Made by a program: the position numbers and the translations under genes. From positions 3,782,001-3,846,000 of the forward strand of contig CP075493.1 in assembly GCA_021613535.1 (NCBI GenBank): a DNA stretch of 64,000 bases, in the 5' to 3' direction. How positions within the stretch are numbered: the stretch's first letter is position 1; every line of letters begins with the position of its first letter. The DNA comes from Adineta vaga. Lineage: Eukaryota; Animalia; Rotifera. Under the pieces are notes generated by a model. It was not told the origin of the DNA. It did not search any database and saw only the letters and a program-made list of their open reading frames with translations. Positions 1 to 64,000 of this stretch are shown here, in pieces.

Positions 1-556
1 TTATGGAGAAGTATGTGATGATTTTCTCTTCCAATTCATTGATTCAATATCGTTATTTCCATTAGATGAATGTCATTTTACCTGAAATAATTCGAATATT
101 TCATTTTTTTCTGCATAAAGTGAAAATTCCGGTGAAATTGTCGATGGACGTGTTGTATTATCCATCGTCTATGTAAAAAGTTATCAATCAATTCATACCA
201 TTTCAAATTATTGCAACTATGGTAACAAAATATCGAAAAAGAAAGAGGAAAAATATTGTTCTTTATATGTATAAAAATTTCGTTGAATTAAAATTCATTT
301 TATTACGAGATAAGAAAAAAAAGAATCATTGTTCTTGTAGATGTCACTGTATCTATATTTTGATAGATGGAATTTTCAATCCATTGTTTCGAAATCGAGA
401 GAAAAGAAGAGAAATGTGATTGACTGACGAGGCAGGTTGGACAAACAAAAAAAAATACGTTCGATTCGGTGTGTGTTTGTCTGTCAGTGTTGTTGTTTTT
501 TTTCTATAGCTTTTCATATCTTAGTTCGTTAGTGTGAACATTGAATTTTTTTGTTT

Positions 557-2497
557 ATGGATGATTTATCTTTATATCCTCTTTCCAATGGAAATTATTA
601 TTCCACTGATAATGATAGTGAAACATTTGATGACGAAGAAAACGAAATGATTCAGCAGCAGCAGCAGCAACAACAACAACAACAACAACTACCTATTCAA
701 AATGAACGTGGTGGACGTCGAAAAGGTGTTCCACGTCGTTTACAATTATCTCCTGAAGTAATCAAAACATCGACACAACGGCTTCTTCCCGTTGCATTGA
801 CGAAATCTGCTGCTGCTGGTGGTGTTCATCATCATGAACAACCAATTTTAACGTCTGATCAAGAAGATGAGAATGAGATTGAAGATATTTATCAAGCAAA
901 TCTGAATGAACAAAATTATCTTCAATTAGATTTTTCTTCAACACATTTTGTTGATAATAATAATAATCTTGAAGAGAATGAAGATGTCTTGGAAATAGTC
1001 GATGATATTCTAGCTGATATTGTAACAATTATTGTTAAAGATATTAAAGAACAACGTAGAAAAGTAACGATCAAAACAAATGGACATTTTCATCCAAAAA
1101 AACAAAGCAATGAAAATCAAAAAATACCGAATGGAAAACATTATACAAATGGTCATAGGTAAATAATAGACAAGCATCATTCCGGTTTTTTAGAAAAAAA
1201 AAGCTTCTTCTCTCTTGTCTATCTTATGAGGCAATGTATTCAGTTTCAATTGTTTCTGATAAGTAAACATCAAGGTTGCTCAAAGCAAATATGTTTTGAA
1301 TGGCGTCTAATGAAACGTTTCGATTCTATTGATACATTTACGGCCGTTTTTTTTTTGCCAAGTTATTATAAGCAATCAATATACGAATAATTTTTGTTTT
1401 AGTACTCGAACTGAACCATTAACAGCGACAAAATTATCTGATCCTTCGGCATTATTTAATGATTTAACTAAAACAATGCAATTCAATTCTCAACAACAAT
1501 TAGTTAAACATAAATTATCACCATCATCATCATCATTTTCTTCACCACCATCAGTTAAACGACAAAAAACATCAGAATCATCAGTACCATTATCAATGCA
1601 ACAACAACATCAACAACTTTTATGGGAAATGACACAACAATTGATGATGTCATCAGCATCACCTGAGAATGATAGTCTTGGATCACTTAATTCTTCTCTA
1701 CTTAAACAACAATTACTTGGTGTTCCTCAGCTGGATAGCAATCCTAAACGAGCTAATCGTCCATCAAAACCTCAAGCACAATCACCTGGAATGACAACAA
1801 ATACAAGTATGATTCCACCAACATCTCATACTTCAACAAGTCCATTGTCATTTGAACGTGGTAATTTTGCTCCAAGACGACGTGGACGACCACCAAAATA
1901 TGTTACAGATCGAGGATTAGCTGGTCTTTCATCGCTTGATCTCGATCCATCCTCATTAACATCATCATATGATCAACTTTTTGCCGCTATTGAAAATGGC
2001 ATTGCATCAAATAATAGTGGCGCAACAGCAGCAGCATTTCAATCAGCATTAGCATCGATGCTTGGACAACAAACTGGTTTATCCCTACCAACACCTCCTG
2101 TATCAAGAAAGTAAGTCAAATAAAACATCAATCGATTCATACAGAAGATATTTATTTACAATTTCATTGTAGTGGTGCACCAGCATCAATGGCGAAAAGT
2201 TCAGCCGGACAAACTCGCCACAGTTTACCAGCATCGTCAATGAATACTGCATCGAAATTATCTCAAGAAATTGGTATGAGTGGACTTGATATACCATTGA
2301 TGGCAACGAAAAAGCGTGGTCCTGGTCGACCACCTAAAAGTCAAATGTTATTTGATCCACATCAAATTTTACAAACAACACAACGTTTAAATTCACCAAC
2401 AAATAATAATTTTCCACCAACAATGGTACCGTCATCACCGAATTCTTTTAATTTAAATGCTGCCTTCATGGAAATGTTACAGCAACAACAACAATAA
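557..2497 (+). CDS. AT-hook-containing, low-complexity nuclear protein (3 exons: 557-1158, 1403-2110, 2173-2497)
   Basis: Three ORFs join in frame across GT-AG introns 1159-1402 and 2111-2172. Two AT-hook motifs (PRRRGRPPK, KKRGPGRPPK), polyQ and an acidic N-terminus. Confidence 0.8.
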
Positions 2498-2934
2498 ATA
2501 ACCAAATAAAACGGTGTATACGCATGTTCTTCGAAACAAACTTCCGTCTTCAGATATGACTTTACTTTCCAGATCGTAATATGTAAAAATAATCTTTCGT
2601 TTTTCTTTTCTTTCTTCGTTTCTGTGCTATTATTATCTGATTGAAACTAGTCTTGACATTGCATTATGTCTGATGTTTTCTTTTTTCTTCTTCTTTCTTC
2701 AATGGTCGCTAGTATGAATGATTCAAAAAAGTTGAAAACAGCGCTGTCCTTACTATCTCTATCGATAGTACTAAGTACTTGTAATGCTTATGTAAATAAT
2801 AAAAACTATATATTCTTTTTTTCTCTTCTACTTTAACAAAAAGAAAGTTTTACTCAATATAAATCTGTCATTCTTTCTCTCTCTCTCTTTCTCTCTCACT
2901 ACATATACATATATATGTATATATTCATAGATCT

Positions 2935-4597
2935 ATGCAATTTGATATATCAAATATCAATGTTGATAAAGAACATTTCTTATCAGCTCTAGAAATTTAT
3001 TTATATAAACCACATGTAATAAATAAACGTGTAACAACTGTTCGTTTTGCTTTGGCATTGACTCGTCAAGATCGAATCTATTCAACAGGACGAAATATTG
3101 TGAATAAAAGAACATTAGTCTCTAAAAATCCAAGAATTTATCATGATCAAGATGAATATATTCTATCTGATGATATTTCATTTGAATTTCGTCCTATACC
3201 ATCAAATTGTTCAGAGACAAAATCATGCTGTGTGGAAATTCCAGTTTATCGATTTGAATTATTAACAAATGAAAATCTTATTCGATTAAAAGTTGATGGC
3301 GAACAATCAACGAAGGAGATTTCATGGTTAAGCGATATTTTATTATCAAAAATTGTTAGATGGTGTCAAAATGATATTGAAAATAGTACAGAAAATACAA
3401 CATTGAAATTAATCTCTATTGAAGAATATCAACGTGAATATGAACGATTAAAAGTCAAATATGGAAAATATCTAACAGAAAATTGGTGCGAAAATACTGA
3501 TCCTCAAAAACATGTTTTCGAAGATTTAGGTATTGCAAGTTATCTATTAACTTATTGTCGTCAATATGCTTCTTTATTTGATAAACCAATTAAATTCCTT
3601 GATCTCGGTTGTGGTAATGGACTACTGACTTTTCTTCTCTCATCGGAAGGTTATCCAGCACTTGGTATTGATATGCGTTCTCGACGTTCGTGGTCTTTAT
3701 TTGGTTCTTCACTTTATTTACAATCACTCATTGATCCAAAATCTTTTAGTTTACATGAATTTATTATTTCAAATCAATATACTCTTCTAATTGGAAATCA
3801 TTCGGATGAATTAACTCCATGGCTACCGGTCTTAGCTCGACAATGCTTTTGTAACGTATTTCTATTACCGTGTTGCTTTTTTGATTTCAGTGGAAAAAAA
3901 TTTATGACAAATAATCATGATCAATCCACTCAATATGAACAATATTTATCTTATGTAGGAGAAATAGCTAATGTTCTTGATTTTGATATAAAAAAGGACA
4001 AATTACGTATTCCATCAACAAAAAATATTTGTTTCATGTTACATGACAAGAATGGAGAAAGGTTAATTTCATGTATTTGACTAGTTTTTATATTTCTTTT
4101 CTTTGTATTTCAGATCATCCGAAACGATTCGAAGATGTTTACTTGATCATTTTAATATTGATATTAATCTTGAGCATGCTCAACCACAACTTTCTAATCA
4201 TCCATCAACATTGGTGAAATCGAAACCTGATTTCTATTCAACGAAATTTTCTATCGCTCAAATTCTTTTTCAACATCTTATTAAACATGATGATTCATTG
4301 ACTTTATCATCTGCTTATGATCTTCTACCGAATGAAATTCGTGAAGAACTCAAATCAGAAAATGGAGGTCTTAAATCAATTATTCTCTCCTATCGGCATG
4401 CATTGTATTTCAATCCACAAACAAAGTTAATCATTTTATCGAATCCACAATCAAATTCAATAACAGCAAAACAAAAACCATCATCAAAGATTACCTTTCG
4501 AACCAAACCTTGTTTTTTCTATATGTTTCATCCAGATAGATGTCCGTTAACGGATGAACAATGTGCCTTTTCTCATAAACATCATTCTAATGAATGA
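2935..4597 (+). CDS. TRMT44: tRNA (uracil-O2'-)-methyltransferase TRM44-like with C-terminal CCCH zinc finger (exons 2935-4061, 4114-4597)
   Basis: Motifs W-ENTDPQKHVFEDLGIASYL, SAM-binding FLDLGCGNGLL, IGNHSDELTPW, LPCCFFDF, LRIPSTKN. C-terminal KPCFFY..HPDRCP..CAFSH. A 52-nt intron keeps the frame. Confidence 0.92.
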
Positions 4598-4924
4598 TCA
4601 ATAGATACTTTCTTTATACGAGAATTGAGCAATAAAACTTTGCTCAATCAAATAGACATAAGTTGAAGTAGAGTTTGAATTCATTCACTTGTACCAGAGA
4701 CACCTAGTATCATTTTGAAATGTCATCAGATTAAAAGTGAATATTTGAATCAATATTCGACCTATGCTTTATTCTGTCAGACAATTCGAAATAAAACATT
4801 CTTTTCCACTGTATTAACGCTGCAATATAAAGAATAGGTATAAGAAAGATAATGAATATGTATTTCAAGCTGAATCACGATAGTGATAGAAAATTTCATG
4901 ACTATAATCATTCGTTTTTCGTTC

Positions 4925-6588
4925 TTACAAAAGTCTTTTTGAATAAATCACTGATGGATCATATACAGTTTTGAAGTAATTATTTAATTTGATCAAATCC
5001 GTTTTGTAATCGATTTTATTCCATTTCTGCCCGGCAATCAAGGAATTCTCACGAGTACGCATGGAATAATGATTGAGACGAGCATGAAGCATATCAATAC
5101 GAACCATTTTTCCATTACTCCTATTATTTGTATCATGATAATGTGTACAAAGTTTTTCGATTGCACCAACCTTAATCATTTCCTAAAAGAATCGATTTAT
5201 AGTAAAGATTCATTCAAACAATTCTCTTAGAGACTTTTTTTCAACAGAATAATTGAGATAGCTACATATGTAATTCAATTCGTAAGAAAACTACACCATC
5301 ATTACCTATCAGGTATGTAAGATTAAGTTCGTATAAAATCATTTAAAAGTATCAAAAATTCTCGGATAAATCGTCTTCAATGAAAAACTGATCACATAAA
5401 CCACTTTGCTCAGAAGTGTGAAGTTTTCTCAACTTATTTTTCGTTATATTCGTTTTTAATTTTTTCTGATTTTGAAAAATTATTATTTGTGTTTTACAAA
5501 TATAAACACTTATGAAATGTTTATCTCTGTTTCTCCACCTGTGTATCAAGCTAATCTTGTTGCAACTAAATAATTATTCAACAAACTGTCCAATCATCCT
5601 ATATTGGTAAAACGATCACGACATATTCAATAATCGACTTGTTCGTACTGAAATATGAGTATTTCTTTTTAATCTTAATAAGAAAGAACGTCAACTAAGA
5701 CATATCTCAAAACTTCAAACGACTATGAATTTCTACAACAATTTAGAGAACTATTTCAAAAACTTGCCTTTCCACTTGTTGTCTCACAAGCGTCATTACA
5801 TTCGAATAAATCCTTAAACTTCGGATGCATATATTCACCCAAATCTTCATTTGGTCGACGATACACATTTGTTTTTAATAGAGATTTATTCTCCATTTCT
5901 TTGTCTGTTTCATAAATGTAGCCGTATCGCAAGTCTGTGAAATGAAATCGATCATATTCATCATACAGTCGTGATACAGCATCTGATCGTTCCACATTGA
6001 GAAATTCATCAATATCCTGCATAAGAGAATAAACATTATTGTGTGTTAAAAATAAAATAAGATTTCTAGAATGGCTTTTCATATTGTATTTTACTCCAAT
6101 GTTTTATCGAAAGAAGGTTTCTATATCATTCAGAAGAACTTCAAATTCGTTTTATTTACCTGAGTCATAAGCAAATCTTCTGGTTTCATTGGTGGATCTT
6201 TGAAACATTGAAGACAATAACGCCACTCTTGATCACGTTCTGCTTTAGTGATTGTAGCTATACGATATTGTTTAACAATCGCTTCATCTAGTGGTTCCTC
6301 GGCACTTATCATACAAACATTACGGAAACCTAATCGATAGATTTGATGTTCAATCCATTCTACTATGTGTTCATTTGATTCATTCCATACTTGTGTACAA
6401 ACATAATAATCAAAATGAGTTTTATTTGAAGAATTTGCGTCACTGTCATTCATGTTGATGGCCCATTTGGAAAATAATTTTGCTTCATTTTGAATTTGAA
6501 TCAAACTTATTATCAAGATACTAACGATAACTACCTTAAGAAAGACACGAATATAACATTTTCCAAATATTTTTATTTTCAACATCAT
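4925..6588 (-). CDS. Type II membrane glycosyltransferase, GT92/GT2-like (exons 6588-6160, 6016-5768, 5182-4925)
   Basis: N-terminal TM segment. CTQVWNE..IVEWIEHQ..LGF, DxD motif QDIDEFL and C-terminal RLNHYSMR are typical of GT92/Glyco_tranf_2_4 proteins. The second intron requires a GC donor. Confidence 0.7.
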
Positions 6589-8508
6589 ACTACAAGAGAA
6601 AAAATACATATGATTTTATATTTTATCCTTCCTATCTTATTATTACTTCAACAAGTAATAAAAAAAGTTTAGAAGAATTCTATTATATTCGTAGGTCCAC
6701 GAAAAAAAAATTTATCCTGTTTTACTTTTATATAGAAAAGTTTTGCTTTTCTGTATGTAAATCTTCGCTGTTGTATCAATAAGAGTGAGGATGTGGGTGA
6801 GGGTAGATGATAAATGGCTAAAAGCACTAAAGGGAGAAATGAGTCTAAAGGGAGTGTTATGCTGAAAAGAAAAGTAAAACAGGATAAATTAAATTTTTCA
6901 CGAACCTCTCCGTTCTGTTGGAAAAGATTCCGACGAATTATTCGATTCATATATTTCTCTCAAGAAAATGTGAAAAATAGACTGATACGTGGAATCCTAC
7001 ACTTATAACAAACATAAACCAAAAAACAAAAGAAAAGTGTGTTACAAGATTAGATAACCAAAGAAAAAATTGGCCTGACTAAACGAAATAGAATGTAACG
7101 AAATTAGATTCAATATGATTCGTGACGGCACGTTGATATTTTCGTAAGATTCTCTGACATAGACTCACCCTAACAATAACAAGTTAAAAAAAACCAGATA
7201 TATCATCTCATCAGATATGCTTTTATTCGAATAACTTAGATTTAGAGAAACTTGCATACAATCGCAATCGTTTTCAACTGTGGTAATGACCTCAAAAATA
7301 GGAATCACATGAAGACTACAAGTGCACAAATTAAACTTGTACTTGTCTGTACACCTATAATGAGAGAAGCTACTGTGTTAAAGACATGATCATTCTTTAA
7401 CAACTTCATGTGAGACTTGCAAATCGTATCGTTCACATCCTCATCAGATGACAGAATCAACTCAACGATACCAAATGAGTTTTTATAGAGTTTGAGAAAA
7501 TTAGTTTCTTTTCTTTGTGTTTACCGCAGACAAATTCTTTTGTATTCGAACGAAAAAAAGTGAATGAGAGTTAACGAAACGTTTTATAGATTTTTCTGCA
7601 TAGCCCATACATAGCATTCCAACATTAGTACTAAATAACATAAAAAAACAGGATATGAAAAGTATTCTTTACCATTTGTATTTTTCTCTCTAAATCGATT
7701 GAAGACCGACTGGTGATAGAACAGTTGAAAGATATTCCTAAAATTCTTTTTCTAGTGCAGCTCTCTTCCAGACTATGAAATATCAATGATATTGCTTGAA
7801 GTTCATTCTAAGTGAAATTTTTCGATATTCTTAAAATATATAGATTTACATCTATGACACAAATGAAACGTTGTCTTGTGAGAAGTTTTCTATTTGATTG
7901 TCGAAGTGTTGTAGATAGAAAATGAGGACAATGATTATATAAAAGTTAATGTCATTTCATCAAATGTGAATTAAAATACTAGGGATACTACAAAATGATA
8001 CTAACAGAAAAAATTCCAAGAAGAAAATATCTTCAGCTATCATGGATCTTTGAACTATTCTATTTCATGCAGAGAAAAAATACTGTTTAATATTCATATT
8101 CTTCAAATTTTTATAAGGATCGCTCTACTGCTTATAGACAGCGATAATTTTCAAGCGATTTGATTCATTATTCTTTTTTTTATGGTCATGTATCCAATTT
8201 CAATTATCAAAAATAATTTTTTAGGACAAAATCTTGTTTTTTTCAATGTATTTCATTGGAATGGACAATGTACTTTTACTTCATACTAAAATTTCGAAAG
8301 ATCAGTGTAAGCCTTGAAAGAGTCATAAACATCAGTCAGATGAATAATCAATAAATGCTTTCCACCTACGAGAGAGGTGAGCAAGAAAATTGTCTTAGTC
8401 ATATATTTGCTTTCTTCTTCTGTCATACATATATAAATGTACGACAGAGGAGAATAAAATAAAACGACAATCAACAATTTGTTGGAGATTTTGTTTGAAA
8501 CATAGACG

Positions 8509-10254
8509 ATGAGTACAAGTAACCTGAATGGAGATAAACGAATAGTCTCATTTTTTATATGGGTATGTCAAATTTACATGTTTTGTATTTTTAATTTCTA
8601 TTTTAATTTCATTTTAAATGATAACTAGGATCCTGAGTTAGAACGTAAAATTGATTGTGAAGTTAAAATGATTGATGGTATTAGTAAATTACTTAATGTA
8701 GCTACGACTGTTGAACAAACAATTGAATGTAATAAAGCATTAGTACTATCTCAACAAAGAATGTTAGCTTTTATGAATGAAATAAAACGAAAACAACAGA
8801 ATTTACTTCAACCTGATGATAACAAGTATACAATTGTATTTCATTGAAGTTCTTGTTTTACTAGTTATTTTTCTTTTATTAAGTCTTGAACCAACAAAAG
8901 CAACTGTTATTTTATCAGATATCCGTTTACCATTGAAATGGTCTAATATGAAAAAAATGAAATCCGGTTCGTGATAAAACTTTTTCTTTCGGAATATTTC
9001 TTTTGATTTAATATTTCATTGAATAGGACAAAAGAAATTTGCCGTATTTTGCCTCGCACGTATTGGTTGTGAAATAATTGATACTCAAATGAAATTTATT
9101 GATAAACAATCAACTGAAGTTTTATTTACAGATCAATTGATATTGTAAATTTTCATTCATTTTATAATTGTATTTCATTCTAGAAATGATTTTTTGTTGT
9201 TCTAGTGAAAATGTACAACATAACTTTCAATTACAACTGGAAATCTATGCATTGAACAAAAGTTTAGCTGTATCAACAGCTGCAAAAGATTTTGCTGATC
9301 GTTATAGTTATTTTTCTACGCATGGATCACCACGATTTCGACGAAAACTTCCTGAAAATAAAGCAACTCAACAACAAAAAGTATCTGATCAACGACAATC
9401 GAAGTTTGTTCTCATTGCTCATGCAAATTACACAAAAGAAAATGTTCATAAAATGCCTAAAGTTCGTTCATTAATCATCGATCAATTACAAGAAAATCCG
9501 TTAATGCAATTACCAATCGAAAATTCGTTTACTTCACGTTTTGCTATTCAACCATTATGTTACACACGATCAGCAACATTTGCTGGTATTATCGAAAATA
9601 ATCATACTTCCTATTCTTGTATATTAACTGGAGGATTTTTAAACGGTGAAGAAATTAGACGAAATGATAATGTCGAATCGAAAATCTTCTCAATACCAAT
9701 TACACCGGTAAGACAAAGGAATATATATATATATACATTAGAAATTACTATTTAAGATCATTTTAGGATACTTTAATTCTATCACGAAATGATCATTTGT
9801 CATTTTCGATTTATAATCGAGGTTTTAATCAAGAAGATTTTTTTGTTCAAGATCTCTTTACACTTAATATGTGGATTCAAGCATTACAACAGCATATTGT
9901 TGATATTCGTATGAAAGAACTTTCTTTTCTTTCAACTATTATGATTTCAATTTCATATTTAGGTGCTTGGGAAATGACTATGGAACATTTACCATCTATG
10001 CGACGATATTCTTATCAACCATTAATAACATTAGCTAATTCGACTCCGTTAATAAAGAAATCAATATTGAAAAGAAAAGCTCGATCATTGGGTATGATTA
10101 TTATAAACAAAATAATAAATCTGTATTATTATTTATTTTATAGATAATCTTTGTCAAACGGGTATTTCTTCTCAACCAATTACAACGAATAAATTCATTT
10201 CATCAAAACATATTACTTATACTAACGACCACTATAGCAGTAACGATGACGACA

Positions 10255-10286
<32 letters not shown>

Positions 10287-10316
10287 AATGCATCAGTATT
10301 ACATACAAAATTGTAA
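8509..10316 (+). CDS. RTKN: Rhotekin-like Rho effector (HR1 + anillin-homology + PH-like), multi-exon
   Basis: Exon from 8629 reads DPELERKIDCEVKMIDGISKLL...NKALVLSQQRMLAFMNEIKRK (rhotekin HR1-like). It is followed by ILSDIRLPLKW, FAVFCLARIG..IIDT and FQLQLEIYA (anillin-homology), and WIQALQQHIVD (end of PH). Confidence 0.78.
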
Positions 10317-10574
10317 TCGTTTTTTTCTCCTGTGATATTATTTTCATATATTGTTCATAATTCTTCTTTCTTCACATGCTAATAAAGAACTACAAACTTT
10401 TCTATATTCATTCGATCATCATTACAATATATCAAAGTCTTATTATTTTTTTTTCACTATATTCATATACATTTTGTTCATGAAAGAAAATACAGAAAAA
10501 AAAATTATTTTAGTTGTAGTTCATCTACTGAAAGACTAATTAATTGAAATGTGATGATAAAAATTTCTTTAATA

Positions 10575-12761
10575 TCAGTCATTTTCATCTAATGCTGGTT
10601 GAATAAGATCATTCAATGCTTGTTCGTATTTGATTAATTGTATAGTTGGACCTTTACTATATTTATGCATTAAATCTCGATGTATCATTTCTTGTTGATC
10701 AGTCGATGATAAAGCACGTAAACATTGTGCAGCTACTTTTGTTACACCATACGCAATTTCTGCTGGATCATAACCAGTTGATCGAGCTAAACGACGAGGC
10801 CATGTTCTAAAAATAGAACGAAAATTAAAGATATTCAATTGAAAAAATTCAATGATTCAATTTTACACTTCATAATGTTTTAAATGTCGTACGAGTGCAT
10901 ATGAACAGGCAGCTATATAGGAAGATTTATGTGCAATAAATGTATGAGGATCAATCAATAAAAGTTGTAAAATAAAAAATAAAAGACGAAGATCATCATG
11001 AGATTTATCCATTGGTGATATTTCACAATAACGATAAACAAAATCTAATACAGTTAAACCAATATCAAATGATAATGATTGTAGAACAATTATTTCTAAT
11101 GATTTTATATCCCGTGCTTCTAATGGTTCACGATTAGCAATAAGTGAACTAATACTTGGCCACTAGGAGAAAAGAAAGGTTTCATTTTTTTCTTCTTCTG
11201 TTATTTCTTGATTGAAACTTACTTCGACTTCTTCGAATTTGCCTGCAATCAATAAACAAGTAAGCAGTAAATGAGGATTTCCATTTGTATAAGATTCTCG
11301 TGGTATTTGACCAGTTAAAATAGCACGATCAAATAAATTTACAGTAAGAAAAAGTGTATTAAGAACAAGTCTTGAACGAAGATGAAGACGTATTAATTCT
11401 GAGATTTGTCCACAACGTTGAGGGCCATATAAATAATCGAGTAATATTTGAAAACGACGTTGATAAAGTACTTGACCCGTTTTTGTTGATTCTATAGATG
11501 AAGAAGAATAGAAAAGAATGTTTTTCTTTTCTTCTTTGAATATATATTTTCTCATTTTACTTTTTTTTTGTTTGATTATAGGTAAAACAGGCATTAGACT
11601 TTGTTCAAGTTCAAGTAGATAAGGTATTAATTCAGTTGGTCGTGTATTATTTCCATCATAAAGATTTTCCTCAGGTAATAATTGTCCTTGATTACATTGA
11701 TCCATTGTTGCTGGTTTAATACGTGTCCGATTTACTAATTGTTCATAATCAATGTCAGCATCATCTGGACGTTCAGGTGTTGTATAATAAAAAAGACTTT
11801 CTTTTTTAATCGAAGAAAAAGCTGCTGGCTGAGATGTATCATCATCATCAACAGGTGTTACTCGAACGAAAAATTGTGCACCATTATCAGTTGAATATTG
11901 ACTATTATTTAAACGTTTCGAACGAAGACGTCGACAAGATTGATTCTCTCCATGTTCACTAGCAATTCAAAGACAGTATTTTAAAAGTTTCTTTCATTTT
12001 CTCTTACCTGGTTGAAGTATCTTCAGTATGATCAACAAATGGTTGGATTTTAACATGTGGTTTAATTTTTACTTGCTGATTTATAATGAGTGACATTTGA
12101 CGTGTAACCATTCTAGTTTTCGTTTGTTTTATAACTGGTGTTACTTCGACATCTGATTCAGATTCGTTAGATTCTTCTTCATTGCTTTCATCATCATCAT
12201 CGTCATCGTTTTCTAATTCTAAATATTTCATAGAAATGAATACGTTTTTTTTAATCATAATATACCATTCTAATAATCTTTAAGTAGTCAGAATGATAGA
12301 ACCTGATATAGTCACGAGATTTAATTTACTGCTATCAATTAACATAGGCATTAATTAAAGTGTCTACAATCAATTTGAATCTTAATTATTTCGAAAAATT
12401 TCCTTGAAAACACAACCTACCTTCTTCACTACTTTGATAACTTTTTTTCTTGGCAGCTGCAATGGATCGAGTTTGAATGCCACACTACTACTACGATCAT
12501 CATCGTCATCATCGGCTGATTCTGAACATGATAGTATATATGGAAAATATGACAAATGAATAATTTTCAATACATACCATCTGAAGTTAAAAGTGGTGAA
12601 CGATTTTCAGTATCACTCTCATTTTCTTCTTGATCTGATAGAGGCCGATTCGAAGTTTTTCGTTGTCGTTTACGTGATGGTTGATCTGTTGCAGAATTTG
12701 AACCAGTTGAAATCGGACTTGCATTGTACACTGATAGTGGTCGTCGCCGTAATTTCATCAT
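10575..12761 (-). CDS. Divergent A/B-type cyclin with long acidic N-terminus, multi-exon
   Basis: Cyclin box: ILLDYL...NTLFLTVNLFDRAI...LLLTCLLIAGKFEEVE. C-terminal cyclin fold ending WP..LARSTGY...KYSKG. Confidence 0.75.
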
Positions 12762-13627
12762 ATTTATTCGACAAGCAAAACGAATGATTATAACGAACGA
12801 AGGAAGAAATTCGTTTAATCGAAGAAGTTTAGATTTGAACCGAAAAGAAAGACTAATATATCGATTGGTGCACGAATTAAACGAATACACTTGATTTTTC
12901 CTGGCGAATATATGTCGCTAACTGTTTTAGATTTTTTATATCAGCTAGGTGATATACTGTTTTCTATTAAAATAAGCAAGCAAAATCTTTTCATATCATT
13001 CGAATCTTAATATTTTTCTTTTTTCAATAGTATTCATGTACATAAAGCGTAAGCAAGATTCTTCTCATACGTTTAATACAATATTTGCTTTTTATGTTAA
13101 TCACATTGAATTCTCTACACACTCACTTATGAATATATTGCTTGATTCATTTGTTTTTTTTCGCATCATCAATTCATCTCCTGTTTCTCATTACATCCGT
13201 TGTGTATCATGATTAGAGAAAATGAATTCATTCATTCCCCGCTTCAAACACGCTACGAAATATATTTGGTATATATCTCTACATACATATATATATATAT
13301 ATAAATTTCTTTTTTTGTTTTATAGAATATGATAATCTGATAATGACATTGTCGCGTGTATGTTTCCTATATGTAACGGATGTGCTTGAAGGCACATCAG
13401 ACAATGATTGGTTAAAAATTATCATTGGTTCTCTCAAGCAGGTGCCCGGAAAAGAAAAAAATCAATTGCTTGTTACAAATATATTTTTCTCTTGTCTTTT
13501 TTTTAATACTATATATATATATATATAAAGTTAGAGAGAAAATCTAGTAAAGAAACATATCTGTGTCAGACATCGATCTAATTAATTGATTTAGAAAAGA
13601 GAACAGTATTATTAATTGAATTTGAAT

Positions 13628-14763
13628 ATGTTCAATATAAACAGTGATTGTATCAACGATCAATCTGTTGGAAAACAAGAGCAACAAGGTAAGGAAATCA
13701 AGTTTAATAAAGGTGATAGAAGAATTGATATGTATGAGAAACACTTCTCTTTTAATGAGTTCTTCTAGCATGCCATTCATTGTCATCCATCGATGGGAAT
13801 AATCGATTTTCTCCACCGACAACGACAAGAACTTCATCGTCATCAACATCATCATCATTAAATTCTCATGATGATGTACATCTTTTGTCATCATCGAATA
13901 AATTACTTCTTTCTTCATCATCACCATTAACAATAGTTAAACCAAAACGTCATCGAACACGTTTTACACCAGCACAACTCAATGAACTTGAAAGATCATT
14001 TAGTAAAACACATTATCCAGATATATTTATGCGAGAAGAATTAGCCGTTCGAATTAGTTTAACTGAATCTCGTGTTCAGGTAAATAATCTTAAATGTTGA
14101 ATATAGAGATTGAAATAGAATATGTATCGTATAAAGGTATGGTTTCAAAATCGTCGTGCTAAATGGAAAAAACGTAAGAAAACGACTAATGTCTTTCGTC
14201 AACATTATCAATCTCAACATTCTCAATCATTAACTCCATACGGTTGTTTAATCAATACAGCGATCGATGGACAAGCGTCACTCACTCAAACAGATCATCA
14301 TCATCATCATCCTCATCATCATCATGTGAAATGGTCCAACACAGCGAATACGAATAATTGTAATCAATTTCCATTCTCCTCAACAAATTTCTCTCAAGTA
14401 ATCAATTCAACTAATATAAAAGAAATTAAATATATCTTTTGTTTTATTTAGATGGATCAGTCATTAGCTCCACATTTCTATTCATCAAGTGCTATGGCTG
14501 ATTATGTTGGTCTACCACCACCTTCAACAAACTCAACAACTGCACTCTTTTCTACGACATTGCCATCTATAATTAATATCGATCCATTGAATTCTTGTTC
14601 ATCAGCGTCATCATATAATTTATCTTTTCCTTCCTCATCTTCAACATTAACAACTGATATTATGACTAATGACAATGATGATATTTGGCGTGGTTCGAGT
14701 ATTGCTTCTTTACGTCGAAAAGCTGTTGAATATCAAGCAGGCAGCAATAACAATTTTAAATAA
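13628..14763 (+). CDS. otp: Orthopedia homeobox protein (exons 13628-13688, 13769-14079, 14137-14397, 14452-14763)
   Basis: Homeodomain [41 protein letters not shown]|[21 protein letters not shown] with the PRD-class intron between Q and V. C-terminal OAR motif [13 protein letters not shown]. Confidence 0.96.
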
Positions 14764-15142
14764 CTAATCTTTTATGTTTGTGTGTGTGTAACATACTTTA
14801 AATTCGTTTTTTTTCTCGAAAATATACTTGCTATACAACTTTCCAATTCAAGAATACATGAAGTTCCAAGATATCTTCGCGATTTTTCTCGTTAAGCGCA
14901 TCATCATTATTCGAATTGATCGGTAATTATTTGAGAATCCTGAAGAATCTGAACATAGTATAGATTATACATTCTATTATTACATGAGAAAAATCGTTCT
15001 AGTGAAATAGAATTTTACGCCTAAGATGGTTCTCTTCGCAACTCAAAGTTATGCATGAAATCTATAAAGATAAGCTTTTTAGAAGGTAAATCCTATGAAA
15101 AACAAAGGCTTGAACATTTTACTATATATAATACGGAAAATG

Positions 15143-15919
15143 CTATGCTGAAACCCAAGTTTTATTAACACATTTTTTGTTTGTTTTCGTTAAAGATCCT
15201 TTTCCATATAATTTGGTCACTATATTTTCAGGTTTTGCAGGACACCAGACTAGGATATTGCTGAAATTACATGGCTGTAATGGAAAAGTCCATTCGACGG
15301 GTGAAGTAATCCATCTATATGATGCATCATACTCGGTTAACGTTGTGGTAACATTTGTTTTCTTTCTGGATTGATTTGGGTTAAAGTCATATATAGGCCA
15401 AATATCAACATGATAACGAAGTTTTCGATGTACAAATCGAGCATTTGGTGCTATAAAGTTAAAGCCTTGTTTTGGATAATAAGAACGTTTAGCATATCCA
15501 ACAAACGACCATTGTGGATGAACTTTTAATTCATAGATCAATGAGAAATTCTTATCTGCAAATGGAACAAGATATTGTGTATCTTGTGCTAACATTAGTA
15601 TGTCCGTATCTCCATCATGAGGTAATAGACCACCACGTTGCATATAACCAACAAGTGATCCATAGGCGATCCAATATTGTATGTTATGTTCATGAGCAAA
15701 CTGTGTCCATGCATAAAGTGTAGTGAGTAAAACTTGTTGTCGAGATCGATCATTTAAATTACATATTGGTGTTTGTTCTAATGCATCAGCAATTGAATTA
15801 TTAATATTCACAATAACATAATTTGATGTCATACTACTTTTACAATAGTAAACACCAATACAGAATGTAAAAAATAATAAAGCTATACATAGGTGACATG
15901 AAGAGGTTTTTGAATACAT
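15143..15919 (-). CDS. LicD/fukutin-family nucleotidyl/phosphotransferase 1 (intronless, N-terminal anchor)
   Basis: YWIAYGSLVGYMQRGGLLPHDGDTDI motif, HVDIWP, WTFPLQPC.F...WCP. Confidence 0.88.
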   Translation of the reverse strand: MYSKTSSCHLCIALLFFTFCIGVYYCKSSMTSNYVIVNINNSIADALEQTPICNLNDRSRQQVLLTTLYAWTQFAHEHNIQYWIAYGSLVGYMQRGGLLPHDGDTDILMLAQDTQYLVPFADKNFSLIYELKVHPQWSFVGYAKRSYYPKQGFNFIAPNARFVHRKLRYHVDIWPIYDFNPNQSRKKTNVTTTLTEYDASYRWITSPVEWTFPLQPCNFSNILVWCPAKPENIVTKLYGKGSLTKTNKKCVNKTWVSA

Positions 15920-16990
15920 TTCTTCGAATTATTGGTAGGTGAAAGGGGCATAAGATGAATAGTATCATTTATTTGCTTCATGATATAGTGGCAATAGAAA
16001 TCTATATGCAAAGAAAGAAAAGAAACGCTCATAAACTTCATTGATATATATATATATATATATATGAGCTCGTATTTCTGTTGATTTTAGAAGGACATGA
16101 CTGATTAAACTATTTACGGAGAAAATAAGATGGATAAAACTAAAAAAAAAATGTTCAAGGAAATTTCTCTATTGATTTTATTGTGTAATCGTATTTCCTT
16201 TTGTCAGATATAAAAAGGAGAATCTTATGCTCTAAAAGAATATATATATATATATTACATAAGAGATCTGAGTATTCTAAGTAAAAAAATATGTGTTTTT
16301 TATTTTAGCATAAGCTAAACGTAGAATTAATAATGAAAATTTTTTGTTGTCAATCGGAGAAGAAGAACAACAACATCACTTTCATTTCCAATACATATTT
16401 ACTTCGAAATAAACATTTTATCATATTTATACGATGAGACAGAGTGTTAAGTATGTGTAGTTCTATGCTATCATAGTCAAACGGATGTATATTCCAGAGT
16501 GGTTAAAAATGTTTTCAATACTAATTTAACTCGAATTAAATCTGGATTTATATGTGGTAAATATTTTTCATGGTCAGAATTTTTTACACATTTAATATTT
16601 GATTAAGTAATTGGTTCTCTGTAGAATAATTATATTTCGCTATAAACAAATACTCATATGAACATACAGTTTACAATTTATTTTGATCGTGTAAGTTTCA
16701 AATATAATTCATTTTAACAAAATGGAAAGTTATCATGCACGATCATTGACCTTTATTAATTATGTCAAAACAACATAATATTACAAATAATAACATTGTA
16801 TATGTTGATGATACGACAAACTAATTGTATAATGTCTTTTTTTCTAATAGAATTCTTACTATAACTTTTTCAGAAGAAGATAAAATGCAACTAAGACGTA
16901 ACAGAATATCGAGACTTTATGTAAAATTTGTTTTATTTATATAATCTAAAAGTAACCTACACATAGTTTAACTAAATAAGAATAGTCTTA

Positions 16991-17764
16991 TTAAACATCA
17001 ACCCATGATCCATCCTTACATATGTGATCACTTTGATTGACTGCTTGACTTCCATACAAGAGAGAAACGATTTTTTCTGGCATGGCTGGACACCATGTTT
17101 TCAATTGACTAAATAAACATGGTTTTAATGGGAATGTCCATTCAATTGGATACGATGCCCAAGCATAGTCAATAGAATATTGAAAAAGTGTTTTTCCACG
17201 AAGTGTTGTATTTGTTGGTTGATCGGGATGAAAATCATATATCGGCCAAATATCTACATGTCTATTATCTTCAAGATTATAAACACGTGCATTAGGTGCC
17301 ACGAAAGTGATACCTTGTGATTCGAAATAGGAACGATTTTTTTCTCCAATAATCTCCCATTGTGGATGTACTCTCAATTGATAGATTGATGAGAAATTAA
17401 CGTATGTCAATGACGCTAGACGTTTTGTATCTGAATGGAGCATTAAAACATCAACATCTGAATCATGTGGTATTAAGCCACGAAGTCTTGTATAACCAAC
17501 AAGTGATCCATCACATAACCAATATCTCAAATTATGTTCATGAGCAAATTGAGTCCAGGCATAAAACATTCGAAGTAAAGACCGTTGTCGATCACGATCA
17601 CCTGATTCACAAACTGGAATAGTTTCTAAAGTATTTTCAATTGAAATATTTGCCATTGGAAAAACATGTAATCCATTATCCGTATTATGAAAATAGTAGA
17701 GAAACATTATTCCAAAGAATAATAATAAAAGCTTAAGATAATTTCGTGAAAGTAAACTGATCAT
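16991..17764 (-). CDS. LicD-family protein 2 (tandem paralog of 15143-15919)
   Basis: YWLCDGSLVGYTRLRGLIPHDSDVDV, HVDIWP. Collinear with copy 1 and nearly the same length (257 vs 258 aa). Confidence 0.88.
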   Translation of the reverse strand: MISLLSRNYLKLLLLFFGIMFLYYFHNTDNGLHVFPMANISIENTLETIPVCESGDRDRQRSLLRMFYAWTQFAHEHNLRYWLCDGSLVGYTRLRGLIPHDSDVDVLMLHSDTKRLASLTYVNFSSIYQLRVHPQWEIIGEKNRSYFESQGITFVAPNARVYNLEDNRHVDIWPIYDFHPDQPTNTTLRGKTLFQYSIDYAWASYPIEWTFPLKPCLFSQLKTWCPAMPEKIVSLLYGSQAVNQSDHICKDGSWVDV

Positions 17765-18780
17765 GTGTACTATCGTAAGTATTGTGATTATGGGAATAGA
17801 TGGTTTTATTCTGTAATGTTAAGTATGCTTGTTAATTTCTAAAATTATATTAGATGCGATATACACGATGGATATATAATATTTATAATAATAGTCTTTA
17901 TGGCCGTTCTCTTTCTCTTTTTCAGATTTGAAGAACAGATTCCATGAAAAAAAAACAGATGTAAGCATACGTGATGCAATGGATGAGTATTAGAATGCAA
18001 GAAAACATACATGAATGTCATACTATCTGCCTGTGAATTTAAGAGAAATTATTGATGAAAGACACACCACTGACGATATTACGAAATATTTTCATGCATC
18101 CATTCTATCTCTATCAAAGATTTCGAACAATCGTCATATGATACATCTAACTCGAATTAGATATAATCATAATTAAACTAAAAATATCATAAAATTATCT
18201 TCTACTTGTTGATCTTTCTATAAACAAAATGTACATAGAAAATTATAATAATCTAAAAGGTTGATTAGAAACGAATGAAATACGATTCATATTGAATATC
18301 ATGTAACTTCTTTAATGTAGTTTTACTCTTGATATGAAGATGAAAGATATCATAAATTACAAATACTTGTTTTTCTTGTACATCATCTAGTGATACTTTG
18401 AATTTTCTTGAAAAAAGGTCGATTCAACAATTAAAAATATGTTTCAGAGAAATGTATGGCATGTGTTTTTTTAAAGATTTTATCGCCTACAGATGACATA
18501 TTTTGACACAAATCATGGAACTATGTTGAAATAAAATGAATGATAGTTATTTTCGATCCGCACATATTTCATCAGTATGTTCCATATTCACAAAAAAGAG
18601 AGTTATATATAGAGATTCTTTCGCCAAATCATGTGCGGGGGTATACTATCTTCAGAATCAATGAAATATTGTTTTTTCATTAGAATTAAGCATATAAATA
18701 CTTAGCACATTTGCATTAGAAATTCGTCTTTTTTTTCATTAGATAAGATATTGTAGAGAATACACTCTTTATATTTAACA

Positions 18781-21700
18781 ATGTATGTTGAACAACAACA
18801 AGATATTTTAGAACAACCTGAAGACAATCCGCAATCGATACACTCATGGTAAGATGTATTTATCATTGAATTGATTCAATGAAATTTCTCTTCAATTAAT
18901 TATAGGTTTCGAATGCCGAGTATGTTCAGGTCATCAAGAATTAAAATATTTCTCACTATTCTGATGCTAATTTTGATCGTTAGCATCAGTGTTTTATTTG
19001 TTATTTCAAATAATAACAACTCAATTAAAATCATTGAGCATATCAATGAAACAAACGGTAAGTCGAAAAGAGAAAATTCATTTTAATACATTCAGATGAA
19101 GATATTGATCTGTAAACATTTTCGCTTTAACTAAAGAGATAAACAGAAAAATAAATAAACTCTTCTTCTTCAGAGGTTGATTCAATGAATTATTCATTGT
19201 CTAACGAATTCACAGCTACTGAATATCGCAGAAAACGAATACCTCGATCTCGATCATTATCACGAGTATGTTAATTATCATTGTATTGTCTTCTACACAG
19301 TAAGTCTTTTGATTAGGTTAATGAACCAGATGAACAAGGCTATTTTAACGTTTATGTTCGTGATTCATGCCGCGAAATGCCTCGAAATCCATTCAAAGAA
19401 GTTCGTTTTCCCTATGTTCGATATGGTCGTCGCCAATTGGGTAAAAAATTTTATTTATCGTTTTATATAAATATATATACATAATTATCAATATTCTCGA
19501 AAATCTAGTATATTCAAGAACATGGGTTAGATTTTCGCGATTGATGCCTATCTATGTGAATCGAATCAATCGTCATACTATGATCTATACAAAAGATACT
19601 GGTAATATTTTATTCATAACTCATCAATAAAAGACCACAATAATGTTGTTGTTGTTGTTGTTTTTAGTTTATATTTTACCTCCATATATTAATTTTAATA
19701 GAAAACTAATATCGGTTGCTGAATTAATGGCATACGGATATGCATCCATGCTTGAGAGTAGCTCTTTAATGCCATCGCGTTTTAATATTGCATCTTATGC
19801 TCACTCTGGTGCATGTGAGTATCTCGATATTCATTCCTTTTTGAAATAGTTTTTCCGTTCATATAGATTACATGCGAGGCATGCCACGGTTTAATTCTCA
19901 AACACAATCTTTTATGGGTGGAGTCGAAACTAAATCACGCTCAGAATACAATGCAGACTGCGATTATAGTTATGAAGAAAATATTGGCGATGAAGAACCA
20001 ATCTCATATTCCTTAGACAATGATAATAATGCTGACGAAGAAGAACCAATACCTTATTCCAGAGACGATGATAATAATGCAGATGAAGAAGAACCTTCAT
20101 CTTATGAAGAAAATCCAAACTATGAAGACTCATCTTATTATGGATCAAATAAATATGATAAGAAGCCATCTTCATATAGCAGAAACAGACACAAAAGTCC
20201 ACACAGCAAAAACAACTATGATTATAAACCAAGGCGTCGTCCAAGACCATACAAAACAGGTAATTATGATATGTTCTATTCGTATTCTAGAGCAAATACG
20301 AAAAAATACCTAGAGCCCCACGCGAACAAGAATCACAACCCTATACACATCTTGAGAAATAACAAAGAAATCAGATAAACTTCACTTCCAGAACTACTGA
20401 ATGTGTTCAACAATCTAACGAATTAATGACTTTTCTACCAACACCACAGAAACTCTCAAAACAAATCGAAACACGAATGCTCCCATTCGTCCCACGCTCA
20501 AAGTCAACAGTTCAATCAAACTAATCCCTTCTTGAAGTCACAAAGCGAACAGTATCATTTACAAACATAAACGGAAAAACACAGTCATAAAACAAATAAT
20601 GAAAATATTCGAAATCCATGAGAAAGCACATACTAAACGAAAATCTAGGTACTCATATACAACAAACCGATTATTCCCAAAAGAACAGATAGTTATCAGA
20701 CATATTCATTACAGCCAATTATATCTCAATAGAAGCTAAAAACCATTACAACCCAAACAATTACTTTTTCCTTCCTTCGACGTATGAAACGCATCCGCAA
20801 GTATCAAACAAACATGTACGATAATAAGCCATACCCCACCTGCGAATAACAACTAATCAATACATTGAGATAAAACTCTAAAATACTACTTCATTCTAGC
20901 TACCACTACCACCACGACCATATCTACTACCACAACCACAAAAACAACCACTTCCAAAATCAGGACAATCCCACCAACCACATCAACCAAACGCGTGAGT
21001 AAACCTCAGTCTACCGCTACGCAACCAACACCAACTCATCCAATAACAGCACATCCAACAAGTGCGGAAACAACCAAAAAACAAACGACTACAACAGAAC
21101 ATACTAGTACTCAACCAACAGGAACCCAACCCACTGGAACTAAACCAGCCGGTACTCAACCAACAGGAACCCAACCCACTGGAACTAAACCAGCCGGTAC
21201 TCAACCAACAGGAACACAACCAACGGGAACACAACCTACTGGAACTAAACCAGCCGGTACTCAACCAACAGGAACACAACCAACAGGAACTCAACCAACA
21301 GGTACTCAACCAACAGGAACACAACCTACTGGAACTAAACCAGCCGGTACTCAACCAACAGGTACTCAACCAACAGGAACACAACCTACTGGAACTAAAC
21401 CAGCCGGTACCCAACCAACAGGAATTCAACCAACAGGAACTCAACCAACAGGTACTCAACCAACAGGAACACAACCTACTGGAACTAAACCAGCCGGTAC
21501 TCAACCAACAGGAACTCAACCAACAGGAACACAACCTACTGGAACTAAACCAGCCGGTACTCAACCAACAGGAACACAACCTACTGGAACTAAACCAACA
21601 GGAACTAAACCAGCCGGTACTCAACCAACAGGCACTCAACCAACAGGAACACAACCTACTGGAACTAAACCAGCCGGTACTCAACCAACAGGAACTCAAC

Positions 21701-24700
21701 CAACAGGAACACAACCTACTGGAACTAAACCAGCCGGTACTCAACCAACAGGAACTCAACCAACAGGAACTCAACCAACAGGTACTCAACCAACAGGAAC
21801 ACAACCTACTGGAACTAAACCAGCCGGTACTCAACCAACAGGAACTCAACCAACAGGAACTCAACCAACAGGTACTCAACCAACAGGAACACAACCTACT
21901 GGAACTAAACCAGCCGGTACTCAACCAACAGGTACTCAACCAACAGGAACACAACCTACTGGAACTAAACCAGCCGGTACCCAACCAACAGGAACTCAAC
22001 CAACAGGAACTCAACCAACAGGTACTCAACCAACAGGAACACAACCTACTGGAACTAAACCAGCCGGTACTCAACCAACAGGAACACAACCCACTGGAAC
22101 TAAACCAGCCGGTACTCAACCAACAGGAACTAAACCAGCCGGTACTCAACCAACAGGCACTCAACCAACAGGAACACAACCTACTGGAACTAAACCAGCC
22201 GGTACTCAACCAACAGGCACTCAACCAACAGGAACACAACCTACTGGAACTAAACAAGCCGGTACTCAACCAACAGGATCACAACCTACTGGAACTAAAC
22301 CAGCCGGTACTCAACCAACAGGAACTCAACCAACAGGAACTCAACCAACAGGTACTCAACCAACAGGAACACAACCTACTGGAACTAAACCAGCCGGTAC
22401 TAAACCAACAGGAACACAACCTACTGGAACTAAACCAGCCGGTACTCAACCAACAGGAACTCAACCAACAGGAACTCAACCAACAGGTACTCAACCAACA
22501 GGAACGCAACCTACTGGAACTAAACCAGCCGGTACTCAACCAACAGGTACTCAACCAACAGGAACACAACCTACTGGAACTAAACCAGCCGGTACTCAAC
22601 CAACAGGAACTCAACCAACAGGAACACAACCTACTGGAACTAAACCAGCCGGTACTCAACCAACAGGAACTCAACCAACAGGTACTCAACCAACAGGAAC
22701 ACAACCTACTGGAACTAAACCAGCCGGTACTAAACCAACAGGAACACAACCTACTGGAACTAAACCAGCCGGTACTCAACCAACAGGAACTCAACCAACA
22801 GGAACTCAACCAACAGGTACTCAACCAACAGGAACGCAACCTACTGGAACTAAACCAGCCGGTACTCAACCAACAGGTACTCAACCAACAGGAACACAAC
22901 CAGCCGGTACTCAACCAACAGGAACTCAACCAACAGGTACTCAACCAACAGGAACACAACCTACTGGAACTAAACCAGCCGGTACTAAACCAACAGGAAC
23001 ACAACCTACTGGAACTAAACCAGCCGGTACTCAACCAACAGGAACTCAACCAACAGGAACTCAACCAACAGGTACTCAACCAACAGGAACGCAACCTACT
23101 GGAACTAAACCAGCCGGTACTCAACCAACAGGCACTCAACCAACAGGAACACAACCTACTGGAACTAAACCAGCCGGTACTCAACCAACAGGAACTCAAC
23201 CAACAGGAACACAACCTACTGGAACTAAACCAGCCGGTACTAAACCAACAGGAACACAACCTACTGGAACTAAACCAGCCGGTACTCAACCAACAGGAAC
23301 TCAACCAACAGGAACTCAACCAACAGGTACTCAACCAACAGGAACGCAACCTACTGGAACTAAACCAGCCGGTACTCAACCAACAGGTACTCAACCAACA
23401 GGAACACAACCTACTGGAACTAAACCAGCCGGTACTCAACCAACAGGAACACAACCTACTGGAACTAAACCAGCCGGTACTCAACCAACAGGAACTCAAC
23501 CAACAGGAACACAACCTACTGGAACTAAACCAGCCGGTACTCAACCAACAGGAACACAACCAACAGGAACACAACCTACTGGAACTAAACCAGCCGGTAC
23601 TCAACCAACAGGAACTCAACCAACAGGAACACAACCAACACACAACCTACAGGAACTAAACCAGCCGGTACTCAACCAACAGGAACACAACCTACTGGAA
23701 CTAAACCAGCCGGTACTCAACCAACAGGAACACAACCTACTGGAACTAAACCAGCCGGTACTCAACCAACAGGAACACAACCAACAGGAACACAACCTAC
23801 TGGAACTAAACCAGCCGGTACTCAACCAACAGGAACTCAACCAACAGGAACACAACCCACAGGAACTAAACCAGCCGGTACTCAACCAACAGGAACACAA
23901 CCAACAGGAACTAAACCAGCCGGTACTCAACCAACAGGTACTCAACCAACAGGAACACAACCTACTGGAACTAAACCAGCCGGTACTCAACCAACAGGAA
24001 CACAACCAACTGGAACTAAACCAGCCGGTACTCAACCAACAGGAACTCAACCAACAGGAACACAACCAACTGGAACTAAACCAGCCGGTACTCAACCAAC
24101 AGGAACTCAACCAGCCGGTACTCAACCAACAGGTACTCAACCAACAGGAACACAACCTACTGGAACTAAACCAGCCGGTACTCAACCAACAGGAACACAA
24201 CCAACAGGAACTAAACCAGCCGGTACTCAACCAACAGGAACTCAACCAACAGGAACTCAACCAACAGGTACTCAACCAACAGGAACACAACCTACTGGAA
24301 CTAAACCAGCCGGTACTCAACCAACAGGAACACAACCAACAGGAACACAACCTACTGGAACTAAACCAGCCGGTACTCAACCAACAGGAACTCAACCAAC
24401 AGGAACACAACCCACAGGAACTAAACCAGCCGGTACTCAACCAACAGGAACACAACCAACAGGAACTAAACCAACCGGTACTCAACCAACAGGAACTCAA
24501 CCAACAGGAACACAACCCACCGGAACTAAACCAGCCGGTACTCAACCAACAGGAACTCAACCAGCCGGTACTCAACCAACAGGTACTCAACCAACAGGAA
24601 CACAACCTACTGGAACTAAACCAGCCGGTACTCAACCAACAGGTACTCAACCAACAGGAACACAACCTACAGGAACTAAACCAGCCGGTACTCAACCAAC

Positions 24701-27700
24701 AGGAACACAACCTACTGGAACTAAACCAGCCGGTACTCAACCAACAGGAACTCAACCAACAGGAACACAACCCACTGGAACTAAACCAGCCGGTACTCAA
24801 CCAACAGGAACTCAACCAGCCGGTACTCAACCAACAGGTACTCAACCAACAGGAACACAACCTACTGGAACTAAACCAGCCGGTACTCAACCAACAGGAA
24901 CACAACCAACAGGAACTAAACCAGCCGGTACTCAACCAACAGGAACTCAACCAACAGGAACTCAACCAACAGGTACTCAACCAACAGGAACACAACCTAC
25001 TGGAACTAAACCAGCCGGTACTCAACCAACAGGTACTCAACCAACAGGAACACAACCTACTGGAACTAAACCAGCCGGTACCCAACCAACAGGAACTCAA
25101 CCAACAGGAACACAACCTACTGGAACTAAACAAGCCGGTACTCAACCAACAGGATCACAACCTACTGGAACTAAACCAGCCGGTACTCAACCAACAGGAA
25201 CTCAACCAACAGGTACTCAACCAACAGGAACACAACCAACAGGAACACAACCTACTGGAACTAAACCAGCCGGTACTCAACCAACAGGAACACAACCTAC
25301 TGGAACTAAACCAGCCGGTACTCAACCAACAGGAACACAACCAACAGGAACTCAACCAACAGGTACTCAACCAACAGGAACGCAACCTACTGGAACTAAA
25401 CCAGCCGGTACACAACCAACAGGAACACAACCAACTGCAACTAAACCAGCCGGTACACAACCAACTGGAACACAACCAACTGCAACTAAACCAGCCGGTA
25501 CACAACCAACAGGAACACAACCAACTGCAACAAAACCAGCCGGTACACAACCAACTGGAACACAACCAACTGCAACTAAACCAGCCGGTACACAACCAAC
25601 TGCAACTAGAGCAACCAACCAACTGCAACCAGACCAGCCGGTACACAACCAACAGGAACACAACCAACTGCAACTAAACCAGCCGGTACACAACCAACTG
25701 GAACACAACCAACTGCAACTAGAGCAGCCGGTACACAACCAACTGCAACCAGACCAGCCGGTACACAACCAACAGGAACACAACCGACTGCAACTAAACC
25801 AGCCGGTACACAACCAACAGGAACACAACCAACTGCAACTAAACCAGCCGGTACACAACCAACTGGAACACAACCAACTGCAACAAAACCAGCCGGTACA
25901 CAACCAACTGCAACTAAACCAGCCGGTACACAACCAACAGGAACACAACCAACTGCAACTAAACCAGCCGGTACACAACCAACAGGAACACAACCAACTG
26001 CAACTAAACCAGCCGGTACACAACCAACTGGAACACAACCAACTGCAACTAAACCAGCCGGTACACAACCAACAAACAGCCGTAACACAACAGGACTGCA
26101 ACTAAACCAGCCGGTACACAACCAACAGGAACACAACCAACTGCAACTAAACCCAGCCGGTACACAACCAACAGGAACACAACCAACTGCAACTAAACCA
26201 GCCGGTACACAACCAACAGGAACACAACCAACTGCAACTAAACCAGCCGGTACACAACCAACCACGACTGCAACTAACCACGGTAACCAACCAACCGGTA
26301 CACAACAACAGGCGTAACACACAACCAACCACTGCAACTAAACCAGCCGGTACACAACCAACTGGAACACAACAAACTGCAACTAAACCAGCAGGTACTC
26401 AACCAACTCCAACTAGACCAGCCGGTACACAACCAACAGGAACACAACCGACTGCAACTAAACCAGCCGGTACACAACCAACAGGAACACAACCAACTGC
26501 AACTAAACCAGCCGGTACACAACCAACTGGAACACAACCAACTGCACAACCGACTGCAACTAAACCAGCCGGTACACAACCAACAGGAACACAACCAACT
26601 GCAACTAAACCAGCCGGTACACAACCAACAGGAACACAACCAACTGCAACTAAACCAGCCGGTACACAACCAACAGGAACACCAACAGGAACACAACCAA
26701 CTGCAACTAAACCAGCCGGTACACAACCAACTGGAACACAACCAACTGCAACTAAACCAGCCGGTACACAACCAACAGGAACACAACCAACTGCAACTAA
26801 ACCAGCCGGTACACAACCAACAGGAACACAACCAACTGCAACAAAACCAGCCGGTACACAACCAACAGGAACACAACCAACTGCAACTAAACCAGCCGGT
26901 ACACAACCAACAGGAACACAACCAACTGCAACTAAACCAGCCGGTACACAACCAACAGGAACACAACCAACTGCAACTAAACCAGCCGGTACACAACCAA
27001 CAGGAACACAACCGACTGCAACTAAACCAGCCGGTACTCAACCAACTGGAACACAACCAACTGCAACTAAACCAGCCGGTACACAACCAACAGGTACACA
27101 ACCGACTGCAACTAAACCAGCCGGTACACAACCAACTGCAACTAGAGCAGCCGGTACACAACCAACTGCAACCAGACCAGCCGGTACACAACCAACAGGA
27201 ACACAACCGACTGCAACTAAACCAGCCGGTACACAACCAACTGGAACACAACCAACTGCAACACAACCAACTGCAACAAAACCAGCCGGTACACAACCAA
27301 CAGCAACTAAACCAGCCGGTACACAACCAACAGGAACACAACCAACTGCAACTAAACCAGCCGGTACACAACCAACAGGAACACAACCAACTGCAACTAA
27401 ACCAGCCGGTACACAACCAACTGGAACACAACCAACTGCACTAAACCAGCCGGTACAACAACCAACCGGTACACAACCAACGCAACTAAACCAGCCGGTA
27501 CACAACCAACAGGAACACAACAACTGCAACTAAACCAGCCGGTACAACAACCAACCACAGGAACACAACCAACTGCAACTAAACCAGCCGGTACACAACC
27601 AACGGAACACAACCAACTGCAACTAAACAGCCGGTACACAACCAACAGGAACACAACCAACTGCAACTAAACCAGCCGGTACACAACCAACAGGAACACA

Positions 27701-30700
27701 ACCAACTGCAACTAAACCAGCCGGTACACAACCAACTGGAACACAACCAACTGCAACTAAACCAGCCGGTACACAACCAACAGGAACACAACCAACTGCA
27801 ACTAAACCAGCCGGTACACAACCAACAGGAACACAACCGACTGCAACTAAACCAGCCGGTACACAACCAACAGGAACACAACCAACTGCAACTAAACCAG
27901 CCGGTACACAACCAACAGGAACACAACCAACTGCAACTAAACCAGCCGGTACACAACCAACAGGAACACAACCGACTGCAACTAAACCAGCCGGTACACA
28001 ACCAACAGGAACACAACCAACTGCAACTAAACCAGCCGGTACACAACCAACAGGAACACAACCGACTGCAACTAAACCAGCCGGTACACAACCAACTGCA
28101 ACTAAACCAGCCGGTACACAACCAACTGCAACCAATACCAGCCGGTACACAACCAACAGGAACACAACCGACTGCAACTAAACCAGCCGGTACACAACCA
28201 ACTGGCAACACAACCGACTGCAACTAAACCAGCCGGTACACAACCAACAGCAACTAAACCAGCCGGTACACAACCAACAGGAACACAACCAACTGCAACT
28301 AAACCAGCCGGTACACAACCAACAGGAACACAACCAACTGCAACTAAACCAGCCGGTACAACCAACTGGAACACAACCAACTGGAACACAACCAACTGCA
28401 ACTAAACCAGCCGGTACACAACCAACTGGAACACAACCAACTGCAACTAAACCAGCCGGTACACAACCAACAGGAACACAACCAACTGCAACTAAACCAG
28501 CCGGTACACAACCAACTGGAACACAACCAACTGCAACTAAACCAGCCGGTACACAACCAACTGGAACACAACCAACTGCAACTAAACCAGCCGGTACACA
28601 ACCAACAGGAACACAACCAACTGCAACAAAACCAGCCGGTACACAACCAACAGGAACACAACCAACTGCAACAAAACCAGCCGGTACACAACAACGGAAC
28701 ACAACAACTGCCAACAACCGACCAACAAACCGCCGGTACACAACGGAACTGCAACTAAACCAGCCGGTACACTCACCAACAGGAACACAACACCAACTGC
28801 AACTAAACCAGCCGGTACACAACCAACTGGAACACAACCAACTGCAACTAAACCAGCCGGTACACAACCAACAGGAACACAACCAACTGCAACTAAACCA
28901 GCCGGTACACAACCAACTGGAAACACAACCAACTGCAACTAAACCAGCCGGTACACAACCAACTGGAACACAACCAACTGCAACTAGACCAGCCGGACAC
29001 CAACTGCAACTAGCAGCGCACTCAACAACTACGCAACGAGCCGGTACTCAACCAACTGGATCGCAACCCAATGAAACTATGCCAGCCGGTACCCAACCAC
29101 CTACTACTCAACGAGCCGGTACACTACCTACTGGATCGCAACCTAATGGAACTATGCCAGCCGGCACTCAACCACCTACTACGCAACGAGCCGGTACACT
29201 ACCAACTGGATCGCAACCCAATGGAACTATGCCAGCCGGCACTCAACCACCTACTACTCAACGAGCCGGTACACTACCAACTGGATCGCAACCCAATGGA
29301 ACTATGCCAGCCGGTACCCAACCACCTACTACTCAACGAGCCGGTACACTACCAACTGGATCGCAACCCAATGGAACTATGCCAGCCGGTACCCAACCAC
29401 CTACTACTCAACGAGCCGGTACTCAACCAACTGGATCGCAACCCAATGAAACTATGCCAGCCGGTACCCAACCACCTACTACTCAACGAGCCGGTACACT
29501 ACCAACTGGATCGCAACCCAATGGAACTATGCCAGCCGGCACTCAACCACCTACTACGCAACGAGCCGGTACACTACCAACTGGATCGGAACCCAATGGA
29601 ACTATGCCAGCCGGCACTCAACCACCTACTACGCAACGAGCCGGTACTCAACCAACTGGATCGCAACCCAATGGAACTATGCCAGCCGGCACTCAACCAC
29701 CTACTACGCAACGAGCCGGTACTCAACCAACTGGATCGCAACCAATGGAACTATGCCAGCTGGTACCCAACCAACTGCAACTAAACCAGCCGGTACACAA
29801 CCAACAGGAACACAACCAACTGCAACAAAACCAGCCGGTACACAACCAACAGGAACACAACCAACTGCAACTAAACCAGCCGGTACACAACCAACAGGAA
29901 CACAACCAACTGCAACTAAACCAGCCGGTACACAACCAACAGGAACACAACCGACTGCAACTAAACCAGCCGGTACTCAACCAACAGGAACACAACCAAC
30001 TGCAACTAAACCAGCCGGTACACAACCAACTGGAACACAACCAACTGCAACTAAACCAGCCGGTACACAACCAACAGGTACACAACCGACTGCAACTAAA
30101 CCAGCCGGTACACAACCAACTGCAACTAGAGCAGCCGGTACACAACCAACTGCAACCAGACCAGCCGGTACACAACCAACAGGAACACAACCGACTGCAA
30201 CTAAACCAGCCGGTACACAACCAACTGGAACACAACCAACTGCAACACAACCGACTGCAACTAAACCAGCCGGTACACAACCAACAGCAACTAAACCAGC
30301 CGGTACACAACCAACAGGAACACAACCAACTGCAACTAAACCAGCCGGTACACAACCAACAGGAACACAACCAACTGCAACTAAACCAGCCGGTACACAA
30401 CCAACTGGAACACAACCAACTGCAACACAACCGACTGCAACTAAACCAGCCGGTACACAACCAACAGCAACTAAACCAGCCGGTACACAACCAACAGGAA
30501 CACAACCAACTGCAACTAAACCAGCCGGTACACAACCAACAGGAACACAACCAACTGCAACAAAACCAGCCGGTACACAACCAACAGGAACACAACCAAC
30601 TGCAACTAAACCAGCCGGTACACAACCAACAGGAACACAACCAACTGCAACTAAACCAGCCGGTACACAACCAACTGGAACACAACCAACTGCAACTAAA

Positions 30701-33700
30701 CCAGCCGGTACACAACCAACAGGAACACAACCAACTGCAACTAAACCAGCCGGTACACAACCAACAGGAACACAACCAACTGCAACAAAACCAGCCGGTA
30801 CACAACCAACAGGAACACAACCAACTGCAACTAAACCAGCCGGTACACAACCAACAGGAACACAACCAACTGCAACTAAACCAGCCGGTACACAACCAAC
30901 AGGAACACAACCGACTGCAACTAAACCAGCCGGTACTCAACCAACAGGAACACAACCAACTGCAACTAAACCAGCCGGTACACAACCAACAGGTACACAA
31001 CCGACTGCAACTAAACCAGCCGGTACACAACCAACTGCAACTAGAGCAGCCGGTACACAACCAACTGCAACCAGACCAGCCGGTACACAACCAACAGGAA
31101 CACAACCGACTGCAACTAAACCAGCCGGTACACAACCAACTGGAACACAACCAACTGCAACACAACCGACTGCAACTAAACCAGCCGGTACACAACCAAC
31201 AGCAACTAAACCAGCCGGTACACAACCAACAGGAACACAACCAACTGCAACTAAACCAGCCGGTACACAACCAACAGGAACACAACCAACTGCAACTAAA
31301 CCAGCCGGTACACAACCAACTGGAACACAACCAACTGCAACACAACCGACTGCAACTAAACCAGCCGGTACACAACCGACTGCAACTAAACCAGCCGGTA
31401 CTCAACCAACAGGAACACAACCAACAGCAACTAAACCAGCCGGTACACAACCAACAGGAACACAACCAACTGCAACTAAACCAGCCGGTACACAACCAAC
31501 TGGAACACAACCAACAGGAACACAACCAACTGCAACTAAACCAGCCGGTACACAACCAACTGGAACACAACCAACTGCAACTAAACCAGCCGGTACACAA
31601 CCAACTGGAACACAACCAACTGCAACTAAACCAGCCGGTACACAACCAACAGGAACACAACCAACTGCAACAAAACCAGCCGGTACACAACCAACTGGAA
31701 CACAACCAACTGCAACTAAACCAGCCGGTACACAACCAACAGGAACACAACCAACTGCAACTAAACCAGCCGGTACACAACCAACAGGAACACAACCAAC
31801 TGGAACAAAACCAGCCGGTACACAACCAACTGGAACACAACCAACTGCAACACAACCGACTGCAACTAAACCAGCCGGTACACAACCGACTGCAACTAAA
31901 CCAGCCGGTACTCAACCAACAGGAACACAACCAACAGCAACTAAACCAGCCGGTACACAACCAACAGGAACACAACCAACTGCAACTAAACCAGCCGGTA
32001 CACAACCAACTGGAACACAACCAACAGGAACACAACCAACTGCAACTAAACCAGCCGGTACACAACCAACTGGAACACAACCAACTGCAACTAAACCAGC
32101 CGGTACACAACCAACTGGAACACAACCAACTGCAACTAGACCAGCCGGTACACAACCAACTGCAACTATGCCAGCCGGCACTCAACCACCTACTACGCAA
32201 CGAGCCGGTACTCAACCAACTGGATCGCAACCCAATGAAACTATGCCAGCCGGTACCCAACCACCTACTACTCAACGAGCCGGTACACTACCTACTGGAT
32301 CGCAACCTAATGGAACTATGCCAGCCGGCACTCAACCACCTACTACGCAACGAGCCGGTACACTACCAACTGGATCGCAACCCAATGGAACTATGCCAGC
32401 CGGCACTCAACCACCTACTACTCAACGAGCCGGTACACTACCAACTGGATCGCAACCCAATGGAACTATGCCAGCCGGTACCCAACCACCTACTACTCAA
32501 CGAGCCGGTACACTACCAACTGGATCGCAACCCAATGGAACTATGCCAGCCGGTACCCAACCACCTACTACTCAACGAGCCGGTACTCAACCAACTGGAT
32601 CGCAACCCAATGAAACTATGCCAGCCGGTACCCAACCACCTACTACTCAACGAGCCGGTACACTACCAACTGGATCGCAACCTAATGGAACTATGCCAGC
32701 CGGCACTCAACCACCTACTACGCAACGAGCCGGTACACTACCAACTGGATCGGAACCCAATGGAACTATGCCAGCCGGCACTCAACCACCTACTACGCAA
32801 CGAGCCGGTACTCAACCAACTGGATCGCAACCCAATGGAACTATGCCAGCCGGCACTCAACCACCTACTACGCAACGAGCCGGTACTCAACCAACTGGAT
32901 CGCAACCCAATGGAACTATGCCAGCTGGTACCCAACCAACTGCAACTAAACCAGCCGGTACACAACCAACAGGAACACAACCAACTGCAACAAAACCAGC
33001 CGGTACACAACCAACAGGAACACAACCAACTGCAACTAAACCAGCCGGTACACAACCAACAGGAACACAACCAACTGCAACTAAACCAGCCGGTACACAA
33101 CCAACAGGAACACAACCAACTGCAACTAAACCAGCCGGTACTCAACCAACAGGAACACAACCAACTGCAACTAAACCAGCCGGTACACAACCAACTGGAA
33201 CACAACCAACTGCAACTAAACCAGCCGGTACACAACCAACAGGTACACAACCGACTGCAACTAAACCAGCCGGTACACAACCAACTGCAACTAGAGCAGC
33301 CGGTACACAACCAACTGCAACCAGACCAGCCGGTACACAACCAACAGGAACACAACCGACTGCAACTAAACCAGCCGGTACACAACCAACTGGAACACAA
33401 CCAACTGCAACACAACCGACTGCAACTAAACCAGCCGGTACACAACCAACAGCAACTAAACCAGCCGGTACACAACCAACAGGAACACAACCAACTGCAA
33501 CCAAACCAGCCGGTACACAACCAACAGGAACACAACCAACTGCAACTAAACCAGCCGGTACACAACCAACTGGAACACAACCAACTGCAACACAACCGAC
33601 TGCAACTAAACCAGCCGGTACACAACCAACAGCAACTAAACCAGCCGGTACACAACCAACAGGAACACAACCAACTGCAACTAAACCAGCCGGTACACAA

Positions 33701-36700
33701 CCAACAGGAACACAACCAACTGCAACAAAACCAGCCGGTACACAACCAACAGGAACACAACCAACTGCAACTAAACCAGCCGGTACACAACCAACAGGAA
33801 CACAACCAACTGCAACTAAACCAGCCGGTACACAACCAACTGGAACACAACCAACTGCAACTAAACCAGCCGGTACACAACCAACAGGAACACAACCAAC
33901 TGCAACTAAACCAGCCGGTACACAACCAACAGGAACACAACCAACTGCAACAAAACCAGCCGGAACACAACCAACTGCAACTAAACCAGCCGGTACACAA
34001 CCAACAGGAACACAACCAACTGCAACTAAACCAGCCGGTACACAACCAACAGGAACACAACCGACTGCAACTAAACCAGCCGGTACTCAACCAACAGGAA
34101 CACAACCAACTGCAACTAAACCAGCCGGTACACAACCAACAGGTACACAACCGACTGCAACTAAACCAGCCGGTACACAACCAACTGCAACTAGAGCAGC
34201 CGGTACACGACCAGCCGGTACACAACCAACAGGAACACAACCGACTGCAACTAAACCAGCCGGTACACAACCAACTGGAACACAACCAACTGCAACACAA
34301 CCGACTGCAACTAAACCAGCCGGTACACAACCAACAGCAACTAAACCAGCCGGTACACAACCAACAGGAACACAACCAACTGCAACTAAACCAGCCGGTA
34401 CACAACCAACAGGAACACAACCAACTGCAACTAAACCAGCCGGTACACAACCAACTGGAACACAACCAACTGCAACACAACCGACTGCAACTAAACCAGC
34501 CGGTACACAACCGACTGCAACTAAACCAGCCGGTACTCAACCAACAGGAACACAACCAACAGCAACTAAACCAGCCGGTACACAACCAACAGGAACACAA
34601 CCAACTGCAACTAAACCAGCCGGTACACAACCAACTGGAACACAACCAACAGGAACACAACCAACTGCAACTAAACCAGCCGGTACACAACCAACTGGAA
34701 CACAACCAACTGCAACTAAACCAGCCGGTACACAACCAACTGGAACACAACCAACTGCAACTAAACCAGCCGGTACACAACCAACAGGAACACAACCAAC
34801 TGCAACAAAACCAGCCGGTACACAACCAACTGGAACACAACCAACTGCAACTAAACCAGCCGGTACACAACCAACAGGAACACAACCAACTGCAACTAAA
34901 CCAGCCGGTACACAACCAACAGGAACACAACCAACTGCAACAAAACCAGCCGGTACACAACCAACTGGAACACAACCAACTGCAACACAACCGACTGCAA
35001 CTAAACCAGCCGGTACACAACCGACTGCAACTAAACCAGCCGGTACTCAACCAACAGGAACACAACCAACAGCAACTAAACCAGCCGGTACACAACCAAC
35101 AGGAACACAACCAACTGCAACTCAACCAGCCGGTACACAACCAACTGGAACACAACCAACAGGAACACAACCAACTGCAACTAAACCAGCCGGTACACAA
35201 CCAACTGGAACACAACCAACTGCAACTAAACCAGCCGGTACACAACCAACTGGAACACAACCAACTGCAACTAGACCAGCCGGTACACAACCAACTGCAA
35301 CTATGCCAGCCGGCACTCAACCACCTACTACGCAACGAGCCGGTACTCAACCAACTGGATCGCAACCCAATGAAACTATGCCAGCCGGTACCCAACCACC
35401 TACTACTCAACGAGCCGGTACACTACCTACTGGATCGCAACCTAATGGAACTATGCCAGCCGGCACTCAACCACCTACTACGCAACGAGCCGGTACACTA
35501 CCAACTGGATCGCAACCCAATGGAACTATGCCAGCCGGCACTCAACCACCTACTACTCAACGAGCCGGTACACTACCAACTGGATCGCAACCCAATGGAA
35601 CTATGCCAGCCGGTACCCAACCACCTACTACTCAACGAGCCGGTACACTACCAACTGGATCGCAACCCAATGGAACTATGCCAGCCGGTACCCAACCACC
35701 TACTACTCAACGAGCCGGTACTCAACCAACTGGATCGCAACCCAATGAAACTATGCCAGCCGGTACCCAACCACCTACTACTCAACGAGCCGGTACACTA
35801 CCAACTGGATCGCAACCTAATGGAACTATGCCAGCCGGCACTCAACCACCTACTACGCAACGAGCCGGTACACTACCAACTGGATCGGAACCCAATGGAA
35901 CTATGCCAGCCGGCACTCAACCACCTACTACGCAACGAGCCGGTACTCAACCAACTGGATCGCAACCCAATGGAACTATGCCAGCCGGCACTCAACCACC
36001 TACTACGCAACGAGCCGGTACTCAACCAACTGGATCGCAACCCAATGGAACTATGCCAGCTGGTACCCAACCAACTGCAACTAAACCAGCCGGTACTCAA
36101 CCAACTGGATCGCAACCTAATGGAACTATGCCAGCCGGCACTCAACCACCTACTACTCAACGAGCCGGTACACTACCAACTGGATCGCAACCTAATGGAA
36201 CTATGCCAGCCGGCACTCAACCACCTACTACTCAACGAGCTGGTACACTACCAACTGGATCGCAACCCAATGGAACTATGCCAGCCGGTACCCAACCACC
36301 TACTACTCAACGGGCCGGTACTCAACCAACTGGATCGCAACCCAATGGAACTATGCCAGCTGGTACCCAACCAACTGCAACTAAACCAGCCGGTACTCAA
36401 CCAACTGGATCGCAACCTAATGGAACTATGCCAGCCGGCACTCAACCACCTACTACTCAACGAGCCGGTACACTACCAACTGGATCGCAACCTAATGGAA
36501 CTATGCCAGCCGGCACTCAACCACCTACTACTCAACGAGCCGGTACACTACCAACTGGATCGCAACCCAATGGAACTATGCCAGCCGGTACCCAACCACC
36601 TACTACTCAACGAGCCGGTACACTACCAACTGGATCGCAACCCAATGGAACTATGCCAGCCGGTACCCAACCACCTACTACTCAACGAGACGGTACACTA

Positions 36701-38296
36701 CCAACTGGATCGCAACCCAATGGAACTATGCCAGCCGGTACCCAACCACCTACTACTCAACGAGCCGGTACACTACCAACTGGATCGCAACCCAATGGAA
36801 CTATGCCAGCCGGTACCCAACCACCTACTACTCAACGAGCCGGTACACTACCAACTGGATCGCAACCCAATGGAACTATGCCAGCCGGTACCCAACCACC
36901 TACTACTCAACGAGCCGGTACACTACCAACTGGATCGCAACCCAATGGAACTATGCCAGCCGGTACCCAACCACCTACTACTCAACGAGACGGTACACTA
37001 CCAACTGGATCGCAACCCAATGAAACTATGCCAGCCGGTACCCAACCACCTACTACTCAACGGGCCGGTACTCAACCAACTGGATCGCAACCCAATGGAA
37101 CTATGCCAACCGGTACCCAACCACCTACTACTCAACGAGCCGGTACTCAACCAACTGGATCGCAACCCAATGGAACTATGCCAGCCGGTACCCTACCACC
37201 TAGTACTCAACCAGCCGGTACACAACCAACTGGATCGCAACCCAATGGAACTATGCCAGCCGGTACCCTACCACCTAGTACTCAACCAGCCGGTACACAA
37301 CCAACTGGTACTCAGTCGATAATAACACAATCCACATGGAGTATTCCTTTGGGAACTGAATCGGTGGCATCAAATTTGAGTACGATTGTTACGACGAAGC
37401 CGGCGACGGGCTCCTGTGGAGCGGTTTGCGAACCGTTTGGGGCTCTGAAATATTTGAATCAATATAATATTATTACTTTGGGAGATCTTTATACGTCTTC
37501 GGAAGTGGAGTATCGATCACTGATTTGCGGTCGTCTGGCTAGTACTGATGCAGCGAATTTTGGTGTTCACATAAGTGTATTGCGTCCGAGTCCTTTGGTG
37601 CCGGTTTTGGAAATTGCGAAGTCGAACATCGCAGGTGGTGATATCAGTGTAGAAGTGGGTAGTGTAGCTATTGGCCATTCTTCAGATATTATTGTTCGTC
37701 TTGGAAATGTTGGTTACACTGTCAATGGACGAAGATTCAATGTGAATGGTGGGAATGATGGTGCAACTTTGTTTTATGATTCACAATTAGTGAATAAATG
37801 TGAATGTATATCAAATGATTTGAAAGGTCTTTCCTTAAGGTTGTCGAACGAAACTGCGAATAATAATATTGTTATTCCTACTGCTTCGCCTGGGCCGCTA
37901 AATGTTAATATAAATACAAAAGATTCTGTGGGATTTGCTTTTGTAACTGTTGCTGATGGTAATTCAATCTTTAGTAATGACAACATGCAACAGTTTGAAA
38001 TAAGGAATAACATTGGCGCAACTTGGATTATCTTTAATATTGGTGGTACGTCAATTCGATTCAATAAAGGAAACATTGTTGGAGATTTAGTTCAAAATGA
38101 TTTACGATCACGGGTTTTATTCAATTTTTATGCAGCTACATCAATAAAAATGGAAAGAAATTTTATGGGTGCACTTTTAGCGCCATTTGCAACGGTGGAA
38201 ACAACTGTCCAAATCGATGGAGCAACTGCTGTTGGATCATTGAAAACAAACGCTGAATTACATAAGCCGCTGTATATTGCGCCACCATGTGCTTAA
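18781..38296 (+). CDS. Giant mucin-like adhesin candidate (~6,100 aa). Exons 18781-18848, 18906-19057, 19174-19265, 19317-19440, 19509-19601, 19668-19814, 19867-20259, 20900-38296.
   Basis: All seven introns are GT-AG with matching phases and lead into the T/P-rich frame at 20900. TM segment IFLTILMLILIVSISVLFVI, RRKR site, repeat stalk, C-terminal globular domain, AATAAA at 38454. Frameshifts between ~23640 and ~29750 are probably assembly errors. Confidence 0.8.
21105..37312 (+). repeat. Coding tandem array built from 15-nt units (GTQPT, GTKPA, ATKPA) and a derived 75-nt unit (MPAGTQPPTTQRAGTLPTGSQPNGT), with ~3 kb higher-order repeats
   Basis: Directly visible. 75-nt blocks at ~29030-29750, ~32165-32920 and ~35300-37310. 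Confidence 0.98.
37420..38296 (+). other. Choice-of-anchor A-like (ice-binding-like adhesive) domain at the C-terminus of the giant protein
   Basis: YNIITLGDL..SSEVEYR near the start, WIIFNIGG internally, and VLFNFYAATSI...FMGALLAPFATV...IDG...GSL...ELH.PLY at the end. These match my recollection of the bacterial choice-of-anchor A pattern. Confidence 0.72.
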
Positions 38297-40324
38297 TAGT
38301 GTATACATCTAGTACTGCATTATAACTAATACAAGGATTAACAGTCTTCTGCTTTTGAAATGTTTTTCAAACAACTTTTTTCTTTATCTAGCATTTTTTA
38401 TAAGTTTAACGGTAAAGTACGAAAATTTCAAATCTGAGTACTTTAGCAACCTGAATAAAGGTGATATATAGTATTTTAAATGCGTGCTTTGTTCGTTTTT
38501 TTTATGTTGAATAAATAATAATCGTTAATCCTTGTTAGCAGTAACATCTTCTCATGTTTCTTACATTTCAATTTCTTGATACAGATTTTTATGATGTAAT
38601 TTGTGTCGAATGAAATATTTGTTGGCATTCGAATTAAATAAGATAGAAATATTTCGTTAAGATGTTTCGTTCAAGTCTTTGAATATAGTCATGTTATTTT
38701 GGTTTTGATCCTGTTAATCACTGTATACACAGTTTTGTACATGTTGCTTCTAGAATATTCATGTATGATGAATTCAAAATATGTTCTGATGCTTGGATTG
38801 CTGCATACAGATGCCAAGTAGTTATACGTGATTTGATGCATATGATGTTTCATGGTCTAGAGAAGATATATGCTTGGTTTAGTAGAAAATGCTGATGGTG
38901 ATATATTGCCCTCAGCATTCGATAAAATATGTTTGTTGTTTATATCAAATTAAGTTAACTTAATTATCGTTTTTGTTTTATTAGATCTTGACTGTAACTT
39001 ATTTGAAATTAAACAAGCTATGAATGAATGGAATAATCTAATGGAAAGGACGATAGAAATAGTTATATTTGATATATTAGCATTTGCTAATCGATTCGCT
39101 TTAAGATTGAAACTAATTCTGGATAAATATATGGTTGAATCTGAATTGTGTTCTCTACAGACGGACAAATATTTTATACTCATTGATCTCGACGATCGTC
39201 ACAAACATGACGGAGAGCAATAGTTTATAGTCAAATCAAATAGAATTGCAACAAATAATTATTTTAAGTTAATTGTGTGGTAAATTAAAGAGACACCCAG
39301 ACATATAATAAAAACTTAAAAGACTTTTGGTATTGATTTCATTGATAATAAAAATCAGTGTCGCTTCGTATTTACATTTCAATTGCATATAAATAGTACT
39401 AATAGTTTTTTTAAGTAATCAATATTCTTTCATATCTATTTTGAATTATCACGATTTTTATATAAATAAAAAGCATAAAAATAACACGATCGTTATAGTA
39501 ACAAGAATTTAGTTAAATCTATTAGACACTGATGTTCTCAGAAAAGAACTTAGCGGTGTTAAAACAGTGAAAATGATGTGCAGGAATAGCAATGCTTACA
39601 TTATCATTACCTGAACGGTTTAATGTAATATGTGAATTCTTCATATAATTTGTCGATGGAGTTGTACTTCGATAGATTAAATTAACCAGATGTTTTGACT
39701 GTGCTGAATGCCATACTTTTATACCAGTAAGAGCATATAGTTCTAATTGAAACATCTATTCTATCAGAACTGATATCCTAAGGTAAGCGAATTCTTATCT
39801 TCAGATACAATGTAATGATAATTATGAATGTATTTTCAATATGTAGTCCTCATTTTTCGATTAGACTAACTGATCTCCTCTCTTACATTTTGAAATTTTT
39901 TTCGGAACGTGTCCGATAAAAATCGATTCATACGATCATCGGCTACTACATACGTAAATAACCATGCTAATAATGAACAAAAATATTTCAGTTTAAGATT
40001 ACTCTGAATTTAAACGCTATTTTCAAAAACTTAGAAGGATATGTCATAAACGACTTCCAAAAGTAGAAAATATCTGTTTGATGTTTTTTCTCATTATGTT
40101 TTAGGTTTTCATATAAATTGAGTTTATTTAGCATTATAAATGCAATAATGTATTAAAAATATGTTATATTGCGGTTTTATTAATAAATTTGAATCGCATA
40201 CGTTCTAGTCTGTACACGATTGAGTAATTGGATTATGACTAGAAGAGAAATTTTATATATTTTGTGTATACGTCGTCATCTTGACACACTAGAAGCTACC
40301 ATATGGAAGCAGTATTATAGTAAG

Positions 40325-41023
40325 CAGACATTGGATACTTAGTACAATACTTGGTACTTTTCGTAGTTTGTACTTAAAATCTTAAGTACGAAGTACATTT
40401 TTTTGTAGTACAAGTAAATGTACTTTTACTACGAAAAATGTACTAGGACTTCCCATTTTTAATTAATGCCATGAGCGTCATTTGAAAATACGTTCATATG
40501 AACCTTTTTTCCTGCTCGAACATGATTTCTCACGGATAATTACGTCTATTTGAGCATGATCTGAGAGTAAATGTATCAATTTTTTGCCTCAGCATTTCAG
40601 AGAGTTATCATCAAAACGGTTTAACAAAAGCACGACATTTTATTGAATAAGAAAAAACCACCAGCTGACCAGCATCATAACTTTTTCTTATATAAAATAA
40701 TAAAATGAAGTGAAATAAGTAAGAAACAATAAAAAGTAAGAATTATTAGTAAAATATCTATGAATAAAGAGCAGCTAACTTGAACAAGAGACAAATGAGA
40801 TATTTATCTACAATAAATTTTGATCAAGAACTAAAAAAATTACATTCATATTATGTCAATTATAATTTATATTCGTTTACTTCATAAATGTCACTAAGGT
40901 GTGACAGAAATTTATGATTAATTCAGACGTTAATCAGTTTTTTCAATGGATGAATACGTACTAGATCGGTTATTGGATACATTTGTACTTTTACTAGCTG
41001 TACTTGTACTTGTCCAATGTCTG
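40325..41023. mobile_element. Putative non-autonomous TIR element (MITE-like, ~700 bp)
   Basis: Perfect 11-bp terminal inverted repeats CAGACATTGGA (40325-40335) / TCCAATGTCTG (41013-41023), with dense GTAC-containing subterminal motifs at both ends. No clear target-site duplication. Confidence 0.6.
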
Positions 41024-41419
41024 ATTCATAATTCTATTTTCTATAAAAAAACGAATACGTTCAACTTCGAGATATAACGCGAATGTTAGCACACATGATA
41101 CGTGTACACTTAGAAGCGTTTTAAATAACAATTAAACATATCTGCTATCAATAAAAATGATCGAATATGATCTTCTAGAATGTTTCTATGAAATGCTGAA
41201 TATATTCCGTTGTTCTGTAAATACAAATGCCACAAAAATCTTATTTTACATATTATAGAAATTATGAAACTAAGAGTTACAGTGATTCTTTATTCTGATA
41301 GACGTTATATAGATTATAAAATTAATATGAGTTTATTTATAGAAATCCTTTATATTGAAAAAAGACTTTAAAACATCAATGAAAATACAAATACACTGTA
41401 AAGTCTAAAAGTGTCAATA

Positions 41420-42453
41420 TCAATTGTATAAAATTGTATGAATAATGGTATTGTTTATTTTTAAAACTTCAGTCGACATTGTTTCATTATTTTGTTCAAC
41501 AAATGGATAGAATTCTTTCAGCTCATTACATTTACATGTAATAACATCCTGGCCTGTTTCATTGTGATGATCCCACCAATGGGTTTTACATTCATCAAAT
41601 AGATCAAAATCATGCAATTGTCTTGATTGTTTTGGTGCAGGTAACCATAGTTCTCCAAGTGGTCTCAGTACTAACGGATAATAATATTCGATTTGTTGAC
41701 CTTCCTCAGGTTCGCCCATTTTCCAGACATGTGTTTCATTTTTAAGATATACAAAGATATCAAGAAATGGAAAATTCCACGAATAACCTCCAGCTGTTGG
41801 TGTACTTCGAAAGCAAATCTTGTAATATACTTTTTTTCCATCATCGTAGTCTATAATACGATAAGTTACGAGAGTATCATTCATCCGATTAACTTCATCA
41901 AGAAAACGATCTTTGCCCTCATAGCTATCATCATATCAGCATCCGTATCCCATGGAATCACATCATGATGTCTTAAAGATCCTAGCAGTGTTCCATCCGC
42001 TATCATGTATTCGATTTTATTCTTTCGACAAATACGATCAGCAATCATGAATAGTCGCATAACTATACTGTGTTGACATGGTGTGAAACGACGAGGAAGA
42101 AGTGGTGTTGATTTCCACTGTGAATAATAATAAGGTAGACGACGAAGTCTTGTAAAATCGAATGTCGGTGCATGGAAAACATTTGATTGAAAAAGTTGCT
42201 CATCTGTATCGAAACGATACGCCATATTGAGACACCATATAGAAAAATCATCTAATGATGTTGATTGATCTTCTGTATTATTCAATTCTCGACCAAATTT
42301 GTCTGATTTAAACGAAATGTTGGAAACACTAAATGATGAATGTCTCATATGAATAAATGATTCAAGACATTTTATAATCACTAAAACAAAGATCAATGTA
42401 ATTATTACTGATACATGTCTATTTCGACGTATTGAGAATCGTTTTAATACCAT
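41420..42453 (-). pseudogene. LicD-family protein 3 with a 1-nt frameshift near 41923 (pseudogene or sequence error)
   Basis: GTLLGSLRHHDVIPWDTDADM motif. Offset to the paralog changes from 1482 to 1483 at this point, and restoring one base joins ORFs 41881-42513 and 41420-41884. Confidence 0.75.
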
Positions 42454-42901
42454 ATCCTTCTTTTTTCGTCCACTTAACAAAATTTCAACCAAAAACAATA
42501 TCAAGTTCGACAATAATCAACAACAAACAAAATATTCTCAACATAATTTACTGCGCTATATTATCATGAAAAAAGGATTGAATAGTATACATTCTAGGAA
42601 TGATATAGCACGTTTCTCTTTCAATTCTTCGAGCGAAATGATAAATATTTTAGTTGTTATGAAAGAAACGTGATTAAATCGTTTCTCCTTTCTCAAATCT
42701 TAAAATTCATATTTGTTAATTCATGAATCTTCATATTAATAACTCTTGCACAGATCGATCAAAAATATCTGTCGAAAAAGAAATTGAATAGTATATGGTA
42801 CTTCAAAGAAAAAAAATGCTATTTATTCTAGAGATCTTCTATATTAGAAAAAAACTATGAATAGAAAAGAAAAGATTACGCCATCAATCAGAATAAAAAT
42901 A

Positions 42902-43963
42902 TTAATTGTATAAAATTGTATGAATAATGGTATTGTTCATTTTTAAAACTTCAGTCGACATTGTTTCATTGTTTTGTTCAACAAATGGATAGAATTCTTT
43001 CAGCTCATTACATTTACGTGTAATAATATCTTGATATGCTTCTTTGCTATGATCAAGATAGTGGGATTTACATTCATCAAACGGATCAAAATCATACAAT
43101 TGTCTTGGTTGTTTTGGTGCAGGTAACCATAGTTCTCCAAGTGGTCTCAGTACTAACGGATAATAATACTTGCTTTCACGAGCTTCATCTGACGCACCCA
43201 TTTTCCAGACATGTGTTTCATTTTTAAGATAAACATATATATCAAGAAATGGAAAATTCCACGAAGAATCTCCAGCTGTTGGTGTATTTCGAAAATACAA
43301 TTTATAATATTCTCGTACATCATATCGACTGCCTCGAACAAAATGGATTATTAATGAATCATTCAGTTGTTTGAATTCATCAAGAAAACGATCTTTGCCC
43401 TCATCGGCTATCATCATATCAGCATCCGTATCCCATGGAATCACATCATGATGTCTTAAAGATCCTAAAAGTGTTCCATCCGCTATCATGTATTCGATTT
43501 TATTCTTTCGACAAATACGATCAGCAATCATGAATAGGCGCATAACTATACTGTGTTGACATGGTGTGAAACGACGAGGAAGAAGTGGTGTTGATTTCCA
43601 CTGTGAATAATAATAAGGTAGACGACGAAGTCTTGTAAAATCGAATGTCGGTGCATGGAAAACATTTGATTGAAAAAGTTGCTCATCTGTATCGAGACGA
43701 TGCGCCATATTGAGACACCATATAGAAAAATCATCTAATGATGTTGATTGATCTTCTGTATTATTCAATTGCTGATGAAGGTTCTCTCTTGATAATGGAA
43801 CATTAGAAAGGGAGCTTGGTGATAAGATATTGAAATGAGCAGTACAGTTTTGATGTCTGAGAATAGTTACCGTAGAGATTACAAGAATAATAACGATAAA
43901 ATATTTAAATCGAATCATAGATGATAAATTCGATAGCATGATTTCAACTTTACTGCTTTGCAT
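42902..43963 (-). CDS. LicD-family protein 4 (intronless, type II anchor)
   Basis: YMIADGTLLGSLRHHDVIPWDTDADM, FPFLDIY, YYPLVLRPLG.LWLPAP. Confidence 0.9.
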   Translation of the reverse strand: MQSSKVEIMLSNLSSMIRFKYFIVIILVISTVTILRHQNCTAHFNILSPSSLSNVPLSRENLHQQLNNTEDQSTSLDDFSIWCLNMAHRLDTDEQLFQSNVFHAPTFDFTRLRRLPYYYSQWKSTPLLPRRFTPCQHSIVMRLFMIADRICRKNKIEYMIADGTLLGSLRHHDVIPWDTDADMMIADEGKDRFLDEFKQLNDSLIIHFVRGSRYDVREYYKLYFRNTPTAGDSSWNFPFLDIYVYLKNETHVWKMGASDEARESKYYYPLVLRPLGELWLPAPKQPRQLYDFDPFDECKSHYLDHSKEAYQDIITRKCNELKEFYPFVEQNNETMSTEVLKMNNTIIHTILYN

Positions 43964-44232
43964 CGATAAATAAAATATTTCTTCAGAATCCAGACAGATA
44001 AATTGATATCACACGAATATGCTCTCTTCGTTTGATACGTAAAATAGTTCGTTATTATCATCAAAAGCACGATGATGGAATGATAGAAATCCTTTCTTTC
44101 AATTCTGTCGAATGACATACCAAAAAATACAGTTATGTTAATAAAAAAAGATTATTCTTCAAAGCATATATATATCTCGTTCATTAAAAATAATGTCTAT
44201 CTAATATCAGTATCAATATATACGTTAAGTTA

Positions 44233-45225
44233 TTACGGGCAAAAATGTGGTACTGGTAGTTTTGGAAACCAGGTAGTATCATATAATAATGGTTTATTTG
44301 TTTCATGGAAAAGAGGACCAGCACGTGTAAATAATCCAATGTAGAGTGGTGATGTAACAAGAAGAAATGCATGTGTTAAGAGAATTCCGAATGCTTTTGG
44401 AAGAGTAAATGGACACATAATCTCGGTGCAGCAAGCGATGCCTTGTAAGACAAAAAAGATAAATGCAGGTAAGGGAGATGATGCTCCAAACGCAGCTGTT
44501 GCAACATGTGCGTGTAAAAGACCACTGACAATGAAACTTGCTAAGGCAGCAATCGTTGTTGATGAACATGGCAAACGACGAATAGGATCAAAAATAGATT
44601 CTTTCAGAAGTTTACCAATGAGACGATTATAACGACGACCCCAGAATTCACGAATAGATTTAGATAAAAATGGATAATCATTAAAATCTAGTACAGTGTA
44701 TTGATGACGTGTAATTAGTCGTATCAAAATAATTAGTAAATCATAGATAAATGTTCCTGTACAAATATAAATGTAGAAAATGGCAATTCGACCATAGCTA
44801 TCGCCGGGTGGACAGATATGTAACCATTGAAAAGTCCAATGATTAAAGAAAATTTTAATAATAATCGATAGTAAATAAAAATTAAGAGAAGTTTTCGATT
44901 GACAAGGTATAATAGGTATAAAGAACCAGAGAAATTTCCAAATATATGTCAGAAATGAATATTCTTCATATGGTGAAAATACAGTTAGGTGAAAAAGACG
45001 AATAGTAATCGTCCAATAAAGTGAAACTGTCATAACTGATGACATTTGAAGATATGGTAAATTGTGGCAACCAACGAACAAGAATATAAAACATGGTATA
45101 ATAGTCAGAATTGCTCGATGTAAATAATTTTTCAGTAATCGTATAAAATAGAAACATACTACTATATGAATAATCCAACCGAGAGAAACTATCATTGAAT
45201 GCATAATGTCAACTTTATTTTTCAT
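44233..45225 (-). CDS. Membrane-bound O-acyltransferase, wax-synthase/MBOAT_2 type (intronless)
   Basis: Polytopic hydrophobic protein with PFLSKSIREFWGRRYN and ASFIVSGLLH (catalytic His), followed by FIFFVLQG. Confidence 0.88.
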   Translation of the reverse strand: MKNKVDIMHSMIVSLGWIIHIVVCFYFIRLLKNYLHRAILTIIPCFIFLFVGCHNLPYLQMSSVMTVSLYWTITIRLFHLTVFSPYEEYSFLTYIWKFLWFFIPIIPCQSKTSLNFYLLSIIIKIFFNHWTFQWLHICPPGDSYGRIAIFYIYICTGTFIYDLLIILIRLITRHQYTVLDFNDYPFLSKSIREFWGRRYNRLIGKLLKESIFDPIRRLPCSSTTIAALASFIVSGLLHAHVATAAFGASSPLPAFIFFVLQGIACCTEIMCPFTLPKAFGILLTHAFLLVTSPLYIGLFTRAGPLFHETNKPLLYDTTWFPKLPVPHFCP

Positions 45226-45327
45226 CAGTCGAAAGACTATGACGATTAAAAAAATGTCATATGATTCTGTTTATTGCTTGTTTTTGTTTTTTCTTTCCTG
45301 TCGTATACAAGTAAGTCAGGCAAATAT

Positions 45328-45337
45328 ATGACGTCAT
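45328..45337. promoter_or_regulatory. Perfect CRE palindrome in the shared divergent promoter region
   Basis: ATGACGTCAT lies in the 371-bp gap between the MBOAT ATG (45225) and the esterase ATG (45597). Confidence 0.4.
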
Positions 45338-45596
45338 GCAACATTGTGAGTTTTGCGTTAAATAATATGATTGGAAAAAAATAATTCTCTACGAAAAAAA
45401 GAAATCATCAGATAAACCGTGGTGAAAAATGATTTTATCAATAGATTACAATAGCAAACAATCATTATTTCTATTTATTATTGATATAAACATTTTCTTC
45501 GGTTTTTGTTATCACAAATGATAATGAAATGTTTGTTTGATAATGTGCTAACTATATATTTGGTTGTATAAGATAGACACACATCGTATTTAAAAG

Positions 45597-47432
45597 ATGA
45601 CGATGGTTAAATTTATTTTCTTCTTTGTAGCTCTTTATTTTGCAAGTAGTGAGTATTGAAAGAAGACTTTTTCTTCTAGGATTGAAATTCCATCATATTT
45701 TACAGGTAATGCTACACCTCGCTTTGCTAATTATATCCAAGATCATATGGTTTTGCAACGAGCTCCACAACGAGCTGTCGTTTGGGGATTTGGAGATACT
45801 AGTAAAGTAACAACACTTCGAATGAATAATAAAATTTATACAACAATGAGTCGATCAGAACTAGCGAATGATTTAGGTGAATCAATTTGGTCTGTTACAT
45901 TAGATCCTATTTCTGATGATGGACCATATGATATTCATGTTTCACAACCATTAGCAAATGGTTCACTTGTTACTATTATTCTTCATGATATTTTATTTGG
46001 TGATGTTTGGATATGTTCCGGTCAATCGAATATGCAAATGGCTGTCATCGATATTTTCAATGCTACAGAGGAAATTAATAATGCTGGTAATTATCCTAAA
46101 ATTCGAGTATTTACTGCGGCCTTAAAACCATCCGATACACCTATCGAAGAATTACTGGGCATAGAAGAAAATTGGTCAGTAGCATCACCACAAAGTATTG
46201 GTGGAGCAAGTTTTTCTTACATGTCAGCGGTTTGTTGGCTATATGGTCGACAGATTCATGAAGCATTAGGTGGGCGTCCTATTGGTCTTATCGCTACAAG
46301 TTGGGGTGGTACAGCTATTGAACTATGGATGCCGCCACCAGCCTTACATGATTGTGGTATTTCAACGTAAGTTTTTATGAAATATACTTTTTTTCTTTTT
46401 TGACTACAGTAGTTTCACGTATAGAAATGAGAAAGTACCATTACAGTCGTATGATAAATCTACAGAAATAATATCATTAAGTAATTCGAATCTATTTAAT
46501 GCAATGATTTATCCATTTACACGTATGGTTGTTTACGGTTCTATTTGGTATCAAGGTAATGAGAGAAAAAAAAAGCAAGATCAACTATTTCATTCGATAT
46601 AATTTCATTTTGTATAGGTGAATCAAATTCAGAGTATAACACAGATAAGTACGCTTGTACATTTGCAAAAATGATTGGATCTTGGAGACAAACATGGAAT
46701 CAACGTACAAATGGTATTACAGATGTACAATTTCCATTCGGTTTCGTTCAAGTAACATAATGATTGTTTCATTGACAAATAATTTCATACATATCTAATT
46801 TATAGTTGTCAACATGGTCAAACTCAAGTGCAAAAGTTGGTGGTTTTCCAATTATTCGTTGGCATCAAACATTTGACGTTGGTTATGTGCCTAATAATGT
46901 TGTTCCTAAAGTCTTTATGGCTGTTGCTCTAGATTTACGTGATGATCCTAATGGGTACGTATCAGGAATATGAAAGAAAAAAAGAATCTAACTTATAGAT
47001 ACTTGCAGTATTCATCCTCGAACTAAACATGATGTTGGTTATCGATTATCACGTTCTGGTTTAGCTGTTGCTTACAATCAACCAGTTGAATACCAAGGGC
47101 CTATTGTATCTAATGTTGTCTATACAACTGGTAGTCGAACGGTAAATATTACTTACACTGGTGTACAAAATATTGAATTACGAAATCCAAATGGTTTTGA
47201 AGTTTGTTGTCAAGGTAATCGTTGTAATGTTGAAGGTTTTTGGGAAGCAGCAAGTATATCGAGTAAAAATGCATTGACAATTACAGTCACTGTTTCACCT
47301 TCATGCGTTGGACAACGACTTTTTGGAATTCGTTATTTATGGCGTGAAACACCATGTCCATTCAAAGAAGCTGCACTTTATAGTTACACAGATCCTAATT
47401 TACCGTCACCACCATACATGAAAGTATTTTAA
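45597..47432 (+). CDS. SIAE: Secreted sialate O-acetylesterase-like SGNH hydrolase (multi-exon)
   Basis: Signal peptide, MVLQRAP, GDVWICSGQSNM (catalytic Ser), SAVCWLYG, PIGLIATSWGGT.IE.W, IWYQGESN, IHPRTKHDVG.RL. Confidence 0.9.
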
Positions 47433-47647
47433 TAATTTAAAACAATTTTCTGCTCATAGACAAAAATTCCATTTGATTACATTTTCAGTTTGAAATAAAT
47501 CTGTAATTGTCAGTAATCCAAAGCCTCATGCATTTCTATCTCTTGTGTGTGTGTGTGTGTGTGTGTGGATGTATCTTTAAAGAAAATAAAACGCGAGAAA
47601 AGATCATTCTGTTTATCTTCAGAAAGTATTTTCTTACTTTTCCTAAT

Positions 47648-48649
47648 ATGAATTCGACTAATTATTCTTGGTCATGGACAATTATATTGGTATCTTCTAT
47701 ACAAGAAGTATTCCAATATATAATGACCACTTTATTATTTCTTGGTATTTTTCCTAATCTAATGAGTTTTCTTATTTTTTATCAATCAAAATTTCGCAAA
47801 AATGCTTGTGCTGTCTTTTGTTCAGCAATTAGTCTTGTTAATATTCTTATTCTTATTCAAGGTTTTATTAAAACAATTCTTTTGATCATCTCTAAAATCG
47901 ATCCAGAAGATACAAATCTTAGCTACTGTAAAACGCGACTATATCTTCGACATAGTATGATGATGGTTAATCGCACATATACGATATTTGCTTGTGCGGC
48001 TTCCTATGCATTATCATCTGAAAAAACCCGAATTCGACTATTGATAACTCGTATATCACTTACATATCGTTCAATTTTCATATGTTGCTTTCTATGGTTT
48101 ATTATCAATATTCATATGCCATTCTACAGATATATACATAATAATGTTTGTGAAACAGCAAATACATATCAATATATATTTTCAATTTATTTATTTATTG
48201 TATCCGGTATACTATCACCAATGCTTATGATTATTTTTAGTCTTTTAACATTGTCAAATTTAAATCGTTTACATCGTCGTGTTCAACCAACAAATAACAA
48301 TTTAAATCCATCATTTTGTCTTCTTAGACGAGATATTCAATTGATACGTATGTTACTTGGTCATGTTGCTGTTTATATGATTACAACATTTCTCTATCCA
48401 ATTAATATGTTATATTTAGCAATAACATTTAATTCAGCGGATAAAAGTTCTGAACGAAAAACTATCGAATCTTTTATTACATTTCAAACAAATCATTTTC
48501 TTTTCTATTTCAATAATATTGCGCCATTTTTTACATATTATTTAACGTCATCAACATTTCGTAAAGAATTCAAAACTATGTTCTGCAAATGGCAACAAAA
48601 TCAACAACGTAATTTAACTAGTAATCAACGAATAATGATAACAGATTAG
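47648..48649 (+). CDS. Divergent rhodopsin-class 7TM receptor (intronless)
   Basis: Seven hydrophobic segments, YCK-R at the top of TM3, FFTYYLTSSTFRKEF at TM7/helix 8. Confidence 0.82.
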   Translation: MNSTNYSWSWTIILVSSIQEVFQYIMTTLLFLGIFPNLMSFLIFYQSKFRKNACAVFCSAISLVNILILIQGFIKTILLIISKIDPEDTNLSYCKTRLYLRHSMMMVNRTYTIFACAASYALSSEKTRIRLLITRISLTYRSIFICCFLWFIINIHMPFYRYIHNNVCETANTYQYIFSIYLFIVSGILSPMLMIIFSLLTLSNLNRLHRRVQPTNNNLNPSFCLLRRDIQLIRMLLGHVAVYMITTFLYPINMLYLAITFNSADKSSERKTIESFITFQTNHFLFYFNNIAPFFTYYLTSSTFRKEFKTMFCKWQQNQQRNLTSNQRIMITD

Positions 48650-50201
48650 AAATGTTGTGTTTTTCGACTCAATCTGTAGTTTCTTTTGTCAATAAAGATT
48701 TTCTCCCATAGACAATAATCAGATCAAGTCGGAAGACTAATCATTGATCATTCGATTCATCAATAAGAATGACGTCGAACACGTCTACTCGATAAATAAG
48801 ATAGGAAAATGTAAAACTGATTTTATGAATCTTATGACATCTATATTTAACAGAACACACTTAAAGAACAACATGAAATAGAGATAAAAAGATTATTCAT
48901 CAGAATTTAAGTGTCAAATATGATCAAGAAAAAACTTCGAAAATTTGCATGCATGAAAATCTGTTTGACATGGCTTTGATGCAAATTTGTTCGAAAAAGA
49001 ACAACTTTTGTTTTTGAATATTGTACTTCTATTGTACTTTTTTAATCGATACGAGATCACGACGCATTGAAAAAGCATCTTCTCCGTCAGCATAATATCG
49101 AGGATCACGATCTTGTATTCTAAAAAGAAAAATTCTTTTGTTTTATTTCAATAAACTTTATTTTTTTAACTTACGTAAAACTAAGTGCATCCTGATAAAG
49201 ATGTAAAGCTGCTCGGTTACTAACACGTACATGTAACGAAACATATTTAGCATTGAAATTTTCTACCATCGATCGACTAGCTTGATCCATTAGTTTTTGT
49301 GCAATACCTAGACGACGATGTGTACGTCGAACAGCCTAATCATACAAGCAAATAAATTCAAAATAATGATCGAAAATGAAATCTTACAAGAGAAGTTATA
49401 TGACCATGTGGTACGGATTTTTCACCTTCGTCTTCCCTATACGAATATATATGTATATATATATAGAATCATATGGTTTAAAATAGGAAAATTATATAAG
49501 CAAAAGAACTTATTTTACATTTTTGCTAAGACATAACCAACAATTTTGCCTGAATCATCTTCAGCTACATAGGATAATTGTGGCCAAGAAAGACCATGAT
49601 AAAAATAATATTTAAGTTGATAATTCTCAGGTAAACAAAGTAAATTACAATTTTGCATATTAATTAAATCATCTGGCTATAGGAAAAAAAATATGGTCAA
49701 TTGAACGAAATAAAAGCGTAGAACTTCACTTACAGTGGCATTTCTGATAATCATCCTTTTATAAATTCCAATAGTCCAAAAGAATTATGTTTTTTTAATT
49801 ATTTTGAAAAGAACTTTGAAGTATGACTAGCGACATCTATAATTAGACTTGAATTTTCCTTTTTTTCTTTTGATTTAAAATTTAAAATTTTGAAAATAAA
49901 TTTTCTCTACTTTTTTCCATACTTTTCTAAAATTTTATTTCATTATTGCAATCGAATATGAGAAGCAAGAGTAGCATCTTGAGTGGAGTTTCACAATCTC
50001 TTTATGTTCATCATGGCCGTTGATGATGTCGATGCATGTATGAGTTCGGATTGAGAAAAACTCAACACAAACAAACAAACAAACATACATATATTACGAC
50101 TAAGAGAAAACAATGATTCTGCAATTATTTCAAACTTCAATATTGAATTTCTTTCACAAATCTTTCAGTTCGACAATGTGTCGAAGACGCTGTTTAATTT
50201 A

Positions 50202-53200
50202 ATGGCCGGTACTGGCCAAAATCAACAAAAACAACAACAACAACAAGATCAGCAACAAAACGTTAAATATCTATATTTCCATTACAATAATAATACCACT
50301 AATACAAATAATTCCATTGTTCAAATCAATAAAATATCAACATCATCATCATCTGTATGCACTGCGACAAATCATTCACAAACGATGATGACTTCGTCGA
50401 CATCTCCTTGGCATCATACATCAACTCTCGCCGGTGATAATGATAATTCCTTAAATTGTGATGGAGTTAATATAACTAGAATGATTGAACAAGGACCCTC
50501 ACTTTCATTAAATACTGATTGTACAAATACAGCTCAACAACCATATGAAAATAATGGACATTTCTTTGTCAAGAAAACTTTTCATAAACCAACGTATTGT
50601 CATCATTGTGTCGAAATGCTATGGGGACTGATCGGACAAGGATATTATTGCGAAGGTAAGAAAATTAAATGAATCATTTATTTTAATTGTTTTTTTCTTC
50701 CTATTTGTTTTGATTTTTAGTATGTAATTTTATTTGTCATGATCGATGTCGAAAGCATGTCATTTCTCCTTGCTCAAGCATTGCACCTATACTTATCAAA
50801 GTAAATCAATTGTTAATTCAATATTTGATAAAAGAACAGCTAGATAATCATCTATTATATTCTTGTAGAATCCCGTGTGTCACATATGGTCGGATGTATC
50901 CCGGTTTAAACGTAAATTTTGCAATGTATGTCGAAAACGACTTGAAGATATATCAGCTGTACGCTGTGAAGGTATGTTCTTTCACCTAGTTTTAGCATAT
51001 ATATTGTATTGTATTGTGTTGTATTGTGTTCAGAAAGGAAAGGACATTTAATCAGGTAAAAAGCTGCAAAAATAAACTAGTTTTCACTAATTTACTAACG
51101 ATTTTCAGTCTTAATGAATAAATCTTTCCAATTATAATATATTTTTGTTTGTATCCTAGTTTGCGAGTATTATGCACATGATGATTGTAAAGATTTTGCT
51201 GTTAATGATTGTCGTGAAACAGCAACATATGCACCATCAAGAGATAATGTAAGTTAATTAATATAATCTAATAAAAATGATATTAAACAAATTTTCGTTG
51301 CAATATTTTAGTCCACCATATCAGTAAGACATCATCATCATTGGCGTGAAGGAAATCTGCCATCAAATTCCAAATGTGCAATCTGTAGAAAAACGTGTTG
51401 GTCAAGTGAATGTCTTGCTGGAATGAGATGTGAATGGTGTGGAATAACTGTACGTATCTGATGATTAAAATAATCTTGTAGGAAATATTTGTATGTAATT
51501 TTTTCAGACCCATAGTACATGTCGTTCACGTATGCCAGAAGATTGTGGTTTTGGTACTTTAAGAGATATAATAATTCCACCATATGCAATATCAATTCCA
51601 CGTATAGCTGATTTAAATAAAGATCTTATATTGGGTATTGGAAATAATAAAGATAAACCAATACAAAATACAAATTCACAATCAAATAATAGTACAGGAA
51701 CAGGACTAGAATCGAATATTATTATTGCCCCAGAATCCAAAAGTGCTGTTCATTTTGGTAAGTGAAAAATAATGTGACTGTAATAAGCTTTTTTTTTCTC
51801 TTCTTTTGTTCGTCTCTTATTTCATATCAAAAATTGTTATGCACAGATTGATTTCTATATATTGTATTGCACTCAATGTATAAATGTATATTATCTTATA
51901 GTATCACAACGTAGTTTTCATGATGTATCAAAAGCAGCAAAGCGAAGTGGTTCAAGTCTTGTTCGACGTATACAACGACAATCATCAGTTGTTTTACCAA
52001 GAAAAAGATTTCTAACATCTCAACAACCCATCCAAAGGGGTACCAATCGTTTTTTCCTAATTGACTATTTAGCACGCTCTTCTTTGACATAATCTATTCT
52101 GCATGCATGTGTCTAGGATGTCTTGAATTTTATATTCTTTTATCGAATGAATATATTTGATCTGATCAGATGTTTATTTTCGTTTCTTCTTTTTTCAATT
52201 TTAGTAAAAAGTTCATCGACAGAGCATCTATCGGGTGGTGATGCTGATCTTGGTGGAATCGAAAGAGATTATCGAAGTCGAGGAGCTGAAGCTTGTTCAA
52301 GTCCAAATATACAAACGGAAAGTATTGTTAGTAAAAAACAACGAGATGTAAGAACAAATAAAGGACAACAAGAAGAAGAAGAAGAACGAGGTAATAGATA
52401 AAATGAAAACAAGAATTTCATCCGTTTTTTGTTTCTATTCGTTGTCTTTAGAAATAATCCGTGTCTATGATGGTAATGCAACTTTTCGTAATAGCACTCC
52501 ACGTTCTATATCCGTACCAAAACAAGCAACTTATACCCAGATACTGGTACATATTCAATAACATATTTCAATGATATAAATTTGAAAAATGAAATTCTTT
52601 CATTTTAGGAGGCTGCTCTCCGCACATTCCATATCAATGATGATAGCACTAAATATTGTATAACTGTACCGACAGATGATGGTATGAATATTTTACTCAT
52701 GTATTGATGTGTGAAAAGAATAGTTGTTAGAGTTGAATCGATATACGAAAAAATGTCTTGATAGAAGATATCTACATACGTTTTATTTTTCTAGTCGGTG
52801 GTGATCAACCCATTGATGAAGCAATCCCACTGAAATCTCTCAAACAGTTATGCGGTCGTAAACTTAATATTTACATTCGATATAAAGAACGAGCTGATAT
52901 GGATTTTGATTATGTACGTGTTTATCCTGGCATCCTTAAGTACGTATAAAAACTTTCTTCTAGTTCGATTGATTTGATTTGATTTGTTTTCTTTTCCTTT
53001 TAGAACTCATGATGGTTTTAAAGTGATTAAAGTTACATCATCTAGTACAACATCTGAAGTTATTGCTAAAGCTTTAACAGATTTTGGTATACGTAATGTA
53101 AATGCGGAAAAATATTCGCTGGTCGAAGTCTTACTTATATCCAATGTTAATTATACTGATCGAATTTTAGAACCCCATGAATTTCCTTTACATGTTTTAA

Positions 53201-55263
53201 GACAACAGAGAAAAGTAAATTGATTGTTTTATGATTTTGATCATATTTATTTTTTAATATACTTTCTTTAGGAATCTGTTCGTAGTCATCGTGTAACACG
53301 GTTTTATTTACAACATAAAGATGATCCACATGGACCATCTGTATCTTTATTTGTTGGGAATCTACCTCCTGGTCCTCGAACGGAAAAACAGTATGAAAAA
53401 ATTCTTTTTCAAGATATCTTTCAAAATAATAAAGATTTAAAATGGGATAATATGGATGTTATTTATTATGAACATGGAGCAATGGTTTTAGTTTATAATG
53501 ATAGTGATCGTGCAACACGTGCATTTACTATTTTACAAAAAGCATATCATGATCAAAATAAATTATTAGTTTTAATGTTGCCTAATATTCAATCTCAAGT
53601 TTTAACATCAAATATAAGTCCATTACTTGTTTTTGTTAATGTCAAATCAGGTGGACAACAAGGTGCAGAATTAATCACTAATTTTCGTCATTTACTTAAT
53701 CCACATCAAGTTTTTGATTTACAAAATGGTGGACCATTACCTGGCCTTTATGTTTTTCGTAATATTCCACACTATCGTATCTTAGCGTGTGGAGGTGATG
53801 GAACTGTTGGCTGGGTATTAAGTTGTTTAGATAATGTTGGTCAAGATGCTCAATGTCAATCACCACCTATTGGTATCGTACCACTTGGTACAGGAAATGA
53901 TTTAGCACGTGTATTACGATGGGGTTCTGGTTATACGGGTGGTGAAGAACCTTTAGCATTACTCAGGGATATGGTTGATGCCGAAGAAATTAAATTAGAT
54001 CGTTGGACAGTAGTATTTCATCAAGATCAAGATAAACGTGTAACAACAGCAGCATCTGATGTTAACAGTAATAAAAGCACCACAACAGCAGTATTTAATT
54101 CAGCAACAGCAAAAGCAGAAGAGAAAAAACAAAAATTACGAATACTTAATCTACCACCACCAGCTGCTGCATTACCGGTTAGTAATCAAATGTTATTTTT
54201 ATGCACAAATGATCGACGGATTGGACACATATTCTAGAATTTGAATTGAGATAGATTAATAATATTGAAAAAGTTCATAAGAGAAATAAATTGTTTTCTA
54301 TTTAGAATGTCGTTCAGGTTTCAACAAGTGAAGATAAAACAGAAATGTTTGTCATGAATAATTATTTTGGTTTGGGACTTGATGCTGATATTTGTCTGGA
54401 TTTTCATATGGCTCGAGAAGAAAATCCAAATAAATTCAATAGCCGGTATTATAGAAATTTTTCGTTTGATTTTTTACCATGTATTAAATTTTTGTTTAAG
54501 AATACAAGCCAAAGGTTATTATTTAAAAACTGGTTTAAGAAAAATGATGAAAAAAGGTGGTTTAAAAGATTTCACACGAGATATTGTATTAGAAGTTGAT
54601 GGAAAACGTGTTGATCTACCATCTCTGGAAGGCATTGTGATTATGAATATACTCAGGTAAATTTGAATACAAAAGTTGCTTACCGAAAAATCTTTATATT
54701 TTTGTTCTTAAAAATTTGAACTAAAATTTAAATGCACAAAATCCTATTGAATGATAAGAAAAATAATTCTATTCCGATATTTTAGCTGGGCAAGTGGTGC
54801 CAATCTTTGGGGACATGAAAAAGATGATAAATTTAATCGACCAACACATTATGACGGAATGCTAGAAGTTGTTGGTGTCACTGGTATTGTACATCTTGGT
54901 CAAATTCAATCGGGCATACGTTCAGGAATTCGTCTTGCTCAAGGTGGACATGTAAGATTTATAATATTGTTTATGAACATATCTAAATGAATTTGTTTTT
55001 AAGGTTCATATTCGAATGAATAATGATTATCCCGTACCAGTTCAAGTTGATGGTGAACCATGGCTCCAACCTCCTTGTGACATCACTATTATACGATCAG
55101 CACTCAAAGTAAAAACTAATGCATTTTTATCGATGAAATTCATTCGTTTCATATGTATCTATTTTAGGCAACAATGCTTCGAAAACGTAAATCGAAGATT
55201 AAACGTCGTAATACAGAGCCAAGTGTTTACTTTCCTGATCCAGATGATGATTCAAAATGTTGA
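50202..55263 (+). CDS. DGKQ: Diacylglycerol kinase theta (three C1 domains, RA domains, catalytic and accessory domains), many exons
   Basis: [85 protein letters not shown]. Confidence 0.94.
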
Positions 55264-55623
55264 CTTTTTTCGTTCTCCTTTCTTAGCTGGTCTGAGATAA
55301 AACCTTCTCTCTTTCTCTCTTTATATATAGATACAAATCTATTTATCTTCTACAAAATATTCTAGTCATAAAATTATACATAGAACAACACATCGGTGAC
55401 GTGCGTGCTTATTCTCATATTCTATCTTTTTTTAATGTATACATATCAAAACAAAGATAGAGATGTCTTGAAAACATGCGCGTGCATAATATTTCGATGA
55501 CATACATATATAACTAAGCAGAAACAAAAAGTCGTCAAACATCCCTTCTTACTGAAATTCTAGTCGCTGCTGCAGCTGATTGTTTTTTAGGCAAAATTAT
55601 TCTCTCGCAACGTTTTTTGTCTC

Positions 55624-55651
55624 ACTCTCTCTCTCTCTCTCTCTCTCTCTC
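55624..55651. repeat. (CT)n microsatellite downstream of the DGK stop codon
   Basis: Directly visible. Confidence 0.9.
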
Positions 55652-56119
55652 GTTTCTCATTTCTTTTCTCGCGACTGAATAGTGTGTTTGTGTTTTAGTC
55701 CTATCTCTCTCTCTCTTTCGTTTTCTTTTCGTCTATTCTAAATTACACATAACTAACAAACAAACTAACTACTAGAACAGTGATTCTCGTTCGTATTAAC
55801 CTTCTAGATACTTGTGCGGTTTCTTTTTTTTCTCTCTCTCTTTGTCACAAAATGCTATCTATCCTTTGTTTGTTTTCTTTTTTGTGTATAACCGCAGAAG
55901 ATGCTTGTCAAGTATTTGTGTGTGTGCGTGGATGTCGATTTCTTTTATGATTGTTCTATGAGCGTTCTTTTCTTCTACTTCTTTCTCTCTCGACAATTCA
56001 AATAAACATTATACATTTAAGATATTACGTTTGATTTTGTTTGAATCTTACAAATGAATATTAATTGGAGTTGTATTTGAAAAATCTTTGCTTATTTCTA
56101 TAGATTTTTTCAATTAATC

Positions 56120-56549
56120 ATGCCTACGGATACGTCTGGTGCTACATCAGCTAATTCTTATGGTGGATTAGAAGGACCCGAGTCTGTGTATTTAAAATTG
56201 ATCTCATCCGATGGGCACGAATTTGTTGTACGTCGTGACTTTGCAACTATTGCATCACCAACAATCAAAAATATGCTTAGTGGTCCAGGACAGTATTCTG
56301 AATCACAACCAAATGAAATATATCTGAAAGATATTCCATCACATGTACTTATTAATGTTTGTCGTTATTTTGCTTATAAAGCTAAGTATACAAAGTAAGA
56401 AAAATCAATACGTTTGAAAATTTCTTGGTAATAATTATAACTAACTCTTATGTCTTCCCTTTAGTTCATCGATCGATATTCCCGAATTTCCAATTGATAT
56501 ACATGTTGTACTTGAATTACTTGTTGCATCAGATTTTCTCGACTGTTAA
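56120..56549 (+). CDS. ELOC: Elongin C (exons 56120-56394, 56465-56549)
   Basis: YGG.EGP...[43 protein letters not shown]...LELL.ASDFLDC. Confidence 0.93.
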
Positions 56550-57299
56550 TAATCAATCTTTTTCGTATTTTCAACATTTAATCATGGATTTTATAGAGTA
56601 ACTTGAAATTTTCTTCATTTTGTATATGTACTAGGAAACAAAAATATGAGTAATTGCATCCATTTCGTCATTTCTCATTCTAATAAAAATAATCTAGGCA
56701 ATTAATTTGTATTAGAACAACGAATATCAATACATATGAAACGATCGTAATTGCAAACTGCCATTATCATTGAAAATTTAGTGAATGTATGTGAGTAAGA
56801 AAGGCTGGAAGATGTTCGTTTGTTTGAACTCAAGTGAAATAAAAGAATAGCAAATTATCTATATCGATCTTGATTATTGACATAAGCAAATCATTCTTTT
56901 TCTTGATGAAAATATTCGTCTTTTGATTTACTCAGCATTTGCAATAGTATTTTCCAATTGAATAATCAATACTATGTCAACATTTCTTCACTATTATACT
57001 TAATGATATACTCCTTCAATCATATGATTGATTTCGCAGCAACCTCGAATTACTTCCAGCACTTGCATCAACAAGTGACAAATAGCTGACGATTAATGTC
57101 AATTGTTTGAACTTTCCATGTAGAGAGAAAATTGAACATCTATTCGTTAATTTTCATTTGAAATCAAATGAATATTTTCATATATTTCAAGTAAAAGTAA
57201 GCAAATAAGTAACATACGAAACGAAAAGAAGAAGAAGAAGAAGAAGAAGAAGAAATATATATATAAGGAGAAAAGTAAGTTTATTTTGAAAAGAATTCT

Positions 57300-58565
57300 T
57301 TAAGAATTTGTTGAAAAACAAAAGAATATTTGTTTAATTTTTGTACGAAATACTTGTTGAAATTGTGTTGTAAATCGTATATAGATAAAAAAATTTGCCA
57401 AATAAGTTGTTAATTCGAGAACATTAACAACTAGTGCATAATATTTATATGATGATCGGTTAATATCTTTAAAAACAAAATTTGGATATGCAAACAACAT
57501 TGGAATTTGTCCACATAGATAAAGTGTTGATAACCAAATAAGCATAATAGTTAATTGTCGTTCTTGTTGTTGTTTTCTTACATGCATACGAGTTGTTGAA
57601 GATGACGACGATGAGATTGGTGTTGATGATTCTTTTTGAAGTCCATTTAATGAAATATTTGATCCACCTGATAATGATGATGTTGAAAGAAGATTATCAG
57701 TTTGAGATTGAGATTCTGATGTATATTTTGTAACTGCTATTGTATCACTACCATTTGAAGATGGCTGAAGAAAAACTGTTGTTGTTTTTGTTATTGTTGT
57801 TGGTGATGGTGATGGTAGAGATTTTTTTTTCGGTTTAAATTTTTGATTTGCCGAACGAACAGTTGATAATAGAAGACAATTTGAACAGATAAGTATACAA
57901 ATTGGAATAAAACGTAAAAGAATTTCTTTACACATACCAAAATATTCGTAAGCTTTTGTTTTTGCGATTGATGTTAACGAGAGACTATTACAATCATCAA
58001 CTTTATAAACAAGAAAATTAACTGAATTGGCAAGAATCGGAAACAAAAAACAGATCAATAGCGTTATTAGAACTCGATTTGAACTAAATAAACGTTGTTT
58101 TTTCATTGGCCAACGAACACTAACAAGTCGTTCAATTGTTACTGTTAATGTTAAAAGAACATTACATCCCGCTGTTATATTTGCCAATGGAAAATAGACA
58201 TTCACTAAGTACCAAACACGAAAATATTTATCACTTAATGTACGTGGTCGAGTATAATTTGTAATACAATAAATAAAAACAAGTATGCATGTTATACAAT
58301 CAACGAATGCGACAAGACGTAAATATTTGAAGGTTAAATTTTTAAATGAACGATCCGAAAACACGATTAAATTAACCACATTTAATAACAAACCAATAAG
58401 ACATAATGGAGACATAAAATAGAGATAAATTATATGCTCAATTAATTTGTATTGTAATGAGACACTACAATTTCGAATTGGATTTGTTAAATGTCTTGTT
58501 GTTGTTGTTTCACTTAGAATTGTTGAAGTTAAATAATAATCACTAGAAAATGCATTTAAATCCAT
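57300..58565 (-). CDS. Rhodopsin-class peptide GPCR (FMRFamide/sex-peptide-receptor-like), single coding exon
   Basis: TIERLVSVRWP (DRY variant), ILLRFIP, long S/T-rich third intracellular loop, ANFFIY...FQQVF. Confidence 0.88.
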   Translation of the reverse strand: MDLNAFSSDYYLTSTILSETTTTRHLTNPIRNCSVSLQYKLIEHIIYLYFMSPLCLIGLLLNVVNLIVFSDRSFKNLTFKYLRLVAFVDCITCILVFIYCITNYTRPRTLSDKYFRVWYLVNVYFPLANITAGCNVLLTLTVTIERLVSVRWPMKKQRLFSSNRVLITLLICFLFPILANSVNFLVYKVDDCNSLSLTSIAKTKAYEYFGMCKEILLRFIPICILICSNCLLLSTVRSANQKFKPKKKSLPSPSPTTITKTTTVFLQPSSNGSDTIAVTKYTSESQSQTDNLLSTSSLSGGSNISLNGLQKESSTPISSSSSSTTRMHVRKQQQERQLTIMLIWLSTLYLCGQIPMLFAYPNFVFKDINRSSYKYYALVVNVLELTTYLANFFIYIRFTTQFQQVFRTKIKQIFFCFSTNS

Positions 58566-61500
58566 TTGTTATTGTTTGTTTATCAAAATGACTAAGAAAT
58601 TCGCATATCTGAAAAAAAAAGAAAGAGAAAAGAAATAGATTTTCTTTTTTTTCAATGTGGAATATTCAACTTGACATTGTTATTTCCGTTTCGAACATGC
58701 AAACGAACGAATGAAGAATTGTTCCGATCATTAAGAAACTCGCTTACAGGCAATGAACATAAGTGCGCAGTTCGGTTCAGTTCTATTGACATAAGATTGG
58801 AACTTCACGTACTATGTTCTCGGAATAAATTCAATTAATATCTGATCATTACATGTAACTGAGTATTGAGAAATCTCAATGTTGATTGAAGAGATATAAA
58901 CATGAGTAACTAAAGACGATAAATTCAAATAAAAACATTCGACTAATATTAATTAAACATATAGTTATATCAATATATCTAGTATTTCATTCGAGTAGAA
59001 TAGCTTCCTGTACTAGAAGTATCAATTACATGTTTTGTTTTATGTTTGAATAAATGTATATGACCAGTATATCTATTAAAAGAGTTTTTCCTCGATATAA
59101 TTGTCTTGGATTACTTTTGGAAGTAGAAGGAATTCATAGAACAGTTTATCTAACATGACCCTTTAGAATGTAGGAACAACAGTATGTGGAATAGAACCAG
59201 ATCTAAATGTCAATGTCAGAAATTCTTTAATACTTCATCCATCAGGGTAATTATCTTGTATAAAACAAAATCATGTGATTAAACTTAAGAGAAAACTGTT
59301 CTGTATAATAAATCGAATAGAAAAAGAAGTTTACGGAAAACGTTTTTTAAGAAGTACTATTCTCAAAAATAATCACTATATATAGAGTGAAATATTTAAG
59401 TCGATCAGATGGGTGTGGATGAATACATCTCTTATTATTGTAGTATGTTTACTTGTTAAACAGTGCTTAGACTTATATTTACCTTTGTCGCGTACTGACT
59501 AAATACCTCTAGGATATTTTCTAGAAAATCATAACAAGTAATTTCTAAATCTAAGATCAGTACAGATTTAACATATCGTTATGTTAACTATTTTAGCTAC
59601 AAAAAACCATTCGGAAATTTGACTAACCTGGTATCTTCGTCTAGGAAGAAAAAGAAGAGTTTGTCTGATCTTATTCTATCTTTATTATTGGCAACTTAAT
59701 ACACGGTTCGATTCATTATGGAGAAGACAAATGCTCGTGTCAATAAACGACTCTTCTGCTGATTCCGATAAACTTGTCGTTCTAGTAATGGGTGGCATGT
59801 TGAAATAAGTACCCTGGCATCCTGGAAATATTTCTTATCTTTATTGAATTTCTATTGATCAATTCGAATGTCTTAAGAATATAAAGAACATTTGTTTTTC
59901 ATGTCGAAAATCTAATAGACAACCTCGAAGTTTTATTCAACATTAATTGAGATTTGTATTGATGATTAATAAGAAAACATTTTTCCTTTCTGTTTTTCTA
60001 TCGGATATAATTGAAAAAAATCAGACGGTAGAGAGGAAAACAGGAGACTTACCGGAAATAAAATTAGAAAACCTAATAGATTAAAGATCAGGTCAAAACT
60101 ATGTTGTTTTGTTTATCTAAACCCTAAAGAACAAGTTGTGTATAATAGATAGCATATATTTTCTGCTACAACTGTAGCCTTATAGAAAAGAAATATTATG
60201 TGATAGTGATGGATGGGGAAAAATGGCAAAGAAAAAGTATAGACAGTTTTCTCTTCAATGCTATCATCGCCTAATAATATGATTAAGCATGCGAAAGATT
60301 AATAACATTAATTGTCCATCAGAATATTTCTTCTTACTTTTTCAAAAAGGAAAAGATAAAATAATCGATATTAGTTTCATAGTTACACGTCTGAAAAAGA
60401 AATAGTCGTAATCATGATTAAGTAAAACAATGTCATATAAATACGAAGAAGTCAATTGGAAAAAGCCAATGAAACAAACTCAATAAGAAACACCTGTCAA
60501 AATTCGATTTCTTTCAGCTAGTTGGACACTAATAATGTTGTCAAATTTTATCATTGCCAACATACAACTAAGTCTCGTCTATGTAATTATTTACAAAAAT
60601 ATAATTTCCGTTCAGTTTTGAGCGGAAGAGAAAAATTTACATGATTAATATAATTTCTAATTTTCAGCTTACTTAAACAATGTTTGCTTTTTACATTCAG
60701 AAATCTAGAAGAAATATATGTGGTATATGATTATTGTTTGCAACTGTTTGTTTTTTATTTATTACTATTGAGATAACACCAACTTTTCAATCTCATTCAA
60801 CACATACTTTCTCTCTCTCTCTCTATATATATATATATGTATATATGTATGCGTGCTGTATGGGAATCTCAAAAGACGTCATCAATCTGCCTGTCTGTTT
60901 TAATCATCTTCGTTATTATTATTGTTATTAGATGCATTCTAATCAATCTTTCTATATTTAATACATGCGTTTTCTATTATCTTTCATTGGATATGTTCGC
61001 CACTCGAGCATCTAATAATCACAATGTTAAAGAGCACGAGCAAATGGAATACTACAACGATTAATATTAAATTTAAAAAACCTTGGGAATAATTATATCA
61101 ATTGGTTTAGTTGATTCTCTATGGATTATAATACTAAAACTAGAAAAAGAAAGATAGTTGAAAAAGAATAGTCAATAGATATGGATATTATACGATTGAA
61201 TATATATATATTGTCGCTTTTAGTTAGAATATATGCTATCATAACAAAAAAATTTCAAATGAGGAAATGAAAGCATTCTCATTAGTTTGATAGATATACA
61301 GAGGAAATCCTTTATCATACAAAAACAGTTGTTTTGTCATGTAAACTTGACGAACAGCAGTGGTAAGTTTGTAGAAACGATATGAGTACTATAGTGCAAA
61401 GAATAACTACATACACACACACACTCCTTCTTTTTCTTTTTCAAATTACCATATGTGAAAAACTGTTTCGTATTCTGGTATTGTAATTTCCTTTCTAATC

Positions 61501-62671
61501 AGAGCTTTTCACTCCATTGGCATTGAAATATTCTCTACGTATACATATCGATATGCACTATTGAAAAGATAACGACAGCAGCTGTTGGTACCGTTTTGGT
61601 TTGTTAATACGACTTAAACTAACAGACATAGACGACTTCAATGATAAAAAATCCCACGCGACAGAGAGAGAGAAACAGTTCTATCTTATTTCAAATAAAC
61701 AACATACGCATACCATATTCTGTTCGTATGACATAAAGTCGAGTCTGTAATGTTGGTAAATGATGATGACAAGCAATTTCTGTTTCTAGAATAACAGTCA
61801 TATTAACAGAGATATACAGGTCATTGGTTTAGCGTTGAATGCCATTTTCATCGTTCATGGAAAGCGGAAAGAGGGAGAGAGAAACACAACTAAGTAGTTG
61901 GATATTGATATTATGACATTAGCATGTGGGAGGAGAAAAAAGAATGTTCGACGACAGTTTCTTCGCTAAGTGTTGATGAAACTATCTGGCGTTCCATACA
62001 ATTTCTATTGCACTATAACTGTAACAACAACAACAGACATAGCTCAACGAACCGATAATGATAATGTCATTATCTAAAGTAAAAATATTCTTTTCTGTCT
62101 TTCTGTATATGTCATCGTCAACGTTTTCTCTTCTTTATTTCTTCTCGATACTTTCTTTTCAGTTATCTTATTTTGTTATTATATAGAAGATATAATACTT
62201 TTTCAATCCAAATCATAACAAGATTGTAATGTCAACAAAACTGAGAAAGAAGAACGGAAAAAAACGAGTAACTAATTTCTATACGTTTGTCTTTTATATA
62301 TTATTGTTATTTTCTAAGAAATTAACATATCAGAAGAAACGAACTAATTCGAAATAGGAAGAATGTAGAAAATTCAATTATGTCCACAGAATTATTCTTA
62401 TTTAATTAAACGTTGAGAAATTTCTATGAATATATACAAAGATATCTTTGTCAATAAATAGATGATTGATCTATATGTCAAAATAGTTCGTTGCATAGTA
62501 AACAAGCATTGCACTTTAAGTCGATATTCTCGATTGAAAAAAGATATTCACCCATATCTCACTCAATATGAACTTATTTGATTAACATTCGAATATTAAA
62601 CGTTCAAATTAATTTCATTATGACACATTACTCAATATTTATTGACTATTATTTTCGATCTTTTCTCGGCT

Positions 62672-62950
62672 AAACCCATCCCCCCCCCTCTTTTATATTA
62701 GTAGCTCCCGAAGGCTAGTAAATTGCCCACCATACAAAATTCTCGGAGGAGACTTTTTTAAGTCCTTAAGTTTTTAGCGGTTTGAAGTGCTAAAAAAGTT
62801 TTCAGGAATTGTGGGATTTTTACTCTGAATACTAGAAAAATGAATTAAATTTGTATAAAAAAAACTTTGATTTTCGGTTATTTTACGATAAAAATACCGC
62901 TAAAACTTCTCGAAAGCAAGAAGACTGCTATTATGGAGGAGGAGAGCTTA
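62672..62950. mobile_element. Possible degenerate inverted-repeat element
   Basis: Nested imperfect inverted matches: AGTTTTTAGCGGTTT (~62769) vs AATACCGCTAAAACT (~62893), and CTCTTTTATATTAGTAGCTC (~62688) vs GACTGCTATTATGGAGGAGGAG (~62923). Confidence 0.35.
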
Positions 62951-64000
62951 GGAAAAACACACCCATCCTAGAAAGGATACATTTTTTGTCGCACAACAGT
63001 TTATATTCTAACATTATATAGATATAATAACGAACAGATATCGCTATAAAGATGTTTATATTGATTAATGAAAAACATTCGAATATTTTTCTGATTTGAA
63101 ATCCATGAAGATTCCTGTTTTCTTTTACTCATTGTATGAGAGAGGAAAAGCAAACTAAGAGAACATAGTTTTCTTACACGCGATCTATCAAAAGTCAATC
63201 GACTAGTTAATTAAGAGAATTAGAGATTGATAATGTGATTATATGATACAAAACGAAATCTTTGAAATAATCAATTTTAGAAATAAAATATTAAACTTTC
63301 TACTTATCTTGAGAAGACTTTGTGAAAAGCAAACGAGTCGTCTAGGTGTTTAACCATACGATTCACATCATATATATATATATATATTTATGTTCATGTC
63401 CAATTGCCTCGATTGAAGCATACCTTCAAATAATAAATGATCGGTAAATGATGTGATCTCAAGGGAAAAGATGTGTTTCCTATTCCTTTCAAATTGTTTG
63501 TCATTTGGATATTTATCAAAAAGAAATGTTTATGATCTGTAACGAGATCATTGTTTTGAATATAGAAAATTTCCCTACGAAGAAATCATTTTCTCTATTG
63601 AAAATCGCAATTGACAAGCAAAGAAAATCTTTTCGTTACTTTCTGACAAATGATTGTTAATTACTGATGCCAACAAAGATTTAGATGAATGATTTCTTTT
63701 CGTTTCTCCTTGAATAAACCGTAAGAAATATTTTAACCTTTTAAACATACGGAAAAGAAACTTTTCAGAATTTATACAACATAAATTCAATATTATCTTG
63801 ATATTCAATTAAAACTAAGAATACCGCATAGATAAATTTCAATTCTGTTTCCTACTTAAAAAACCTAATTATTCAAGAAACTTTACCATACATGAAGAGT
63901 ACCATTGTTTTGTATTACACAATTCAAATTTCTAATACAAGAACTGAAAACAGGAATCAATTTCTTTCTTTTTAAAATACTGAGTACATTGCACGCAAGA

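Follow-up and report, generated by a model that had tools for sequence, protein, structure and literature searches.

[quoted passage not shown] The window, that is, the whole stretch of DNA analysed, is 64,000 nt long (CP075493.1, positions 3,782,001 to 3,846,000) and belongs to a genome assembly of 100.8 Mb in 6 pieces; coordinates below are those of the window.

We consider it probable (roughly 60%) that this is a real, transcribed, eight-exon bdelloid gene for an anchor–stalk–CAA protein of ~6,150 residues with a tip of microbial derivation, in other words an adhesive or lectin-tipped mucin. The features on which the argument draws are as follows.

18781-18848, + strand: exon 1, initiation codon followed by the acidic cytoplasmic tail (N-terminal); phase 2 at its end, donor GTAAGA; predicted from sequence and phase
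18906-19057, + strand: exon 2, basic residues, hydrophobic signal-anchor/TM span and the first, Asn-rich part of the ectodomain; predicted by translation
19174-19265, + strand: exon 3, with RRKR, a furin-type dibasic motif; predicted by translation
19317-19440, + strand: exon 4, juxtamembrane region; an X1 RNA-type contig covers 19329-19440 and joins 19509
19509-19601, + strand: exon 5; X1 contig record 1
19668-19814, + strand: exon 6; X1 contig records 1 and 2, joint 19814/19867 GT..AG
19867-20259, + strand: exon 7, acidic Tyr-rich segment, then a basic Pro/Arg-rich end; translation and RNA-type contigs X1, X2 and X3
20260-20899, + strand: intron 7, 640 nt, by far the longest, the other six measuring 51-116 nt; sites GTAATT..TTCTAG
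20900-38296, + strand: exon 8, ~17.4 kb, Thr-rich lead-in, pentapeptide repeat, CAA domain and stop; frame broken as assembled
21109-37314, + strand: tandem array of a 15-bp unit, ~1,081 copies (TQPTG/TKPAG/TQPTA); TRF and composition
23629-29750, + strand: noisy stretch to which all ~14 frame changes of the repeat are confined; consensus errors from long reads are probable
37457-38269, + strand: CAA/pAdhesive_15 domain, beta-solenoid with flanking helix; profiles and AF2 model
38454-38459 and 38510-38515, + strand: two AATAAA hexamers, 160-220 nt past the stop; candidate poly(A) signals, read from sequence

Splicing of the 5' exons

Sequence and phase arithmetic gave eight exons with consistent phases, separated by introns that are all GT..AG and measure, in order, 57, 116, 51, 68, 66, 52 and 640 nt. 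This bears out the preliminary description, which had drawn seven small phase-consistent exons between 18781 and 20259. Four junctions were confirmed by cDNA-type contigs of run X1, which skip 19441-19508, 19602-19667, 19815-19866 and 20260-20899; the exon 5/6 joint was aligned as 19610/19677 with 2 mismatches and corresponds to the canonical GT..AG junction 19601/19668. The splice from 20259 to 20900, flagged beforehand as the key junction, is seen in one X1 contig that extends 42 nt on one side and 152 nt on the other (GT..AG, cut +2). DNA run X4 is colinear with the genome across the junctions. Transcript support had been sought for all seven introns and was obtained for the last four: in the runs, which were compared over the 5' exons, RNA covers exons 4–7 and the start of exon 8, at low depth over the confirmed exons (3–5), with none over exons 1–3. 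Neighbouring genes of metazoan type include a DGK-theta-like gene and an Srg-like receptor.

Translation and hydropathy also reproduced the expected order of cytoplasmic tail, single transmembrane span, RRKR and Tyr-rich region. The hydrophobic span at 18946-19002 (best 19-residue window, mean Kyte–Doolittle 3.12) is the sole hydrophobic anchor of the protein, and RRKR, read from the sequence at 19227-19238, would be a site for furin cleavage. The N-terminus had been called animal-type; its spliceosomal introns agree with this, but no exon matched a Pfam family. Exons 2–7 were each searched singly, so that a domain split across exons (e.g. 4–6) could escape, and the same search found neither a SEA domain with a type I anchor nor VWD-C8-TIL modules; the anchor is N-terminal. 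Exon 7 has no paralog in this genome, and a search that saw only proteins of 0.55–1.75 times the query length found no homolog of it, a blank that carries little weight.

The repeat stalk and its reading frame

Read in the repeat frame, the array encodes 5,316 residues (T 32%, P 20%, G 15%, Q 14%, Ser only 1%), matching the T/P/Q/G repeat of more than 5,000 residues expected here, and it has a tandem repeat of PTS type, as do metazoan transmembrane or gel-forming mucins. Higher-order periods of 45, 135, 225 bp and about 3 kb are superimposed on the unit, and repeat of the same pentapeptide type begins after the splice acceptor at 20900. A short-read 'frameshift' at 21245, at a loose end in DNA run X4, was rejected as an in-frame unit variant.

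The preliminary description had the small exons splice into one exon of ~17.4 kb, but in the assembled sequence this exon lacks a single open frame. The repeat lies in frame 1 over 20900-23629, changes frame ~14 times up to 29750 and remains in frame 2 until the stop, with open stretches at 20869-25677 (frame 1) and 29450-38296 (frame 2); a single ORF over 20900-38296 was accordingly rejected for the assembled sequence. As assembled, translation that enters exon 8 ends at 25677 and the CAA domain lies in a different frame.

If these breaks were real, the gene would be decaying or truncated, and its product would consist of the anchor, some 900 residues of repeat in frame and then an out-of-frame tail to 25677, leaving the CAA domain untranslated. 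The ~14 frame changes themselves would fit such a gene, as would at least 34 small out-of-frame gaps, a summed exon model of 18,463 nt that leaves a remainder of 1 on division by 3, the low RNA depth and the end branch of this domain copy (0.43), which is longer than that of its paralog and could reflect relaxed constraint. The distribution of the breaks argues against decay, however, because the frame changes are all clustered within 6.1 of 16.4 kb (P about 1e-6). For the same 45-nt unit, 34 small out-of-frame gaps were counted in 3.35 kb of noisy array and 0 in 3.4 kb of clean array, whereas mismatches are not raised in the noisy stretch (18–25 per kb, as against about 40 in the clean array), unlike what neutral decay would give. 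Beyond it, repeat and domain share one frame over 8.8 kb, the repeat running directly into a 287-residue domain that is free of stops and retains all the columns that are invariant in the family alignment.

Because the changes are small indels with no substitution excess and are confined to one stretch, long-read consensus or assembly error is their most likely source, though this is not proven, and we judge a decaying gene unlikely. On the consensus-error reading, this chromosome-level assembly leaves indels uncorrected in giant repeat genes, and automated annotation would split or drop such genes.

Identity and origin of the terminal domain

That the last ~290 residues form a CAA domain, as first proposed, is upheld by two profiles that match over their full length and well above their cut-offs: TIGR04215 with 98.8 bits (cut-off 29; model positions 1–251 of 255) and PF20597 with 97.1 bits (cut-off 23.8; positions 3–253 of 254). 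A genome scan confirmed the call at this locus, and ESM Atlas look-alikes restated the family, in clusters that are mostly bacterial. In bacteria the domain occurs in a surface-protein context with a C-terminal sorting signal, LPXTG, PEP-CTERM or type IX (bioRxiv 10.1101/2023.03.06.531300); none of these signals is found here, where the protein ends 8 residues beyond the domain.

The AF2 model is confident (pLDDT 90.7, pTM 0.90) and places a long helix, residues 119–138, amid beta strands. Foldseek followed by VIA-align returned top matches that all have the IBP-1 fold (Z 15–16.3, rmsd 2.9–3.3 A, 184–203 residues aligned), so the kinship in fold to DUF3494 ice-binding proteins that had been stated for this family is confirmed by matches at Z about 16.

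Among animals, bdelloids are the textbook example of gene acquisition on a massive scale. In our tree the named bdelloid sequences occupy one side of a branch with 96% SH-aLRT, opposite Chloroflexota, Colwellia and one diatom. They form one clade, to which Chloroflexota and Phaeodactylum are the closest outgroups that could be named. Two cysteines mark it, Cys32 in 47 and Cys123 in all 49 of the 49 bdelloid-side rows, with neither in the 30 rows outside. Among the metagenome homologs, P0158–P0168 (53–56% identical) were considered as diatoms and rejected as such, their flanking genes being 57–67% identical to this genome exon by exon. One of these homologs comes from activated sludge, with 32–34% GC. 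CAA domains have already been reported from the bdelloid genera Rotaria, Adineta and Didymodactylos, with a diatom donor proposed, and the rotifer domain has been published as nested within the diatom type-2 CAA clade (both bioRxiv 10.1101/2023.03.06.531300). The named rows of our tree include no type-2 diatom; cluster look-ups and protein searches gave bdelloids, Phaeodactylum and bacterial MAGs.

The genome holds four CAA copies, all adjoining Thr-rich linkers. The closest paralog, at C1:11.79 Mb (63% identical), has a signal peptide and an N-terminal domain followed by a Thr-rich repeat. The preliminary description had a foreign domain recruited onto a host mucin stalk. The first half of this is supported, the 96% branch indicating a microbial affinity of the domain; a graft onto a host stalk in this gene is plausible, but T/P-rich linkers lie beside the domain in every paralog and in one bacterial-looking homolog. 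We suggest that a microbial gene was acquired before the sampled bdelloids diverged, and that its CAA domain would later have gained the clade-specific cysteine pair and been shuffled into several mucin-like proteins. Such a foreign surface-binding domain would be fully domesticated: its gene has seven introns ahead of it, a pair of cysteines of disulfide type is new to it, and it occurs in several mucin-like architectures, of which the present one is very large.

Possible function

The proposed layout of anchor, stalk and tip was recovered as an N-terminal anchor, a repeat and a terminal CAA domain. The intended order of the protein would be a short cytoplasmic tail, a signal-anchor of type II that leaves the rest extracellular, RRKR, a small domainless region, the acidic Tyr-rich segment, ~5,300 residues of repeat and the C-terminal CAA domain. 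The TQPTG/TKPAG stalk would be densely O-glycosylated and extended to the order of a micrometre, keeping the domain far from the membrane, while a furin cut at RRKR would free the entire ectodomain as a secreted thread. The tip may bind a polysaccharide or a surface, and the protein may then act as glue, mucus coat or matrix. By analogy with other CAA proteins, a membrane-anchored or furin-released adhesive, lectin-tipped mucin is the most likely function. A more specific version is tentative and on balance doubtful: an animal bioadhesive in which an O-glycosylated thread about a micrometre long, released by furin and tipped with a CAA lectin of horizontal origin, would serve as pedal-gland cement or anchoring mucus, the design of Trailins and bacterial adhesins having been rebuilt independently with its polarity inverted.

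The same molecule might instead be a barrier or matrix mucin, part of a protective glycocalyx or mucus (desiccation, lubrication), whose CAA tip cross-links it to other glycans. Its mucin-like composition would suit this, as would environmental rotifer homologs that join the CAA domain to the gel-forming-mucin modules VWD-C8-TIL-LDLa, the Jonah CAA lectin, which builds a wall, and at least four LicD-family genes that flank the gene. Against it, the CAA proteins of diatoms are located in adhesive trails and not in biofilm matrix. We regard a purely protective role as rather improbable, but the present data do not separate the two readings. If the adhesive, lectin-tipped mucin proves to be a glue or coat component, it would offer a molecular entry into rotifer attachment.

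No read or contig spans the array, so the link between the 5' exons and the domain depends on the assembly. The array might be collapsed or mis-joined, the 5' exons and the CAA-ending ORF being two genes or alleles; the poor consensus quality of the array centre and short-read contigs that break at the array edge would be expected of such a chimera. Nevertheless, the two ends of the array agree in pentapeptide repeat, strand and composition skew, and a genome-wide search found this repeat essentially confined to the locus. Moreover, the 3' ORF has no other start or acceptor candidate and the 5' part no stop-free alternative end. Two joined genes are thus very unlikely.

The ice-binding role suggested earlier is more improbable still: top structural matches that are all DUF3494 ice-binding proteins, and the tolerance of bdelloids to freezing (PMC11912409), would suit a cryoprotective coat whose beta-solenoid tip binds ice crystals, but the domain has no match to DUF3494 (PF11999) in a Pfam scan at E<=1, which gave only PF20597, is 8–15% identical to solved ice-binding proteins and is matched equally well by the thermophile pilus protein ComZ (Z 15), while the CAA domain of the Trailin study was without ice-binding motifs or ordered surface carbons (bioRxiv 10.1101/2023.03.06.531300) and bdelloids own separate, horizontally acquired, intronless DUF3494 genes, and ice binding has been measured for the product of one of them (PMC11912409).

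Comparison with known systems

The DUF3494/IBP-1 proteins share the fold of the tip (Z about 16), a right-handed beta-solenoid that is discontinuous and flanked by an alpha-helix, and, in bdelloids, its horizontal origin. They are nevertheless a separate sequence family, and the rotifer DUF3494 genes are intronless, as described in PMC11912409, whereas in the gene analysed here seven introns precede the domain and none interrupts it. The Jonah lectins of Acanthamoeba, one of which binds cellulose, are the only CAA proteins we found with a measured ligand; like the rotifer protein they are eukaryotic and secreted, with one or three CAA domains and spacers rich in Thr, Ser and Pro, but they are small (44–146 kDa) cyst-wall proteins without a giant repeat (PMC6541295).

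Closer at hand are the other bdelloid CAA proteins, from Adineta ricciae, A. steineri and Didymodactylos carnosus (UniProt) and the paralogs, which belong to the same clade, with Cys32/Cys123 and adjoining Thr-rich linkers. In A. ricciae P0002 and the closest paralog the domain is N-terminal and the repeat follows; the present protein has the opposite order, with a repeat of ~5,300 residues and an N-terminal anchor. Bacterial fibrillar adhesins with pAdhesive_15 tips have reportedly been described by Monzon & Bateman. Those compared here (P0007, P0009 and the Chloroflexia MAG L010) share the anchor–stalk–tip logic and a tip of the same family, 42–47% identical. They differ in their folded SpaA/SdrD_B-type stalks, which in P0007 and P0009 the CAA domain precedes, and in their N-terminal tips and C-terminal sorting anchors; the rotifer protein has a disordered mucin repeat, a C-terminal tip and an N-terminal TM helix.

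The nearest counterparts are the Trailins of diatoms. Giant Pro/Thr/Ser-rich CAA proteins are known as diatom adhesives, e.g. CaTrailin4 of 894 kDa, and Trailins, which combine CAA with PTS-rich regions, have been located in adhesive trails (bioRxiv 10.1101/2023.03.06.531300). Since both these giants and bdelloid CAA domains were already known, the idea is not new in kind. The rotifer protein shows the combination that defines the Trailin type, a CAA domain and a very large Pro/Thr-rich repeat in a secreted protein (5,316 residues; N-terminal signal-anchor). Like CaTrailin4 of Craspedostauros australis it would be a eukaryotic extracellular giant with presumably O-glycosylated Pro/Thr-rich repeats and a CAA/pAdhesive_15 domain of foreign origin; in both cases the long repetitive genes are resolved only by long reads, and the fold of the CAA domain is like that of ice-binding proteins and ComZ. 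Unlike it, Trailins carry a signal peptide that can be cleaved and are not anchored in the membrane, where the rotifer gene has an N-terminal signal-anchor and RRKR, and the rotifer repeat is of Thr/Pro/Gly/Gln with 1% Ser, in an animal host. Homology between the two is noted for the CAA domain alone, and the localisation of Trailins is experimental, whereas the rotifer protein is known from sequence and model. Should it prove to be a component of glue or coat, it would represent a third independent use of the tip-on-stalk design, after bacteria and diatoms.

Gene model and splicing

The giant gene lies on the plus strand at 18781–38296, and its exons were reconstructed from the sequence by translation and phase arithmetic, as follows.

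Exons of the giant gene
18781–18848, +, E1
18906–19057, +, E2
19174–19265, +, E3
19317–19440, +, E4
19509–19601, +, E5
19668–19814, +, E6
19867–20259, +, E7
20900–38296, +, E8

All seven introns (57, 116, 51, 68, 66, 52 and 640 nt) are bounded by GT..AG, and phases are consistent across all exon junctions. In three runs labelled ‘RNA?’, sequence from the 5′ region is exclusively exonic. When run contigs were placed on window positions 18600–21250, those of one such run, X1, skipped four of the seven introns (19441–19508, 19602–19667, 19815–19866 and 20260–20899), while the DNA run X4 was colinear over the 5′ region. The joint for intron 19602–19667 was placed at 19610/19677 with two mismatches, exactly as the canonical junction predicts. 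The 20259/20900 junction, singled out for checking in the preliminary description, is crossed by a single X1 contig that extends 42 nt to one side of it and 152 nt to the other. The exons so confirmed have low RNA depth (3–5); E1–E3 are predicted exons, RNA support beginning downstream of E3 within the region examined. The GT..AG introns, the agreeing phases and the four introns skipped in X1 bear out the small, phase-consistent exons proposed earlier.

In the E1–E2 product an acidic tail and a few basic residues precede a hydrophobic span (best 19-residue window, mean hydropathy 3.1), an arrangement that reads as a putative signal anchor, with the remaining protein extracellular. An RRKR motif lies within E3, and the E7 product is acidic and Tyr-rich. 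Searched singly, the exons gave no Pfam match; E7 has no paralog in this genome, and a search confined to proteins of 0.55–1.75 times the query length detected no homolog outside it. Intron 7, much longer than the other six (51–116 nt), shares the strong skew of the repeat exon, A over T and C over G, and may derive from repeat or coding sequence that has since degenerated.

The repeat array and its frame breaks

Most of E8 is a tandem array (TRF) of 1,081 copies of a 15-bp unit at 21109–37314, with additional higher-order periods. The repeat-frame reading of 5,316 residues comprises T 32%, P 20%, G 15%, Q 14%, A 10% and K 4.5%, and the TQPTG repeat is essentially restricted to this locus within the genome. 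The clean part of the array (29000–37300) has a higher-order period of ∼3 kb, with GC peaks near 29, 32 and 35 kb, and it switches in blocks between the TQPTATKPAG type and a second repeat type (GTMPAGTQPPTTQRAGTLPTGSQPN), a pattern pointing to probable recent large internal duplications.

The earlier observations were largely right, except that E8 (∼17.4 kb) had been taken as one open exon. As assembled, the repeat is in frame 1 from 20900 to 23629, changes frame ∼14 times until 29750 and runs in frame 2 thereafter to the stop. Translation of E8 as assembled would end at 25677, and the summed exons (18,463 nt) leave a remainder of 1 on division by three. Such breaks might signify a truncated, decaying gene; nevertheless, they are confined to 6.1 of 16.4 kb (P about 1e-6). 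In alignments to one shared 45-nt unit, 3.35 kb of noisy sequence contained 34 out-of-frame gaps, mostly of 1–2 nt, and 3.4 kb of clean array none, its gaps being whole units of 15 or 30 nt only. The noisy sequence also has fewer mismatches, 18–25 per kb against ∼40 per kb in the clean array. Several array sites are locally garbled, as is typical for poorly polished long-read consensus. Because the breaks are clustered, the out-of-frame indels occur only in the noisy part and mismatches are lower there, we infer that the breaks are probably assembly noise, and consider decay unlikely.

The terminal domain

The product of 37457–38269 matches the choice-of-anchor A (CAA) profiles TIGR04215 (98.8 bits) and PF20597, pAdhesive_15 (97.1 bits), both end to end. 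An AlphaFold2 model from a 17-sequence alignment (pLDDT 90.7, pTM 0.90) is a beta-solenoid with one long helix. The best 31 Foldseek matches in the PDB are all DUF3494-type ice-binding proteins, to which VIA-align gives Z 15–16.3 and an rmsd of about 3 Å over ∼190 residues; the pilus protein ComZ reaches Z 15, and the next matches fall to Z 8. At the sequence level the domain has no DUF3494 match. From the profile, Foldseek and VIA-align matches we conclude that the domain identity and the fold relation originally proposed are both correct.

Relatives and origin of the domain

Searched exhaustively with HMMER, 1.84 billion representatives yielded only 410 proteins at E≤0.001. The nameable relatives are bdelloids (Adineta ricciae, A. 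steineri and Didymodactylos carnosus, the closest), Chloroflexota MAGs (42% identity), Caldilineaceae, Colwellia, an unclassified bacterial MAG and the diatom Phaeodactylum; bacterial-looking unassigned proteins reach 46–47% identity. In the bacterial-looking homologue P0007 and the named MAG protein P0009, CAA is placed before SpaA/SdrD_B stalk domains. Metagenome proteins with 53–56% identity are products of rotifer genes: the genes flanking them correspond to this genome exon for exon, with 57–67% identity, and one, from activated sludge, has 32–34% GC.

In an IQ-TREE phylogeny of 79 domains, a branch with SH-aLRT 96% separates all 10 named bdelloid rows from all named bacteria and the diatom. 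[quoted passage not shown] On the bdelloid side, 47/49 rows have a cysteine at domain position 32 and 49/49 at position 123, against 0/30 outside it. The two cysteines mark the bdelloid-side clade; their presence is consistent with adaptation to the eukaryotic secretory pathway.

The genome carries four CAA copies. The second, on the same chromosome and 63% identical, has an N-terminal domain with a TEPTTT repeat behind it; the third and fourth are in tandem on piece C6, within a multi-module Thr-rich gene. In environmental rotifer homologs, two CAA domains follow VWD-C8-TIL-LDLa modules. CAA has therefore entered several proteins of mucin type by domain shuffling.

The C6 pair (G000:C6:5686000–5695999, minus strand; L006) sits amid four or more copies of a ∼180-residue module that carries no annotation, with Thr-rich linkers in between, and related modules flank CAA genes on environmental rotifer contigs L008, L009 and L015. 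On two bioreactor-metagenome contigs with metazoan-type neighbour genes (L019:4360–11979 and L020:1798–8499), VWD-C8-TIL-VWD-TIL-LDLa, of gel-forming mucin/VWF type, leads straight through Thr-rich linkers to two CAA domains, so that in these homologs the foreign domain lies within an animal mucin architecture of classical type. After the CAA gene, L009:10966–17125 and L015:12873–18598 hold at least 10 near-identical tandem ORFs of 172–219 residues, each a Thr/Pro-rich lead and a small Cys-bounded module (period ∼667–740 bp), probably a single giant multi-exon mucin-like gene.

The locus

The window (G000:C1:3782001–3846000, from a genome of 100.8 Mb in six pieces) has flanking DNA of 28–32% GC. 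Nearby genes include a DGK-theta-like kinase, an Srg-like receptor, an AdoMet methyltransferase, MBOAT_2 and several LicD-family genes (PF04991; fukutin/phosphocholine-transferase-like). At least four of the latter lie within 5 kb either side of the mucin gene, the whole 100-Mb genome having at least 19 matches.

LicD-family and MBOAT_2 genes near the mucin gene
15143–15916, −, LicD family (PF04991)
16991–17761, −, LicD family (PF04991)
41420–42513, −, LicD family (PF04991)
42902–43960, −, LicD family (PF04991)
44233–45222, −, MBOAT_2 (membrane-bound O-acyltransferase) ORF, directly past the downstream LicD genes

The LicD genes could form a mucin-linked glycan-modifying cluster, or a tandem LicD cluster interrupted by the mucin gene.

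Interpretation and comparison with known systems

We favour, with a probability of about 0.6, an extracellular mucin that is either anchored in the membrane or released by furin, its CAA tip binding polysaccharide or a surface. A barrier or matrix mucin is a doubtful alternative, and an assembly chimera is improbable. An ice-binding coat is the least credible: the fold is that of ice-binding proteins, but the CAA of diatom Trailins is without ice-binding motifs (bioRxiv 10.1101/2023.03.06.531300), and bdelloids encode DUF3494 proteins in genes of their own, of which A. vaga has four, with ice-binding activity measured for one bdelloid protein (PMC11912409).

No published description of the giant CAA mucin gene was found in the literature. 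The original interpretation, right in outline, claimed more novelty than is warranted, since both bdelloid CAA domains and giant PTS-rich CAA adhesives had already been reported. Acanthamoeba Jonah lectins carry CAA domains and bind cellulose (PMC6541295), and Trailins are giant PTS-rich CAA proteins that make up a diatom's adhesive trails, CaTrailin4 being 894 kDa (bioRxiv 10.1101/2023.03.06.531300). We class the giant gene as an animal, type-II-anchored variant of such CAA-plus-PTS adhesives, with a C-terminal tip.
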